From a virus (lineage: Duplodnaviria; Caudoviricetes), in IMG/VR virus record IMGVR_UViG_3300001868_000225, positions 1-52,879 of that record: a stretch of 52,879 nt of DNA. The stretch is one strand, 5' to 3'. The notes under the pieces are model-generated. The model did not search any database. It saw only the letters and a list, made by a program, of their open reading frames with translations, and was not told the origin of the DNA. A program made the position numbers and the translations under genes. Each line of letters begins with the position of its first letter. Within the stretch, counting starts at the first letter, position 1. This document shows positions 1 through 52,879 of the stretch, one piece after another.

Positions 1-399
1 ATGAAAAACATTTTAAGCAAAATATTTAAATTCACGAATGTTGCATTGCCTCCTCCAGTAAAAAAATCATTTTCTGAAAAGTTTGGTGAGTCATTAAATG
101 TTGAATGGCTTCAAACAGACGATTTCTATGAGGCTATCTTCTATCTCAATTATATTGAACACATTGGTCGTTTTGACTCTACTGGAAAAATTCTTAATCT
201 AAAAAAAAATCTTCCTATTGATTCTACCCCTCCCCATATAAAAGAAAAAGCTGCTAAACATGGAGAATTGATGAATGTAATAGAAATTTGTGAAGATGAA
301 ATTGTTGGATATGAGTTAATAGTCCGCGATGAAACATTAATTCGTTTTTCACTTTTATTGAATGAAAAAGGCGGATTGATACACAAAAGCAAGCTTTAA
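1..399 (+). CDS. Host hypothetical protein (possibly PepSY-like/BLIP-like fold)
   Basis: 132-aa ORF upstream of the tRNA and outside the prophage; LPPPVKKSF...VEW...YEAIF...FDSTGK pattern loosely resembles PepSY-like repeats. Confidence 0.55.
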   Translation: MKNILSKIFKFTNVALPPPVKKSFSEKFGESLNVEWLQTDDFYEAIFYLNYIEHIGRFDSTGKILNLKKNLPIDSTPPHIKEKAAKHGELMNVIEICEDEIVGYELIVRDETLIRFSLLLNEKGGLIHKSKL

Positions 400-558
400 T
401 AGGTTCGGAAAAGCCGCCCTTAGAATTGAATTATTATAACAAACAATATTTCAAACAGATACAATAAATACCAAAGATGTCAATCATTCAAAGATTCTTT
501 GGTATTTATTTTTTAAACAAAAAATATTCAAACAACTGAAGGAAATTGCATATTTAGT

Positions 559-591
559 ATTGCACAAGTAAAAATTTAAATACTATATTTG
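559..591 (+). promoter_or_regulatory. Bacteroidota sigmaA-type promoter of tRNA-His
   Basis: TATATTTG (584-591) fits the TAnnTTTG -7 box; TTG at 560-562 fits the -33 box; about 20 nt upstream of the tRNA. Confidence 0.7.
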
Positions 592-611
592 CAGCCTCAA
601 AACAAAAAAAT

Positions 612-688
612 GGTGGTTGTAGCTCAGCTGGTTAGAGCACTGGATTGTGGTTCCAGGGGTCGTGGGTTCAAATCCCATCATCCACCCA
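612..688 (+). tRNA. tRNA-His (GTG), probable prophage integration site (attL)
   Basis: G-1 then GTGGTTG acceptor; D arm GCTC..GAGC; anticodon arm CTGGA-TTGTGGT-TCCAG; T arm with GGTTCAAATCC; C discriminator; integrase immediately downstream. Confidence 0.95.
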
Positions 689-693
689 AGCAT

Positions 694-738
694 TAACCCA
701 ACTAATTATTATTCAATTAGTTGGGTTAATTGTTTTTT
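694..738 (+). terminator. Hairpin/terminator after tRNA-His
   Basis: TTAACCCAACTAATT-attattc-AATTAGTTGGGTTAA perfect 15-bp stem followed by TTGTTTTTT. Confidence 0.7.
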
Positions 739-809
739 ACCTTGACACACACCTGACACACTTGGTCACCTGTTCGGCGTCTCTGATCGGAATACTTAAT
801 CTGAAAAAA

Positions 810-1958
810 ATGGAGACACAGACAGAAAAATTACCTTACAAAGGGGCTACATTGAACGATCGTGGTGGCAAACTTACACAGCGTTGGTATATCCAGTTTT
901 GGGTATGGAATGCGCAGGAGAGAAAAACCGTTAGGCGGTGGGATTATTCGGTCGATCAACCGAAAGGGAAAGACGATAATGATACTATTCGCCTTCGCAG
1001 AGCTTATGCGAAAGCCAGAGTCGCATCGATTAATAAATTGCTGGAGGATGGATATCATATCAACAATAAGACTGAGGCAAAATCTATTGATCTGACGGTC
1101 CGTCAAGGCATGGAATATGCTTTGAAAATATCCGGTCTGAAAGGCAATTCGTACAATTCGTATTCATCAACGATGAATATTTTTCTTGAATGGGCAAAAA
1201 CAAACGGATTTGATTCGATTTTTCTGGATAAATTTAAACGGAAAGATGCCTACCAGTATATCGACTGGCGTATCAGTTGCGGAATCAAAGGCAGTACAAT
1301 AAATTCAGATATTAGCTATATTAAACGGCTATTCAGCATTTTGCGAAAAAGGGAAATTATACAGGACAATCCGTTTTCGGAAGTTGAAAAACAAAAAGAG
1401 GAACGCAGTCTTAAAAATATAGCCTATACTGATTCGGAAATAGAACTGCTCAAAAATGACATTTCAGTAGCCGATCCTGAACTTTGGAGTTTCATCCAGA
1501 TCATCTATAATACTTTCATTCGTCCGAATGAACTCAGGCAATTAAAAGTATCTGATATCAGGCTTTCCGATCGGTTAATTTATGTGGATGCATCTATTTC
1601 AAAAAACAATAAAAGCGAATTCGTTACCATCCCGGATTCGCTGATCGATTCAATAATTAACCTGGTGCAATTTAAATCTTCCGGAGAATATCTTTTCCCC
1701 GGGAAGAACGGTCCAATTTCAAAAAACAGGATGAACGACCGGCACCGGAAATTTTTAGAAAAGCACAGTTTTTCGAGTGATCATACCTTATATAGTTGGA
1801 AACATACCGGAGTTGTGAGAGCATATAAAGCCGGTGTTGATCTGAAGCGGATCCAGCTCCAGTGCCGGCATCATTCAATTGCCGAAACTGATAATTATTT
1901 AAAGAGCATGGGACTGTACGAAAATCTCGAAATCAGATTAAAAATGCCTCCACTCTAG
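810..1958 (+). CDS. int: Tyrosine recombinase/phage integrase
   Basis: Catalytic motifs IRPNEL (R), SKNNK (K), HTLYSWKHTG, RHHS..TDNY (H,Y); ATG 810 preferred because the 645 start lies inside the tRNA. Confidence 0.92.
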   Translation: METQTEKLPYKGATLNDRGGKLTQRWYIQFWVWNAQERKTVRRWDYSVDQPKGKDDNDTIRLRRAYAKARVASINKLLEDGYHINNKTEAKSIDLTVRQGMEYALKISGLKGNSYNSYSSTMNIFLEWAKTNGFDSIFLDKFKRKDAYQYIDWRISCGIKGSTINSDISYIKRLFSILRKREIIQDNPFSEVEKQKEERSLKNIAYTDSEIELLKNDISVADPELWSFIQIIYNTFIRPNELRQLKVSDIRLSDRLIYVDASISKNNKSEFVTIPDSLIDSIINLVQFKSSGEYLFPGKNGPISKNRMNDRHRKFLEKHSFSSDHTLYSWKHTGVVRAYKAGVDLKRIQLQCRHHSIAETDNYLKSMGLYENLEIRLKMPPL

Positions 1959-1977
1959 TTCACTTACAACCTACAAC

Positions 1978-2014
1978 AAAAAACCCCAAACTCGACACAG
2001 CTCGAGTTTGGGGA
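1978..2014 (-). terminator. Intrinsic terminator between convergent integrase and late operon
   Basis: A-tract + CCCCAAACTCGA-cacagc-TCGAGTTTGGGG. Confidence 0.7.
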
Positions 2015-2047
2015 AACCTAATTATATGAAAAAATTAACCAACAAAC

Positions 2048-2443
2048 TTAAATCGAAGTATCCGCCCGTGGCCTGTTGGCAGATGCAATATTATTAAGGG
2101 CTTTTGAGCGTTGTAATTTGGGAGGTCTTAGATTAGCAGCAAATGTCTGTTGGCATAATCGATCGACATAAAACAAATTCACAACAGGTAATTTCATAAT
2201 CACCAGCTTTTCGGTGCAATAACTGATAACCGGCAAGTTGATCACGTTTGCTGAAAAGCAAATTGATGATACAAAATTCTGCATTACAGTAGCCGTGGCC
2301 ACTTCCTGCACAAATCCTGCAGGAGCAAAATCAACATGCAAAACAAAACAGGATCCAGTCGGTAGATCGGAAGCCTGAACCGGACCAGGTGGCATGACCA
2401 GCAACCCGATCATCAAAACACAGAGAGCTAAAATAGTCTTCAT
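2048..2443 (-). CDS. Secreted hypothetical protein
   Basis: Signal peptide MKTILALCVLMIGLLV...VQA; preceded by a GTCCTTT-N20 motif. Confidence 0.55.
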   Translation of the reverse strand: MKTILALCVLMIGLLVMPPGPVQASDLPTGSCFVLHVDFAPAGFVQEVATATVMQNFVSSICFSANVINLPVISYCTEKLVIMKLPVVNLFYVDRLCQQTFAANLRPPKLQRSKALNNIASANRPRADTSI

Positions 2444-2477
2444 TGTGATGAAATTTTTGGTTATTAATAATTGAAAA

Positions 2478-3020
2478 TCAAATTTTCGGAATTTTCGATA
2501 AAGGCGAAAGGACAGATTTTACCCAGGTGAATATTGGCGACCGCTTCAGGTAAATGAATATACCGACCAGTATTACCAGGATAAAGCAAATCCACATCCA
2601 GCGTTTGGGATCAGGGGCCGGTTTCTCTGTATCATCAGTTTTTACATTACTACTCGAATTGTCAACGATAGTTTTTGCGGCTTGCTGTTCGATAGTTGTT
2701 TCAGCAGTTCCCTGGTCGCGCGTTGTGGTTTTTATGGTCGTTGTGGTGATCGACTTAACTGCATTTGATACAGATACTGTTACAATGTTCGAAACATTGT
2801 CAACTGAAACAATAGAATCGGGTGGGTAAAATTCGGTAATGGTTGTGGTTGTCTCCTGATCAGTTACCAGGTTGTTGTTTACCTTCAAATTTTCTTTTGC
2901 GCTGGCCGTCTCGTTTGTCTGAGCCGATTGTGTCGTGAGCGCTTCGCTTTTAGCAACCTTTTTGGTTAAGTGGCACCCTGATATCAGGACCACCAGCAAA
3001 ATAATGAGTAAGTTTTTCAT
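2478..3020 (-). CDS. Probable unimolecular spanin (u-spanin)
   Basis: Lipobox LISGC, Thr/Ser-rich beta-type periplasmic part and C-terminal TM helix (WMWICFILVILVGIFIYL), in the lysis cassette. Confidence 0.65.
   Translation of the reverse strand: MKNLLIILLVVLISGCHLTKKVAKSEALTTQSAQTNETASAKENLKVNNNLVTDQETTTTITEFYPPDSIVSVDNVSNIVTVSVSNAVKSITTTTIKTTTRDQGTAETTIEQQAAKTIVDNSSSNVKTDDTEKPAPDPKRWMWICFILVILVGIFIYLKRSPIFTWVKSVLSPLSKIPKI
2479..2513 (-). promoter_or_regulatory. Late-promoter motif copy 1 (inside spanin 3' end)
   Basis: Minus strand GTCCTTT-N20-AAAATTTG, 35 nt before ATG 2443. Confidence 0.55.
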
Positions 3021-3035
3021 AATTCCTTTTTTTTT

Positions 3036-3076
3036 AATCCTGTTAATCCTCTAATCAGTTTAATCCTGTTCAAGAC
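3036..3076. repeat. TAATCC...TAATCCTGTTC(A)AGAC short repeat family
   Basis: Related copies at ~46500-46528 and ~52520-52560, all at gene junctions. Confidence 0.6.
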
Positions 3077-3405
3077 TATGGTTCAAAAACTTGTGAAGAC
3101 CAGCCACGGTAATACTTCCAGTTCACAGGATTTTTTTTACATAGCAGATAATACTTTGTAAGGCTGCCGAATTTGTATAGTTGTATGAACTGATCACTGG
3201 TCATCAACGGACGGATCAGCAAATCTTCAATTGAATCGTTCAGGATTACGATTTCTTCTGAAATGGAATCAACCTTTGAGTTAAGCGTTTGTATAGAATC
3301 CTGCAAGGTGACATATTCCGATTTTAATACCATTTCGGAACCTTGCTTGCAATTGCTCAGAAAAGCAATTATAAATAGAAGCACAATAAAAATAAGTGGT
3401 TTCAT
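3076..3405 (-). CDS. Lipoprotein with coiled coil (lysis accessory/spanin-like)
   Basis: MKPLIFIVLLFIIAFLSNC lipoprotein-type signal; heptad-rich; overlaps the endolysin stop. Confidence 0.6.
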   Translation of the reverse strand: MKPLIFIVLLFIIAFLSNCKQGSEMVLKSEYVTLQDSIQTLNSKVDSISEEIVILNDSIEDLLIRPLMTSDQFIQLYKFGSLTKYYLLCKKNPVNWKYYRGWSSQVFEP

Positions 3406-3833
3406 AACAAAATGTTTAAAAGTTGTAGCAATTGGGGTGACATTATCCCTGTTAGTTTTATTCCGACAATTTCTTCAGCTCGCTTGATGGCTGGTTTGAG
3501 TCCTTCCAGTACGGCAGTATCCACTATGATTTTACCAATATCCTGATTTTTAATTTTGTCGGATTGAACTACATCCCAAAAATTCAGTTTGTAGAATTCG
3601 AGTATAAGCGCAAACAGTTCTTCGTTATTTACCAATGATTCCGGAAAATTTGGCTTTAATTTAGCAGCATCGATAAGAGGCCAGATCTTTGCCTTCGGCC
3701 AGAAATAGCGTGAAATACCTGCCACCGTTTCTTTTCCACGGTCATCCGGATCATTCACATATCCGATACTGATTGACGTTCTATAGCCTTCAGATGCAAG
3801 TATTGGAATTATTGCTTTTTTAAAATCAGCCAT
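3402..3833 (-). CDS. Endolysin, glycoside hydrolase family 108
   Basis: EGY...GYVNDPDDRGKETVAGI matches the GH108 EGGY-NDPxDxGGxTxxGI motif; the start at 3860 lies in a REP. Confidence 0.85.
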   Translation of the reverse strand: MADFKKAIIPILASEGYRTSISIGYVNDPDDRGKETVAGISRYFWPKAKIWPLIDAAKLKPNFPESLVNNEELFALILEFYKLNFWDVVQSDKIKNQDIGKIIVDTAVLEGLKPAIKRAEEIVGIKLTGIMSPQLLQLLNILL

Positions 3834-3837
3834 AAAT

Positions 3838-3870
3838 CCCCACCCCAACCCTCCCCACAAAGGGAGGGAG
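3838..3870. repeat. REP family 1 (CCCCACCCCAACCCTCCCCnnnnGGGAGGGAG type)
   Basis: GC-rich hairpin; related copies at ~3940, 9385, 9485, 13127, 17372, 25488, 25716, 38962. Confidence 0.8.
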
Positions 3871-3918
3871 CCGGAATGCTCCGTAGTTAATTATTCTGTT
3901 CATGGTCATATTGTTTCA

Positions 3919-4407
3919 TTATTCAGTGCGTTTTTGTTCTCCCCCTTCGGGGGAGTTAGAGGGGCCTATATCAAGGCCGGTTTGTTCTTCAATCTTCTTT
4001 TGAAATAGCTTGCCGATTAACGGGAATACTTCCCAACTGGTGAGTTTATAACCGTTTTTCGCGATTGAGAAAATCAACACACCGGCAATGAACCAGCCTA
4101 CCAGGTTATAGGTTTGCAACAGGGTTTGGTGAAAAACATCGTCCCACATGTAAGCGATAACGATAAGTAGCATTGAAACTAACATGCGGGGAATGGTAGT
4201 ACGAAAGATGATTCGCTTACTGAACTTCTCGTTTCGCAATTTACGCGCTGCCAAATAGCCCATGATCATATCAATTATGAAAAGTAATACGATGAAATTC
4301 ACCATATCTTTTACCGGCAAAAAATAACCGATGATTGTGCCAAGCATTCCGCAGAGGATTTCCCAGATGCCTTTTACCAGGTTTGGGAAGGTTAAGTATT
4401 CGTCCAT
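3919..4407 (-). CDS. Phage holin
   Basis: 3-4 TM segments (LLFIIDMIMGYLAA pattern), directly upstream of the endolysin. Confidence 0.8.
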   Translation of the reverse strand: MDEYLTFPNLVKGIWEILCGMLGTIIGYFLPVKDMVNFIVLLFIIDMIMGYLAARKLRNEKFSKRIIFRTTIPRMLVSMLLIVIAYMWDDVFHQTLLQTYNLVGWFIAGVLIFSIAKNGYKLTSWEVFPLIGKLFQKKIEEQTGLDIGPSNSPEGGEQKRTE

Positions 4408-4442
4408 GTCGAAAAATTTACTATTTATTCATTTACTATTTA

Positions 4443-4477
4443 CAAATGTAAGGCGAAAGGCGAGGCCGGGAAAGGAC
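4443..4477 (-). promoter_or_regulatory. Late-promoter motif copy 2 (lysis operon)
   Basis: GTCCTTT-N20-TACATTTG. Confidence 0.7.
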
Positions 4478-4509
4478 AGCTTCGATACGCTTCGCTTCTA
4501 TATTTGCTT

Positions 4510-4650
4510 CCTCTCATATCAAAAAAATAAGGTGCACAAACACCGCAAAAGGCATTTGGCCTCTGGCGTGGTGTTTGTGCACCTTTATCATTTAACCGGC
4601 GATGTGAGAGTTTTCGGTTAGTGGAGCCGGGGGCTTTTATTCCCCCTTAT
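4510..4650 (+). ncRNA. Candidate antisense small RNA / long hairpin between fibre and holin genes
   Basis: + strand TATATTTG at 4499-4506; long stem CTCTCATATC..AAGGTGCACAAACACC..GGTGTTTGTGCACCTT..GATGTGAGAG; ends at GGGGG-cttttatt-CCCCC hairpin. Confidence 0.45.
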
Positions 4651-4659
4651 ATTATCGAT

Positions 4660-6771
4660 CTATTGCACAAGCCATCCTTTATGCCATCCAAGACTTTTTT
4701 GAATTGGTGTATTTAGAACCGCAGGACCATCCGTTGATATTGGGGTTTCGTTTTGAAAGTCTACCCTGATCCATGTAGCTCCAATTTCCATTATATGCGG
4801 AAATGCGGAATAAACAACCGCACCTGAACCAGTTATCGTAATAGGGGTTCCTACTTCTATTTCAGCTACCTGAAAAGTATCTACTGTTACATTTACAATA
4901 ATATACTTATGCCACAATAATATACCTGTTATACCAGTAAGTACCCTAAAACTGATTTCTGTTCCTTCTGGCATATTATGACCAACCTTTGTAAATATAC
5001 TTGCAGCGAGTGTTGCGTTTCTTGTTACAAATTTTGCATAAGATGGAGTGCATATTTCCATACCAACATATAAAGATGCCAATGTTCCGCCGCCTGACCG
5101 AACCCACTTTCTATTATCGGCTAAATACCATCCATTAAAATTAACAGTTACATTACCGGCTGCTCCAGAGCAACCAATAAAATTAACACCTGCATTATTT
5201 ACAAAAGCAGCAGGTTTTTCTGGTAAACGCCCAATAATTCTATTAATTTCGGATAAAGTTAAAGCGCAATAATAGAAAGATACTTGCGGCGTTTTTGATA
5301 TTCCTGCCTCGAACATTAATTCCCAAGCAATCTCGAAATAAGACATTGCCCAATATGTTCCGGCTGGTGGAGTTGGATAACTTAACCCCCATTGTACGTT
5401 ATAGAGCCTTGCATTTGGACAATTTAAAGAACCTACTTTGATCAAGTTGGTGCCATTAAAATTGAACATTTTTGCAGGCCATTGAGTAGGCCAAACAATA
5501 TTTTCTATTGATGTTGTCCAACCTATGCTAAATATATCAGTATCTTGTGTTGTTGCAAAATCAAATGCGTCAGGAAGCGTAACATTTTTTAAATTGAAAT
5601 CAGATACAATTGCGCTACTAAAACCTCCTAAGTTCATTTTTTTCATTGATGTTGGGAAAACTAAATCCGTTAATGCAGCGCAGCCAGAAACTAAATTATT
5701 TATTCTGGTTAATACGTCCATCGTTCCGGTAAAAGTAACTTTTGTTACTTTATTAGACCCAAATACGGCATACATATCTCCACATAACGGCATTGATGGA
5801 AATGTAAATTCACCTTCTAAGTCTGGACAACCCACAAACATATAAGTAACTCCGTAAATTCCAATTTTTGGCATACTTATAGGAATTACTGCTGTTTTTA
5901 ATTTAGGACATGATTGTGCAAATCCATCAATCCTAGTCAGTTCTGGATATGAACCACCCATATTGATGTATTTTAATAAAGGCATTGTACTAGCAAAATT
6001 AGCCACAGTGGTTAATTTAGGTAGGCTCGATGGAAATGTAAACGTTGAAATGCTAGTTTTATAAAGCATACTAACCATTTCGGTGCATAAAGGCAATGAA
6101 TCTGGAAGTGTTAACTTGATAACTTTAGGTGAATTGTAAAGTGCCTGTGAAAGTGAGGTTACCTTATTTAAACTGGTAGGCATCTGTATTGAAAGTAATT
6201 CAGGGCAATTAGATGCAACATTTGAGCAACCTGTTATCTGATCGTGTGGCCCTATAAATTCAATGTCTGTTATATATTGAAGAGCATTGAACATGCTACC
6301 TGCGCCTGTTAAGCTTGGGCACTTTATTTTAGCTGCAATAACTCTCCAACTGATATCAGGATAAAGAGTATAATTTCCAACAAATGAGAATCCTAATATA
6401 CTATTTGCACCTAGTTCTGGTTTAATTAGTATTCTATAATAATTATCTGTAGTAAAATCATACTTAAATGTAGCATAGTTATTGGACAACGTATTTGATA
6501 CGGAAACATTTGATGAATTATATACAATTACCCTGAATTTTCCTGAATTACTAATACTTGCATTAAATTCAATGTGCTTTGATCCTTGATTATTGCATAA
6601 CAATTGGATTTCTCCGTCGCCTGTGGTTGGCATTGACTCAATTATTTCAGGTGGAACATAAATGGCCGGATCAGGCACATATCCATTTAATGGACAAAAT
6701 ACTGCCGGATCTGGGTCTGTCCCCGCTCCGGTCATTCTTAAAATCTGTTGTGATAAAGGTCTTACTGTCAT
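4660..6771 (-). CDS. Tail fibre/receptor-binding protein with BspA-like leucine-rich repeats
   Basis: ~24-aa repeats LxxxxFPxSLPKLTxxxxFxxxCP; ATGA overlap with upstream gene; visibly AT-richer than neighbours. Confidence 0.7.
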   Translation of the reverse strand: MTVRPLSQQILRMTGAGTDPDPAVFCPLNGYVPDPAIYVPPEIIESMPTTGDGEIQLLCNNQGSKHIEFNASISNSGKFRVIVYNSSNVSVSNTLSNNYATFKYDFTTDNYYRILIKPELGANSILGFSFVGNYTLYPDISWRVIAAKIKCPSLTGAGSMFNALQYITDIEFIGPHDQITGCSNVASNCPELLSIQMPTSLNKVTSLSQALYNSPKVIKLTLPDSLPLCTEMVSMLYKTSISTFTFPSSLPKLTTVANFASTMPLLKYINMGGSYPELTRIDGFAQSCPKLKTAVIPISMPKIGIYGVTYMFVGCPDLEGEFTFPSMPLCGDMYAVFGSNKVTKVTFTGTMDVLTRINNLVSGCAALTDLVFPTSMKKMNLGGFSSAIVSDFNLKNVTLPDAFDFATTQDTDIFSIGWTTSIENIVWPTQWPAKMFNFNGTNLIKVGSLNCPNARLYNVQWGLSYPTPPAGTYWAMSYFEIAWELMFEAGISKTPQVSFYYCALTLSEINRIIGRLPEKPAAFVNNAGVNFIGCSGAAGNVTVNFNGWYLADNRKWVRSGGGTLASLYVGMEICTPSYAKFVTRNATLAASIFTKVGHNMPEGTEISFRVLTGITGILLWHKYIIVNVTVDTFQVAEIEVGTPITITGSGAVVYSAFPHIMEIGATWIRVDFQNETPISTDGPAVLNTPIQKSLGWHKGWLVQ

Positions 6772-8030
6772 AACCATGTTCCTGTTAATGTTACTATTCC
6801 TGCGGCATCAGCTGTTACCGTAAAATTGTTGTATTGTGCCTGATCAACATTCAGGGCTGTTGACAATGTTGGCGCGTTAGTTTGCTGATGGATCATGGCG
6901 GTAAATTTCAAGGCATAAGGGCAGGGATAGGTTATTACTCCTGCTGCATCAAAAATAAAATGTACCTGGAAAATGTCAGACCCACTAGAGCCGTCCTCAC
7001 CGGCAGCTTTCACGCCTGTGTCAACTGCCCCTATCCACCAATTGCCATTTTCTCCAATTGTGGGAGTTGTTCCGGGAGGACCAGGCACTGTTGAATCTTC
7101 GCCGTCTTCACCGGCAGCTTTCACACCGGTGTCGGTGTCACCTATCCACCAGTTGCCATTTTCCCCAATTGTGGGAGTTGTTCCGGGAGGACCCGGCACC
7201 GTTGAATCTTCTCCATCTTCGCCTACCAACGATATTGAACCAGCAGAACCACCAGCATCAATAGGACCATAAAGAACCTTATTGTTCTGATCTAAATAAT
7301 AACTTCCTTCCCATGCCGGCGTAAACGGATAATTTGTATTTCCCTCTGTATTTGGTTGTCCGCCAGCATAAATAATACTTCCATGTGCACCATCTTCACC
7401 ATCTTCTCCGGCAGCTTTCACACCGGTGTCGGTTTCTCCAATCCACCAATTTCCGTTTTCTCCAATAGTGGGAGTATCACCATCGTCGCCTTTGTCGCCT
7501 TTAGGCCCTGCGGCTGCTATTCCGGTATCGGTTGTATCAATCCACCAATTTCCGTTTTCTCCAATAGTGGGAGTATCACCATCGTCGCCTTTGTCGCCTT
7601 TAGGCCCTGCGGCTGCTATTCCGGTGTCGGTTTCTCCAATCCACCAATTTCCGTTTTCGCCGATAAATGGAGTATCGAAAAATTCAATCTCGACAAAATT
7701 CACATCGGCCAAGCCTCCTATAAATGTATAATACTTCGTGTCGAAATTGACCAGGGCCGATGCAAATTCAGGCTTGGTATAACTTGCAAGCGGTTCGTAA
7801 CCTGCTTTTGGGAGCAACATGGTAACCTGTGCTCCGGCCGATCTGGTCCCAGCAATAATCCGGTCAAGATAATCGGCAACAGACTCAACAATGACGCTGT
7901 TTCTGTATTGATAATAATTCACACTTTTGGCATCCCTGGGAGTTCCAAGCAAAGCAAATATTGAGGATTCCTCATTGTACGAATTAACGTAAGGACTAAC
8001 ATTTCCATCTATGTCAAAAAAATCGCTCAT
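6768..8030 (-). CDS. Collagen-like tail fibre protein
   Basis: Five PxIGENGNWWIxxxDTG repeats separated by G-x-x triplets (GPKGDKGDDGD, GEDGED). Confidence 0.75.
   Translation of the reverse strand: MSDFFDIDGNVSPYVNSYNEESSIFALLGTPRDAKSVNYYQYRNSVIVESVADYLDRIIAGTRSAGAQVTMLLPKAGYEPLASYTKPEFASALVNFDTKYYTFIGGLADVNFVEIEFFDTPFIGENGNWWIGETDTGIAAAGPKGDKGDDGDTPTIGENGNWWIDTTDTGIAAAGPKGDKGDDGDTPTIGENGNWWIGETDTGVKAAGEDGEDGAHGSIIYAGGQPNTEGNTNYPFTPAWEGSYYLDQNNKVLYGPIDAGGSAGSISLVGEDGEDSTVPGPPGTTPTIGENGNWWIGDTDTGVKAAGEDGEDSTVPGPPGTTPTIGENGNWWIGAVDTGVKAAGEDGSSGSDIFQVHFIFDAAGVITYPCPYALKFTAMIHQQTNAPTLSTALNVDQAQYNNFTVTADAAGIVTLTGTWL
6995..7665. repeat. Two pairs of ~114-bp tandem duplications in the collagen-like gene
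   Basis: Near-identical units at ~7440/7554 and ~7000/7114. Confidence 0.8.
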
Positions 8031-8033
8031 CGC

Positions 8034-9377
8034 TTATATTGTTAGTCTGTAAATTACTGACATCGTGGTTACAAATGTGCTGCCTCTTTTCCAAATCGTA
8101 TTTGGCTGAAATCCCAAACGGGTATCAGCCACGGGTTCTGCAAAAAACTGGTAACTAATGTTTTTTCCGGAAGGGTTTATAATTTTCGGTTTGCCAAAAG
8201 CAGTTGGCGTCGAAAAGAACAGGTAATTATCTCCTTCTTTGATGGGACTGTTCACTTCTATTTCGGATGTAGAAAAACCTATTTGTACCTCATTCGCCTG
8301 GTCATAATCCCCGCCATTAACACAAACAGCTATAAAGTAAGGATCTGGTTCGGGCAACGGACATGCCGATAAATTAGTTTCCGAAAATGGATATGGATCG
8401 CCCGAATTTACCCAGTCAGATCCGGTCTTTTTGGTTTGCTTTTGGCGTGTACCAATCTGAACGCCGGTATTGTCCAGATTTTCGTCAAGAACGCAACTTA
8501 CATCGGTATCAATATCCCTGGACTGGGTAACCGGAACGGTCCGGGTTACATTTCCAAAATTGGACCAATCTGCGTTGAATGATCTTCCGGTATCCGCCCC
8601 ATTCAGAACTAATATAAGTATATTGATATACCCTTCATATATTCGCTCACGGTAATATTCTTTTGAAATTACAATTGTTGCTTCTGTGATTGCTTCATCA
8701 GCTGCTACCTTCCCATATATATAATGGGTACCATCGTCTATTGTTCCAACCCTATCGCCGTAAACTAAGCATTCGCGGTGTATCGGAGTTGTGTCCGCCT
8801 CCAGCACATCAGCCAGGCTAATAATATCTTCACCTTCAACTGCGGCTGTGGTAGTTGCCGTATGCGTTGCAGTGGTAGCTTCCGGCTCGCCGGAGGCAGT
8901 GCAGGTAATAACAGCATCGCCAAACCAGTCTTCATCGTAATTTACTTCGCCGGTTCTGGCATTGATTGTATTCCCTGCCAGCAACGCATCGGCATCGAGC
9001 GTGTAGGTAAGCAGCGTGGCATTTACCGCCGTGGCCGTATAAGTCACTTTTTTGTGCCGCTGGATACGTTCGGATGTTTCGCCCAGTATAAAAACTGGTA
9101 TGCCTACGGTAGGATCATCTTCGTCAACCGGTAGGAGCGCCGGAACTATCGGGATCATCATTTCGCGGATCGCGTTCCAGTTGTGGATGAATATTTTTCC
9201 GCCGGTGAAACTCACTATTTCTACCCCATCAACTACGGCGCACGAAAATATGATACCATCAGGGTGCCATTCGCAATTCACATTTTTTGCGGGATAAGAG
9301 CGCCACAATGCCCTGATGATCTCTTTCATCTTTGTGTCGGTCGTAAGTGCCAGTGTATCTAAGTAACCTCGTGCCAT
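8034..9377 (-). CDS. Tail-associated protein with probable Ig-like segment
   Basis: Position in tail module; YTATA..LTYTL..INARTGEV..GDAVITCTASG beta-sandwich pattern. Confidence 0.6.
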   Translation of the reverse strand: MARGYLDTLALTTDTKMKEIIRALWRSYPAKNVNCEWHPDGIIFSCAVVDGVEIVSFTGGKIFIHNWNAIREMMIPIVPALLPVDEDDPTVGIPVFILGETSERIQRHKKVTYTATAVNATLLTYTLDADALLAGNTINARTGEVNYDEDWFGDAVITCTASGEPEATTATHTATTTAAVEGEDIISLADVLEADTTPIHRECLVYGDRVGTIDDGTHYIYGKVAADEAITEATIVISKEYYRERIYEGYINILILVLNGADTGRSFNADWSNFGNVTRTVPVTQSRDIDTDVSCVLDENLDNTGVQIGTRQKQTKKTGSDWVNSGDPYPFSETNLSACPLPEPDPYFIAVCVNGGDYDQANEVQIGFSTSEIEVNSPIKEGDNYLFFSTPTAFGKPKIINPSGKNISYQFFAEPVADTRLGFQPNTIWKRGSTFVTTMSVIYRLTI

Positions 9378-9518
9378 TAAAAGCCTCCCCCCTGCCCCTC
9401 CGAAGGAGGGGTGATAAGAATCACGCTGATTATTTGTATTTCATTCATAATTATGTATTTATCTTATTAAAAGCGTTCTTTAAGTCTCCCCCCATGGGGG
9501 AGATTTAGAGGGGGCTTT

Positions 9519-11441
9519 TTAATCAACTTTAAATGCTTTGATGGTTGTTTCGCTGATGCGATCAATGTATAGGGTGCAGCTCATTTCGTCAATCAGGAAT
9601 TCACCTTCGCGGGTACGGTATTTTTTACAGATGTTGTAAATCAAATGCCTCAGAACATTGACGGGGAAATCGAAGGTTCCGGTTACCGGAAGTCTATTCG
9701 CCCAAAATGGGTTCCAGTACCGCCAGAACTTTTCGAATATGCCTGAGATATACTCATATTCGAGATAAAACTTATTGTTGTCAGAAATCGAATACCCGGT
9801 GAAAGCATTGTTTCCGTAATTTCCGTAACCTGGTACCCGGAACATTAGTCGCGGACCAAACTCCTGCGATTTAGATGGCCATGCAGATGTATTGCCACTT
9901 TGCTCGACCGCAAGTGTTCCAAAGTTTGCATAAGGCGTGCTCCACAGTGTTTTGATTTCTTCCACTTCTTCGCGGCCAAATTCGTACCATCCGTCCTGGA
10001 ACCCAATAGAGGCTTCTTCCCATCCAAGGATATCTTTCGATCCAGCTTTTTTCGTTACCGGATCATCCTCCGATATGGTGATCCATTTGCATTCTGCAAA
10101 AATTCCGGAATTCGACACAAATCGTATGTCGCCGTCGTGACCTGGCACAAATCTAAGATCGTCCCAATCCATCACCTTTTCTTTCAGGTCACCACGTCGG
10201 TCGCTTAAATCTTTGAAGCGTTCTGAAAACACCAGGTCTTTATCGTCGTGCTTGCGGGTGAACTTGAGCGCTACGTTTTTCTTTTCGCCAATGTCCCAAC
10301 TTTCCAGGAAATACTTGTCGAGATCGGTAGAGCTACCAGTTAACAGGGCATCGCGCGAATAAATATTTACGGTTGAATTCGGTAAAAAATGAAGACAGAC
10401 GTTGAACAGGTTTTGAGTTGAAAGGAGCAATTCGCCCACCTTAAGTTTTGGCAGGTGATTTTTGGGGATGATCTTGTTTGGATTTGCCCGGACGTAGTAT
10501 GAAATTGATTTTCCCAATACTTTAACATTAGACTCGCCAATGGTGATATAATCACTAGTAGTTGTGAAGGTTGCCTTTGTGATGTCGAACGTGTTATAAA
10601 TAGCCAGATTTTTCAATGCGACGTGCGAACCCAGGTAATTTGCACCAATGGTGATATCGTGATCGGCCAGCGACTTCTGGATAATGTAATTTAAAAAGAA
10701 AAATGGCGAGACAACGCTTACCTTCGAAGCGCTGGGGAAACCGCCAGGGTTCCGGTTTGCAGGATCGGCAAGGCTGATATTTGAAGCAAACTGGTTAATT
10801 AACCCGCCACCGGCCACGGTGCTGTTTACCCGCCCGCCAACCAGTTCGCCCAGGATGGCGGTTGTAGTATATGCAAATAAATTGGTAAGTAATTCGGTAT
10901 CGTACTTTTCGGCGATTTGCTTTGCAGGGTTGTTCGGATCGGTCACCATTCGCTGGCATTCAACAATCAGCCCTTTTTCCTTAAAAAACCCGGAATTAAA
11001 AATCGGGAAACAGCAATAGGTATCATCGTCAGGCGTATATTGTGTTTTATTGACAAAAGTTTGTTCCTGCGCAAAAAATGAAATATCAAGGATCGAGCGT
11101 TCGGCTTCTTTTTCGCCCAACACACCCACCTGATCGATCAACGAGCAATTGTATTTACCGCCCGCACAATCGGTAATTGTTAAGGTGCCGGCCATCATCA
11201 ACGCGCCATCATCCCGGACATGAAAATCTGGAAACTTCTGATCGTTGGCGGCCCTGTATTTGGCATAGCGATGCGGGTTGCCAAACAATGCCTGAAAAAA
11301 ATCGTTGATCGGGAAACTAAAATCGAGGGAAAACCCGTTTGGAATTTTCTCGAAATTGCACACCGGACTTTTCCAGGTAAGTTGCATCGAGAAATCCTTC
11401 GGTATTGGTAGAAATCTTCCGGCTATATCGAGTGTTAGCAT
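9519..11441 (-). CDS. Tail tip/baseplate hub-like protein
   Basis: 640 aa; N-terminal FSLDFSFP..N..LFG pattern typical of tail hub proteins; second gene after the tape measure. Confidence 0.55.
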   Translation of the reverse strand: MLTLDIAGRFLPIPKDFSMQLTWKSPVCNFEKIPNGFSLDFSFPINDFFQALFGNPHRYAKYRAANDQKFPDFHVRDDGALMMAGTLTITDCAGGKYNCSLIDQVGVLGEKEAERSILDISFFAQEQTFVNKTQYTPDDDTYCCFPIFNSGFFKEKGLIVECQRMVTDPNNPAKQIAEKYDTELLTNLFAYTTTAILGELVGGRVNSTVAGGGLINQFASNISLADPANRNPGGFPSASKVSVVSPFFFLNYIIQKSLADHDITIGANYLGSHVALKNLAIYNTFDITKATFTTTSDYITIGESNVKVLGKSISYYVRANPNKIIPKNHLPKLKVGELLLSTQNLFNVCLHFLPNSTVNIYSRDALLTGSSTDLDKYFLESWDIGEKKNVALKFTRKHDDKDLVFSERFKDLSDRRGDLKEKVMDWDDLRFVPGHDGDIRFVSNSGIFAECKWITISEDDPVTKKAGSKDILGWEEASIGFQDGWYEFGREEVEEIKTLWSTPYANFGTLAVEQSGNTSAWPSKSQEFGPRLMFRVPGYGNYGNNAFTGYSISDNNKFYLEYEYISGIFEKFWRYWNPFWANRLPVTGTFDFPVNVLRHLIYNICKKYRTREGEFLIDEMSCTLYIDRISETTIKAFKVD

Positions 11442-11488
11442 CTTGTTTTATTTACGATTTTACTATTTACCATTTACTATTTAACAAC

Positions 11489-11516
11489 AGATTGCTTCGT
11501 ACCTCGCAATGACGGT
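11489..11516. repeat. REP family 2 (GATTGCTTCGTnCCTCGCAATGACGG)
   Basis: Copies at ~11490, 13252, 21240 (with inverted partner at ~21190), 25676, 29764. Confidence 0.8.
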
Positions 11517-11527
11517 CGGGAGTCAAT

Positions 11528-13108
11528 TTATTTATGGGCTTCAAAAACTTTGATACTGAAATTCTGGATATCCTGCATACTGTCGAAAATGAGGTTATCA
11601 CTAGGTTCGAGATAAACAGGGATCAGCTTTTTATAGGTCGAGCGTTCAGGATCGACCATCAACCGTTGTTTTGATGTTAAAAAATCACGCAATCCGCGCA
11701 TTTCGGAGGCTGTTTTTGCGCCGGTGTTAATTTCCCAGCTTCGTTGATCGGATGCTGATGTAGTTACCAGGCTTGCAACTTTTGTTCCTGAACCAACCGG
11801 TATTGGCTTATAAGCCTGTTCTGATTCGGTTGGTAACTTTTCTACATATTCGCCGGTTAGCCGGATGCAGTCCACTCCCGACTTCGGATTGACATAGTAA
11901 AACACAAATTCTTTTTCGTGATAGGTATTATCGACAACAAACCTTCGCCTCTCCGAAATGTCAACAATGTTTTCGCCATCCAAATGTGTTAGCCAAAAGG
12001 TGTATTCCAGAGCCTTGGTATCGAACGGCATATTCACGCCAGGGGGAATGTTGAAACCAAAAAAATAGGGATTGATTGTAAATTCGAACGATCCGGAGGG
12101 GATGAGAATCACATCTTCTTCATATTCAACTGGCGCGCCATCAGGGATGCCGGGACCAGAAATATCGCTTTTTACCTCCAAATGAAGGGTGGCCGGATGG
12201 TCTTCAGTCCACCGGCTTAAGTACCACAATTTCATCTCCTGTCGGTCACTTACCTTTTGATTGTTCGGAAGGTTTGTTAAAAACTTTCCGCCGTCGATGT
12301 ATTCCGATGCAAACGATTGACCAGCCTCGTTCAGTAATGCGAGTTCGTAAGGCCTGAGTTTGCCTTTTAATACCCGGATTACATTGTTTGTATTGATGTG
12401 CCTCCACGATTCGATCCTGACTCCATTTTCGTCGTTATACACTTCGCCGATGTCAATTGTCACAATTCGGACCAGTAATGGATGTGCCGCGAATTTTCCG
12501 ACTGCAGGAAAAGTAAAATCGTAATCATCAGGCGGATTAATCATCCCATTGATGTGAAATACAGCCTGAAGGTTTTCGTCGGGCGCAATTTCTTCGGGTG
12601 CAGGTGATCCAAACGGACCGGCGAAAGTAACTTTCACAGCCAGTTTATATTTTGATTTGCCCGCCATCATGTCCGAAGTGGTGGTAGCTGTGACTTGTAT
12701 TATATTGCCTGATAAATGTACCAGGCCTCCATGTACCAGTTCTGTATCTTCATCGGGTATTTCCCCGCTACCGGTCGCCAACAACTGAATATTTGCAGTT
12801 TCATCGTCATGCCAGTTGCCCACTAATTCTCCGGTTTCATCATTATAAAGCTCGACCCATTCTATCAGTATGTTCCCCGGCGAAGGTATCAAACTGTTTA
12901 TGTCGGTCCATGCATCGCCAGACACATCAGGAATAACATCGGAAGAATAAACAATATCTCCGACATTGGCGCCGTCGAGCATGGTAATCTTAAACATCAA
13001 GGAATAGCCTGTGGCGCCTTCAGGGATCACAACACCCGAAACATGCAACCAAATAGAACTGTCTAAGACTTGTATTGCACCACCTGGAATTATAAGAGCT
13101 ATGGCCAT
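11528..13108 (-). CDS. Minor tail protein (distal-tail-like)
   Basis: Directly downstream of tape measure; C-terminal YVNPKSGVD..LTG / INTG pattern. Confidence 0.55.
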   Translation of the reverse strand: MAIALIIPGGAIQVLDSSIWLHVSGVVIPEGATGYSLMFKITMLDGANVGDIVYSSDVIPDVSGDAWTDINSLIPSPGNILIEWVELYNDETGELVGNWHDDETANIQLLATGSGEIPDEDTELVHGGLVHLSGNIIQVTATTTSDMMAGKSKYKLAVKVTFAGPFGSPAPEEIAPDENLQAVFHINGMINPPDDYDFTFPAVGKFAAHPLLVRIVTIDIGEVYNDENGVRIESWRHINTNNVIRVLKGKLRPYELALLNEAGQSFASEYIDGGKFLTNLPNNQKVSDRQEMKLWYLSRWTEDHPATLHLEVKSDISGPGIPDGAPVEYEEDVILIPSGSFEFTINPYFFGFNIPPGVNMPFDTKALEYTFWLTHLDGENIVDISERRRFVVDNTYHEKEFVFYYVNPKSGVDCIRLTGEYVEKLPTESEQAYKPIPVGSGTKVASLVTTSASDQRSWEINTGAKTASEMRGLRDFLTSKQRLMVDPERSTYKKLIPVYLEPSDNLIFDSMQDIQNFSIKVFEAHK

Positions 13109-13179
13109 GGGATTTGTGATTTAAAGCCCCACCCCAACCCTCCCCAAAAGGGAGGGAGTTTGGCGCTATGGTTTATAAT

Positions 13180-13214
13180 CAAATTTGCTTTGTTTTTGCA
13201 ACGATAGAAAGGAC
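13180..13214 (-). promoter_or_regulatory. Late-promoter motif copy 3 (tail tip genes)
   Basis: GTCCTTT-N20-CAAATTTG. Confidence 0.65.
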
Positions 13215-13280
13215 AATATATTTACGATTTACTATTGTTCTACTTTCAGCGGATTGCTTCGTGCCTCGCAATGACGGTAA

Positions 13281-16200
13281 TTACTTCAGTCCGCCACCTG
13301 TGATTTTTTTATACTGTGTTTGTTTGCGTTCGAGCATTTCGATTGAGATTGCAAAGTCTTTTGAATCGAGTCGTTCGAGAATCGCACTAAGCCGGTCGAG
13401 TTGTTTGTCAGACATTCCGGATCCGGAAGAAGGAATGATGACAGGAGCCGTGCCACCTGAACCTGAAGTGGAAGAAGGTGAGGCATCTGATGAATAGCCA
13501 CCTGACTGTCTTCCAGCCGGAAGCATACCTGTTGCAGCTAACACATTGGGCAGATTAAGTTGGGCAATGGTACCGTTTTGCTGTGCCAGGTTAATGATGT
13601 CGAGTATAGGCTTAACGGTTGGATTTCGTACTGCAGGAGCTGAAGCAATAAATTCGTTTTTGTGGTAAATACCGTCTGGCTCGGAATCTGATCCATAATT
13701 GGAATAGCCACCTTCTTGCTTGCCTTCTAACATAGTTTGACGTTGAGAATTAGCAATAGCTAATTGTGCAACTCCGGTTGCTGTGAGTAATACGGCTGCA
13801 ATTGCTCCGCCAATAGGGCCAAGTTGGGCAAAACCTTGCATGATTGCAACAGCGGTATTTACAACTATTTCGGCGGTGGCCATCAGAAACTGTGCGGTTG
13901 CGTATTTCTTGTGTATTTGCGCTTTCTTTTCTTCGTTGTCGCCTGCTTTGGCAAGTTCGGCATCCATTAATGTCTGTACCAGATTTGAACCAAACGATAC
14001 AATTTGCTGAGCTTTCTGACCAAATTCTATGGCTTGATTTAACTTAGTCTGTTCATATTTCTTATTGATCTTCGCTTTAAGCTGTTGGTATTCTTCTTCA
14101 TTTTTGATTAAACCAGCCTTTTGCGCTTTGTCCAGTTCGGCAAGTGCATCGTCTCTTTCTTTTTTGGCATTTACTTCGTCTTCGCCATATTTCTTTTTCA
14201 GTTTGTCAAGCTCTTTTAACCGGTCTTCGTCGCCTTTCAGTGCGTTTTCGGCAAGGGCATTGATTTTCTCGGCAATTGCAGCGGCGGTATCGGCAGTATC
14301 TTCACCGTATTTTTGCTGTAACTCCAATTTTTTATTGAGGTATTCAATTTCTTTGGCAATAAGCAGCGCATTTGTTTCTTCCTCTGGCAAACCTTTGGCA
14401 AGGGCATCTTTTTTAACCTGTGCCAGTTCGTTTTTACCCTTATTTTCGAGATCATCAAGGTCTTTTTTGTACGATTTCTTTTTGTCTTCGGCAGTTTTCT
14501 TGTCGAGTTCTTCTTGAGCCTTTAATTGCTTATCAAGAATAGCCGCCATGGTATCGCTTGTATCGTCGCCATATTTTATCTGGAGTGCCAATTTTTTATT
14601 TAAAGCGTTCATCTCTTCCTCTTCCAAGGTTTTATTGTATTCTTCATCTGTGGCCTTAATATCAATCTGGTGTTGCTTAACCAGGTTCAATTCTTTACGG
14701 TTTGAAATATCGAGTGCTTTATAGGCATCTTCTTTAATCTTGTCTTTCGATTTATCTGCTTTAGAAGTCCCCAACTCTTTCAATGCATCAATTTCTTTCT
14801 GTTTTGCTTCAGCTTCCTTATTCCTGGCAGCAATATCCTTAGGTGTCGCGGCAATCCGTTCATTAATAATCTTCAATTCTTCTTCTTTGAGCTTAATCAG
14901 GTCCTGTTCAGGTTTAATATCAACAGGCTTTGGTGCGGAACCTCCTGGAATAATATATTTAATAGGGTTATTTTTCACGAAATCGCCAACAGTCTTTAGC
15001 GCTGACATGAATTTATACATCGCCCCAGTTTCTTTTTCAGCATAAGCAACTGATGCATCCGAATTCTTTTGCTCTTCCTGACCTAGTTCTTTTGTGATTA
15101 TTTTGATTTTTTCTTTTTGCTGATTAAGTTCGTCCATCTTTTTTTTCTGATTCGATGCAATAACTTCCTGTCGTTTTGCGGCTAATTCAGCTTGAGTTCC
15201 ACCAATAATAAAACCGTTCCATATTGATTGCCAAACTGTAGGATCAGCACCTTTCCCTGATGCCAAATCAAGTAACTCTTTTTCAATTTCAATTAGTTTT
15301 TCTTTTGCAGCTTGGGCTTTGGCGTTTTGCAAAATCGCTGTGGTATAATCATTAACCGCATCGGTAGCCTTTTGGGTATGGATAGATTCAAGCGTAAGAT
15401 TCCCCAGGTATGCCGGAGATAATTCATTTAACTGTTTGATTGCTTTCAAACGCTCTTCCTTTGAAAGTTTCTCATTTCTTGCAGTCTCAACTAGCGCTTC
15501 GAGATTTATTTTTTCTTCTACAATGCTTTTATGAGCTTCCAGGTTCACATCATTCACGGCTTTTTGGGCCTGTTGGGCAGCAGTAAGTCCACGTGAATAC
15601 ATAGTAAGTACGGTAATACCAGCAGCGAGTATGGCAAAAAATATTCCAATTGGGCTAATCCCGGTTTCAATTCTGAAAAGGCGCATAGCAATCGTAGCCT
15701 TTTCAACATTTCCGGTTAATAATGCTTGCGCGGCGGTTAATAATATAAGACCAGCTCGTTCAGCTCCAGTCCAGAATGCCTTTAATTTTGTTTGTACAAT
15801 ATTTAAAATATTTGCGGCATTTCTTCTTTCCTCCCATATTGCAGCCGCTTTAGCAGCTATCGTATATCCAATAACAGAAGCGGTTAGCGGTATTAGCACT
15901 CCTTTGGTTTCAATAAATAAATCAATTGCAATACTCAAGCCTTTAACAAAATAGGCTAATCCGCTAGTGCTGATGGTAAGAGCTGGGGTAAGCTTTTCGC
16001 CCAACTCAATGCTCATCAGGTTGAGCCGGTTCGATGCCTGGGCAAGTTTAGCTGCATGGGTATCGGTATTGACTGCAGCCTGCTCGAATGCCACATTGGT
16101 ACCGGTTACTGCCTTGGTGAAGTAATCAAACCGGTCGATACTGGTGGTTAAAATAGTTCCAACAGTAATGTTTCTTTTCCCGAAGACCTTAATCAATTCG

Positions 16201-17354
16201 TTATCTTTTTCCAGTGAGGTGTTTTTGGCATCTATTTTGGCCTTTAATTCCACGATAGCGTCGCGCATGTTAAAAACGCCGCTGACATAACCCAATCCGG
16301 CAGCTTTCAGGCTGATCAATGAAGTTTTGAATTGTGTGCCGGCCTCTTCGCCTTTTAACTGGCGTTCGGCCAGGGTTTCCAATACGCCAACAGTTTGCTC
16401 AAGGCTCAGGTTTGAATTAGCGGCTACCGTACCACAGGTTGACAGTGATTTGGTCAGGTCGTCAACTTCCGAACTTCCAGCCAGCGAACCGGCTCCCATT
16501 GCATTGATAATCCGGTTGGCTTCTGAAGCTCCTAAACCGAATTGGTTCATTGCTGCAGCAACGGCCTCGATGGCCGGCAGGGTTTCCAATTTCGAACCTT
16601 CGGCCAATATCAACGCAGCCTTGGTCACCTCCACCAGGTCTTCTTTATTCTTCAGCAAATCAGGACGGGCTGATCCCATTTTTTCAAACGCATCAACAAT
16701 ATCTGTTGCGCTCTTGGTAATTCGGATTCCACCTTCGAGGGTGGTGGTCGATAATTCTTTGGCTTTTTCGCCTAACCAGGTTAAATCTTCTCCAGTCAGT
16801 CCGGTGATGGCTGAAAGGTTAGCCATGCGTGCCTCAAAATCTTCGAACGACTTGATAATTTCGCGAACAGAAAAAATAAGCCCGGTTATTGCGATAACGC
16901 CTCCGGCCAGCACATTGAAATATTTATTTGCCCCATTGGTAATTCGTCCCCACAATGGAGTATTGGCCCTTTGTTCATTGCTGAGTTCGGCCAGTTTGGT
17001 TTTCAGAGCAACAACCGTTTTTTGCTGACCGGCAAGTCCGGGATCGGTTTGCTTCATTTTATGGAGGTCGTTTGTGGCTTTACGAACTGCTTGAGAAAGC
17101 TCGTTGAAACTGGCGCCATTGATATTTTTCAGTACATTCTGTACATCAAAGGCTTCCTTTTTCATATTCCGTATCTCGGTATTGGTAGCCTTTAACTGCT
17201 GCTGAAGGCGCTTTTCGGCCTGCGGATCACCAGCAGATGCAGCATCAAGCAATGCATCTTTTAGCTTTTTGGCTTTCTGGGTGAGTTTATCGAGTTCATC
17301 TTCGGCTTGTTTACCATCGAGAATTACTTTTGGGCGGGCTATTTCGTTCTTCAT
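13281..17354 (-). CDS. Tape measure protein (TP901-like core)
   Basis: 1357 aa, helical and Ala-rich; FEARMANLSAITG, AMNQFGL..EANRIIN, GEEAGTQFK motifs; TM stretches; start MKNEIAR (17393 lies in a REP). Confidence 0.92.
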   Translation of the reverse strand: MKNEIARPKVILDGKQAEDELDKLTQKAKKLKDALLDAASAGDPQAEKRLQQQLKATNTEIRNMKKEAFDVQNVLKNINGASFNELSQAVRKATNDLHKMKQTDPGLAGQQKTVVALKTKLAELSNEQRANTPLWGRITNGANKYFNVLAGGVIAITGLIFSVREIIKSFEDFEARMANLSAITGLTGEDLTWLGEKAKELSTTTLEGGIRITKSATDIVDAFEKMGSARPDLLKNKEDLVEVTKAALILAEGSKLETLPAIEAVAAAMNQFGLGASEANRIINAMGAGSLAGSSEVDDLTKSLSTCGTVAANSNLSLEQTVGVLETLAERQLKGEEAGTQFKTSLISLKAAGLGYVSGVFNMRDAIVELKAKIDAKNTSLEKDNELIKVFGKRNITVGTILTTSIDRFDYFTKAVTGTNVAFEQAAVNTDTHAAKLAQASNRLNLMSIELGEKLTPALTISTSGLAYFVKGLSIAIDLFIETKGVLIPLTASVIGYTIAAKAAAIWEERRNAANILNIVQTKLKAFWTGAERAGLILLTAAQALLTGNVEKATIAMRLFRIETGISPIGIFFAILAAGITVLTMYSRGLTAAQQAQKAVNDVNLEAHKSIVEEKINLEALVETARNEKLSKEERLKAIKQLNELSPAYLGNLTLESIHTQKATDAVNDYTTAILQNAKAQAAKEKLIEIEKELLDLASGKGADPTVWQSIWNGFIIGGTQAELAAKRQEVIASNQKKKMDELNQQKEKIKIITKELGQEEQKNSDASVAYAEKETGAMYKFMSALKTVGDFVKNNPIKYIIPGGSAPKPVDIKPEQDLIKLKEEELKIINERIAATPKDIAARNKEAEAKQKEIDALKELGTSKADKSKDKIKEDAYKALDISNRKELNLVKQHQIDIKATDEEYNKTLEEEEMNALNKKLALQIKYGDDTSDTMAAILDKQLKAQEELDKKTAEDKKKSYKKDLDDLENKGKNELAQVKKDALAKGLPEEETNALLIAKEIEYLNKKLELQQKYGEDTADTAAAIAEKINALAENALKGDEDRLKELDKLKKKYGEDEVNAKKERDDALAELDKAQKAGLIKNEEEYQQLKAKINKKYEQTKLNQAIEFGQKAQQIVSFGSNLVQTLMDAELAKAGDNEEKKAQIHKKYATAQFLMATAEIVVNTAVAIMQGFAQLGPIGGAIAAVLLTATGVAQLAIANSQRQTMLEGKQEGGYSNYGSDSEPDGIYHKNEFIASAPAVRNPTVKPILDIINLAQQNGTIAQLNLPNVLAATGMLPAGRQSGGYSSDASPSSTSGSGGTAPVIIPSSGSGMSDKQLDRLSAILERLDSKDFAISIEMLERKQTQYKKITGGGLK

Positions 17355-17430
17355 AACAAATGAAATAAGCAGCCCCCACCAAACCTCCCCCACAGGGGGA
17401 GGCTTAAGAAGGCTGCGATTGTTTATATTT

Positions 17431-17465
17431 CAAATGTAGTTTGGGGTAATAGTGAAGGAAAGGAC
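17431..17465 (-). promoter_or_regulatory. Late-promoter motif copy 4 (tape measure)
   Basis: GTCCTTT-N20-TACATTTG. Confidence 0.7.
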
Positions 17466-17492
17466 AGGTTCGACAGGCTCACATACTAAAAG

Positions 17493-17521
17493 AAAAACCC
17501 GCTGAGTGAGCGGGTTTTTTT
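17493..17521. terminator. Bidirectional terminator, moron repeat copy 1
   Basis: AAAAACCCGCT-gagtg-AGCGGGTTTTTT; identical at 19499-19529 and related at 18224-18253. Confidence 0.85.
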
Positions 17522-17541
17522 GTTGGGTAAAAAGCTTTTTT

Positions 17542-18174
17542 TTAAAATCTATATCTTAATCCAATTCCATCGGGGCCAATACTAATTTTTTTCATCCATT
17601 TATTACTATCAATTATTAGTATAGCACCCAAAAGGCTAAATCCATAGCCAACCTTTCTAATTGTATTTAAATCATTTGGATCATCTGTTTTTATAAATAA
17701 TGCAGAACTAACCAATGCAGTACCAAGAAAAGAAAACGTATATCCAGACATAATCTCGTTTCTGTATTTACCAGTACAATAACGAATATGGTCAATTTCA
17801 AATTTATAATTATCTGCAATTCTGGCATTGTCAGTAATCTTTTGCGATTCAATATCTTTAAGGGTAAGCTTACCTTCAACTAATTCTTTATCAGTCTTTA
17901 TTTTCAATAATTGGTTTAATGCAGATTGATCGAAATCAATTTTGTTCCGATTAACGACTGCCCTACTGCCTTTGTACAGGATAGTAAAGAAATATTTGTT
18001 TGCATCAATAATGTCAACAGCCTCTCCAGATGGAATCTTTAGAGTTGTTTTTACATCAGTTCCAACTTCAACAGATATTTGCCGTTTTGTTGTTCCTGTT
18101 ACCGGGGTTGTCTGGGCAATTGAAGTGCTTAAAAGCACAATACACAAAATAAATAATAAAGCTGGTTTTTTCAT
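17542..18174 (-). CDS. Moron: exported/membrane protein
   Basis: Signal peptide, soluble domain, two C-terminal hydrophobic helices; AT-rich; own terminator. Confidence 0.7.
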   Translation of the reverse strand: MKKPALLFILCIVLLSTSIAQTTPVTGTTKRQISVEVGTDVKTTLKIPSGEAVDIIDANKYFFTILYKGSRAVVNRNKIDFDQSALNQLLKIKTDKELVEGKLTLKDIESQKITDNARIADNYKFEIDHIRYCTGKYRNEIMSGYTFSFLGTALVSSALFIKTDDPNDLNTIRKVGYGFSLLGAILIIDSNKWMKKISIGPDGIGLRYRF

Positions 18175-18223
18175 TGTATTGATATTTGGTTTATCCCTGC
18201 AAGTTACGGAGTTTGGATGAAAT

Positions 18224-18253
18224 AAAAAACCCGCTTACTCAGCGGGGTTTTTT
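18224..18253. terminator. Bidirectional terminator, moron repeat copy 2
   Basis: AAAAAACCCGCT-tactc-AGCGGGGTTTTTT. Confidence 0.8.
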
Positions 18254-18255
18254 GT

Positions 18256-19146
18256 TTACAATTCAATGATATAAAAAAGTGGAATTATCTTAATATTGCT
18301 CATACCAGAAGAATTTAAGGCATCTATTTTAGTTAATATTGCTGAGCCCACTCCAGTTCCTGCAATTAAAAAATCAAGTTTTGAGCTTATATCATATTTA
18401 ATAATTCCACCCTTATCTTTAATTTTTTCTTCAATTTTTGAGATTGGAAAACTATCAATAGATTTACCGAAAATCAAGAATGTTTTATCTTTAAAATTAA
18501 GATTTTTAAGTTCTACAAAGGGAACCTCATACTTTTGTTCAATATCATCTAAATCTTCGGTATAAAAGTTATTTTTTGTAGACTTTTCATTAAATGCATT
18601 CTTTAAGTAAGAGTATAGATTAAATTTTACATGTTTTGAAAGCTCTATGAATAATTTAGCTAAAGCAATTGCATCTGTATCAGATTTATGGTCATCTAAA
18701 TAAGAAATTCCATAATACCTGCATAATTCTTTCATTCCGCACGGCTTGATTTCAGGATGCAAATTTTTTGCAATTTCGAGCGTTGAAATATATTCAAAAT
18801 TAACCTGATCAAGCTCATATAATTCAATACACTTACGTATTACTGAAATATCGGATGCTGTTTGGTGGACGATAACTATATTATCTGCCACTAATGATTT
18901 TAGCACTTTATTCCATATTTCAACGAAGTCTGGTGCATCCTTTACCATATCGTATGTTAACCCATGTTTACCTATACTTATTTGATTAAAAATAGTAGTC
19001 CGTGGATTTATGAGTGAGAAGAAAGTTTTATCAAGATCTATTTCATTATTTTCTATTTTTGCGATACCTATAGAAACTGGAGTAGTTCTTTGTTCACTTG
19101 CAGTTTCGAAGTCAATAGCGATAAAATTTCTCATACCCAGTTTCAT
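18256..19146 (-). CDS. DEDDh 3'-5' exonuclease (DnaQ-like) with C-terminal BRCT domain
   Basis: IDFET (Exo I), HQTASD (Exo II), HKSDTDA (Exo III); C-terminal FKDKTFLIFG..IKDKGG..ISSKLDFLIAG BRCT signature. Confidence 0.85.
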   Translation of the reverse strand: MKLGMRNFIAIDFETASEQRTTPVSIGIAKIENNEIDLDKTFFSLINPRTTIFNQISIGKHGLTYDMVKDAPDFVEIWNKVLKSLVADNIVIVHQTASDISVIRKCIELYELDQVNFEYISTLEIAKNLHPEIKPCGMKELCRYYGISYLDDHKSDTDAIALAKLFIELSKHVKFNLYSYLKNAFNEKSTKNNFYTEDLDDIEQKYEVPFVELKNLNFKDKTFLIFGKSIDSFPISKIEEKIKDKGGIIKYDISSKLDFLIAGTGVGSAILTKIDALNSSGMSNIKIIPLFYIIEL

Positions 19147-19448
19147 TTTATTTGAGAAGCGACGGCGATTGCGGAAATTACTGAAGCGATTACCAAAATT
19201 ACCATGATAATCTTAATTGTATTTACGCCAGAACTTATTTTATCAATTCTAATTCTGATATATGCCTGATGCATAATTTCAAACTGTGGATAGTTTTTCA
19301 AAATACTTTCAGCCAAAACTGCCGTATTTTCTGCTTTAATTTCCTTTTCATGCTGAATTACCGAGTTTTTAAGGTCTTCGTACTCTTTGTTATCCATGAC
19401 ATTTTGGTATCCCAGAAACAAATACTTTAACAAGGTTGCTTTTTTCAT
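19143..19448 (-). CDS. Moron: small protein with C-terminal TM helix
   Basis: IIMVILVIASVISAIAV; ATGA overlap with the exonuclease. Confidence 0.6.
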   Translation of the reverse strand: MKKATLLKYLFLGYQNVMDNKEYEDLKNSVIQHEKEIKAENTAVLAESILKNYPQFEIMHQAYIRIRIDKISSGVNTIKIIMVILVIASVISAIAVASQIK

Positions 19449-19498
19449 TGGTTTTATTTTTTGGTTTATCCCACTAAGTTAAACCATTTGAATGGAAT

Positions 19499-19529
19499 AA
19501 AAAAACCCGCTGAGTGAGCGGGTTTTTTT
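19499..19529. terminator. Bidirectional terminator, moron repeat copy 3
   Basis: Core identical to 17493-17521. Confidence 0.85.
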
Positions 19530-19532
19530 GTT

Positions 19533-19952
19533 TTAAAACTGAAGCTGTGTAAGCTCCGTACCAATGCGGTGTAAGGCATCGGAAATGCGTAGGGCTTGTT
19601 TTTCCGACATTGTTTTCTCTCCCCTCACATATTGGTTTAGTAGGGCACGGTTCATACCAGCCCGCTCCGATACCCCTTTAACCGTTACCGGAAAATGCTC
19701 AAACAGGTCCTGAATATTAATATGAAGGTCGGGTTCATACTCACCCCTGATCAATTCATCAGCTACTTTATCATCATCTTCGAGCATACTTTCCAGATGC
19801 AGATCAATCGCTTCGCGAATATTTACTTTCAGTTCGTCAAGGCTTTCACCATGCGAGAAACATCCGGGCAAACTTGTTATTTCGGCCCACCAGCCATCTT
19901 TATTAGGCCGTACCATCACAGCTACTTTAAACATATCGTTATCTCCTATCAT
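19533..19952 (-). CDS. hicB: HicB antitoxin with C-terminal HTH
   Basis: WWAEITSLPGCFSHGESLDELKVNIREAIDLHL; C-terminal VSERAGMNRALLNQYVRG HTH. Confidence 0.9.
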   Translation of the reverse strand: MIGDNDMFKVAVMVRPNKDGWWAEITSLPGCFSHGESLDELKVNIREAIDLHLESMLEDDDKVADELIRGEYEPDLHINIQDLFEHFPVTVKGVSERAGMNRALLNQYVRGEKTMSEKQALRISDALHRIGTELTQLQF

Positions 19953-19964
19953 TAATAGGAGAGG

Positions 19965-20150
19965 CTATTTCAGCCCCGCCTGTTTTAAAATCGAACTTTC
20001 GAGCCATTTCGGAACTTCCTTGTTACCATGGTAAGGAATGGTAACAGCCCCTTTTTTCACCGGGTGCTTAAACTGGATATGGCTTCCTTTCTGCCTTACC
20101 ATTTGCCAGCCGTCGTCCTCAATGAATTTTATGATCTCATTCGTTTTCAT
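19965..20150 (-). CDS. hicA: HicA toxin (mRNA interferase)
   Basis: DGWQMVRQKGSHIQFKHP..VTIPYH..SILKQAGL. Confidence 0.93.
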   Translation of the reverse strand: MKTNEIIKFIEDDGWQMVRQKGSHIQFKHPVKKGAVTIPYHGNKEVPKWLESSILKQAGLK

Positions 20151-20154
20151 GTTT

Positions 20155-20212
20155 CAAAAGTAACATTATTGATACTTATGTGCAAATTTTAAAGTAACTT
20201 TTTTGATACTAT
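20155..20212 (-). promoter_or_regulatory. hicAB promoter with duplicated operator-like sites
   Basis: Minus strand TTTG (-33) and TACTTTTG (-7); direct repeats GTAACattaTTGATACT / GTAACttttTTTGATACT. Confidence 0.55.
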
Positions 20213-20283
20213 TTTAATACAAAAAAACCTCCGGCGTTTCCACCAGAGGTTTTTTCCTCTTTTCTCTTTCCCCTTTCCTTTTC

Positions 20284-20628
20284 CTAAACCTTCACCTTAT
20301 CTACCAGTTCCCAAATCAGATCGAGTTGCAAAAACAGGTAACGATCCTTGATGCCGGCACATTCGGTTTTTTCTGAATAAGTTTCTCCAAACAGGTTAAG
20401 CAATTCGTTTTTATTCCGCTGATCCATGCAAATGATCCGGTCGGCCTGATCGAGTTGATCTTTAGTGACATATTTACCGCCATGAATACGACATGCAGTG
20501 GGGCATGATCCGGCGCTTTCGTACTGATTTTCGGGTTTCAAAAAGGAGAACCAAAATTGTGCGGTAATGCTACGGTTTACATTGGCAGCACATACAAATA
20601 AAATGTTTTTACCTTCCATTGTTTTCAA
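20284..20628 (-). CDS. Low-molecular-weight protein tyrosine phosphatase-like protein
   Basis: ILFVCAANVNRS = CX5R(S) P-loop; SAG; ADRIICMD. Confidence 0.85.
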   Translation of the reverse strand: MKTMEGKNILFVCAANVNRSITAQFWFSFLKPENQYESAGSCPTACRIHGGKYVTKDQLDQADRIICMDQRNKNELLNLFGETYSEKTECAGIKDRYLFLQLDLIWELVDKVKV

Positions 20629-20639
20629 GTTTTGCTAAA

Positions 20640-21128
20640 TTAATATCCTCTTCCCCGGGCCTTATCGTAAGCCCTGGCCGTTGGATTATTATTTGGTGTT
20701 GATTTTGGACTGTGAGAATTTACCAATGAACTATCCACATCAAATGATTCAAGATTAACCATGATCACCTGTGATGCTTTCATGGCATATTTTTCGGCCA
20801 ATAATTCGCGAAGGATCTGTAATTGGTGATAGAATTCTTTACTATACCAGGGCTTTGGCTTACGTTTTGGTGTAAAACCTATATTACCTGAATTGCCTCG
20901 GGAAAACTCCCTGCCAACACCCATATCGACAAACTTACCGTAATATAAAAATGCGAACTCGATACGATCCGGATCTCCATTGGCATTGGTGATGACATGG
21001 TGTGCAAAACTATTGTACAGGTCATGGCTGTAATTAATCTTGAGCATGATTATTTTTTCGAGCCAGGTCTTGACAACTATCTCGGCCCATGCTTCGACGG
21101 TTAATGATATGTTGGTGTTATCTGCCAT
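20640..21128 (-). CDS. Phage neck/tail-completion-like protein
   Basis: YGKFVDMGVG and RKPKPW motifs; position between head and tail genes. Confidence 0.55.
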   Translation of the reverse strand: MADNTNISLTVEAWAEIVVKTWLEKIIMLKINYSHDLYNSFAHHVITNANGDPDRIEFAFLYYGKFVDMGVGREFSRGNSGNIGFTPKRKPKPWYSKEFYHQLQILRELLAEKYAMKASQVIMVNLESFDVDSSLVNSHSPKSTPNNNPTARAYDKARGRGY

Positions 21129-21277
21129 TGGATATTTACAATTTATTTATTTACGATTTACGATTTAACCCCATTGCCTTGTTCGAAGCGTCATTGCGAC
21201 CGCGAGGAACGTGGCGGGAAGCAATCTATAATTCGTTGGGATTGCTTCGTCGTGCCTCCTCGCAATGACGGGTTGAA

Positions 21278-21784
21278 TTATAGACTATCCCAGTCGGCAG
21301 CGCTGTATATTAGTCTGGTATCGCCATCGGTGACGGTAAACGAGAACATGACCCCATGAAAATTGATACCAATAGGTCCTACATTTTGGTAGGGAATGCT
21401 GGAGAAATCGAGAAACGAAAGACCGTTCAGTCCCAGTCGTTTTTCACGGATCATTCGGGCAAGGATTTTAAACCCGGTGGTTTTGCAGTTTTTCTTGGCC
21501 AGTTCTTCAGCGTCGAAATCGTTGTAATCTTCCACCTTTTCGAGCACGTAAAACACATAGTAAGGCGAATCGAGGAAATTGTCGGAATGAACCTGATCGC
21601 CTACCGAACCTTCTTCGTTGTTGTGAATGACCAATACGCGGCCAGTAACGTCGGTTTGTTGGTTTAGCAATTCTTCCAGTCCGGCAATTCCGGAGCAACG
21701 GAAAAAACGTTTGACTGAATTGGTGTGCCCGATATCTTTTAACCGGGTGGCACAATCGAGCATGTATGATTTGAAGTTGAACAT
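21278..21784 (-). CDS. Tail terminator-like structural protein
   Basis: 168 aa, acidic, C-terminal GVMFSFTV strand; position. Confidence 0.45.
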   Translation of the reverse strand: MFNFKSYMLDCATRLKDIGHTNSVKRFFRCSGIAGLEELLNQQTDVTGRVLVIHNNEEGSVGDQVHSDNFLDSPYYVFYVLEKVEDYNDFDAEELAKKNCKTTGFKILARMIREKRLGLNGLSFLDFSSIPYQNVGPIGINFHGVMFSFTVTDGDTRLIYSAADWDSL

Positions 21785-21814
21785 GATGTTGAGTTATAAG
21801 TTATGAATTATAAG

Positions 21815-22099
21815 TTAAAGCCATTCAACCCTATTGTCAGTTATAAAATAATATGCGTGGTATGGCGATTCTCCCTTAAAATTTCCAATTGAGGGCCTGA
21901 GTGTGACTTTACCATCATTTTCGGTTAACTTCCAGTCTGTATTTTCCTGAATGGGAGTAACCGTTTTTTGCTTACAGCCACATGCACATAAATGAATGGC
22001 TAATTTGAAACGCCATGAAATATAAATAATTCCTTCTTCCATATTTTCAGGCATGTAACCTTCAATGAATATCGGTTTTATTTCAAATATTTTTGGCAT
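21815..22099 (-). CDS. DUF6527-like small metal-binding protein
   Basis: AIHLCACGC..VTP...VTLRPSIGN...HAYYFI. Confidence 0.65.
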   Translation of the reverse strand: MPKIFEIKPIFIEGYMPENMEEGIIYISWRFKLAIHLCACGCKQKTVTPIQENTDWKLTENDGKVTLRPSIGNFKGESPYHAYYFITDNRVEWL

Positions 22100-22102
22100 G
22101 AT

Positions 22103-22933
22103 TTATTTCTTTGAATTCGGTTGTTGTTTTTCGATCATACGTTCGAGCAGATCCAGAACATCCCATGCGGGTGAGTTGAAAATCTGTTCGTTTTTAGTGA
22201 CGTCGCCCTGGTTAAGATCTGATACCAACTGAATAAATCCTTTTACCGGGCTTACCGGGGCTTCGGATGAAACGCCGCCTGATTTAAATACCTGTGGATG
22301 TGCTTTGACCATGACATTGCGGCACCCTGCATAAAAGGTGTAAACAGCATAGCGTTTATTCATCAAGAGCAAACGGAACCATTTTGCCCGTTGTGGATAA
22401 ATAAAATCGTTGAACGGCTGACGACGATCACCGTTATAATCGGGGCTCATGGGATGATAATGCGATTGTTGTGGGCGATACATCACGGCACAAAGCATGT
22501 TCAGGTAAAACTGTTTGCGTTCGGGTTTTGCATTGTTATAAGCAAAAAACTGGCCTTCGGCATGTATGAATTCTTTCCACGACAGATTGCGGCATTCGCG
22601 GCATGGTCCCCAGTAGCGGCGCAATCCGATCAGAAACGACGGGAAAAGGTTGATGGTTAGTTTGCAATTCTCAGTCAGGTAATCCACCGATTTCAGGAAC
22701 CAGGTTAATTCGATTGACGTGAGCCAGAATTCCTCTTTTCTTTTTCGAAATTGCCAGTATTCCTGATCTTTCCTGATCTTTCGTGGCAATGCTTTTACAC
22801 CGGTTAGGTGCAGAAAGGCTTTCAGGCGAAAAGTATTTTGGTCGTACCCGTTACGGAATAGCTGGCAGATGTACAGCAGCTGTTTACGGGTAAGATTATT
22901 CCATTTGGGCAGGTGTAAATTTACTTCGTTCAT
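22103..22933 (-). CDS. Conserved phage morphogenesis protein
   Basis: LPKWNNLT..QL start and LCAVMYRP motif; coupled to the upstream gene. Confidence 0.55.
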   Translation of the reverse strand: MNEVNLHLPKWNNLTRKQLLYICQLFRNGYDQNTFRLKAFLHLTGVKALPRKIRKDQEYWQFRKRKEEFWLTSIELTWFLKSVDYLTENCKLTINLFPSFLIGLRRYWGPCRECRNLSWKEFIHAEGQFFAYNNAKPERKQFYLNMLCAVMYRPQQSHYHPMSPDYNGDRRQPFNDFIYPQRAKWFRLLLMNKRYAVYTFYAGCRNVMVKAHPQVFKSGGVSSEAPVSPVKGFIQLVSDLNQGDVTKNEQIFNSPAWDVLDLLERMIEKQQPNSKK

Positions 22934-23829
22934 CCGGTAATCCCTCCTATAAAAAAGCCATATTGTTCGCCGTCATCGTCGAGAGCAGTAGCATTGTTAA
23001 AAGGCGCTTCATAAGCATTTGACGCATATACCGGGTAAGTATCGAGGTGAGTGCGCAAATAAGCCATAGCATTGCTCAATGCCGAAACATACTTATTGCG
23101 CCAGTAGGATACATCTGCAGTAGGATTGGTAGAACGTTGAAATTGTATTTCTGCTGACCATGCCAGGGCTTGCTGAATAATTGGTTTAACGGCAGTATCA
23201 GTTGCGGCACGAAGTTCGGTAAGAAATTCAGCGCTGAAGATATTGCTGAAATTAGTCAGCTCTTCGAAATTGATATGCCGTTTCAGATCGACAAAGCGCC
23301 TTCGACTACAGTTGATATCAACGAACTGATCATACACGGCTGCCGATGGGATCAGGCTGCCGGTATTGATACACGATTTATTCCAGGCCGTATATTTATC
23401 TGCATGATTCTCCAAAAACAATAATAAGCGGTCGAGGCCGTCGTTGGCGGCCTGGAGACACGAGTCTTTCAAATCGCGTACCCGGTCCATGCTGGCCGGA
23501 GCCTGGTTGGGGTTGCTGACAATGCCAAAACCGAAGCCGGTAGCCACAAGATTGAACTGTGGAATACTTTCAAGTATGGTCAGGTTGGCCAGAACCGGTT
23601 TTAAAGCATTGATTAAGCGATCTATATCTTCAGCGTCCGGATCCAGTTCTGAATTTGCCGAATCTTCCAGCGGAGTCCCAAAATCATAGATACTTTCAAC
23701 TAAAATATCACCCAGGTATTTGGGCAAATATTTGTACAAAGCCCTGATCTCGAATGCTTCGTATTTCGAGATGTCGTTGATTGAATTCAGCGGCAGATGT
23801 GTTTTTATATCTTCTATTGTAAGTATCAT
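22930..23829 (-). CDS. Head-tail adaptor-like protein (DUF6712-like)
   Basis: Directly downstream of portal; GFGIVSNPNQAPASMDRV motif. Confidence 0.55.
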   Translation of the reverse strand: MILTIEDIKTHLPLNSINDISKYEAFEIRALYKYLPKYLGDILVESIYDFGTPLEDSANSELDPDAEDIDRLINALKPVLANLTILESIPQFNLVATGFGFGIVSNPNQAPASMDRVRDLKDSCLQAANDGLDRLLLFLENHADKYTAWNKSCINTGSLIPSAAVYDQFVDINCSRRRFVDLKRHINFEELTNFSNIFSAEFLTELRAATDTAVKPIIQQALAWSAEIQFQRSTNPTADVSYWRNKYVSALSNAMAYLRTHLDTYPVYASNAYEAPFNNATALDDDGEQYGFFIGGITG

Positions 23830-25244
23830 TTGAGTGGTTCGTTTACTTTGGTTACACTTCCGGTCTTATTGTTATCGAGCGTGGTAAGCTCCAGGTTAGG
23901 GATCACAAAGTGAAGATCGGCAGGCCACTTGTTAATCGACTTAATGAGGTAGAGCGGTCGAAGGATGCGGTCGCGGAATGGTTTCATCAATGCCTGTTTA
24001 ATGATGAAAAGCTCACGGGCTTCAGTACCATTGATGGTTTTGTTCTTGCCTGGTGGCGGACCAACCAATGCGGGCTGGGTCATCATGGCATAAGCGATAA
24101 GGTTCGATACTTCTTCCGAATCTTCGATGTAAGCGCCATCTTTCATCTCGTTTTTCACTACATCAATCTTAATCATGGGATATGGCTGACCGGCAGGGTC
24201 TTTTTTCTGAAAGGTAATAATCGATTTTCCACTATTTTCATTCCCCTTAATGAAGTCGTTGATGTCTTTATATTCCTTCTTCATTCGGGCCTTTTGTTCT
24301 TTGTCTCCGGTAATGCTCTCGCGTCGGAATATTTCCTTGAAATAATCAGGATCGAGCAGTATGATGTAATTGATCAATGCCTGATTTCGCATGATGGCAT
24401 CCTTAAATGGAAGTATTTTCATGGCAAAATCGTATAATCCACCCTCAAAAATGGCATACCAATACGGCTTCTGATAATAATTTCGCCCGGGTGAAGGGAA
24501 ATTTACCGGAACAATGAAACGGTTACGGCGGGCTTTCACCGGTTTTTTCAGATCTTCGGTCATCGCTTCGCGCAGATGGCGCAAAGGAGTGTGATGATCG
24601 AGTACATTGGTGGCCGTACATGGATATTTTTCGCAGGGTTGATATACGCCCCAATAAGCAAAATAGTAATGCCATTCGATGCGCCCGTTTTCCGGATTCA
24701 TCTCACTCCAGCGCGAAAATGAAGCTTCTTTGCTGCGAAGTTCAACAATCTTGCGCTTGTCACCATCCTCGCCATTGAATATGATTTCGGGATAACAGTT
24801 AAAAAACCAATGCATATCGGTCATTTGCTCAAGCAAATATAATTGCATATCATTCTCTTCAAAAAAGCGGTCAATTTCATCATTCCCGGTATAGGGTTCA
24901 ATTTTTTTGTTTTCACCTTCGCCGGTAATCTTCACCGGTTTGATGCCGTCACCATAACTTAACAGCACGTTAAACCAAAGATTGGCATTCATTTGTGCCA
25001 GTTTGCCTGATTTTTCGATGATTTTATTGGGCAAATCGTTGTTAGCGCCCCATGGTACCATTCGTGGCATTGTTTCTTTATCATGACCCTTCACTGTAAT
25101 GTTGGCCGGTTCCCGATCAGGTACTCCAAATATATTCGAGGTGTCGGTCGTTTGCAGAAAAACAGCGGAAGTACCCGGTGAATAAGCGGTAGTCCCATCG
25201 TGATGCATGATTATTTCTTCCTTGATTTTTTCTATCTGTGTCAT
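23826..25244 (-). CDS. Portal protein
   Basis: 472 aa; PWGANNDLP, YYQKPYW, GNENSGK, PALVG, GTEARE motifs typical of portals. Confidence 0.7.
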   Translation of the reverse strand: MTQIEKIKEEIIMHHDGTTAYSPGTSAVFLQTTDTSNIFGVPDREPANITVKGHDKETMPRMVPWGANNDLPNKIIEKSGKLAQMNANLWFNVLLSYGDGIKPVKITGEGENKKIEPYTGNDEIDRFFEENDMQLYLLEQMTDMHWFFNCYPEIIFNGEDGDKRKIVELRSKEASFSRWSEMNPENGRIEWHYYFAYWGVYQPCEKYPCTATNVLDHHTPLRHLREAMTEDLKKPVKARRNRFIVPVNFPSPGRNYYQKPYWYAIFEGGLYDFAMKILPFKDAIMRNQALINYIILLDPDYFKEIFRRESITGDKEQKARMKKEYKDINDFIKGNENSGKSIITFQKKDPAGQPYPMIKIDVVKNEMKDGAYIEDSEEVSNLIAYAMMTQPALVGPPPGKNKTINGTEARELFIIKQALMKPFRDRILRPLYLIKSINKWPADLHFVIPNLELTTLDNNKTGSVTKVNEPLK

Positions 25245-25558
25245 ATCATTACCTCCATACCATTAACATTAAAAAGCAGCTGGGCATGAACTGTGCGTAC
25301 CTCGCCACTTTCAGGATATTTAAAATTGAATGTGTCGTTTTTGAAATTTGATGATGTGCAAATCACACGGGCGTTGACGACCGTTCCGTCTTTTTCGCCA
25401 TAAACGATATCAAATGGCAACCGCTCGATACTACGGTCGAACGGATCCAGAAGATGCCGGAGAGCTTTGAGGAATATTTGTTTTAAAGCCCCACCCCGTC
25501 CCTCCCCAGAAGGGAGGGAGAAAGAACGGATGCTATTAATTGAACTATTATTGTCCAT
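25241..25558 (-). CDS. Phage hypothetical protein upstream of portal
   Basis: C-terminal VICTSS..TFNFKYPESGEVRTV..LFNVNGMEV; N-terminus contains a translated REP. Confidence 0.65.
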   Translation of the reverse strand: MDNNSSINSIRSFSLPSGEGRGGALKQIFLKALRHLLDPFDRSIERLPFDIVYGEKDGTVVNARVICTSSNFKNDTFNFKYPESGEVRTVHAQLLFNVNGMEVMI

Positions 25559-25594
25559 ATCCGATAAATTGAAAGGTTACTGATGTTTATATTT

Positions 25595-25629
25595 CAAATA
25601 TCGGAGATAGGTGACAGGAAGGAAAGGAC
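25595..25629 (-). promoter_or_regulatory. Late-promoter motif copy 5 (portal/head-tail operon)
   Basis: GTCCTTT-N20-GATATTTG. Confidence 0.7.
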
Positions 25630-25753
25630 AAAAAAAGTATTCAGTCTCAGTGTTCAGTCTCAGTGGGGTTGCTTTCTGCTTCGTTCCTCGCAGTTCGCAA
25701 TGACGGTTTTTAAGTCTTCCCGGTTTTACCGGGAGGAGATTTAGAGGGGGCTT

Positions 25754-25909
25754 TTAATTGTCTTGGGGAGTGAGGAGTTTTTCGAGTTTGCGGATGCGTT
25801 TCTTTATTTTAAGGAGTTGGTTTTTGGCCTGGTCGAATTGAACCCGTGCAGCTTCTTCGAGCTGACGGAGTTCAATGAGTTCTTGACGGATGTCGGTTGT
25901 GTGTATCAT
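25754..25909 (-). CDS. 51-aa coiled-coil protein
   Basis: MIHTTDIRQELIELRQLEE...; starts at the foot of a long hairpin. Confidence 0.55.
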   Translation of the reverse strand: MIHTTDIRQELIELRQLEEAARVQFDQAKNQLLKIKKRIRKLEKLLTPQDN

Positions 25910-26052
25910 AAAAGCCCCTCCCATCTTAATTTGCACAACACTACCCCCAAGGATAAATGTATATAAGACAGAAAGGGCCAAAGTGTGACCCGATCTGTCC
26001 TTGAGGGAATAATGGATAAAAGTGTTGTGCGGTGTAAAGATAGGGAAAAGTT
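25910..26052 (-). promoter_or_regulatory. Long-hairpin leader element, family C
   Basis: Pairings CCCATCTT/AAGATAGGG, GCACAACACT/AGTGTTGTGC, CCCCAAGGA/TCCTTGAGGG, GGGCCA/TGACCC. Confidence 0.6.
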
Positions 26053-26079
26053 TAGCAAATAGAAAAAGCCCCGAAGGGC

Positions 26080-26844
26080 TTAAAATAAAGTGAGCTGCTG
26101 GACTTCGACAGGCTCAGTCACCGATGTTGCACTGAGCAAATCGTCGAGAAGATCCGTTTGTTCGGAAGTAACCGGAATTGTTATGGTTTTTGGTTTTTGC
26201 GTCACAGTTTCCGGCATTTTCAGCACAATTACGCTTTCGGCTTCGGTGATGGGTACAATGTAAGGACCTAATCCGGTTGGATGAATCTGTACCTGCCAGG
26301 CGCCGTAAAATTGGTTGCTGAGTGAGTTCATCCAGGCAACTTCGCCAAACATTCCATTCAGACACATATTGATCAGGCACATCATGGCACAGTTACGGTC
26401 GATATCGGCTCCGTAGAATGTGGCATTTCGGTTGATCTTCGCGGCTGCCATTAGAATTCGTCCACTTCCGCAGGCGCAATCCAGCACACGGGATCCAGTT
26501 TCGATTGGGTTGGTTATTCGTGCCATCATTTCACAGATCGGTTCCGGAGTGAAGAACTGGCCATTGTGTCCAAAACTGATATGCTCCATGAAGAAATCGC
26601 CAAACACATCACGTAATCCTTCGCCGTGGTTATCCATTTCACAGACCAGTGCGCCAAACGCTTCAGCCATCAGGTAGGCTTCGGGTTTATCGTACCGTCG
26701 CACTATTTCAAGGTACCGGTCTTCCATGGCCCCCAGCGATAGTGCACAAACTGCCATTTCTAAAAAGTCGCTGAATACGTTTGAGATGCTGTTCCGACGC
26801 GCTAACTGCTGCATGTACTGGGCAAAGCTTTTTTGTTTTTCCAT
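26080..26844 (-). CDS. HsdM/N6-adenine methyltransferase-like protein lacking motif IV
   Basis: GQFFTP and VLDCACGSGRIL (motif I) present; no NPPY/F; terminator at 26063-26081. Confidence 0.8.
   Translation of the reverse strand: MEKQKSFAQYMQQLARRNSISNVFSDFLEMAVCALSLGAMEDRYLEIVRRYDKPEAYLMAEAFGALVCEMDNHGEGLRDVFGDFFMEHISFGHNGQFFTPEPICEMMARITNPIETGSRVLDCACGSGRILMAAAKINRNATFYGADIDRNCAMMCLINMCLNGMFGEVAWMNSLSNQFYGAWQVQIHPTGLGPYIVPITEAESVIVLKMPETVTQKPKTITIPVTSEQTDLLDDLLSATSVTEPVEVQQLTLF
26103..26124. repeat. REP family 3 (CTTCGACAnGCTCAG and variants)
   Basis: Copies at ~17468, 26103, 26858, 29792, 46092, 49974, 50028 (inverted), 50277. Confidence 0.75.
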
Positions 26845-27056
26845 TAGAGAGCCCTCCCTTCGACTGCTTCGCGCTCAGGGAGCGTTGGAACGATTGTCAT
26901 TCTGCCATTCTCGACTGTGACATGTACGGTTTGGTGTGGCTGAAACCCGGCTGCGGCTAACCAGTTTCCTTTGAGTGTTAGTTTTGGCACCTGGTGGTAA
27001 TTGTCCTGGTACTTACCTTTTACATACTCGGGTTGAAGCTTAATTACTTTTGTCAT
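26844..27056 (-). CDS. SymE-like (AbrB-fold) protein
   Basis: VPKLTLKGNWLAAAGFQPHQTVHVTVENGRMTI matches the SymE P.L.L.G.WL..AGF signature; stop overlaps the MTase ATG. Confidence 0.8.
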   Translation of the reverse strand: MTKVIKLQPEYVKGKYQDNYHQVPKLTLKGNWLAAAGFQPHQTVHVTVENGRMTIVPTLPEREAVEGRAL

Positions 27057-27064
27057 TCGTTGCA

Positions 27065-27337
27065 CCACTGCCCTGTGGATTTATGTAGGCTGGCTCTCCT
27101 GTTAATTTTGAGCCAACTAAAATTGAGCAGACCGGAATTGGTCAAGGGCGAATGTCAGGTTTTTGCATGGGAAGGCAGGTATGTTGACAGATCCCGAAAC
27201 AAGTTCGGGATGACGGAGCAAAAAGGTGACCGAGTGTGAAGCAAGCTTTTCATTTCCCTTCCGGAAGGAGAAAAGCTCCCTTTACTTTTCCGGGATGCGA
27301 TCAATAACTTCGGGGCAAAATTGAGTGAGAGTAGTCT
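27065..27337 (-). promoter_or_regulatory. Long-hairpin leader element, family A copy 1
   Basis: Shares GTCAAGGGCGAATGTCA, GTGACC..GAAGC and CCCTTTACTTTTCCGG..GCGATCAATAACTTC with 33810 and 34649; REP-like hairpin inserted at 27188-27216. Confidence 0.75.
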
Positions 27338-27406
27338 TTCTATGATTTACGATTAGCCTATTTACTATTTACAATTTGGGCAAAAAAAAGAGGCGTGAGC
27401 CTCTTC

Positions 27407-27754
27407 TTAATTATCAATTACAAATGATGTCATATTTGGCGCTGATCTAAGTTTTACTTTATGAATCATCCACGGTTGAAGTAGTTTTGGATAATCCCTA
27501 TGAAATAAAACAACTTCCATTTGATAATTTGGAATGACTTCGATGTCACGAAAATAAAATTTTCCTTCAGGAGATCTATAGGGCCATATTCCTAAAGCTC
27601 TTTTGTGACCTTCAACCAATAGATCAATAAAAACCTGTGGGGCAGAAATTTTAATATGGCTTCTGTCTATGTAAGTTAATTGTTTCAATTCAGGATCACA
27701 ATCTTTAAAGATGCGTTCAACCAATTCAAACGCCTGTTTTTCCAAAGTTTCCAT
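27407..27754 (-). CDS. Hypothetical protein
   Basis: 115-aa ORF, last of the 29240-27407 operon; terminator at 27381-27405. Confidence 0.65.
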   Translation of the reverse strand: METLEKQAFELVERIFKDCDPELKQLTYIDRSHIKISAPQVFIDLLVEGHKRALGIWPYRSPEGKFYFRDIEVIPNYQMEVVLFHRDYPKLLQPWMIHKVKLRSAPNMTSFVIDN

Positions 27755-27772
27755 AACTCAAATTTTAAATTA

Positions 27773-28027
27773 TTAAGGATAAACGTCTGAACCGATAAGG
27801 GTTTGAATCATACGCTGTGACCCTGGTAAATCCTGCATCATTGCTATAACTTCTTCTTTTGATAGATATGCTTTGAATTTGAAATCACAGGATTCAACTT
27901 CATTAAATGGTGTTTTCATCTTATACGAAAGAAACTCCACATCAAACTTTGTAATAAAACCGATAATGTCAGCATGACATTCAGCCGTGAATGAGAATTT
28001 TTGTAGTTTAATATCCATCTTCTTCAA
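27773..28027 (-). CDS. Hypothetical protein
   Basis: FSFTAECHADI...MIQTL; tight operon packing. Confidence 0.6.
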   Translation of the reverse strand: MKKMDIKLQKFSFTAECHADIIGFITKFDVEFLSYKMKTPFNEVESCDFKFKAYLSKEEVIAMMQDLPGSQRMIQTLIGSDVYP

Positions 28028-28036
28028 TTTTTATGG

Positions 28037-28282
28037 TTAAACTGAATTCAAGGCCTTACCTAGCAATTTCGATGCTTGAATAAATTCATCGACAGTAAAC
28101 CCGCAATTCTGAAATCGTTTTTGAGCATTAACGATGCCATTACTGATTTCTTCGTCGGACATATCGGATAAATCAAAGCCCATGAATGCAAATTCAGACC
28201 TGATACTTTTTAAGATCGACTTTACTTCTGATGGTTTACCTGGGAACAACCAATTCCAAAATGTTTTAAATGGATTTTTCAT
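28037..28282 (-). CDS. Hypothetical protein (MKNPFKTFWNWL start)
   Basis: Operon packing; N-terminus shared with 28569-28877. Confidence 0.65.
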   Translation of the reverse strand: MKNPFKTFWNWLFPGKPSEVKSILKSIRSEFAFMGFDLSDMSDEEISNGIVNAQKRFQNCGFTVDEFIQASKLLGKALNSV

Positions 28283-28285
28283 CTT

Positions 28286-28615
28286 TTACTTAAATAATTT
28301 GAGCCTCTTAGTTGTTTTTTTGAGCGAAATTTCAATTTGTTCAAAGGCTTTGCTTTGGCCAATTGAGATAAAATAATCATTTATTTTTTTGAAGGATTCT
28401 GCAACTGCAACCGTGAGTTGTTGTATTGCTTTATCGCGTTTCCATGCCGCAAAACCGACTGAGCGCTCAAATATTTTTTTAAATCTTTGAGCATCTTCCG
28501 GAGTGAGTGTTTCGAATGGTGGATCTAACGGCTGTTTGAATTGTTCGTTATAGTATTGGGCAAGTTGGTTATTTTCCATCTTCAGCAATTTTAGATATAA
28601 ACTCATTTCCTTCAA
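28286..28615 (-). CDS. Hypothetical protein
   Basis: Helical ORF; true start may be MENNQL near 28579. Confidence 0.6.
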   Translation of the reverse strand: MKEMSLYLKLLKMENNQLAQYYNEQFKQPLDPPFETLTPEDAQRFKKIFERSVGFAAWKRDKAIQQLTVAVAESFKKINDYFISIGQSKAFEQIEISLKKTTKRLKLFK

Positions 28616-28877
28616 ATAATGTAACTGCTACCCGTGAAGGATCAAACATTCCCTCCATAGCAGCAACAACACATTTGTAACTTTTTTCTTTAACTATATG
28701 TGTTTGCTCAGCTTCTTTTGAGTTTTTGTCGAAACCTGAATATACTTTAATTATATTAATCATTGGCTGAAGTTCTTCAACGGTATATGGTGTTTTAATT
28801 GCCAGTTCTTCGGCAAGGCATGATGGATAATTTTTGTTTAATAACCAATTCCAATATGTTTTAAATGGATTTTTCAT
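28569..28877 (-). CDS. Hypothetical protein (MKNPFKTYWNWL start)
   Basis: Operon packing; paralogous N-terminus. Confidence 0.6.
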   Translation of the reverse strand: MKNPFKTYWNWLLNKNYPSCLAEELAIKTPYTVEELQPMINIIKVYSGFDKNSKEAEQTHIVKEKSYKCVVAAMEGMFDPSRVAVTLFEGNEFISKIAEDGK

Positions 28878-29046
28878 CTTCTTCGATTTTAATTTTTAAT
28901 CCGAGTGGTTTTAGTAATGCTGAAAGTTTATCCAGGTAAAAAGCTACACGGCGTTTGCCATGGTTTTTAGGAAGGCCTGCGGCACGCTCGTAAGCTGGCC
29001 AGCCTTTGAACTTTTGCTTGATGTAGGTTTCTATGAGGTTGAGCAT
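28861..29046 (-). CDS. Small basic protein, possibly HTH regulator
   Basis: AYERAAGLP...LDKLSALLKPLGLKIKI resembles XRE-type HTH. Confidence 0.5.
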   Translation of the reverse strand: MLNLIETYIKQKFKGWPAYERAAGLPKNHGKRRVAFYLDKLSALLKPLGLKIKIEEDEKSI

Positions 29047-29060
29047 AGTGGTTTTTATTC

Positions 29061-29240
29061 TTATCCAATTTCATACCTAATAATTAATTCACCGACAATG
29101 TCTTCTATTCCAAGTTTTTCAGAACCATCATTACCAATAAACCACCATTTACCATCTTCATCATACTCAGCAATAATCCATTCATTGTCTCGTTTAATCC
29201 AAATCCAGTAGTATCCTGGGATTCTCTTTAATTTTTTCAT
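29061..29240 (-). CDS. 59-aa Trp-rich hypothetical protein
   Basis: MKKLKRIPGYYWIW..EWIIAEY..GKWWFIG. Confidence 0.6.
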   Translation of the reverse strand: MKKLKRIPGYYWIWIKRDNEWIIAEYDEDGKWWFIGNDGSEKLGIEDIVGELIIRYEIG

Positions 29241-29260
29241 GTTCAAATCTACAAAATTCT

Positions 29261-29296
29261 TTTCAAATGTTCGCATATATATGCGAACATTTGAAA
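29261..29296. repeat. Perfect 36-bp palindrome
   Basis: TTTCAAATGTTCGCATATATATGCGAACATTTGAAA equals its own reverse complement. Confidence 0.9.
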
Positions 29297-29311
29297 TATT
29301 TATTAGCAGCA

Positions 29312-29485
29312 TCAACTTGCGATGCTGCTAACAAATTGATTGTACTCGAAGCTGATCAACTCCTGATCGAGAAGTTCTGCAGCTCCTTCGAAGTAAACCG
29401 AATCTAAATAAGTAACGAAGGCTTCCCATAGGTTCTGTCGGTTTTCCTGATCTACTGCGGCTGATTTTAATTTGTAAGTTTTCAT
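29312..29485 (-). CDS. 57-aa acidic protein absent from the ORF track
   Basis: MKTYKLKSAAVDQENRQNLWEAFVTYLDSVYFEGAAELLDQELISFEYNQFVSSIAS; leader hairpin upstream and hairpin TTAGCAGCATC/GATGCTGCTAA over the stop. Confidence 0.65.
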   Translation of the reverse strand: MKTYKLKSAAVDQENRQNLWEAFVTYLDSVYFEGAAELLDQELISFEYNQFVSSIAS

Positions 29486-29491
29486 ACTGTA

Positions 29492-29658
29492 GTTTTGTTA
29501 AAAATTATATGCAGTTTTTCAGGGTCAAAATCAGGGGTAAACAAAGAGGAACTGGAATAACGGATCGAAGTGAGTATATGCCGGGAAAATCCTTGTTTAG
29601 GTATAATCCTTAGCCCTGGATATTGACCGTTTCTTAGCGTGTAATTTTGCTATAAAAC
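29492..29658 (-). promoter_or_regulatory. Long-hairpin leader element, family B copy 1
   Basis: AAAATTATATGC/GCGTGTAATTTT, GGTCAAAATC/GATATTGACC, TAAACAA/TTGTTTA; core GAGGAACTGGAATA..ATATGCCGGGAAAATCC shared with copy 2. Confidence 0.7.
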
Positions 29659-29855
29659 CAGGGATGAAGGCGAAGGCAGTGTTCAGTCGCAGTGTTCAGG
29701 TATAGGTACCAGGGAAAGTGTTCAGTATTCAGTCGCAGTTGGCAGAGGTAGAGTGGAGTATGAGATTGCTTCGTACCTCGCAATGACGGCCTTTCGACAG
29801 GTTCGGGGATCAGGAGCGACATAAAAAAAAGCCTTTCGGCTTTCTTTGGTTTCAG

Positions 29856-30170
29856 TTAAAAGGGAAAGTCATCGTTAGCCGGTTCTTTCTTCGATTTCTT
29901 TTTGGAAGGTTTTTGTGCCTTTTTTTGTTCTTCAGGACCATAAGGCTGTATTGGGATGGCTGCCGAAACTTTGGTCTGATAATAACAGGTGTGGGTGCGT
30001 CCGAATTTGTCGTCTTGTTTCAGTTTAGCCACCTCAAATGAGAGGTACTTTACTCCGTTCTTTTCGAACACTGCTTTTTCGAGGCCTTCAACTGGTAATA
30101 CAATTCTCACGATGTCAAGGTTTTCTACCTGAGTTCCTTTTCCGATGTAATGTTTTTCAAAAGTTGTCAT
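29856..30170 (-). CDS. Hypothetical protein with OB-fold/SSB-like features
   Basis: MTTFEKHYIGKG..KYLSFEVAKLKQDDKFGRTHTCY; ends DDFPF like an SSB tail; terminator at 29823-29844. Confidence 0.7.
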   Translation of the reverse strand: MTTFEKHYIGKGTQVENLDIVRIVLPVEGLEKAVFEKNGVKYLSFEVAKLKQDDKFGRTHTCYYQTKVSAAIPIQPYGPEEQKKAQKPSKKKSKKEPANDDFPF

Positions 30171-30350
30171 AATATTGAATTTAAGGTTATAAAAAAAATT
30201 TATACCGGGTGAGAATATTCTGAATGAGGGTGGCAATGGAGGAACTGGAATACCGGAACGTAGCGAGGATATGCCGGGAAAATCCATTGACGGGTTCCTT
30301 CCTTGAAAGAATACACCTTTGTAGATAATTTTTGACTAACGCTCAATATT
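30171..30350 (-). promoter_or_regulatory. Long-hairpin leader element, family B copy 2
   Basis: AATATTGA/TCAATATT, GGTG/CACC, TATTCT/AGAATA, CAATGGA/TCCATTG; base abuts ATG 30170. Confidence 0.7.
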
Positions 30351-30478
30351 CTGTCAACCGTAGAAAATTTGCACCGGCGAAAGGTTACCTAGGTAAACCG
30401 GGAGATTGGGATAGTATTGTTGCCAGGTGAAGCCCTGATCGTGTTCGGTAGAATATCGGTGAAGTAACCATTGAGGCT

Positions 30479-30681
30479 GTGCTAACGAAATGAAGATGAC
30501 CGGCAACCCACGTTAATCGGACCATGGTGGCGACATCAACAGCATGGTGGCCGGAACAAAAACACAAAAGTAACGAACAAGCATCCCGAAAGATGGCCTT
30601 ACGAACTGAAACCAAATGCCGAAAGGCTTTTAGGGGAGCACGGTGCATGGGGCAAAGGGCATGGAGCTTCAGTGTTAGCGC
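30479..30681 (+). other. attC-like hairpin, left boundary of ibrAB cassette
   Basis: GTGCTAAC...GTTAGCGC ends; inner pairings TGAAG/CTTCA, ATGACC/GGGCAT, CCCACG/CATGGG. Confidence 0.5.
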
Positions 30682-30864
30682 CTATTTAACTGGCAGCGTG
30701 ACAATCCAGTCGGCGACAATATTAATGAGCGTTTCAATTTTTTCTTTGTGAACATCTGACACGCGATCACGGGTAATTGACGAGCGATCACTTGCAAGGG
30801 TGCGGCTCAATTCAGCCCAATTTAGTAAGGCTTTTGCTTTAATTTTAGCTTCTTCTTGGTTCAT
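30682..30864 (-). CDS. Small HTH-like protein
   Basis: LLNWAELSRTLASDRSSI; last gene of the ibrAB operon. Confidence 0.6.
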   Translation of the reverse strand: MNQEEAKIKAKALLNWAELSRTLASDRSSITRDRVSDVHKEKIETLINIVADWIVTLPVK

Positions 30865-31379
30865 TTTTCAACCTCCCATGCTTCAGAAAATTCTTCATCC
30901 ATAAATAATTCTGCAAGTCCTGTTATTTGCTTAAGCCTTAATACTTCATCTGCATCCATACCAAGTTCTTTAGCAATTTTTTCATCATTCCAATTTCGGC
31001 GACTTAATTCAACGACTATGTCGCTCATCGCTTGTATTTGATGTTTTCCCCTTGCCCTATTGTGTCTAATAGTTGAAGCAATCCTGTCGCCCTTTTCAGT
31101 TCTGTCATTATTTATAATTACACACGGAAGATGGGTAAATCCAAGTTTTTTACCTACCAAATGGCGATGAAATCCATCAATAACTTCATATCTATCTTCA
31201 ATTTTCCACACAACAATTGGTTGTGTATATCCATCCTCTTGAATTGATAATTCAAGTAATTTCATTTCTGGCGGAGCTACCTTATTGGGATTATAATCAT
31301 TCCCTTGTATTAATTCAATAGATATCCACTTAACGAATGAAACTGGATGTGTTTGTGTCCATTTTAAAATATTCTCCAT
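30861..31379 (-). CDS. ibrB: IbrB/YbdM-like ParB/Srx-domain protein
   Basis: NDYNPNKVAPPEMKLL..GYTQPIV..IDGFHR..STIRHNRARGKH..LGMDADEVLRLKQITG. Confidence 0.88.
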   Translation of the reverse strand: MENILKWTQTHPVSFVKWISIELIQGNDYNPNKVAPPEMKLLELSIQEDGYTQPIVVWKIEDRYEVIDGFHRHLVGKKLGFTHLPCVIINNDRTEKGDRIASTIRHNRARGKHQIQAMSDIVVELSRRNWNDEKIAKELGMDADEVLRLKQITGLAELFMDEEFSEAWEVEK

Positions 31380-32566
31380 TGTTGCCTCCTATTTTTCATT
31401 ACTTTCAAATATCTTTCGTATGATTCAGCTTTTGTCTGAGTAAAAGAAAGCCCTTTACACCAATAATCATTTCTTAATAATGCCTTGCAAATTCTTCTCC
31501 ATGATGGAACTTTTTTATGAGCTTCTTCGTCCAGTGTTGCTTCGTCAGGTATATCATTCGAATAACCTCTATCTATATACCATTTTATAAAAATGCTTAT
31601 TTTGTTTTCAAAATGTAGTTTTGTCTTTTGTGGCATAGAATTTAACAATAGCATAGCAAATGATTTCCATGTATGTCCATCTGGCTTTTGAATTTTTAAC
31701 ATACCATTAATATTACCGTGTTCGCCATTAAATAAAGCCCCTGAATTCGCTCCATTAACCCTGGCTACAATTTTACCCCATGTTTCAGGCTCAATAATAT
31801 GAAACAACCACAATCCACGACGTTGATCATCTCCATAAGGTTGGCAAATTCTTTGCTGATGAATAGAAACCCCTGCCTTATACATTAAGTCGTAAAGCTT
31901 ATTATATGGCTTTAAAAACCTGCCATTATATCGCCAAATATCCTGAGTTTTCCAATCATAAATAGGATACGCATTATAAACTGATTCACCGCACCAAGTA
32001 GTCCAAGATTTATCTTCAAACTTTGATTTACTCATTGCTAGTGTTCTATATCTGTTTAGGCTTTCGTCTGATCTAATACCAACAAAACAAGCTGTTAACT
32101 TCCCTTTTGAATACCAATCTCCAAATTTTGGAACAAATTCTTCAAACTCCATTCCACTATGAAAAAATGGAAAGTCTTCATTTGTTTTAACACCATTTGG
32201 CATTTCACGAATCCATATTTCTTTCTTTGTTCTATCCCATGCCAACCACTTTGGTTGGAACGTAGAAACTGCATTTCTAAGAGCAATCTCAACACAACAC
32301 CAAAAAGGCTCTATATTATCAGCATACATTGCAAACATTTCTTTTATATGCTCGATAGTTATTTTATATTGTCCTTCAAGGTCAACAAATAAAACACCAA
32401 CCATTCTATTTCTTTTTTTTGCTTCGTCCATAACTAAATGAAGCATAACAGAACTATCCTTGCCGCCTGAAAATGAAACATATATTTTTGGAAACGAATC
32501 AAAAATATACGAAATCCTTTGTTTTGCAGCCATTAATACATCAATTCCAAGCGATCTTTTAGGCAT
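31364..32566 (-). CDS. ibrA: IbrA/YbdN-like PAPS-reductase-domain protein (DUF3440)
   Basis: PP-loop SFSGGKDS; GIRSDESLNR; YPIYDW; QRICQPYG; PSWRRICK.LLRND.WCK.LSF. Confidence 0.9.
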   Translation of the reverse strand: MPKRSLGIDVLMAAKQRISYIFDSFPKIYVSFSGGKDSSVMLHLVMDEAKKRNRMVGVLFVDLEGQYKITIEHIKEMFAMYADNIEPFWCCVEIALRNAVSTFQPKWLAWDRTKKEIWIREMPNGVKTNEDFPFFHSGMEFEEFVPKFGDWYSKGKLTACFVGIRSDESLNRYRTLAMSKSKFEDKSWTTWCGESVYNAYPIYDWKTQDIWRYNGRFLKPYNKLYDLMYKAGVSIHQQRICQPYGDDQRRGLWLFHIIEPETWGKIVARVNGANSGALFNGEHGNINGMLKIQKPDGHTWKSFAMLLLNSMPQKTKLHFENKISIFIKWYIDRGYSNDIPDEATLDEEAHKKVPSWRRICKALLRNDYWCKGLSFTQTKAESYERYLKVMKNRRQQWRIF

Positions 32567-32946
32567 TTGTTAACTTGTTCTTTATTAATTTTAATAATAT
32601 CACCGTTTTCATTTATAAAACAAAAGTATCTATCTGTTTTAGACCATGAAATGGGTTCTTTAACTTCATAAATTTTGTTAGTTTCAAGAATATAATAAGC
32701 AAATATTCCTCTACTTCCTTTGCTGTTAGAATGTCTGTAATCTTTTTTGTATCTAATAAAATTCCTTTCAAAATTGAACTTTGGATGTAACCCTATAATT
32801 TCAGCCACAAAGAAACTTAATGGAATATTTCCGAATATATTTTCTGTCAATTGTTCTCCAATCATTGTAGTTGAACCGGATTTCCAAAATTTAAGAAATT
32901 GAGTGTCATTGTCGCCAATGCACTCAATTTTTAAAGTCGCTTTCAT
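32533..32946 (-). CDS. Hypothetical protein upstream of ibrA
   Basis: Co-oriented, overlaps the ibrA start; DYRHSNSKGSRG motif. Confidence 0.7.
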   Translation of the reverse strand: MKATLKIECIGDNDTQFLKFWKSGSTTMIGEQLTENIFGNIPLSFFVAEIIGLHPKFNFERNFIRYKKDYRHSNSKGSRGIFAYYILETNKIYEVKEPISWSKTDRYFCFINENGDIIKINKEQVNKCLKDRLELMY

Positions 32947-32947
32947 T

Positions 32948-33160
32948 TTAAAATTCACCATTTTGAGCTTTAAAATCTTCTATTTGGCGTTCAAAACTAA
33001 AAACTTGGTTTTGTGCTTGTTGTTTTGCATTTTCAAGTTTTTCTAATTCATTGTAATAAAACCATTCTTCTGCGCTTAATACTTCTGGCTTTGAAATAAC
33101 TATTTGTCCTTCATTTTCAATAGCTTCAATTACTGATTTGATTTCGTTGTAAGTTTTCAT
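32948..33160 (-). CDS. 70-aa acidic/coiled-coil protein
   Basis: First gene of the ibrAB operon; start MKTYNEIK. Confidence 0.6.
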   Translation of the reverse strand: MKTYNEIKSVIEAIENEGQIVISKPEVLSAEEWFYYNELEKLENAKQQAQNQVFSFERQIEDFKAQNGEF

Positions 33161-33196
33161 TTTGTGGTTTTTTAGTATTTTTGTATACACCGAAGA

Positions 33197-33255
33197 TACA
33201 ACATTTGTTGTATTACTTTCAAATGTTTTAACACTTATTTACAATAATCGTTGTA
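33197..33255. promoter_or_regulatory. Twin palindromic operators TACAA-N6-TTGTA of the ibrAB operon
   Basis: TACAACATTTGTTGTA (33197-33212) and TACAATAATCGTTGTA (33240-33255). Confidence 0.6.
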
Positions 33256-33294
33256 ATTTATTTTGATTCTAAATAAGCAATGGACAAAAACAGG

Positions 33295-33390
33295 CGTTAA
33301 TACGTGCTATACAAAAGCCGGGGCTCGGTGCTTCGTTGACAAAGAATTATTTCAAAATCCCGGCCTTCTCATAGCACCATCCGGTTGACG
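33295..33390 (+). other. attC-like hairpin, right boundary of ibrAB cassette
   Basis: CGTTAAT...GTTGACG ends; GTGCTAT/ATAGCAC and GCCGGG/CCCGGC inner stems. Confidence 0.55.
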
Positions 33391-33422
33391 AACAAAAAAA
33401 GGGGCGTTAGCCCCTCTTTAAG

Positions 33423-33800
33423 TCAAAGGTTGATCAGTTCTTCAACGTCGTGCACTTTCACATCCAGTGTCCGTTTCATTTCGTCGATCACTGAGCTGAT
33501 CACTGCCGAGTTTGAGGTTTTGAACTCGTTGCCGTTAGCATCCCTCAAACTGATGACAGAACTCAGCGAATCGGCCCCGATCTGGAAGGTCTGCAACTTC
33601 CGGCGCGAATCGTTCAATGTTTTCCACCTGTCAATCAGCATCGACAAATCTTCCACCCGCTGGATCCGTTCTTCGAGGGTCATTTTACGAGCTGCTTCTT
33701 CAACTACGTCTTTCACAACTGTCATAGTTGGAATAACTTCTACCACTTCAACAACTTCAGCAACATTGACTGCTTTCTCTGCATTATTTGATTTACCCAT
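33423..33800 (-). CDS. Hypothetical coiled-coil protein
   Basis: 125 aa; family A leader upstream; terminator AGGGGC-gtta-GCCCCT at 33394-33416. Confidence 0.75.
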   Translation of the reverse strand: MGKSNNAEKAVNVAEVVEVVEVIPTMTVVKDVVEEAARKMTLEERIQRVEDLSMLIDRWKTLNDSRRKLQTFQIGADSLSSVISLRDANGNEFKTSNSAVISSVIDEMKRTLDVKVHDVEELINL

Positions 33801-33809
33801 AACATTTTG

Positions 33810-34078
33810 CCGCTGCCCTGCGGACTTATTTTGGCATCTGGCTCAGCCGGTTAAAATTAAATTACGGGTAGTATCCATTGAGCCGGGCGGAATCTAGTCA
33901 AGGGCGAATGTCAAGTTTTAACGGAGACCGGAGCCGGAAGACCGAAGACGGAAGTTAAAAGTGACCGAGTGCGAAGCAAGGCTTAGTTCTGACTAAACTG
34001 CTAAACCAAACCACTAAACCTCCCTTTACTTTTCCGGACGGCGATCAATAACTTCATCCGGAATTTGAGTGTAACAAG
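33810..34078 (-). promoter_or_regulatory. Long-hairpin leader element, family A copy 2
   Basis: Same conserved blocks as copies 1 and 3, with compensatory changes. Confidence 0.75.
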
Positions 34079-34153
34079 AATTTCTCTGTCAAACTCCGGA
34101 AAGCCTGGTGACTTTTAAAGAGCGACCAAAAAAAGGGGCGATAGCCCCTTGAA

Positions 34154-34639
34154 TTACTGAATGAAATTTTCCTGATTGCCAAACTTCGATTCAACCTTTT
34201 CCGATCCCCAGGCATCACGCATAGCATCCATCGACATCAATTTGCCCGACTTCTTATGATACTCCCCTTTGTGCCAGTACCAGGCAGCTTTCGGATGTGA
34301 GAAGCGGTAACCTTCACTTTTCAGCGTTTCCCGGAGTGCGAATGTGTTTCCGGTAATCCAGATCCACGAGCCAATAAGTTCGATAACAATCCCTGGTAAG
34401 CAGATGATCCGGTCCAGCCGTTCACGCATTTCTTCTGAAACCTGCTGCTCATATTCCTTCCGTGCTTCCGAAAAATCAGTATTGCTGTTGATCAGCTTTC
34501 TTGAAAGCCGGTCATACAGATCGTTGATCATCTGCATAGTTGCAGTATCACCACCTTTATCCGGATGATACAGAAAAGCAAGGCGACGGTATTCCTTGCG
34601 CAATTCATCCAACGTCTTAACATCCTCGAAAAATTTCAT
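34154..34639 (-). CDS. Truncated J-domain (DnaJ-like) protein
   Basis: LDELRKEYRRLAFLYHPDKGGD with HPD motif; C-terminal IELIGSWIWITG..LKSEGYRF..AWYWH domain; terminator at 34128-34150. Confidence 0.85.
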   Translation of the reverse strand: MKFFEDVKTLDELRKEYRRLAFLYHPDKGGDTATMQMINDLYDRLSRKLINSNTDFSEARKEYEQQVSEEMRERLDRIICLPGIVIELIGSWIWITGNTFALRETLKSEGYRFSHPKAAWYWHKGEYHKKSGKLMSMDAMRDAWGSEKVESKFGNQENFIQ

Positions 34640-34648
34640 GTGAGTTCA

Positions 34649-34867
34649 CCGCTGCCCTGCGGATTTATGTAGGCTGGCTCTCCTGTTAATTTTGAGCCAA
34701 CTACCCATTGAGCAGACCGGATTCTAGTCAAGGGCGAATGTCAGTTTCGAGGCACGCAGAAAGTGACCAAGCGCGAAGCGTTGTTTATGCAAATCACATC
34801 CGGCAAACACAAACCCTTTACTTTTCCGGGATGCGATCAATAACTTCGGGGCAAAATTGTAGGAGAG
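34649..34867 (-). promoter_or_regulatory. Long-hairpin leader element, family A copy 3
   Basis: CTCTCCTG/TAGGAGAG, AATTTTG/CAAAATT, ATTGA/TCAAT, CCGGA/TCCGG, AAGGG/CCCTT. Confidence 0.75.
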
Positions 34868-35445
34868 ATAATACCTCTCTGCCTGAATAGGCGCTTAGTT
34901 GGCATTCTCTTTTGGTTCTTTTCTCTGATGCCTTGCCTGCAAATCCAGAGAAAAGAACTGCGCAAAATTTTCAGGCCGTAGGTGGTCCCTGAAAATTCAG
35001 ACGTTTGTATAACGGATGGCGCAAGGTTCTTTTTGCCCGCTTTTTCTTACAAGAAAAAGCGTAGAGGAAATCTTGTGCTTGGAATCATTCTAAATAATAT
35101 TGATTTTCCCATCAAAAAAACATCAAAAACCTAAAAATCAAGCAATCGGATTCAAAAGGGATATGCAATTCTTCCTTTTGTCTGAAAAAGACCCCGAACC
35201 GCCCTGTTCGTCTTTTGTGCTCACAAGGTCAAAAATGGCGTTATATGCTGAAAGTTTCATATATTATGTATAGTGGATACTCTATCCAAAAACCCATCGC
35301 ACGGACGAAGGTAGTGCGATACCGAATGTGTGTGAAAGCAAAAAACAGGTGAATGCGAAGCACATTCTCCTGTTGCGGGTAGTGGAACAATCATTCAGAA
35401 TTGAATGAAAGGATGGAATGAAATTTTGAATGTTTGTGTATCGGG

Positions 35446-37107
35446 CTATTGGTTAAACACCGTTGACATTGGTAATGATGTGACTTGTCTTGGAAAGAAG
35501 TTCAATCCGATAAACAGATCGTCCCAGGCATCAGTTCCATCCGTGCGGAGTTCGAGTGGATCATCTTCGGTCTCTCCAAGTTTCTCACCGGCTTTGTCCT
35601 TTTCGAAACCTGTACGACCCATCCGGATCCCGCACATCTCCATGGATGGAAGGAGTGCAGGATTGTTTGCCCGGTTAAACTTTGGGAACAAATACTTGCG
35701 TCCCTTCAGTGCATCATCTATAACTTGATGCTTTACCTTATGTGTCCAGGTGTTGCCTATGTAGACAGGTTCAACGTTCCATCCACGTCGCGACAGTTCT
35801 TCGACAACTATCTCCTGGAAGTTGGGAGCGTCTTCATCAGCATAAGCGCCATCGAGTGCAGTGGAGTTATAATAGTAGATCACTTCCTTGTTACGGATAT
35901 ACTGATAGTAGTCGCACCAGTTGCGACACAGTTCCCTAAGCTTATGGTTGAACTTTACAAACTTACTCGATAGGGTCTTCATCACCGGCTCGAGTCGTTG
36001 TCCTGTTATGACCCAGTTGATGTTGGCATTGTAGTCGAATGCAATGGCAAGCGGTACCGATGGATCTATATCTCCATCTTTAAGGCAATTGTCCTCTGAT
36101 ATTCGATCAAGGTCAAGCGTTCCTTTTACTGTTCTGAGGTTATCAATATAGGTCGTATTGTCTGCATCGTAATAGTGTATCTCTGGTTGAAGATTCGGAT
36201 AGAACCCATCAGTTAACTTCCTGATTCGTTTATTCATAATCGATGTCTGGAATATGACCGGGGGTAAAATCAACTTCTGTCGTTTAATGTAGTCAACTCC
36301 AACAATTTCAAGGTTTTCAATGGTATCATATTCTTTATACAGAAATGCGTTTTTTCTCAGGAAGAATAGTTCTTCCCTTAAGTGTTGTATTTGCCGTATG
36401 GCATTTACCGGCATTTCGGGCATAGCGCTATACTTATCTCTCAGGTAATTGATGTGGGAAATTGTATTTTCAATGGCCATGATGAGTTCCGGATCCATAT
36501 TTTTTTCCTGATCAAGTATCCACTGACCTTCCTTGCTGGTTGGCATATCTGATACCATGGTCAATCCTTTCCATTTATGGCATTTTTCAAATATAGGATC
36601 GGTACCCGACATGGTTGGAACTACCTCTTCAAATAGTTTTTCCTTATTGATCGACCTGCCTTCATCTATTTTTCCCCAGTCAGTAGTCAACGAGTTTGCC
36701 GAAAACTTTACATCCTGGCTCAGCAAATAAACACAGGTACCATTATAGAAATGAATGGCCTGATCCCAGCTGACCGGTTCAACTGTTGGAAGTGCAAAGT
36801 TCATCCATTTGGGTGCTTTTCGACCAACAAAATAATGAACATCGCGCTGATATCCGTATCGTTTCAGGAAAGTAAGGGTTGCCGGCAGTGTTTTACCAAG
36901 TAACTGTTTGAAGTTGCGCTGGTAAAGAAAACCAGATGATGCGGGCATATTCTGAATATCGTATAATAAATCAGGTCCTTCTACACCATCAGACTTTCCG
37001 AAACGACGGGATCCAACAATACATTTGCTGTTTGGGCTTATTTCGTGCACATACATTTGTGCTTTATTGAAATAGGCCGGTTTACATGCTGATCTACTTA
37101 ATATCAT
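35446..37107 (-). CDS. terL: Terminase large subunit
   Basis: Walker A GSRRFGKS; Walker B GKIDEG; nuclease acidic residues AFDYN and TDGTDAWDD. Confidence 0.88.
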   Translation of the reverse strand: MILSRSACKPAYFNKAQMYVHEISPNSKCIVGSRRFGKSDGVEGPDLLYDIQNMPASSGFLYQRNFKQLLGKTLPATLTFLKRYGYQRDVHYFVGRKAPKWMNFALPTVEPVSWDQAIHFYNGTCVYLLSQDVKFSANSLTTDWGKIDEGRSINKEKLFEEVVPTMSGTDPIFEKCHKWKGLTMVSDMPTSKEGQWILDQEKNMDPELIMAIENTISHINYLRDKYSAMPEMPVNAIRQIQHLREELFFLRKNAFLYKEYDTIENLEIVGVDYIKRQKLILPPVIFQTSIMNKRIRKLTDGFYPNLQPEIHYYDADNTTYIDNLRTVKGTLDLDRISEDNCLKDGDIDPSVPLAIAFDYNANINWVITGQRLEPVMKTLSSKFVKFNHKLRELCRNWCDYYQYIRNKEVIYYYNSTALDGAYADEDAPNFQEIVVEELSRRGWNVEPVYIGNTWTHKVKHQVIDDALKGRKYLFPKFNRANNPALLPSMEMCGIRMGRTGFEKDKAGEKLGETEDDPLELRTDGTDAWDDLFIGLNFFPRQVTSLPMSTVFNQ

Positions 37108-37108
37108 T

Positions 37109-37708
37109 TTATTCTTCTTCCATTACTTCAGAATAACTAACATCTTCAATCTGACCGCCACTATATTTTTTCCGGAGTTTGGCCTGTACTTTTTCCAGGT
37201 CAGGAATTGGTTTACGGCCAATGACAGAAACGTCGGTCGATGGTTCCAGGTTAAGAGGAATAATATCGCCCCATGGAATTTGTTCCGATACGTCTTTATC
37301 GAGTTTGTTCACCTTCACCAATGCCTGACCTGCACGAATCATAGCTTCTGCTTGTTTTACTTCCAGAATTGTTTTGGCATCAACGGCCATTTTATAGCCT
37401 TCACGAATCATGTAGTTTGCCGTATGACGGTGAAACTCGATGCTTACACTTTTTACATTTCCAATCAAAAGTTTTATCCGCGAAAGATCACGATAGGCCG
37501 TTGATTTACTGACATCCAGAATATCAGTGAGGTAATAAATCATTTCTGAATCGTTCTTTTCCGGATGGGCTAACCAATGTGTATAGGCATCGCGATAGCG
37601 AAGGATCATATTTTGCTCGTCAGAATCAAAATGGACCGGAAGATCAGATTGATCATCGAACAGGTATTTACTGCATTTCTCCAGAAAACTATCGGTCTCT
37701 TTTTGCAC
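37109..37708 (-). CDS. Probable terminase small subunit
   Basis: HTH-like LDVSKSTAYRDL; directly upstream of terL. Confidence 0.55.
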   Translation of the reverse strand: MQKETDSFLEKCSKYLFDDQSDLPVHFDSDEQNMILRYRDAYTHWLAHPEKNDSEMIYYLTDILDVSKSTAYRDLSRIKLLIGNVKSVSIEFHRHTANYMIREGYKMAVDAKTILEVKQAEAMIRAGQALVKVNKLDKDVSEQIPWGDIIPLNLEPSTDVSVIGRKPIPDLEKVQAKLRKKYSGGQIEDVSYSEVMEEE

Positions 37709-37985
37709 GGCGTTCGGCTATTTCTTGTTGGTTTATCATTTGCTGGACCATTTCTTCAGCCTGTGGACTGCCATGTTTGGCCATTTTCACGATATTCGCA
37801 TGGATATCTTTTTTGCTCTCCGTTTTCCCCCTGAAATAAGAGATCCAGACAGTGCCTCTTTTCCTACTGATATCATTCAAGAATTCGACTTCGTCCAGAT
37901 CCATCAAAACAGCTATTTCTTCAGGCTCCAGGAATATTCCGGAAAGGGTTTCAATTTCCTTCAACTGGGCTTCATTCAAATTCAT
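37689..37985 (-). CDS. Small HTH-like packaging-region protein
   Basis: LEPEEIAVLMDL...YFRGK...AKHGSPQA. Confidence 0.55.
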   Translation of the reverse strand: MNLNEAQLKEIETLSGIFLEPEEIAVLMDLDEVEFLNDISRKRGTVWISYFRGKTESKKDIHANIVKMAKHGSPQAEEMVQQMINQQEIAERRAKRDR

Positions 37986-38460
37986 CGGGAGTAACTTTTA
38001 AGCTTTCAGTATACCAGTTTTCGTAATGGGTCAATAGACTTTGATAATGCCAGGGAACTGAAATAATCACCCCGGCTTCTTTTTTATCGTTGATGTTCAG
38101 GTTTGCGCTGGTGATCACAACTACCTTCCAGTTTTCATTTTCAATAAATACCATTTTTGCATGAATATTGGTCATCCCGATTTCATTGACCACATTCGAC
38201 GCGAAAAACAGCAACCCAATCCGGTATCTTTTCACACTCAAATCGATCAGGCAAGTCAGCGAGGTAATCAATCCTTCTTCCTGAAGCATCATAAAACTCC
38301 GGATTGCCGTTTCAGTGATCGAAAACGAACTGATTCGTACCCTGGCCGGACCTGTTTGTTCCAATAGATGTTCAATCAGCTCATGAGTCGAAAAATCATT
38401 ATCCGACGCATACGGAAGAACATGATCAGGCTTTAGTTGAATTGTAATCTGATTTTTCAA
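37972..38460 (-). CDS. Phospholipase D-superfamily (HKD-type) nuclease-like protein
   Basis: NIHAKMVFIE......VITSANL..N.KKE = HxK(x4)D/E(x6)GSxN variant. Confidence 0.8.
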   Translation of the reverse strand: MKNQITIQLKPDHVLPYASDNDFSTHELIEHLLEQTGPARVRISSFSITETAIRSFMMLQEEGLITSLTCLIDLSVKRYRIGLLFFASNVVNEIGMTNIHAKMVFIENENWKVVVITSANLNINDKKEAGVIISVPWHYQSLLTHYENWYTESLKVTPDEFE

Positions 38461-39196
38461 TGTCTTCAGTATAATCGATTCCCCACTTTGTCAATTCATC
38501 CATACGCGCCTGCAGTTCTTCAGCCTTTTTTCCCGTTCCGTAAGTTCTGCGGATATAGGTTTTATTGGCCTTTATGCGTTTTTGTTTGTCAATGGCATCC
38601 TTTCCGGCCTGATCCACCAGACGCTGCTCTACGGTTTTATCCTTATTTTCCTTCCACCATTCATCAATATCATCGTAACACTGGCGGATTACCTTTTTAT
38701 TGTCGATAATCTGGCCGCTCAGTTCACCACGTTTTTCCTTTTTCGTATCATCATCAATCAACAGCTTAAGTGAAGCATGAAGTGTTTTGTTCTGATTCGA
38801 CAATTCACCTGCAGTTCTGAATTTCTCCTGGAACAATGCCGGAAGTTCTTCAAACCTTACAACCGGATTGGCATCAACAATTACACGTGATGTTCCTGCC
38901 GGCGCTTTTCCCTGAGGCGCAGTTTTTCCCGGTTCAGAAATCCTGATCTTTGCTGTTCTTGCTCCCTCTCCCTTTGGAGAGGGCTGGGGTGAGGCCTTGG
39001 GCTTGATTTCATATACTCTGGCATGATACAGCAATTTATTGCGGAGCATGTTGATGTGGATCTTCCCGGGCGTTTTGATACTTAAAAAAGTATTCGAAGC
39101 CGGATCAACGCCCAGATTCTTGAAAATCTTTAAGCCGGTTGTATAATCCTTCATCCCAGTAGCCATATAATTGGCCAATTCTTCCTGTGGTGCCAT
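38426..39196 (-). CDS. Phage hypothetical protein
   Basis: Start MAPQEEL (the 39400 start overlaps the DHH gene); contains translated REP ASPQPSPKGEGA. Confidence 0.7.
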   Translation of the reverse strand: MAPQEELANYMATGMKDYTTGLKIFKNLGVDPASNTFLSIKTPGKIHINMLRNKLLYHARVYEIKPKASPQPSPKGEGARTAKIRISEPGKTAPQGKAPAGTSRVIVDANPVVRFEELPALFQEKFRTAGELSNQNKTLHASLKLLIDDDTKKEKRGELSGQIIDNKKVIRQCYDDIDEWWKENKDKTVEQRLVDQAGKDAIDKQKRIKANKTYIRRTYGTGKKAEELQARMDELTKWGIDYTEDIEKSDYNSTKA

Positions 39197-39206
39197 TCTT
39201 ATAATT

Positions 39207-40133
39207 TTATTTAGTCCATTCTTCAATAGTTTTCGAAACAAATCCAGCAGCTCCTTTATGACCGCCACCGCCAAACGATTTAGCCAGGATAGAACAATCC
39301 ACATTACCATCTTCGTTGTAAGCAGAGAATTTCCATTTTTGATCTTCATACCAATAGCACAATACAGCGCCATAACCTTCAGCATGGTAATCGATACCAA
39401 AATTTATTGGGTTAAATCGTTCCTCATTCAAGCATGCAATTTTAATGACGCCTTGACTTTCGGTTAACAGATTAATCTCATAGGCTCTTTTCCAGATTTG
39501 TTTTGCCTTGGTGATTAGATATTCATAAATGGTTTTACCCTTTTCCAGAATAGCAGCTACATTAACCTGATTCTTCAAAAATTGATATTCAGTATTAGTT
39601 AGGTAATGTTCTATGTGTAAAAATGCTTCATCATAATTTGTGATGAATTGCCTGGCTCCATATTGAAATTCGAGAACCTTTTTTTCTTCCGGCGTTCCTT
39701 TATGACCAAAGCAGTCGTAACGGCCAAGGAGCCGAACTATTTCCGGTATTTTTACAGTTGGGAAGAAATATTTCCATGTCAGTTCACATGCTGAGAAACT
39801 TACATCTCTCAATCCTTCCAGGCATTTGATTTGCGATATTTCCCACAATAAATTGATTTCCGTAATTGCCGAAATATGGTGATCGATCCAAATTAAATTT
39901 GAGCGGGTAGTCCAAATTTTCAACATTTCTCCTTTTGGAAAACTAATATCACACATCATAACTTCATCATACCCGGTGCAATCAGGAATTGATTGTCCAT
40001 AATTCCATCCTATGAAATCAATTTGAATATTTTCCAATTTTGCCCAAAGTTTTACAATGGCTGCCGACATCCATCCATCCAGATCAGCAGAATGATAGAT
40101 GCATACTACTTTTTTGTTTTCAATATTTCCCAT
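39207..40133 (-). CDS. DHH/DHHA1 phosphoesterase
   Basis: YHSADLDG, MCDISF, WIDHH, GGGGHKGAAGF. Confidence 0.9.
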   Translation of the reverse strand: MGNIENKKVVCIYHSADLDGWMSAAIVKLWAKLENIQIDFIGWNYGQSIPDCTGYDEVMMCDISFPKGEMLKIWTTRSNLIWIDHHISAITEINLLWEISQIKCLEGLRDVSFSACELTWKYFFPTVKIPEIVRLLGRYDCFGHKGTPEEKKVLEFQYGARQFITNYDEAFLHIEHYLTNTEYQFLKNQVNVAAILEKGKTIYEYLITKAKQIWKRAYEINLLTESQGVIKIACLNEERFNPINFGIDYHAEGYGAVLCYWYEDQKWKFSAYNEDGNVDCSILAKSFGGGGHKGAAGFVSKTIEEWTK

Positions 40134-40171
40134 GCTTTTGATGTGTGAGTTGGTAATTCAATTAAACTTTT

Positions 40172-40206
40172 TAAACCTCTCCATTTTGTGCGCACAAAAA
40201 AAGGAC
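40172..40206 (-). promoter_or_regulatory. Late-promoter motif copy 6 (DHH-terminase operon), degenerate
   Basis: GTCCTTT-N20-GAGGTTTA, just after terminator 40210-40240. Confidence 0.5.
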
Positions 40207-40259
40207 TATAAAAAAAGCCCCCGAATCCTCGGGAGCTTTTGATTATTCGTTCGAATGTT

Positions 40260-41120
40260 TTACTTTTCAAATCCCGATTTATCCGGGAACATATCCTTAA
40301 TCACCTTTTGCAAGTCATCGCTCATTCCGGCCTCCGAATTATTCAAATACTTTTTCACCTTAATCTGGGCTTTCATGTTCTGCATATTGGGGTTTTGCCG
40401 GTTTATACAAAATCCCTGGTTATTCTTAAGGTCGAGTGTGTCCCAGTAAGGAAGAAAGTCCTTAAACCAGTAGTTGTAATAAATTTGTTCCAACACGATC
40501 GGATCATTCAGCATGTCATATTTTTCAATCAACTGCTTCACCTTATTTTTCTCAAACCGGTATGGAATATGTACGCCATAATTCCAGGTTGTTAAACCTT
40601 CCTCCTGTAATAATTTCAGGGTCCGGATGTTATCACGACCCCAAACAGTTTGGGGCGAAAGCACCGAAACATTGCTTTTCAGGTTATTGACAGCTACCGG
40701 CAGGCACAAATCGGCATACATCACCTTATTCACCAGGTAAATGTCATCATTCATCCAAAAATATTCTTCGTTCACATCCGGATGATTAATCACAGCCAGG
40801 TGTTTGTGCAAAATATCGATGCGTGGAGTTTCTTTGGTATATTCAACCGGGATGAAATTTACTTCATCGGCATTCATCCAAGCGGGTAGTTCGCCAACAA
40901 TCCATAAGCGGAATTTCACATCCACCAGGTTCTTTTCGAGCGAACGGATCGAATGTTTCATTTCTTCCCATTGTACAAACTGTTCGACATTGGGATAGAT
41001 AATATCAATAATTTGCCCAAATGCTTGCTTTCTAATTTCATTTTCAAACCTCTCGTTCATGAGCATTACCTCTGTCTCAAGTTCTTTTACTTGTTTTTCA
41101 AGTTCAGTTTTTGTTGCCAT
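40260..41120 (-). CDS. Stealth-family-like phosphotransferase
   Basis: IDIIYP (CR1-like); EMKHSIRSLEKN..LWIVGE.PAW and EEYFWMNDDIY (CR2-like). Confidence 0.65.
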   Translation of the reverse strand: MATKTELEKQVKELETEVMLMNERFENEIRKQAFGQIIDIIYPNVEQFVQWEEMKHSIRSLEKNLVDVKFRLWIVGELPAWMNADEVNFIPVEYTKETPRIDILHKHLAVINHPDVNEEYFWMNDDIYLVNKVMYADLCLPVAVNNLKSNVSVLSPQTVWGRDNIRTLKLLQEEGLTTWNYGVHIPYRFEKNKVKQLIEKYDMLNDPIVLEQIYYNYWFKDFLPYWDTLDLKNNQGFCINRQNPNMQNMKAQIKVKKYLNNSEAGMSDDLQKVIKDMFPDKSGFEK

Positions 41121-41134
41121 TTTTTATAGGATAT

Positions 41135-41165
41135 AAAAAAAGCCCCCGAGCATTCGGGGGCTTTC
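41135..41165 (-). terminator. Intrinsic terminator after tail tube gene
   Basis: A7 + GCCCCCGA-gcat-TCGGGGGC. Confidence 0.8.
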
Positions 41166-41183
41166 TAATATTTCAAAAAGAGG

Positions 41184-41729
41184 TTAAATACCTAAATCCA
41201 TAGCCGAATCACATGGAATGGTTCCTTCGTAAACCGGGCAAGGGCCAAAACCATTGTCAGTAATTTCGAAGGTTACACCCTTACGGTCGGTAACGGCTGC
41301 GCCGGTAGAGTCAGCTGGTGCAACTTCAGCCGGAAAATCAGGTGATCCCTGGAGCCTTAGTTTACCATCCTGTTCACGGTACAGAAAAAACATATTCCTG
41401 TTCAGGAATGCTTTTGCTGCGCCCAGTGCCTGTTTCTTATTCCCTGGAATAAACCAGCTGGCAGTTCTCTTGGTCGAGCGTGCATCACGTTCGCCTTGTG
41501 AAGCTCCGTCCAGTTTCCCTGTTTCGGCAGTGCCGTACATGGCAAACATGGTTTTTCCGGCCTTCATCACCAAATCTTCCGTGATGGTAATGTTGGCAGC
41601 CAAATCAGTTGGAGTTGCACCAACCGTAGGAAATACGGAAACATCGGCTAAAAAGCCGTAATACCCAATTGGGCGGAGTCCGCCCATATTGTTGGTACCT
41701 TCTTCAAATTCTAATGCTTCAAAGTTCAT
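41184..41729 (-). CDS. Probable major tail tube protein
   Basis: 181 aa, NMGG start, beta-rich, STG...DRKGVTFEI; follows capsid. Confidence 0.55.
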   Translation of the reverse strand: MNFEALEFEEGTNNMGGLRPIGYYGFLADVSVFPTVGATPTDLAANITITEDLVMKAGKTMFAMYGTAETGKLDGASQGERDARSTKRTASWFIPGNKKQALGAAKAFLNRNMFFLYREQDGKLRLQGSPDFPAEVAPADSTGAAVTDRKGVTFEITDNGFGPCPVYEGTIPCDSAMDLGI

Positions 41730-41750
41730 AGTCGTTCCTCCTGTTTTTGA

Positions 41751-42812
41751 TTATACTCCTACGCCTGAACCTGATCCGGAAACGTAATCTCCACTCAGTT
41801 CGTTAGCAGTTACCGAACCATCGCTGATCATGAATCCGCGTTTGTTCAGATTTTTGATACGCATACCAATTTCGAACTGGTTCCAGAACTGTACTTCGTT
41901 CGGATCTTCGAAAGGATTACGAACCTGAACAAAACCGGCATCGCCGAAAGTGTTCATACCCAAATCGAGGTTACCTGGTTCGGTAAGCATCAGGCGATCG
42001 CCAATACCCAAACAGTAATGTGATACGATCTGAAGGTTTGGAATTCCGGCATCTTCCTGAAGCTGGGTGAGCAGGCTGGCAAAAGTCACATCCTTGTAAG
42101 ATGTCTTTTTGTTTTCCAGTGAATCTTTCACGTTGATCAGTGAACTGTAAGGAATATACAGAACAGCAGGTTTCTGTCTCCATTTCTGATCCACATTACG
42201 CAACCAGTCACGAAGGCTGTTGAAAGCAGTCAGGTCGGTTCCGTTTGCAGGAGCGGTCAAAGCATCACAATCAACCAGGTTACCTTTAGCGTCAGAAATC
42301 TCACCGGCTACGATCAAGGCATCAGCCAAAGTCCAGTAACCGTTGGCCATACCCTGTGGGGTTTGGTCGGCTACGTTACGCACAGCGTGAAACAGACAGT
42401 CGATAATATCTTCACCAACAGTTGTGATCATGTCGGCAATAATATCGCGTTCGAGCGGATGTTGTTTGCTTTGGTTGTTGATCTTGTTTTTTGCAGCATC
42501 GAACAATACTTGTTTCGATTTGTAATTCGTAATGTTGTCCTTGATAGGAGCAACAGCGGTGTAAGTCTCCAGGGTGCGTTCAATCAAACGTGAAATTTCG
42601 TTTTTGTAGTTCATAGCTCCGGCCACATATGGACGGGCAGCACCACCGGCACGTTCTTTCACAATAACAATGTCTTTATTGTTCACCTCAAGCATCGAGA
42701 TTTTAAGCTCTTGCAATACAGGAATCAACAAAGCATAAGGAAGCAGCATGAAATCCTTTTGATAGGTTTCGGCTGCGCGTTGCAATCCAATTACATTAAC
42801 AGCAGTTGTCAT
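41751..42812 (-). CDS. Major capsid protein
   Basis: 353 aa after protease/scaffold; HK97-like layout (MANGYWT, VLYIP, NLDLG, FEIGMRI). Confidence 0.7.
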   Translation of the reverse strand: MTTAVNVIGLQRAAETYQKDFMLLPYALLIPVLQELKISMLEVNNKDIVIVKERAGGAARPYVAGAMNYKNEISRLIERTLETYTAVAPIKDNITNYKSKQVLFDAAKNKINNQSKQHPLERDIIADMITTVGEDIIDCLFHAVRNVADQTPQGMANGYWTLADALIVAGEISDAKGNLVDCDALTAPANGTDLTAFNSLRDWLRNVDQKWRQKPAVLYIPYSSLINVKDSLENKKTSYKDVTFASLLTQLQEDAGIPNLQIVSHYCLGIGDRLMLTEPGNLDLGMNTFGDAGFVQVRNPFEDPNEVQFWNQFEIGMRIKNLNKRGFMISDGSVTANELSGDYVSGSGSGVGV

Positions 42813-42820
42813 CGTATAAA

Positions 42821-44233
42821 TTATTTAAGGGTTTTACCAAGGTATTCCTGCGATACAGCTTCCAGCTGTGAGCCAAGATCTTCATGTTTCGAACTGATCG
42901 GTCCGGGCTTAGCAGCTCCTTCAACGTCTTGTTCAGATGGAGCAATTGCAGCCTGTTCAGCTGGACCTGCTTTGAGGGTAGAAATCTCGCCCTGTAAAGT
43001 GGCGATAGTCTGATCTTTTTCAGAAAGGATCTGATCTTTTTCAGAAAGGATCTGATCTTTTTCAGAAATGGATGCTTCAGCAGTTTGCAGGCTGGATTCA
43101 GCAGCAATCCTTGCAGCATTTTCCAGTTCAAGTTGGTGTTCCAATTCGTCTGAACTGGTTCCACCAATAGCGGATTCGAGCGCTGTCATTTCGGCTTCGT
43201 CGAAAGTACGGCGACCATCGGCTTCGAATTCAAGTGAATCCTGAGCCAGGGCGGATTGAATTTTTGGAAATTTCATGGATGTATAACTAGATGAATTATT
43301 ATTTTCCGTCTGACCTCCTGAATTGGAAGCAGGGATTTCTTTTTTTGTGTAGTTGGAGAGTTCGATCACCCGGTTAACGGCATCTTCAAATGAGCCGATA
43401 CTATCTACCAGCGAGCCAATGACCTCTCCAGCCTGGAATGTGCGACCGTGCAGGTGTTTGTCTTCCACTCCCGGAAGCTGAGCCTTCATGTCGGCTACAA
43501 ATTGTAAATTGTGAGGATTAAGAATCCGATCTTTGGCGGGTTTGAAATTGAATTCGTTGATAGCCTGTTCATACTCTTCGTTTTTTTCGAAAGCATCGTC
43601 AGCATAGATGGTAACTTCACGTTCTTTCATTATGTCTTCATCGCTTTTCGCAGTACGACCTGAGAATTTCATCATAGTACCAATGCAACCAACCGAATCG
43701 GTTACCCTTGAAGCCATACGTTCATCTGCATAGGCTGCAATATATTGATGACCACTACAGGCGCAACCATCAATCCATGCTTCAATTGGTTTAGTGCATT
43801 GCTGCATAATGTCGGTTAATTCAGGTACTGCATTGGCAGCGCCACCGGGTCCATCAATAATCATTACATGGCCAATTACTGATTCATCTTCTTCAGCTTC
43901 TTTTAATCGATGCCCTAATGTTCTGGCTCCAACCGGTCCACACATCATGTCATTTTTCATTAATACACCACGCACCGGAAGAACATGAATAACTTTTTCG
44001 TTTTTTGGTTCTTGCTGATCCATTAACTCCGGTTGATCGTCGGCATAATAACCGTCAACCAGCAAATGAGTATCAGCCGAAATGGCAAAGGGAAGATTTT
44101 CTTTGGGTTCAGTTTCTTCAGTAATCATTGCCCCATTAAGCATTCCAACGACAACAGGCATATATTGCTGAATACCCTGCACTGAAATGTGCCAGGGACT
44201 ACCGTAAATTTCTTTTGCGACTGAGTATTGCAT
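42821..44233 (-). CDS. S49/ClpP-like prohead protease fused to scaffold
   Basis: IDGPGG, CACSGH, VGCIGT S49 motifs; C-terminal coiled coil. Confidence 0.85.
   Translation of the reverse strand: MQYSVAKEIYGSPWHISVQGIQQYMPVVVGMLNGAMITEETEPKENLPFAISADTHLLVDGYYADDQPELMDQQEPKNEKVIHVLPVRGVLMKNDMMCGPVGARTLGHRLKEAEEDESVIGHVMIIDGPGGAANAVPELTDIMQQCTKPIEAWIDGCACSGHQYIAAYADERMASRVTDSVGCIGTMMKFSGRTAKSDEDIMKEREVTIYADDAFEKNEEYEQAINEFNFKPAKDRILNPHNLQFVADMKAQLPGVEDKHLHGRTFQAGEVIGSLVDSIGSFEDAVNRVIELSNYTKKEIPASNSGGQTENNNSSSYTSMKFPKIQSALAQDSLEFEADGRRTFDEAEMTALESAIGGTSSDELEHQLELENAARIAAESSLQTAEASISEKDQILSEKDQILSEKDQTIATLQGEISTLKAGPAEQAAIAPSEQDVEGAAKPGPISSKHEDLGSQLEAVSQEYLGKTLK
43010..43068. repeat. 21-bp tandem repeat x3 (heptad xSEKDQI)
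   Basis: TCTGATCTTTTTCAGAAAGGA repeated. Confidence 0.9.
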
Positions 44234-44254
44234 AGTTGTAGCTTTTAAGCACTA

Positions 44255-44289
44255 CAACTTTACAATAGATTAAAGGGTAAATAAAGGAC
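44255..44289 (-). promoter_or_regulatory. Late-promoter motif copy 7 (capsid operon)
   Basis: GTCCTTT-N20-TAAAGTTG, 21 nt before ATG 44233. Confidence 0.7.
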
Positions 44290-44295
44290 TTGAAG

Positions 44296-44760
44296 TTATG
44301 GAAGGTCTGTAATTACAGGCGATTCGTCGGGCGATGATCCGGTTAAATTCACCATTATGGCATTAATTGAAGTTATTTGCCCCGGAATTTGTTTTTTTCT
44401 TAAAATTCGGAGCGGAAAAACCAAAAAACTGGTTCCATTCATATCGGTCACCAAAGCAGCATTCTTCCGGTTTTCGAAGTTTTGAAGCCCTGCTATGATT
44501 TCTGACCTGATTTTTGGAATCTGGATGTTAATTTCCTTTTTCCATTGACTTCCGGCACCGGTCCGTTCTTCGTTTTCAACAAACGATCCGGTCTCCGGAG
44601 TAAAGTATATTTCCTGAAATTCACAGCCTGATTTAATAGTTAGTCCATCGAAACTGATTTCACCGGCAACCGGCTGCGGAATCAATAGTAAATTATCCAG
44701 GGCGATCAGGCTGATCGATTTGATATTTCCCAGGTTTTGATCTTCAAATGGTGTGTTCAT
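44296..44760 (-). CDS. Phage hypothetical protein
   Basis: 154 aa, beta-rich, NLGNIK start; possibly a tail-tube-like fold. Confidence 0.65.
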   Translation of the reverse strand: MNTPFEDQNLGNIKSISLIALDNLLLIPQPVAGEISFDGLTIKSGCEFQEIYFTPETGSFVENEERTGAGSQWKKEINIQIPKIRSEIIAGLQNFENRKNAALVTDMNGTSFLVFPLRILRKKQIPGQITSINAIMVNLTGSSPDESPVITDLP

Positions 44761-44828
44761 GGTGGGTGTTTTTTCTAATATATATCACTGTTTTTGATCT
44801 GCATTTTATAAAAATATTTTTGGAGATG

Positions 44829-45359
44829 TTAAGTTATTGATAATCTTTGTCTTAGTATTTGCTTCGACCGTTCGCGTATCTCCGACTTGGTTTTTCGGTA
44901 GTCACGTTTCTTGATTTGATCGAAGTTTGCTGTATTCATCCGTTGGTTCAGTATATCCAAAACCGATTCAATAATATCGAGCTGACAAAGATTCATCGCA
45001 TATCCATCCTGAAAAAATACATCGATCCATTTATTGAAAAATACTTCAATACGGTCAACAATTTGCTCCTGGTCCTCCCTGCTAATATACACATACATGG
45101 TCTCCAGCGAGTACCAGTTATTTGGCGTTCGCGGAACAATGATAAAAACAGGGTTTTCTATTGATGATTGATAGAGAAAAGGCGAATGTGACTTCGATAA
45201 AAATCCATTGATTGACCGGCCAAAATCAGTTTTACGGCTGACCGTAATTTCTTTCTGATCTGTTGGCGTTTCGGTGGCAAAGCGCAAAAAAGCTTCAAGG
45301 ATTGGCGGCAGGTCAATAATTACCTGCGGCTTGGTGGTGAGGTCTACATTTTTAAGCAT
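44829..45359 (-). CDS. Hypothetical protein, candidate late-gene regulator
   Basis: At the early/late boundary; basic C-terminal helix FDQIKKRDYRK. Confidence 0.6.
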   Translation of the reverse strand: MLKNVDLTTKPQVIIDLPPILEAFLRFATETPTDQKEITVSRKTDFGRSINGFLSKSHSPFLYQSSIENPVFIIVPRTPNNWYSLETMYVYISREDQEQIVDRIEVFFNKWIDVFFQDGYAMNLCQLDIIESVLDILNQRMNTANFDQIKKRDYRKTKSEIRERSKQILRQRLSIT

Positions 45360-45374
45360 GGCTATATTTTGGGT

Positions 45375-45629
45375 TTAGATATTAAACTTATTAACCTTGT
45401 TCACAGGTAAAATAAAGGTAACCGGATTGATAATGAAAGGCCGGCGAATAGTAAGGTCGCTGGTGATGACATTTGAGTGTATCAGTTTGCCAAGATCCTG
45501 GTTCCGGCATACAATGATTTGCTTTTGATTCGAGGGTGTTTTGAATATGTAACGGCAGAAAGCTTCGAGAACAGGATAGAGCGAGATGGTGATCTGTGGC
45601 TTTGTATCGAGGGTTACATTTTTTAACAT
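45375..45629 (-). CDS. Truncated paralog of 44829-45359
   Basis: MLKNV..TKPQ..I.L.P.LEAF.R....TP..QK.I.V.R..D.G..I aligns over its whole 84 aa. Confidence 0.65.
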   Translation of the reverse strand: MLKNVTLDTKPQITISLYPVLEAFCRYIFKTPSNQKQIIVCRNQDLGKLIHSNVITSDLTIRRPFIINPVTFILPVNKVNKFNI

Positions 45630-45751
45630 GGGTATATATTCACGGGTTTAACAATTAGTCGTTGTTTTAAAACCGGTGAATGAAGCTTTGCTAAAGTAGT
45701 AACTTATTTTGTTAATCCAAATGGTCAAAAATCTATACCCCTATTTTTTTT

Positions 45752-46000
45752 TCGCGAAGTTGCCTACATTTTCGCTGTTTTGCTTACTTCGCTTACTTCG
45801 CGGGGGTTAACTGTCAATATGTCAGGTTTTTAAATGCGAAGTAAGTAATAAAATTATGTCGTAAATAATTGAGAAAAAAAGTAAGCGAAGTAACTAAAAG
45901 TAAGTTGTAGTAAGCGAATAACATTATTTATGTATGTCTAATTGTTTGAAATACAGTATATTATAAGTAAAAAAGTAAGAGAAGTAAGCGAAGTAACCAT
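45752..46000. repeat. Iteron-like AAGTAAG/GCGAAGTAA repeats, candidate replication origin
   Basis: Several direct copies at 45836-45997, inverted CTTACTTCG x2 at 45783-45800, AT-rich spacer; downstream of primase-helicase. Confidence 0.6.
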
Positions 46001-46245
46001 TTTTAAGTCTAAACCACGCTATTCGCTTTTTATTTTTCGAAAACTCCATTTTTGATGTATTTTTTTTAGCGGGGGGTGAAAAGGGGGGGGGCTTCGACAA
46101 GCTCAGCCACCGGCACCGCTGCCACTATATTGAACAGTATTTTAAAACTAAATTATTAGTTATACCCTTTCTGAATACTACGGCCACACAATTAAAAAAG
46201 CCAGACCCTTTGGGATCTGGCTGCTTCGCGATTGAACACACAATT

Positions 46246-46437
46246 TTACAACCTCGCTAATGCTTCTTTTAGACATTCGAGATAGGTGTACATTGCTCCC
46301 GCCTGAATTATCGAAATAGACCTTTGAATCTGGTCAATCTCATTGGCTTCTTCACTTGCATTGAAAGCATTTAGCCTGTTTAGACTTGCTTCCAGTTCGT
46401 CTTTTTCGGTTTGCAACCTTTGTTTTAAATCACTCAT
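46246..46437 (-). CDS. crAss001_48-like small helical phage protein
   Basis: QRLQTEKDEL...L..F.......QR.....Q..AM..Y...L..R pattern; terminator at 46194-46222. Confidence 0.65.
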   Translation of the reverse strand: MSDLKQRLQTEKDELEASLNRLNAFNASEEANEIDQIQRSISIIQAGAMYTYLECLKEALARL

Positions 46438-46529
46438 ATAGATTGTGGGTTTTATAAAGCCCGCCCAGAGCTATATTTTAAGGTGTGTTTTTCGTGTTTA
46501 TCCTGTAATCATTTAATCCTGTTCAGACA

Positions 46530-46791
46530 TTATTTCGGTACTTCTAAACAAACCGCCTTCAATACTCCGGCTCTCTTGTCAATCCACTCCTGCGAATTAA
46601 CCTGGTAAGTTATACCAGCATGGGTTACAGGTGTGCCGGTCATTAAAATGCTCCTTTGCTCTGCAAACAGGAACTTATGCCGGGTTTTGCCGGTATCTTC
46701 ATCGCGCTGGAGAACGTGAAATTTAACGATCAGAAGGCCATCTTATTAGCGGACCAATCTTAATTTTTTCGAGTAGATATTGTGGTTTCAT
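46530..46791 (-). pseudogene. Frameshifted ~86-aa ORF
   Basis: ATG 46791 (MKPQYLLEKIKIGPLI) continues in the +1 frame as DGLLIVKFHV...LEVPK*; span is 87 codons + 1 nt. Confidence 0.45.
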
Positions 46792-46801
46792 AAGTTTATC
46801 C

Positions 46802-47158
46802 TTAGTTGAATTGGTCTATTCTGTTTTTGTAAGCCAGTTGATTTTCCCTGAAGCGTTTAGTAGTTTCAAATTGTCCGACTGCCTCCCAGGTAGTGTGATA
46901 CTTTACAAAACAATTGACACATAAGCACTGGTTGGTATAATGCTTAATGTAATGTGCCCCGCATTTATAGCAGTTATCATCTACATAATTGTAGTTTTCC
47001 CAATGATCAATTATCCACACTGAACCTGGTTTGGGAACTACATCCTCCTGTCGTTCCAGAAACTTTCCAATGATATATGCTTCATCAATCCGGAACTGCC
47101 GGCAGTCGTCTTCGTCGATCAAACCTGACCGGCACCAATTGTGGTCGTATGAAATCAT
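46802..47158 (-). CDS. Hypothetical protein with CxxC pairs
   Basis: CYKCG and CVNC zinc-finger-like motifs. Confidence 0.6.
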   Translation of the reverse strand: MISYDHNWCRSGLIDEDDCRQFRIDEAYIIGKFLERQEDVVPKPGSVWIIDHWENYNYVDDNCYKCGAHYIKHYTNQCLCVNCFVKYHTTWEAVGQFETTKRFRENQLAYKNRIDQFN

Positions 47159-47169
47159 TATTAACTCGT

Positions 47170-50100
47170 TTAGAATGGTAAATCATCTTTATCCGGATCT
47201 TCCGGATCAGGATCAGTTTTGTTTCCAAAATTGATATTTGCTTGTTTTTCGACCGGAGGTGGTGCGTTGTGATCGTGATCTTCTTCGGCCAGTTCATCGC
47301 CACCGGTTTCGATAAATATATTCAGCAGGTCGTAATCAAAAACGAATGCTGTTGTGCTTGTCCGTTTATTTTTTCCGAGTTCGTTCTTTTCCTGGGCGCC
47401 GGTCCGTGGATCGATCTTCTTAAACGATTCCTTTTTCGTTTCGAATAGAAAGGCTTTCGAGTTGCGCAGGTAGTATTCAATCGTACTTTCGGGCAATGGC
47501 TTGTCACCTTCGCGGAGGCACTGGCTTTTATACATCGAAAATACACGGCTGGTAGTAAGGTAAAATAAGTTTTTGGGGTTAATCCATTGTATTTTCTGAG
47601 TCAGCCATTTGCCGTTTTCCATCTTGGTATAACCGGCTTCTTTGGCATAGATGAGTTTGTAATCACCATCTTCAAAAATCAGGTTCGAGCTGGCCAGGTA
47701 GCTGACAATTTTCCAGAAGTGACCAAGGTCGTCGTTCTTTTTCATTTCACCGTTTTGAGTCAACATCAGCGTCACGGCCAGTTGCATCGTTTCAGTCTGA
47801 TCCCATGTCAATTCAATTTCATCATCAAGAGTAGCATAAGCGGCCATGATCATTAGCCAGTTATTAAATACGCGGGTCTCAACGGGTTGACCTTTCAGCA
47901 ATTCTTCCAGCTTTATCGATACCTGGTCAACTTTCTTCGAATAATTCTCTTTAAAGTATGCCCGGTGCTTCAGTATCTGGTGAGTGATGTGTGTCAGGCC
48001 GCGTTTATTGATTTCTTCCAATTCCTCGTACAATCGAATCTCTTCCTTACTGAATTCCGTCTGAGTGAACGACAGCACCACGAAGCGCGAAAACAGGGCA
48101 ATATCAGCGGTCGCCATTTGCTGGCCACAAACAATCACTCCCTGATCAACCGAGGTCGTTTCCTTCTTTTTGTCCTTATCCATGTTCATGCGCGTGCGAC
48201 CGGTACCATCCCACAATCCCTTCAGGAACTCCCTTTTTTCCATTTCCAGATCATTCCGGTATTCATCGAGCACGCATAAAGCATTCGAACTGGTGGCCAC
48301 ATGATCGGCCAAAGCGGGTTTCGTAGTGTTGTGCAGATTTGGAATCCTTGGCAACCGGCCAAAGAAATGGAGAAGCGATTCGGCGCAGGCATTCTTACCG
48401 GCTCCTTTGGGACCAAACAGGTTCAGCATCGGGTATTTTGAGAACTTCCGGATGATCAGATCCCTGAACAGGCTGGCAAAATAAAAACTAAGTGCAATTT
48501 TACCATTGTCGCCAAATACCTTGGTGAATTTCTTCATGTATTCCCGGAGCGATATATTTCCTTCAACATGTATGAATTTGCGTTCGAATTCGAACAGGTT
48601 TTCTTCTCCGGAGTAAATGCGCGAGGCCGATGGGATGTAATAATTTTCGCCGTTGTTCATTGCGATTCCGTAACTGTCTGTTTCGGTAAATTTGCCGTTG
48701 AAAATGCCGTTTCCCCACACATAGATCCCATCTTTATTCCATCCCATTTGCGCAACTTCCTTGGCCGAATTTGTTTTTTCGTAGAGCCAGGCTTTCAACC
48801 GGTTTAAATCGGTTTCGGATCCGGTCCACAGGAAGTTTCCCAGGCTTTCAATTCTTACCTTGAATGCCGATATCGATACCAGGTCGCGCTGCGGAATCTC
48901 GATTACCCTTACCGTACCATGGTTGTTTTTCACCTCGTATAATCGCTTTGCATTGACTGTACTTTCGATGTGAAACAGCGGGGTCATGGTGAAATTGCTT
49001 TGCTGTTTTGGTGAGCCTTTCGAATCCTGAAAATACATGCAATTGTGATCGACATAGAAACCACGTTCGTAATATTCGTCGAGCGAAACGTTTGCAGGAA
49101 TAGCCCTCGACTTCTTAGTTTCAACCGGCGCTTTATCGGCCAGCCATGTTTTGAAGTGATCCTGCCAAAGCTTTTTTGGACCGATAATCTTTGATATTGC
49201 CTCCAGGTAAACCTCGTGTTTCGAAGGTTCATCATACCGGGTAACCAGGAATGATATTTCTTTGATCAGATCGGACTTGTATGCCGGGTTCTGGCTCTTT
49301 TCTGAAACATTAATTGTTTTCCAAATAATGTAGTCGGGCTGTTCCTGGTTTGCTTTTTCGAACGCTTCAATGGTTTTAAATGCCGTATCCGGATCTTCTT
49401 TTTCCGGGAGGATAATCACCGAAACGTGGAACTGTTCCCTGATCAGGATCTCCGCATTTTTGGCCATTGCTTTCTGTCCAGCCGAATCGCCGTCGTAAAT
49501 CAAAGTGACTTTGTTGGTGTATTGCTTCAGTAATTTGGCCTGATCGACAGTTAAGGCAGTTCCACAGGGTGCAAGCGTATTCGTAATTCCAATCTGGTGC
49601 ATCCGGGTCACATCAAAGTTTCCTTCAACCAGGTAAGCCTTATCTTCTTTCTTGATTTCGTTTCGTGCCAGGTTCAAGGCAAACAATTCATTGCCTTTGC
49701 AATAAATTGGCGTGTCTCCGGTATTCAGGTATTTCGGAATAGCCTTGTCGGTGCTTAGGGTTCGGCCTGTAAAACCTACCACCTTTCCCGACTTGCTGCA
49801 AATCGGAAACATGATCCTATTTCGGAAAGTGTCGTATTCGCGCCCATCTTTAGACTTGATCAGGTCGGCTTCGATCAGCAAATTTAACCCGATCGCATTT
49901 TCTTTTGCCCATTTCAACAGCACATTACCATCAGGCGCAAATCCGATGGAGAACGGCAGAATATTGTTATCGCCTTCGACTGCTTCGCGCTCAGGCGACG
50001 GTGCTTCGATGATCGGAGCATCAGCCACTGAGCTTGTAGAAGTGGCAAGCAACGCTTTCAACTGATCAGAATCAACATCCAAATCAGAAATCAGAACATT

Positions 50101-50775
50101 CCTTGGTTTCGATCCGTTAATTGGGCCAATAATTCCGGCAAGCTCAAGCTGATCAATGATTCTTCCGGCACGATTGTACCCAATCGAAAACTTTTTCTGA
50201 AGTGCTGATGCTAAACATTTTTGACTAAATATAACAAGTTCTGCAGCGGCATATAATAACGAATCGAGTTCGACGACTTCGACAGGCTCAGCCACCGGCG
50301 CTTCTATTTTTGGCTTTACTGGTTCGGTCCATGTTGACGAAAAAGGATCAAACCCACGATCGGCAAGATACCTGATTGCTTCAGGACTGGCTTTTAACTG
50401 ATCGGCAAAGAATTCAGCCGCTTTTTGGCAGGCAATCCGGAGCGCTTCTTTGTGCTTGTATTCTTCGTCGTTAAAGTTCGATTTATCGGCTATCCATGTA
50501 AAATCAAGATTCAGCTTTTTGGCTCCAATTTCAACGGCTTCTTTGAAGCCTACGCCCTGGCTTTCCTGCAAAAAGCTGATGGCATCGCCACCCTTGCCGC
50601 AGCCATAACATTTGTAAATTCCACGGGCTGGAGTAACGGTGAACGAAGGTGTTTTTTCGTTGTGAAACGGGCAACATGCCCTGTATTTATTGCCGATTGT
50701 CTTCAATTCAACGTAATTGCCTATAACCTCGGCAATATCTTCGTTGATGCGGTCAATGACTTCGCGAACATCCAT
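47170..50775 (-). CDS. DnaG-type primase fused to P-loop helicase-like domain, with inserted FtsK-gamma domain
   Basis: CHC2 finger CPFHNEKTPSF..CYGC; FRNRIMFPI, KYLNT, VEG..DV, YDGD.AG, DPD toprim motifs; GPKGAGKN and VLDEY Walker A/B; DDLPF tail. Confidence 0.92.
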   Translation of the reverse strand: MDVREVIDRINEDIAEVIGNYVELKTIGNKYRACCPFHNEKTPSFTVTPARGIYKCYGCGKGGDAISFLQESQGVGFKEAVEIGAKKLNLDFTWIADKSNFNDEEYKHKEALRIACQKAAEFFADQLKASPEAIRYLADRGFDPFSSTWTEPVKPKIEAPVAEPVEVVELDSLLYAAAELVIFSQKCLASALQKKFSIGYNRAGRIIDQLELAGIIGPINGSKPRNVLISDLDVDSDQLKALLATSTSSVADAPIIEAPSPEREAVEGDNNILPFSIGFAPDGNVLLKWAKENAIGLNLLIEADLIKSKDGREYDTFRNRIMFPICSKSGKVVGFTGRTLSTDKAIPKYLNTGDTPIYCKGNELFALNLARNEIKKEDKAYLVEGNFDVTRMHQIGITNTLAPCGTALTVDQAKLLKQYTNKVTLIYDGDSAGQKAMAKNAEILIREQFHVSVIILPEKEDPDTAFKTIEAFEKANQEQPDYIIWKTINVSEKSQNPAYKSDLIKEISFLVTRYDEPSKHEVYLEAISKIIGPKKLWQDHFKTWLADKAPVETKKSRAIPANVSLDEYYERGFYVDHNCMYFQDSKGSPKQQSNFTMTPLFHIESTVNAKRLYEVKNNHGTVRVIEIPQRDLVSISAFKVRIESLGNFLWTGSETDLNRLKAWLYEKTNSAKEVAQMGWNKDGIYVWGNGIFNGKFTETDSYGIAMNNGENYYIPSASRIYSGEENLFEFERKFIHVEGNISLREYMKKFTKVFGDNGKIALSFYFASLFRDLIIRKFSKYPMLNLFGPKGAGKNACAESLLHFFGRLPRIPNLHNTTKPALADHVATSSNALCVLDEYRNDLEMEKREFLKGLWDGTGRTRMNMDKDKKKETTSVDQGVIVCGQQMATADIALFSRFVVLSFTQTEFSKEEIRLYEELEEINKRGLTHITHQILKHRAYFKENYSKKVDQVSIKLEELLKGQPVETRVFNNWLMIMAAYATLDDEIELTWDQTETMQLAVTLMLTQNGEMKKNDDLGHFWKIVSYLASSNLIFEDGDYKLIYAKEAGYTKMENGKWLTQKIQWINPKNLFYLTTSRVFSMYKSQCLREGDKPLPESTIEYYLRNSKAFLFETKKESFKKIDPRTGAQEKNELGKNKRTSTTAFVFDYDLLNIFIETGGDELAEEDHDHNAPPPVEKQANINFGNKTDPDPEDPDKDDLPF

Positions 50776-50781
50776 AGTGTG

Positions 50782-51078
50782 CTATTTTTTTACCTTCAGG
50801 AACAAAAATTTAACTTCGGTCGTATTTTTTAACTCAGGATATTTTTCCTCAATCTTTGTTTTGATCTCCTGCGCATTCCACCCATAATTTCGTAAACAGA
50901 AACAATCAGAAACATCTGACCACGCGTATGTTATTTTAGCATGACAAATGGCAATTGTTTCTTTCTCATTGACTGGATTGATACATTTAATCTCTTCTCC
51001 TATCGCTACTTTAACACCAGGTGGTTGAATAATGTAGAAATAAGATGAGCGCGGCCGGCCTTGAGTAATTATTTGCAT
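50782..51078 (-). CDS. Hypothetical protein
   Basis: 98-aa ORF packed in the operon. Confidence 0.6.
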   Translation of the reverse strand: MQIITQGRPRSSYFYIIQPPGVKVAIGEEIKCINPVNEKETIAICHAKITYAWSDVSDCFCLRNYGWNAQEIKTKIEEKYPELKNTTEVKFLFLKVKK

Positions 51079-52208
51079 GATTGGTAAGTTTCAGGTTTCA
51101 GGTTCAAAGTTTCAAGTTTTGGCCATTCGTGCCATTCCTTTCCATCGAGCAGATCACCGGCAACCTTGCGGCCAACCTTTTGCATAATGGCAACCGGATA
51201 TTGAGCCTGTTGCATGTCGCTACCAGTTTTACAGATTTTACCATCCAGGCTTATACAGGCATCGCCCTTGCGTACCCAGTCTTTTTGAGTAAACCGTTGG
51301 TAGGTATCATACATTTTAAATGTGGATTTACCCGTAGTAAAATCAATCCAGCTGGTTCCCCATTCGCCCCATTGTTTGAAAAAGAAAGGAGTTCCGGCTT
51401 TCTTACACTGGTCGCGCAGCGAGCGAACCCAATCGGGGTGCATTGGCCGTGCTTTGGGACCTGATTCACCACCACAGATAACCCAATCAAGTTTTGAGCC
51501 GTCTGTATATTCTTCTCCTGATGAAAATGCCTTACCAGTCAAGTAGTCATATTGAAGTTCAATTCCTTCACAGAATTTAAATTTTAACGGCCCCAGCATC
51601 GGTTCAATACTTACAAATCGTTTGGCGGCTGGTATCTGTAATAGGATTGGAATTCGGCGGTTGGCTTGCTCCTGGTTCTCGGCAGTTACTCCAAGCCAAA
51701 CGTTTGGAGGGAAAGGTAATCCCCAGCCAACTTGTTTCATTAAAGGCATAACATTTTCGGGGCGTTTGGTCAACAGAATAAAAATATGTTGCCTGTATCT
51801 CGATATTCGATCCAAAACCATTTGAAACATTCCGGAGAAAACTGATTCATGAAATAAATCGCTCATAGAGCAAACGAAAACCATACGTGGCGTTTTCCAT
51901 GTTGATGGTTTATCAAGAACTTCTTTAACTAATCTTGTTTCTCCAGTCCAGCCAATACTTGTAAGTTTTGAAACTTCAGAATAGTGATACCCGTTTTTAC
52001 CATGGTTTTTAAGTTGCATATTGGCAATCCTGAAAGCCATGCGCTCAGCATAACAATTATCGCATCCGGGAGAAACTTTTGTACAACCAATCACCGGGTT
52101 CCATGTTTCGGGTTTGTAGCCGGGCATATTTAGCCAGCTGATTTTGTGCAGCTTGCCGCGCTGTCCTGCTTCAATTTGGTCATGGTAATATTCTTTTGTG
52201 TTTGACAT
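51069..52208 (-). CDS. DUF5131 (phage Gp37/Gp68) family protein
   Basis: TWNPVIGCTKVSPGCDNCYA, FVCSMSDLFH, LTKRP, FVSIEPMLG, WVICGGESG, FFFKQWG. Confidence 0.92.
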   Translation of the reverse strand: MSNTKEYYHDQIEAGQRGKLHKISWLNMPGYKPETWNPVIGCTKVSPGCDNCYAERMAFRIANMQLKNHGKNGYHYSEVSKLTSIGWTGETRLVKEVLDKPSTWKTPRMVFVCSMSDLFHESVFSGMFQMVLDRISRYRQHIFILLTKRPENVMPLMKQVGWGLPFPPNVWLGVTAENQEQANRRIPILLQIPAAKRFVSIEPMLGPLKFKFCEGIELQYDYLTGKAFSSGEEYTDGSKLDWVICGGESGPKARPMHPDWVRSLRDQCKKAGTPFFFKQWGEWGTSWIDFTTGKSTFKMYDTYQRFTQKDWVRKGDACISLDGKICKTGSDMQQAQYPVAIMQKVGRKVAGDLLDGKEWHEWPKLETLNLKPETYQSCK

Positions 52209-52217
52209 GATGATAAT

Positions 52218-52493
52218 TTAAAGATGAGTGTAAAAATTACCGGTCCAGAAATCGAAAATTTCTTTCATCTGGTCATACAATTGCGAGATAACTCCGCTTT
52301 TGGTATAGAATTCAATCTGAAGTTCTTTCGTCTTTTTACGGGCAGTTTCAAGTCGTACCAATAGGGCATCTTCGTATTCGTAGGCTGTATTTAGTTTCGC
52401 CTGTATCGATTTAAGGTCAATCCGATGATCATGAATATCACATTCAATCACCTTTAACTTTTCAGTCAATTTATGTTTTTTTAATTCGTCCAT
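52218..52493 (-). CDS. Coiled-coil hypothetical protein
   Basis: Start MDELKK; heptad-rich. Confidence 0.6.
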   Translation of the reverse strand: MDELKKHKLTEKLKVIECDIHDHRIDLKSIQAKLNTAYEYEDALLVRLETARKKTKELQIEFYTKSGVISQLYDQMKEIFDFWTGNFYTHL

Positions 52494-52543
52494 GATTTTA
52501 TTCTTGATTGGTTGTTTTTTAATCCTGAAAATCATTTAATCCT

Positions 52544-52879
52544 TTAATCCTGTTCAAGACTAGGTTTTCCGGTTGTGCTCAGAACTTTAAATTTTACTAC
52601 CCAAACCCATGGGTTGATAATTACATGAAGTGGTTTATTTCGGTATTCTCCGTAAAATTTCCTCCAGGTTTTTTCGTAGTCTTCCTGATCCCAGGCAATG
52701 GCCGTGTACGAAAGTATTTTACCCGTTTCTCCACGTTCTCTTACTGGCTTTGGCTTTCCGTTAATTGACAGGAAAAGAGATTTAAATGATAGTCTTGGAT
52801 TGCTATAATATGTTTCGCCAGTTTTACTTTGGTAATCCTTCCATGAGTCATCTCCAAATCGTTCTATTCCTTCAGCAAT
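52544..52879 (-). CDS. Partial (C-terminal) ASCH-like phage protein
   Basis: Open frame from the window edge: IAEGIE...SFKSLFLSING...NPWVWVVKFKV. Confidence 0.7.
   Translation of the reverse strand: MAEGIERFGDDSWKDYQSKTGETYYSNPRLSFKSLFLSINGKPKPVRERGETGKILSYTAIAWDQEDYEKTWRKFYGEYRNKPLHVIINPWVWVVKFKVLSTTGKPSLEQD

Follow-up and report, generated by a model that had tools for sequence, protein, structure and literature searches.

We propose that the long imperfect inverted repeats described here as family A, which stand directly before genes in temperate phages and conjugative elements, are a new kind of sigma-ABfr-type single-strand (hairpin) promoter, a Bacteroidota counterpart of the Frpo/ssi promoters; on the comparative sequence evidence laid out below, we put the probability of this reading at roughly 0.55. 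A Frpo-like leading-region module had been suggested by the first-pass annotation of the phage genome that carries three of these elements. That suggestion survives for family A, given its box geometry, its antisense fold and the ArdC, RadC and DUF6573 genes behind it in conjugative transposons (CTns), and is dropped for the two other repeats, B and C, that had been included in it.

The accessory block and its repeats

The window, by which we mean the whole 52.9-kb stretch of DNA analysed, is a temperate phage in which an accessory block of ~10 kb (25559-35445), its genes on the minus strand, separates the terminase from the portal gene, as had been supposed (Table 1). Both border genes were matched by tblastn to annotated proteins: the portal to the ‘portal protein’ of Polaribacter phage Leef_1 (28% identity over 95%, E 2e-44), and terL, which has more than 563 relatives in IMG/VR and no match in Pfam, PHROG or PDB sequence searches, to the ‘terminase large subunit’ of Microcystis phage Mea-Yong924-1 (33.6% identity over 98%, E 1e-82). 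The spacer between terL and the first family A element folds, under DNA parameters, with z = -5.9 on the minus and -6.4 on the plus strand against 60 shuffles.

The cargo expected of this block (a methyltransferase fragment with a SymE-like gene, a J-domain protein, an IbrAB-like pair and small proteins) was borne out by Pfam and PHROG searches. The J-domain gene matches Pfam DnaJ (E 8.8e-7) and phrog_15863 (E 2.2e-37), the 125-aa coiled-coil protein matches phrog_19224 (E 5e-6), and the SymE-like gene matches Pfam SymE_toxin (E 3e-14); the adjoining MTase-like gene matches N6_Mtase (E 1.5e-13) at profile positions 6-117 of 311 and thus holds motif I only, and the unit of the two matches phrog_5696. 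Several of the small proteins belong to no family known to these searches, and the supposed SSB-tail protein does end in ...DDFPF, with no family matched. A terminator scan gives 19 candidate sites, where shuffles give 9.9 +/- 3.7; such sites stand 3′ of the genes for the J-domain, 125-aa, 115-aa and MTase-like proteins.

Six units of one layout, led by hairpins of three families, had been read in the block; we find three hairpin-led units, all of family A. The three copies (A1, A2 and A3) belong to a single conserved family, each before an ATG, and each forms one long imperfect hairpin with the upper stem GTAAAGGG/CCCTTGAC, which is the CAAGG/CCTT pair remarked on at the base of the apical region. 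The small 3′ hairpin (P4) ends 4-11 nt upstream of the next ATG and 9-11 nt upstream of the start codon of the ORF; in A3 it reads CCAC..GTGG, a compensatory change relative to A1 and A2. Family B is a 47-nt direct repeat (copies 89% identical) with no homology to family A and no significant long fold (z -0.5 and -0.2; +0.85 and -1.3 for longer versions). The C element is a real hairpin (region 25925-26082, DNA-parameter z -7.6 on the minus and -5.1 on the plus strand), unrelated to family A, whose profile finds no nhmmer match in it. The IbrA/IbrB-like pair has no family A element directly upstream.

Table 1. Features of the accessory block and its borders (window positions; P4, small 3′ hairpin).
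Feature	Position	Strand	Remarks
Portal protein gene	23826..25244	-	Downstream border of the block
ORF, 56-75 aa	25754-25924/25981	-	Downstream of ‘C’ hairpin
‘C’ hairpin, ~98 nt	25933..26030	-	Not a family A member
SymE-like gene (26844-27056) and MTase-like gene (26080-26844)	26080..27056	-	Terminator 26081-26066 follows
Family A element A3	27057..27357	-	nhmmer 241.2 bits; upper stem 27285-27278 with 27148-27141; apex 129 nt with inserted small GC hairpin; P4 27078-27065; SymE-like gene ATG 27056
A3 antisense -7-like box TAACTTCG	27305..27312	+	
57-aa gene	29312-29485	-	Family B copy 2 upstream
Family B repeat copy 2 (D17)	29546..29592	-	
Small gene with DDFPF tail	ATG 30170, stop 29856	-	Family B copy 1 upstream
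Family B repeat copy 1 (D17)	30239..30285	-	Depth spike in metagenome contigs
IbrA-like gene (PAPS_reduct + DUF3440; 31364-32566) and IbrB-like gene (ParB_N; 30861-31379)	30861..32566	-	
125-aa coiled-coil protein gene	33423..33800	-	Terminator 33419-33396 follows
Family A element A2	33801..34101	-	nhmmer 247.2 bits; upper stem 34029-34022 with 33904-33897; apex 117 nt; P4 33823-33810; 125-aa gene ATG 33800
A2 antisense -7-like box TAACTTCA	34049..34056	+	Two mismatches to TAnnTTTG
J-domain protein gene, 161 aa	34154..34639	-	Terminator 34150-34133 follows
Family A element A1	34640..34893	-	nhmmer 255.5 bits; upper stem 34821-34814 with 34734-34727; apex 79 nt; P4 34662-34649; J-domain gene ATG 34639
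A1 antisense -7-like box TAACTTCG	34841..34848	+	One mismatch to TAnnTTTG
Structured non-coding spacer, terL to A1	34894..35445	-	Several local hairpins and palindromes
Large terminase subunit gene (terL)	35446..37107	-	Upstream border of the block

Fold and genomic company of family A

Family A is a ~250-nt imperfect inverted repeat whose apex is free to vary from 18 to 170 nt. Folding of single sequences is unconvincing (z = -1.0, -0.2 and -2.4 for A1, A2 and A3), and it is on comparative evidence that we accept the fold as real. Among 64 representatives less than 85% identical, and on a conservative structure of 47 pairs, the proportion of paired cells is 80.4%, where shuffles give 75.1% (0 of 500 reach the observed value) and sliding of the partner 30-40%; double-change cells number 174 against 63 in shuffles, and 22 of the 47 pairs have them. 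As the sequences are mutually related, neither these and the later counts nor Wilcoxon p-values amount to independent tests. In one locus (L052), for example, ATTGA/TCAAT has become CAGAG/CTCTG. Such covariation speaks for the fold.

Relatives were found in IMG/VR phages and in integrative conjugative elements (ICEs) of the CTn type; of the fetched bacterial loci, mostly Prolixibacteraceae, 131 of 141 carry them. Their settings are prophages, just 3′ of terL, and CTn-type conjugative elements. The phage contexts comprise five clusters in two genomes, the present window and 7 of 80 loci of terL relatives, and a TraG gene lies 5-35 kb from family A elements in five clusters of three genomes, one of these clusters being annotated as a CTn with TraG, TraM, TraN, a coupling protein and a relaxase. 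Family A has no match in Rfam and no blastn match in PLSDB, and we found no published description of it.

Behind 76 copies with distinct downstream proteins, the first gene most often encodes either the 125-aa family seen in the window or RadC (18 each), followed by ArdC (14), the J-domain protein and DUF6573 (7 each), SymE (4) and five other families (8 together). We suggest that this cargo is of the establishment or anti-defence type, and that cassettes of a hairpin, one or two genes and a terminator may pass between ICEs and phages.

Two of the alternative readings concern recombination and selfish spread. The first, which we hold very unlikely, is that family A elements are recombination modules, either crossover points that shuffle phage and ICE cassettes in the manner of attC or PeSL, or single-strand origins or priming sites. 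The same element does head different genes in phages and ICEs, and in four peat metagenome runs the contigs end at the elements, over which depth rises ~2- to 5-fold; Frpo reportedly also primes DNA synthesis, to go by a 1997 title of Masai and Arai cited in PMC11541004. However, the likeness to attC that had been noted is unsupported, since the elements precede genes at a fixed distance from the ATG, are two to four times as long as attC, and have no integron-type integrase near them, the only integrase found by a Pfam scan of the window lying at 810-1955 beside a tRNA. Shuffling may well occur, yet it leaves the box and bubble described below unexplained. The second, a selfish MITE- or REP-like repeat with no role for the neighbouring gene, seems extremely improbable: family A is multi-copy and the genome has further short repeats between genes (families D4, D6 and D7), but all copies examined share the gene's orientation and a fixed distance to the ATG, the family is confined to one functional class of genes, and there are no target duplications or transposon-type terminal inverted repeats.

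Putative promoter box and strand of action

On the template strand of the gene, the loop-distal arm of family A carries 5′-CCCTTG(or T)AC, then 19-22 nt, then TAnnTTTG; two studies give TAnnTTTG/TTTG as the -7/-33 consensus of the primary Bacteroidota sigma factor (PMC2483708; PMC7366714). In an unbiased scan keyed on the 3′ arm alone (100 IMG/VR loci; 53 pattern matches without a 5′-arm partner), the antisense TAnnTTTG of the 5′ arm is exact in 31 of 39 unique partnered copies and has one mismatch in 6, with TTG or TTT 19-22 nt upstream, and in the sense strand of the 3′ arm the mirrored site holds a box with at most one mismatch in 0 of 39. A pattern-biased set has the exact box in 48 of 72 elements, for which the search pattern itself fixed four of the six box letters. 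The n positions vary (AC, CC, TC, AA, CA), T, A, T, T, T and G being held. Counting against the promoter reading, the boxes of A1-A3 are imperfect and their -33 is TTT, not TTG (in A1, 21 nt upstream of the box on the same strand), and no RNA sequencing run was found to contain the region.

The fold treats the box in a distinctive way: its first T is base-paired, the A and the two n form a conserved mismatch bubble, and TTTG and ~15-40 further positions are paired. Watson-Crick pairing at box positions 2-4 is found in only 4, 6 and 5 of the 64 representatives, against 60-64 at neighbouring positions, and the alignment columns opposite the bubble (387-389) are variable, not conserved.

The strand evidence leans towards the antisense. 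With DNA parameters, 63 of 72 elements have their more stable fold on that strand. The gap is 3.66 kcal/mol against 1.54 in shuffles, and larger than in the shuffles for 49 of 64, a preference that is modest, at 2.1 kcal/mol, once composition is removed; in a symmetric arm alignment, mismatches of the transition type could pair as G.T in 498 cases on the antisense and 310 on the sense strand. On the 47-pair structure the two strands pair about equally (80.4% against 79.2%), because the sense strand can form G.U at the three box pairs, which account for 97 of its 147 wobbles; outside the box, wobbles number 112 antisense against 50 sense, and a hand tally of the lower stem gives 352 against 146. 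P4 leans the other way (97.7% paired, double changes in all four pairs, wobbles 8 sense against 2 antisense), which suggests that one part of the element does its work as RNA.

The last observation bears on the alternative, raised from the outset, that the whole element is a structured 5′ leader RNA, transcribed from an unrecognised promoter or by read-through and serving mRNA processing, stability, anti-readthrough or translational control, much as EGeRS1. The element abuts the start codon, always in the gene's orientation; P4 and the three G.U-capable box pairs have an RNA-like look; and EGeRS1, as described in one report, is a precedent for a 325-500 nt structured element before ardC that blocks read-through (PMC8708921). 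Against this, an exact sense-strand box is found in 0 of 64 representatives and, in the upstream 200 nt, in 1 of 59 only, where a terminator-like T-run occurs in 46 of 59; the lack of a sense-strand promoter weakens the leader reading, as do the better antisense pairing outside the box and the missing Rfam match, and an invariant T-A..TTTG facing variable partners goes unexplained. We regard such a leader as unlikely.

The box and TTG are also intact in duplex DNA, and could form an ordinary promoter firing away from the gene. Its output would be a short divergent or antisense transcript, or its effect the insulation or silencing of the cassette before it, and the inverted repeat would have another purpose, for instance protein binding. 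At A3 an upstream terminator hairpin is followed by a T-rich stretch on the other strand, where a short RNA could end. We think this quite unlikely, as nothing is conserved in that direction, the terminator of the previous cassette being mostly 30-100 nt away, and as neither the conserved bubble nor >100 nt of covarying stem would be accounted for.

In the single-strand promoter reading that we prefer, the duplex form would likewise point away from its gene and fire into the terminator that ends the preceding cassette; once the template strand folds, the box-bearing arm would pair with the arm leading on into the gene, and RNA polymerase would read the gene. The fold would imitate a promoter whose -11 position is already open and which continues downstream as duplex DNA, and transcripts would start ~55-60 nt before the ATG, giving a leader that is conserved and rich in A and contains a hairpin of 4 bp (loop AGGGCA) seemingly active in RNA. 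This follows the logic described in one study for Frpo, where leading genes are oriented so that the template strand folds (PMC11541004). In conjugative transposons, the single strand would be the one that is transferred; the relaxase of the annotated ICE lies ~20 kb from the family A elements, a distance that counts against the reading. Tailed phages deliver double-stranded DNA, and it counts against the reading too that we found no source of single strands for them; candidates are 5′-to-3′ resection, prior to circularisation, of the genome end at which packaging starts, the template of the lagging strand in replication, or hairpin extrusion from supercoiled DNA.

Comparison with known systems

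Several systems share single traits with family A. The attC sites are imperfect hairpins that act single-stranded, with unpaired bases, and differ in lying 3′ of cassettes, being 57-141 nt long and needing an integron integrase; family A lies 5′ of genes, and a Pfam scan of the window finds no such integrase. The CUP units of IncN plasmids (repeated, conserved, upstream of anti-restriction genes) and the PeSLs of T4-type phages (a repeated promoter plus stem-loop flanking small accessory genes in plastic regions) are duplex promoters. The sso of rolling-circle plasmids is a folded single strand with promoter-like boxes used by host RNA polymerase, and makes primers, not mRNAs. Phage N4, a tailed dsDNA phage, has early promoters that are extruded DNA hairpins, aided by SSB, with 5-7 bp stems and 3-nt loops read by a virion RNA polymerase; family A differs in its stems of >100 nt, large apical loops and host sigma-type box, and no virion-RNAP-like gene was found in the window by Pfam.

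EGeRS1 of the pLS20-family plasmids of Bacillus is a repeated, conserved and highly structured sequence (325-500 nt) found immediately upstream of ardC and of further establishment operons, described as having no constitutive promoter and none in the duplex toward the gene, and as blocking read-through; the authors argue there against a single-strand promoter, as the fold holds none and the transferred strand is the non-template (PMC8708921). Family A is likewise structured, repeated, placed directly before ardC and without a recognisable duplex promoter toward the gene; it has no sequence relationship with EGeRS1, and differs in that its fold holds a host-type box and that the evidence on strand tends to favour the template.

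The Frpo/ssi elements of the F and ColIb-P9 (IncI1) leading regions are, according to two papers, long imperfect hairpins before establishment or anti-defence genes, with promoter boxes on one arm, a fold that mimics a duplex promoter, the folding strand being read, and several copies per element, one per cassette (PMC11541004; PMC8708921). Neither Rfam nor blastn of PLSDB reveals a sequence relationship with family A, and the boxes differ, being of the sigma-ABfr type (TTG/TAnnTTTG) in family A and of the sigma-70 type (TTGACA/TATAAT) in Frpo/ssi. Family A also differs in its hosts, Prolixibacteraceae, and in its vehicles, integrative conjugative transposons and tailed temperate phages; we know of no Frpo in such phages next to terL. 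What the two share is a hairpin before genes, boxes on one arm, multiple copies each heading a cassette and, as predicted for family A, promoter activity of the folded strand.

The terL–portal island and its repeats

The window is an entire 52,879-bp record and represents a temperate tailed phage whose genes lie almost all on the minus strand; beyond the features collected in the table, it encodes lysis genes, a tape-measure protein, HicAB, an S49 prohead protease and a DUF5131 protein (Pfam scan). The large terminase (terL) and portal proteins were recognized through annotated homologues, and neither drew a sequence match in Pfam, PHROG or PDB (the last by phmmer). The cargo that the first-pass annotation had named is indeed present in the ~10-kb stretch of small genes between them, as judged from Pfam and PHROG searches: an N6_Mtase fragment that has only motif I and lies behind a SymE-like gene, a J-domain protein, several proteins matching no known family, and an IbrB/IbrA-like pair, in which a ParB_N protein (Pfam E 4.5e-11; phrog_2159) adjoins a PAPS_reduct plus DUF3440 protein (2.2e-19 and 1.3e-33; phrog_2302). 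For the DDFPF-tail protein, the protein atlas returned unnamed clusters only, apart from a DUF736 cluster, the nearest named one, whose score of 0.79 makes it a mere lead.

A direct-repeat search recovered family A, three copies of a long upstream element (A1–A3) that align over ~250 nt with conserved blocks flanking a variable middle, and family B, two copies of 47 nt. Single-sequence folding of A1, A2 and A3 gave weak z-scores (−1.0, −0.2 and −2.4, respectively), and the family A hairpins are not demonstrable from the window alone. Family B has no significant fold, and the ~98-nt hairpin termed C folds well (z −7.6) and is unrelated to family A; inspection of the B and C sequences by eye revealed no antisense promoter box. 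Six units of one hairpin-led layout had been proposed for this island, and with B lacking a significant fold and C unrelated to A these reduce to three units of one family, those led by family A.

Several smaller repeats are scattered through the window. Family D4 (GATTGCTTCGT.CCTCGCAATGACGG, ~32 nt) is a small inverted repeat found intergenically both within the island and outside it; short repeats of this kind are common in Bacteroidota genomes. Family D6 (CCCCACCCC..CCCTCCCC.AAAGGGAGGG) and family D7 (runs of ATTTAC.ATTTAC, one of them just upstream of A3) are likewise dispersed. A perfect 36-bp palindrome (18 + 18 nt, spacer 0), directly followed by a 16-nt inverted repeat, lies inside or at the start of an 84-aa ORF, and the two are possibly an operator. 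None of the sequencing runs listed for the region is an RNA run; the DNA runs are contigs of peat, soil and groundwater metagenomes, which break at repeats, where depth is raised 2- to 5-fold; aligned to the window, these contigs yielded no termini and no reliable joints (all joint sides <40 nt, at repeats). In four peat metagenome runs, contigs are ~3- to 4-fold deeper across the family B region (1058 versus 285 in run X1, for instance), so B and its surroundings are multi-copy in those communities too.

Positions of features in the window and in fetched loci (L numbers)
Feature	Position	Remarks
tRNA	613-686	Rfam, above gathering threshold
Integrase	810-1955	tRNA-adjacent phage type; sole integrase in window
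Family D6	3820-3869, 13109-13158, 25471-25520	small repeat
Family D7	4416-4445, 11450-11479, 21134-21163, 27345-27374	
Family D4	11485-11516, 13247-13278, 25676-25707, 29759-29790	weak copy at 12158-12189
RNase_T-type exonuclease	18259-19146	with BRCT domain
HicA/HicB toxin-antitoxin pair	19536-20150	among tail and head genes
Portal, 472 aa	23826-25244	28% over 95% to annotated portal, E 2e-44
Hairpin C	25933-26030	
Element A3	27057-27357	apex region at 27150-27210
Element A2	33801-34101	
Element A1	34640-34893	
Second antisense box	27103-27110, 34687-34694 (+)	lower stem of A3 and A1
84-aa ORF	29061-29315	
36-bp palindrome	29261-29296	
16-nt inverted repeat	29298-29336	
Family B region, raised depth	29771-30137, 30138-30504	
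Large terminase, 553 aa	35446-37107	33.6% identity over 98% to annotated terL, E 1e-82
DnaG-type primase	47173-50775	Pfam scan
Short family A variant	L105:360-502 (-), L121:300-495 (-)	
Other genes of G001 prophage island	L359:10360-11754, L359:13598-16405	
Defence-type genes of G002 transposon	L362:2023-8842, 11885-16546	

Fold, distribution and genomic context of family A

When the 5′ side of family A is aligned with the reverse complement of its 3′ side, the entire element emerges as one long imperfect hairpin, reaching from ~75 nt upstream of a GT(C/A)AAGGG block to a conserved GCC.A.ATAA block near the start codon, so that, as in the Frpo class of plasmid promoters, a conserved long imperfect inverted repeat stands immediately 5′ of a gene. 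Across 64 representatives (<85% identical on the arms) and a conservative 47-pair structure set by majority, 80.4% of cells are paired versus 75.1% in shuffles, with none of 500 shuffles reaching the observed value, and sliding the partner lowers the paired cells to 30–40%. Double-change cells number 174 versus 63 in shuffles and fall in 22 of the 47 pairs; P4, a small hairpin (CCGC-AGGGCA-GCGG) just before the ATG, reaches 97.7% pairing, and each of its four pairs shows double changes. Pairing and covariation in family A thus exceed both controls, in keeping with the first-pass annotation, which had proposed the hairpins and held that a lack of covariation would count against them. RNAalifold, run on 8 sequences and then on 72 arm alignments, recovered parts of this structure only. 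Apex length ranges between 18 and 170 nt, and insertions are tolerated there. Small GC-rich hairpins (e.g. ATCCCGAA..TTCGGGAT) are inserted in the apices of A3 and of copies in L018, L242 and L243, and such insert sequences appear again in further copies; small repeats seem able to land in the apex and to be tolerated there.

Neither integron attC sites nor Rfam families offer a match. Integron attC sites are hairpins of 57–141 nt lying 3′ of a cassette, with R and L boxes (GTTRRRY) and an integron integrase nearby; family A is 250–300 nt long and lies 5′ of its gene, the window's only integrase is of phage type, and an attC identity was rejected. A match to a known Rfam family of unrelated function had earlier been named as grounds for discarding the proposal; no covariance model (riboswitch, leader, ribozyme or sRNA) gave a relevant match: at the gathering threshold the tRNA was the only match in the window, and at E <= 1 over 25000–36000 the lone match, to MicF, is due to chance (28 bits versus a gathering score of 79).

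An exact 17-mer of the family A element occurs in 15 IMG/VR stretches (10 full element copies and five unrelated sequences), and a profile search found it in seven of the best 80 IMG/VR loci selected for relatives of the window's terL (L016, L018, L020, L024, L044, L052 and L054), some of whose terL proteins are only 41% identical to that of the window. The pattern AAGGG..CCCTTGNC..CTCAAT matched mostly by chance in IMG/VR. When one genome of each prokaryote species was scanned with a pattern, at least 142 stretches were returned, of which 141 loci were fetched; among the matches listed, the profile confirmed the element in 131 of the 141, and the titles are nearly all Prolixibacteraceae or its genera (Mariniphaga, Mangrovibacterium, Sunxiuqinia, Draconibacterium, Maribellus and Tangfeifania). 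Mangrovibacterium lignilyticum BM_7 and Sunxiuqinia indica RC1_OXG_1F are among the strains with copies. Searches with A2 by blastn found no match in INPHARED (cultured phages) or among the 72,556 plasmid records of PLSDB, F-like plasmids included. A short variant occurs at second sites in two IMG/VR contigs, 3300030047_000019 (L105) and 3300025013_000109 (L121), at a great distance from the terL island that each of these phages carries; it shares the 5′ arm, box and upper stem with family A, and has an apex of 24–25 nt and a different, A/T-rich 3′ tail without the P4 hairpin.

The first gene behind 76 distinct full-length copies belongs to one of 11 families: a 125-aa coiled-coil protein (18), RadC (18), ArdC with ArdcN and zincin domains (14), J-domain (7), DUF6573 (7), SymE (4), a 69-aa zinc-ribbon protein (3), a 212-aa protein (2), and single cases of a 131-aa protein, a YspA-type SLOG protein and an 85-aa protein. 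In five bacterial genomes reached via the fetched loci (G001–G005), five element clusters lie in prophages (four in G001, one in G005), on the strand of the terL-like gene and 0.6–12 kb downstream of it; five others lie 5–35 kb from a TraG gene (G002 one, G003 one, G004 three), in TraG orientation in four cases; and two are unplaced. In 11 of the 12 phage contexts examined, namely the window, five IMG/VR contigs, four G001 prophages and one G005 prophage, cassettes sit directly downstream of terL on the same strand; in the twelfth, L044, they are inverted. Within 80 kb of G001 that were annotated lies a prophage of the window's type, whose island between the terL-like and portal-like genes carries ArdC, SymE, a group II intron reverse transcriptase, an MmeI-type restriction-modification enzyme and a hybrid histidine kinase. 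In G002, 40 kb of annotation show a conjugative transposon with RteC, TraG, TraM, TraN, a coupling protein, a NikA/MobC-like protein and a relaxase, all on the strand of the hairpin-led genes. Defence-type genes stand beside the cassettes there: AbiEi/AbiEii twice, an OLD-family ATPase with a UvrD-like helicase, and DUF4007 accompanied by a PAPS-reductase-like and a 1071-aa protein.

A putative antisense promoter box and the question of which strand folds

The best-conserved stretch of the 5′ arm, CAAAGTTA, becomes TAACTTTG on the opposite strand, which fits TAnnTTTG, and the upper-stem block reads CCCTTGAC on that strand, placing a TTG (or TTT) 19–22 nt upstream of the box, at the expected −33. 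The primary Bacteroidota sigma factor recognizes a −7 box TAnnTTTG and a −33 element TTTG/TTG, according to two reports (PMC2483708, PMC7366714). Since the pattern of the first genome scan fixed four of the six box letters and was thus biased towards them, the box was retested in IMG/VR with a pattern on the 3′ arm only: from 100 loci, 53 matches without a 5′-arm partner within 200 nt were dropped, leaving 39 unique copies, one of them an evident chance match. In these copies the antisense box is exact in 31, with one mismatch in six, two in one and four in one; the mirror position of the sense 3′ arm shows at least two mismatches in all 39. Among the 64 representatives the exact antisense box occurs in 50 and an exact sense-strand box occurs within the element in none; the 200 nt upstream hold an exact sense-strand box in only one of 59 cases and a T-run in 46. 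The n positions of the box vary (AC, CC, TC, AA, CA), the six specified letters being held. As geometry, then, host promoter boxes lie on the template-strand arm and are directed from loop to base, the arrangement of the Frpo class. A1–A3 themselves have weakened boxes, and exact TAnnTTTG occurs across the window at chance frequency (28 and 25 per strand versus 30.7 and 22.75 in shuffles), so the box could not have emerged from the window alone. A second exact TAnnTTTG (TAATTTTG), also antisense, lies in the lower stem of A1 and A3 and in 19 of the 64 representatives, with no suitably spaced TTG; it may be no more than a consequence of CAAAATTA/CAATTTTG pairing.

Within the box, the first T is Watson–Crick paired in 60 of the 64 representatives and the next three positions in only four, six and five, the letters opposite them being variable and the stem resuming beyond. 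Read on the antisense strand, the three positions give A.C or worse and are hence open, forming a bubble; on the sense strand many are G.T-capable. Several measures, none an independent test as the element sequences are related to one another, concern which strand folds: folding energy is lower for the antisense strand in 60 of 72 elements (RNA parameters) or 63 of 72 (DNA parameters); the strand difference under DNA parameters is 3.66 kcal/mol versus 1.54 in dinucleotide shuffles and their complements, a small effect, and exceeds the shuffled value in 49 of 64 representatives; and of the transition mismatches in the arm alignment, 498 would form G.T on the antisense strand and 310 on the sense strand, with 54 elements leaning antisense, eight sense and 10 equal. 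In the conservative structure the two strands are nearly equally paired (80.4% antisense versus 79.2% sense) because the three box pairs account for 97 of the 147 sense-strand wobbles; elsewhere, wobbles number 112 antisense versus 50 sense. Those of P4 lean the other way (eight sense versus two antisense), which fits a role for P4 in the mRNA.

Putative single-strand promoters and their known counterparts

Taken together, these sequence features make it slightly better than even (a probability of roughly 55%) that family A is a single-strand, or hairpin, promoter. In duplex DNA, the box would direct transcription away from the gene, toward the preceding terminator; in the folded template strand, the box arm would pair with the arm that runs on into the gene and so lead polymerase into it.

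Tailed phages deliver duplex DNA. The fixed site next to terL, on the same strand in nearly all phage contexts, suggests a tie to the packaging-start end, and we entertain the rather doubtful idea that temperate tailed Prolixibacteraceae phages use single-strand promoters of the type carried by integrative conjugative elements (ICEs), exposed by resection of that end. If packaging starts near terS/terL, the cassette region would be nearest the left end of the first headfuls, and 5′-to-3′ resection from that end, whether by host nucleases or as terminally redundant DNA is circularised through strand annealing, would take away the coding strand and, we conjecture, spare the template strand. Once the hairpins had folded, ArdC, RadC, SymE and J-domain genes would be expressed before the genome is duplex and circular, an expression switch set off by nuclease attack or recombination. 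On this reading, family A would also be the first class of single-strand promoter made for the Bacteroidota sigma factor. The covarying element is kept in tailed phages at a fixed site next to terL, which would imply either programmed exposure of single-stranded DNA early in infection or a hairpin action yet undescribed, and would be new either way.

Family A is recognizable from its sequence alone, with its own phylum's promoter grammar and an explicit pre-melted bubble. It makes the establishment of Bacteroidota conjugative transposons directly testable, may serve as a search key for new anti-defence genes (whatever gene follows the hairpin), and marks a path along which ICEs and phages exchange cassettes.

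Conjugative plasmids can express anti-defence genes while not yet double-stranded, and this is explained by single-strand promoters, which to our knowledge have so far been known from enterobacterial plasmids. A full-text search combining Frpo with Bacteroid* returned, by titles and the openings of abstracts, nothing on such promoters, and the literature listed for leading region, conjugative transposon, Bacteroides and ArdC held nothing relevant. In PMC11541004, candidates from elsewhere were recognized by their likeness to five known sequences or by sigma-70 boxes; 'Bacteroid' is absent from its main text, to which the supplementary tables may add on this point. In Frpo, as outlined in PMC11541004 and PMC8708921, the folded strand leads polymerase into the gene; the geometry of family A, here read from sequence, follows this Frpo logic of F and IncI1 plasmids, and its closest analogue in layout is EGeRS1 of pLS20. 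The principle would thus be the one known from F and IncI1 plasmids, with family A apparently new as a family, in another phylum.

Follow-up and report, generated by a model that had tools for sequence, protein, structure and literature searches.

We identified an element of roughly 240–290 nt that is present in three copies in the window, by which we mean the whole 52,879-nucleotide stretch of IMG/VR record IMGVR_UViG_3300001868_000225. The window is a tailed prophage carrying tape measure, holin, lysin, head protease and integrase genes. Judging from comparative sequence analysis, each copy is reasonably likely to be a composite control region that consists of a fold-back promoter working on single-stranded DNA (ssDNA) and a short conserved 5' UTR. 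The preliminary description had left the choice between an ssDNA promoter and a structured, possibly switchable RNA leader, in either case with a loop that binds a protein to govern translation. For the large 5' domain the evidence favors the promoter, and the element probably does not serve chiefly as an RNA leader.

Three copies and their family

All three copies lie on the minus (sense) strand at the positions first assigned to them. Copy 1 (27057..27343) ends at the ATG of a SymE/AbrB-like gene (70 aa, 26844-27056), which is followed by an N6 DNA methylase gene (26080-26844; both served genes together 26080..27056, minus strand). Copy 2 (33801..34087) ends at the ATG of a gene (33423..33800, minus strand) encoding a 125-aa coiled-coil protein of no known family, a relative of which follows 17 of 90 family members. 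Copy 3 (34640..34879), which comprises the 5' flank, the long hairpin and the 5' UTR and forms row 1 of the family alignment, ends at the ATG of a gene for a 161-aa protein with a DnaJ domain (34154..34639, minus strand). An intrinsic terminator of the upstream gene, a hairpin followed by T8 (27378..27404, minus strand; repeat D14), is apparent in the sequence directly 5' of copy 1; the terminator listing gives this site for the plus strand only. Another listed terminator (34133..34150, minus strand; repeat D14) lies downstream of the DnaJ-domain gene, at a distance of 45 nt from the 5' end of copy 2. An array of GTAAAT repeats precedes copy 1 and three other operon starts.

The 17-mer TGACATTCGCCCTTGAC occurs exactly three times in the window, always on the minus strand (27141-27157, 33897-33913 and 34727-34743), and CCGGAAAAGTAAAGGG likewise has three exact matches, as originally reported. 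With up to three mismatches allowed, 0.13 occurrences of TGACATTCGCCCTTGAC are expected in the window, and three were reached in none of 100 shuffles. The REP-like hairpin previously noted in the apical part of copy 1 is also present (27191-27211). The RNA folding energies of the three single copies are ordinary (z of -1.68, 0.12 and -0.54), so support for the element comes from comparison and not from thermodynamics. Folded as DNA, the plus strand gives z of -3.61 for copy 1, -1.64 for copy 2 and -2.36 for copy 3.

The three copies are members of a family of long DNA hairpins for which Bacteroidota MAGs and viral contigs yielded at least 154 copies; 96 of them remain after removal of redundancy, and the alignment comprises 80 sequences. 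Paired cells make up 87.4% of 3490 in this alignment. The covariation suggested by three copies extends to the larger alignment, where 163 cells are double-changed compared with 41.7 ± 4.8 in shuffles; none of 500 shuffles reached 163, and slid controls gave at most 24. The exchange of GCA/TGC for GCC/GGC in the long stem is genuine and recurs across the family. Compensatory changes connect the gene-proximal arm with the promoter arm at alignment pairs 53-387 (A-U in 49 of the 80 sequences, C-G in 26) and 55-386. The element is thereby confirmed to be under structure selection. An Rfam scan returned no match to it, even at E up to 10.

The alternative pairing TGGCTC/GAGCC, which had been proposed to compete with the long stem, does exist. 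However, that stem does not include it in copies 1 and 3, where it rivals a basal extension of the hairpin instead, and GGCTC is part of the long stem in copy 2 only. The GGCTC/GAGCC helix, in the 3' part of the element, shows U·G wobbles on the sense strand in 32 and 24 of the 80 sequences, which are A·C mismatches if read on the template strand. The sense type of these wobbles and the location of the helix's 5' half upstream of the predicted transcript start speak against a fold-back promoter.

Among 90 downstream ORFs the commoner products are RadC (37), an unknown protein of 125-152 aa (17), DnaJ-domain (9) and Zn-ribbon (9) proteins and DUF6573 (7); GP88 (3), YspA/SLOG (3), SymE-like (2), ArdC (1) and singletons (2) are rarer. 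A methylase gene follows the served gene in several cases. The family is confined to integrative conjugative elements (ICEs) and prophages and is found in 15 of 151 family genomes. Three of five clusters examined in other genomes sit in CTn-type conjugative transposons, which encode a relaxase, a coupling protein and TraG/J/M/N, and two further clusters are related prophages. Where elements and the relaxase gene share a contig, they have the same orientation (four of four cases), and in two of these the mob operon follows 2-8 kb downstream of the elements. The shared orientation is weak evidence, since the conjugative elements have most of their genes on one strand.

Promoter boxes and hairpin geometry

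On the template strand, arm Y of the hairpin carries a Bacteroidota sigma-A promoter with the family consensus TTG-N20/21-TAnnTTTG. In the Bacteroidota promoter consensus the -7 box spans -12 to -5 (from the portion of PMC9723704 cited here). Across the 80 sequences this box begins with T (80) and A (80), continues with two freer positions (A57/C22/T1 and C70/A8/T2) and ends with T (79), T (80), T (65, with C in 14) and G (77). It is a perfect TAnnTTTG in 61 of 80, and the four positions after it are near-random. The -33 element is TTG in 61 sequences and TTT in 19, and the spacer between it and the -7 box is 20-21 nt in 56 of 61. On the sense strand, TAnnTTTG is matched just once in 65 sequences of ~450 nt each.

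All three copies in the window carry imperfect boxes, with TTT and not TTG at -33 and with a -7 box of TAACTTCG in two cases and TAACTTCA in one, which counts against a fold-back promoter. On the plus (template) strand, the -33 region CCCTTTAC and the -7 box lie at 27278-27285 and 27305..27312 (TAACTTCG) in copy 1, and at 34022-34029 and 34049..34056 (TAACTTCA) in copy 2. In copy 3, arm Y (34814..34848, plus strand), the non-template arm of the putative fold-back promoter, runs from the -33 region CCCTTTAC through the spacer to the -7 box TAACTTCG (34841-34848), which has one mismatch to the family consensus. The template arm paired to it, arm X (34707..34743, plus strand), holds the complement of the invariant 17-mer (34727-34743).

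The long stem ends in the T:A pair at -12, which is a Watson-Crick pair in 77 of 80 sequences. In minimum-energy folds of the template-strand DNA, the fraction of sequences with pairing is 0.81-0.98 across the -33 region and just 0.11-0.40 at the TAnn positions. The side of the bubble that faces the -7 box is variable in sequence throughout the alignment. The basal helix P0 is 84% paired, with pair 26-417 being U-A in 48 sequences and A-U in 13; it is AT-rich, and one slid control (+3) has as many double changes (30 vs 23), both of which weaken the case for the fold-back. In copy 3 the X side of P0 (34688..34694, plus strand) pairs with 34852-34858.

The apex consists of a three-branch junction with an invariant ATTCG. 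The mini-hairpin P2b reads GCGAAGC in copy 3 (34773..34779), with counterparts at 33971-33977 in copy 2 and at 27236-27242 in copy 1 (GTGAAGC), all on the plus (template) strand. Its loop on that strand is GAA in 67 of 80 sequences and GGA in 4, and its stem (helix 3 of the alignment) covaries. DNA mini-hairpins with GAA or GGA loops form a class found at ssDNA priming sites and N4 hairpin promoters (part of PMC13037366). Mismatches in the long stem comprise 9 G·U vs 20 A·C, thus showing no G·U excess; for unique 1x1 mismatches in P2 and P3 the counts are 8 vs 14, which is not significant. As a test of the strand these counts are weak, the numbers being small and the sequences related. The antisense strand folds better than the sense strand in 63 of 80, a difference to which base composition could contribute.

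The small hairpin before each ATG has the sequences first given for it: CCAC-AGGGCA-GTGG in copy 1 (27065..27078, minus strand; 8 nt before the ATG at 27054-27056), and CCGC-AGGGCA-GCGG in copy 2 (33810..33823, minus strand; 9 nt before 33798-33800) and copy 3 (34649..34662, minus strand; 9 nt before 34637-34639). It corresponds to helix 7 of the alignment. The two strands of the window contain 52 A[AG]GGCA sites, and these three are the only fully paired hairpins among them. Across the family the loop is conserved, the stems covary (20 variants), and the ATG follows 8-10 nt after the hairpin in 76 of 78 cases. The predicted transcript would start ~54 nt before the ATG (~34693 in copy 3 and ~27109 in copy 1, minus strand) and would carry the NNNN-ARGGCA-NNNN hairpin 8-10 nt ahead of the start codon. 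We infer that the ARGGCA-loop hairpin has its effect most likely on translation or on the stability of the mRNA.

A proposed fold-back promoter and its alternatives

The 5' two-thirds of the element would form a long imperfect hairpin in the plus strand of the window, which is the template for the downstream gene. In duplex DNA the arm-Y promoter would be directed away from the served gene, and in a single-stranded template arm Y would pair with arm X, so that this same promoter would then read through arm X toward the gene. Such a hairpin would resemble an open promoter complex: duplex through the -33 region and spacer, with the long stem ending at the -12 T:A pair, then a roughly symmetric bubble from -11 to -1, conserved on its non-template side and free to vary on the other, and finally the short, AT-rich P0, which restores the duplex at about +1. 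Because the promoter would face the gene solely in the fold-back form, we propose that transcription of the gene is limited to the time when the element is single-stranded and would stop on conversion to duplex, as is the case for Frpo/ssi promoters on plasmids of enterobacteria. More speculatively, the apical junction, the GCGAAGC-type mini-hairpin and ATTCG may keep SSB off or recruit primase, and the junction could thereby give a priming signal too. A tailed prophage enters cells as duplex, so the source of a single-stranded template is not evident, which counts against the proposal. In duplex form, moreover, the promoter should drive transcription in the direction opposite to the gene, and the resulting RNA has no known use, a further point against the proposal.

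Were the element instead a structured RNA leader on the sense strand, all of it would be a long 5' UTR. A protein or small molecule would bind its multi-branch fold, which would gate translation by way of the start-proximal hairpin. Such a leader would be the Bacteroidota counterpart of the radC RNA motif, which reportedly has a gene set resembling that of this family. The lock to the start codon, the covarying stems, the junction with invariant unpaired bases and the sense-strand wobbles of GGCTC/GAGCC would suit such a leader, and the GTAAAT-repeat array before copy 1 could act as a phage promoter from which transcription runs through the element. We nevertheless consider it unlikely. A sigma-A box is found on the sense strand just once in 65 sequences, terminators stand directly upstream of copies 1 and 2, and a leader leaves the perfect host promoter with variable 'nn' on the other strand unaccounted for. 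The unremarkable RNA folds, the lack of a G·U excess or an Rfam match, and the better folding of the antisense strand (base composition possibly contributing) also argue against it, as does the UUC triloop, which has no known stability in RNA and whose complement GAA is a classic DNA triloop (part of PMC13037366). The ssDNA promoter is favored because arm Y on the template strand holds the host-type -33/-7 promoter with its -7 box in the bubble, together with the missing sense-strand box, the missing G·U excess and the DNA-type GAA triloop on the template strand. An ordinary duplex promoter, making a short RNA away from the gene as far as the upstream bidirectional terminator, with the inverted repeat as an operator or in some other role, seems quite improbable. 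Its boxes have the canonical form and should work in duplex DNA, the first ~25 nt of its RNA (the complement of ACTCTCACTCAATTT) are conserved, and a terminator-like hairpin follows the promoter of copy 1 (27388-27405, plus strand). However, it explains neither the complementarity of the gene-proximal and promoter arms, with compensatory changes at 53-387 and 55-386, nor the non-complementary stretch of matching length facing the -7 box, nor the lock to the ATG, and there is no sequence conservation past the conserved flank.

GCGAAGC-type mini-hairpins also occur at the G4 origin and in ssiA, and Frpo transcripts prime DNA synthesis as well (parts of PMC13037366 and PMC12672017, respectively). 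Zn-ribbon/Toprim primases are encoded in both types of host element (47170-50775 in the window; 13092-14000 in L257, where the gene adjoins the RadC element). The hairpin could accordingly be a priming signal only, read by the element's DnaG-type primase for complementary-strand synthesis, with the boxes incidental. This is highly improbable, since conservation of TAnnTTTG with a free 'nn' and a free discriminator is the pattern of a sigma-factor site, and one element per gene, tightly coupled to the start codon, is unexpected for a priming site. A priming role and promoter function can coexist. Several copies per genome and REP-like hairpins inserted apically would fit a selfish MITE or REP-like miniature repeat that plays no part in regulation. 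Such a repeat is scarcely credible given the constant orientation and the fixed distance to the ATG, the restriction to ICEs and prophages, the covariation and the promoter-box conservation; terminal inverted repeats with target duplications were not seen in the window copies or the alignment. A MITE placed at random relative to genes is largely refuted by the placement statistics.

Relation to known elements

Frpo is a stem-loop that rebuilds promoter boxes, is active only as ssDNA and lies ahead of anti-defence genes (parts of PMC11541004, PMC9849209 and PMC12672017). As far as these sources describe them, the Frpo/ssi elements of IncF and IncI1 plasmids (Frpo1 and Frpo2 of F; ssi1-3 and classes 2-3 of ColIb-P9 and pESBL) resemble the present family in several respects. 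They are non-coding stem-loops of ~200-330 nt that rebuild the host sigma factor's two boxes and direct transcription into the next gene, they occur in several copies, each ahead of an establishment or anti-defence operon (ssb, psiB, ardA, methylase), and their genes lie on the strand whose template is the transferred strand; the served gene is expected to be silent in duplex DNA. However, there is no sequence similarity, in that copy 3 has no match in the plasmid records of PLSDB. The boxes are Bacteroidota -33 TTG and -7 TAnnTTTG here and TTGACA/TATAAT there, and our family has a three-branch apex with the invariant 17-mer and GAA mini-hairpin, as well as an attached conserved 5' UTR hairpin. 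The multi-branch junction with invariant unpaired bases is more like an RNA core than known Frpo hairpins are, which speaks against a fold-back promoter. The hosts here are integrative conjugative transposons and tailed prophages, and no tailed-prophage Frpo is described in the portions of the literature cited.

The radC (RF01754) and STAXI (RF01728) motifs are likewise conserved, structured and non-coding, and lie beside DNA-handling or anti-restriction genes of mobile elements. The radC motif is tabled for Proteobacteria, and the authors of STAXI (Weinberg et al. 2010) themselves raised a single-stranded-DNA reading (PMC2864571). However, the two motifs are listed for Proteobacteria and Enterobacteriales, STAXI has another architecture, a repeated pseudoknot with UUCG loops, and the window has no hit to either model even when E values up to 10 are admitted.

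The early promoters of bacteriophage N4 are also DNA hairpin promoters in a tailed phage, and their 5-bp stem and three-base GGA or GAA loop resemble P2b (part of PMC13037366). In contrast, these small hairpins are read by a phage single-subunit polymerase (virion RNA polymerase), of which no gene was seen in the window; the boxes here are of the host sigma-A type, and the hairpin is 10-20 times larger. A gene switch that would operate only on single strands is surprising in a tailed prophage.

The element in the window and its relatives

Three copies of the element are present on the minus strand of the window, as the preliminary description had claimed (copy 1, 27057-27343; copy 2, 33801-34087; copy 3, 34640-34879). 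Each begins after the end of the preceding gene and ends 8-9 nt upstream of an ATG (27054-27056, 33798-33800 and 34637-34639). The sequence differences cited there as compensatory also recur in our comparison: a change between GCA/TGC and GCC/GGC in the long stem, and CCAC/GTGG or CCGC/GCGG stems flanking an AGGGCA loop. The copies share an invariant 17-mer, which occurs three times in the window versus 0.13 expected. Intrinsic terminators on the minus strand lie upstream of copy 1 (27378-27404) and copy 2 (34133-34150). A scan of the whole window against Rfam at the gathering threshold matched the tRNA alone, with no hit to RF01754 or RF01728, and E values up to 10 over 26500-35500 gave only chance-level matches, none of them on the three elements. 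In a comparison with STAXI, the architecture of the element is that of a single long hairpin, not of tandem pseudoknot repeats.

The 52.9-kb provirus record has its integrase gene next to a tRNA, and it also encodes lysis functions, a head protease, a primase and a tape-measure protein; nearly all genes are on the minus strand. Arrays of three to four GTAAAT repeats, ~9-11 nt apart in minus-strand sense, are found at 4416-4445, 11450-11479, 21134-21163 and 27345-27374. Three of them stop a few nucleotides short of the ATG that opens an operon, where the first gene encodes the holin, a 640-aa protein or a 162-aa protein; the fourth is situated between the terminator and copy 1. The arrays may act as a promoter or regulatory site specific to the phage. 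There are also two small intergenic repeats, a hairpin-like CCGTCATTGCGAGG..CGAAGCAATC unit (11485-11516, 13247-13278 and 29759-29790; also 12158 and 25676) and a CCCCACCCC..CCCTCCCC..GGGAGGG unit (3820-3869, 13109-13158 and 25471-25520). Tandem 99/111-nt repeats (6990-7704) are contained within a 420-aa ORF (6768-8030) of the tail-fibre region, and a perfect 16-bp palindromic hairpin (29261-29296) is terminator-like on both strands.

Exact scans with the 17-mer returned 15 stretches of viral contigs, 108 of genome contigs and at least 125 of metagenome contigs. These loci hold at least 249 instances of the 17-mer, the unrelated ones being coding sequence of other phyla, and at least 154 instances (counting the three in the window) have the remaining conserved blocks and sufficient flank. 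Among the matches listed there are at least 130 distinct cores, or at least 96 once pairs at 92% identity or more are dropped. The genome-contig matches are mostly from Prolixibacteraceae and other Bacteroidales MAGs. With at most one mismatch, the 17-mer occurs in 15 of 151 sampled genomes of Prolixibacteraceae, a patchy distribution that fits the cargo of mobile elements. Copy 3 has no match among the INPHARED phages.

An ORF follows 90 of the 96 non-redundant copies among the matches listed. The most frequent product is RadC (37 of 90), followed by a 125-152-aa protein of no known family (17), a DnaJ-domain protein (9), a 69-aa zinc-ribbon protein (9), DUF6573 (7), GP88 (3), YspA/SLOG (3), SymE/AbrB-like proteins (2) and ArdC (1), with two singletons. 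N6 methylases are frequently encoded next after the served gene. By analogy, this gene content fits an establishment or anti-defence placement like that of Frpo and ssi, the single-stranded-DNA promoters of enterobacterial plasmids.

Genomes carry clusters of two to four co-oriented copies. We typed the host elements of five clusters outside the window; three are CTn-type conjugative transposons with a relaxase, MobC, a coupling protein and TraG/J/M/N, and two are prophages related to the one studied here. Where a relaxase gene lies on the same contig, the elements are co-oriented with it (four of four cases), and in two of these cases the mob operon lies 2-8 kb downstream of them. This arrangement fits a template strand that is the transferred strand, provided that the relaxase operon enters last, as it does in F. 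In all three prophages the array starts directly after a conserved gene for a 553-570-aa Walker-A protein with an RGTGKS/GKS motif (28-30% identity; window 35446-37107, and 5576-7273 and 15567-17276 in prophage loci L263 and L255). The protein matches no Pfam or PHROG family and may, as a guess, be a large terminase or terminase-like protein. Three different host elements have the ORF of a group II intron reverse transcriptase ~0.7-0.8 kb upstream of a family copy, encoded by the other strand (L255:5360-6754, L258:4660-6384 and L261:11762-13486). These introns may target the terminator or hairpin region.

Secondary structure and the start-proximal hairpin

Read 5' to 3' on the sense strand, the element opens with a conserved flank, ACTCTCACTCAATTTT, a variable pentamer and CAAAGTTA, and continues into the 5' arm of the long stem P1 (ATTGA, GCA or GCCG, CCGGA and GTCAAGGG). 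P1 encloses the P2 hairpin, which is free in sequence, a mini-hairpin with a 3-nt loop (P2b), the tetranucleotide CTCG, a P3 stem (GTCA..TGAC) whose free distal portion may contain inserted hairpins, and an ATTCG junction. The 3' arm of P1 is followed by 12-14 variable nucleotides, an AT-rich segment that pairs back with the 5' flank to form the basal helix P0, a short GGC/GCC helix and an A-rich run. The last part is a hairpin of the form NNNN-ARGGCA-NNNN, separated by 8-10 nt from the ATG.

We aligned the 80 of the 96 non-redundant copies that have a recognisable loop and complete ends. The columns of the 17-mer are fixed by the selection on this sequence and therefore carry no covariation information. 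The named structure pairs 87.4% of 3490 cells of the alignment. That the structure is under selection, as the preliminary description proposed, is borne out by 163 double-changed cells, a number that none of 500 column shuffles attains (41.7 ± 4.8); slid controls give at most 24. Examples are the pairs 476-485 in the start-proximal hairpin (GC 52, AU 14, CG 7, UA 4), 209-217 in P2b (AU 46, GC 33), 53-387 in P1 (AU 49, CG 26) and 26-417 in P0 (UA 48, AU 13). The P0 helix is 84% paired, but its support is weaker because one slid control equals the real register. The change from C-G to T-A at columns 219 and 365 in seven of ten copies with a variant 17-mer suggests one extra pair. In a sublineage comprising L263 (G002:C1:1647983, 1654255 and 1655933) and L272, the junction changes from ATTCG to ATGCA together with CTCG to TTTG, which points to junction contacts beyond the named helices. 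A further GGCTC/GAGCC helix clashes with P0 and with the transcription start predicted below.

The loop of the start-proximal hairpin reads AGGGCA in 59 and AAGGCA in 21 of the 80 copies. Its stem exists in 20 variants and is fully paired in 78 of 80. The preliminary description placed a small hairpin with a conserved loop close to each start codon, and across the family 76 of 78 copies have this hairpin finishing 8-10 nt before a co-oriented ATG. The constant distance suggests a role in translation. Pairing of the loop with an upstream UGCC or GCCU was rejected because the GCC covaries with the GGC of CCGGC (GGT/ACC, AGC/GCT). Pairing with the variable pentamer after CAATTTT, predicted when copies 1 and 3 are folded as RNA, was likewise rejected, as the pentamer is near-random family-wide.

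A candidate promoter on the template strand

The template strand carries, in the arm distal to the gene, a Bacteroidota sigma-A promoter sequence, TTG-N20/21-TAnnTTTG. The TAnnTTTG consensus and its placement at -12 to -5 follow the description in PMC9723704. Among the 80 aligned copies the -7 box is T80 A80 n n T79 T80 T65 G77 and is perfect in 61, while both 'n' positions and the four bases 3' of the box are freely variable. The -33 element is TTG in 61 copies and TTT in 19, and the spacer between the two elements is 20-21 nt in 56 of 61. The -7 boxes of the window's own three copies are imperfect (TAACTTCG, TAACTTCG and TAACTTCA). On the sense strand, 65 copies taken with 150 nt of extra upstream flank each contain one TAnnTTTG in total. 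A sigma-70 reading of the arms (TTGACT-N17-TAACTT) was dropped for the Bacteroidota consensus; a sigma-70 scan gave nothing above background at the elements (31 sites versus 23.8 ± 5.0 in shuffles). Strict matches to TTG-N18-22-TAnnTTTG are few in the window, with four on the minus strand (ending at 5835, 18795, 20155 and 24834) and three on the plus strand (591, 32490 and 44822), so most promoters of this prophage do not fit the host consensus.

In duplex DNA such a promoter would be directed away from the gene, whereas in a fold-back of the template strand it would be directed into the gene. The -12 T:A is the final pair of P1 (77 of 80 copies), the -11 A lies opposite a non-complementary base, and the conserved box as a whole faces a variable stretch of similar length. 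P0 restarts ~5 bases past the box, at the expected +1 position. Minimum-energy DNA folds of the 80 template strands leave TAnn mostly unpaired (paired fraction 0.11-0.40) and the -33 region mostly paired (0.81-0.98). With a bubble over the -7 box, a paired -33 region and P0 at +1, the fold resembles an open promoter complex. From this geometry, minus-strand transcription is predicted to start near 34693 in copy 3 and near 27109 in copy 1, which would make the leader ~54 nt long. A second template-strand TAnnTTTG, TAATTTTG, is found within P0 in 40 of 65 members (alignment columns 413-420; plus strand 34687-34694 and 27103-27110 in the window). It is probably not a promoter, as the nearest TTG is 17 nt upstream (judged by eye in one typical sequence), and we ascribe it to the complementarity that forms P0.

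Helices P1-P3 show no RNA-like preference for G·U, on small counts: P1 mismatches include 9 G·U versus 20 A·C, and unique 1x1 mismatches in P2 and P3 include 8 G·U versus 14 A·C. Of the 80 copies, 67 have GAA and 4 have GGA as the P2b loop on the template strand; copies 2 and 3 have GCGAAGC as the whole mini-hairpin. This sequence is described as an extraordinarily stable DNA mini-hairpin at the G4 origin, ssiA and N4 promoters (PMC13037366). Plus-strand DNA folds of copies 3, 1 and 2 have z scores of -2.36, -3.61 and -1.64, and as RNA the three copies are not unusually stable. The antisense strand folds better than the sense strand over the whole element in 63 of 80 copies. We give this preference no weight because G+U-rich strands fold better by composition.

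Proposed function and alternative explanations

Judged from sequence and geometry, the element is probably a Bacteroidota counterpart of the Frpo/ssi promoters combined with a short leader that bears the ARGGCA hairpin. The template strand would fold back and bring its promoter arm into a duplex with the arm nearer the gene; transcription would then leave the hairpin at its base and enter the gene. Frpo stem-loops, of which there are several copies, recreate -35/-10 boxes and serve anti-defence genes; they are active until the second strand has been synthesised and silent from then on (PMC11541004; PMC9849209; PMC12672017). As in these systems, one DNA strand forms a long covarying stem-loop upstream of a gene and the hairpin rebuilds the boxes of the host sigma factor; the inward orientation is deduced from the geometry. 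No sequence homology with Frpo/ssi of IncF/IncI plasmids was found in a distant blastn search of PLSDB plasmids with copy 3, and not Frpo, as the query (E up to 1e-3). Relative to N4-type hairpin promoters the likeness is confined to the P2b mini-hairpin, and no RNA polymerase domain was found among the window ORFs scanned. The plasmid studies describe ssDNA promoters from enterobacterial plasmids alone, and always with sigma-70 boxes (PMC11541004; PMC9849209; PMC12672017), and Frpo-type promoters are probably not read by the sigma factors of distant hosts (PMC12672017). The literature searched yielded no account of ssDNA promoters in Bacteroidota, nor of the element itself.

The main alternative is that the element acts as a structured leader in the sense RNA. 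It is locked to the ATG, its conserved junction looks RNA-like, the GGCTC/GAGCC helix has U·G wobbles on the sense strand (in 32 and 24 of 80 copies), and a promoter of another type than sigma-A may read it, for example the GTAAAT array that precedes copy 1, a possible phage promoter. However, the sense strand is without a sigma-A box (one in 65 copies) and terminators lie upstream, the triloop is of the DNA type, the G·U excess is absent from P1-P3 (on small counts), and the promoter on the opposite strand would be otherwise unexplained. We regard an RNA leader as unlikely. That the promoter is a plain divergent one, read from the duplex away from the gene, seems to us highly improbable. A function as a priming signal only is highly improbable, and priming can coexist with a promoter. 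A selfish repeat of the MITE or REP type is scarcely credible, as placement is not independent of genes: 76 of 78 ATGs are co-oriented and 8-10 nt after the hairpin.

The surprising part of the proposed single-stranded promoter is its occurrence in prophages. Tailed phages deliver duplex DNA. We tentatively raise the doubtful but possible idea that tailed temperate phages of Bacteroidota, besides conjugative elements, use promoters that fire only on a single-stranded template. Each anti-defence or establishment cassette would then have its own hairpin mimicking an open complex, which would sense when the phage genome, on entry or during replication, is transiently single-stranded. Single strands could arise by end resection of a headful-packaged genome (the array comes directly after the terminase-like gene), by supercoil-driven extrusion, as at N4 early promoters, or by rolling-circle replication. 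The hairpin may also serve as a primase entry site, and ICEs and phages would freely exchange these cassettes.

The 80 aligned, diverse copies are comparative evidence for Frpo logic rebuilt on the unusual -33/-7 promoter of Bacteroidota. The fork at -12/-11, the bubble around the -7 box and the downstream helix at +1 make for an unusually clear geometry. If the proposed function is true, the element would provide a sequence rule for locating early-expressed anti-defence cassettes in Bacteroidota ICEs. It would likewise point to some ten gene families as candidates for establishment or anti-defence roles, several of them without known function, and would raise the new question of why tailed prophages retain ssDNA promoters.
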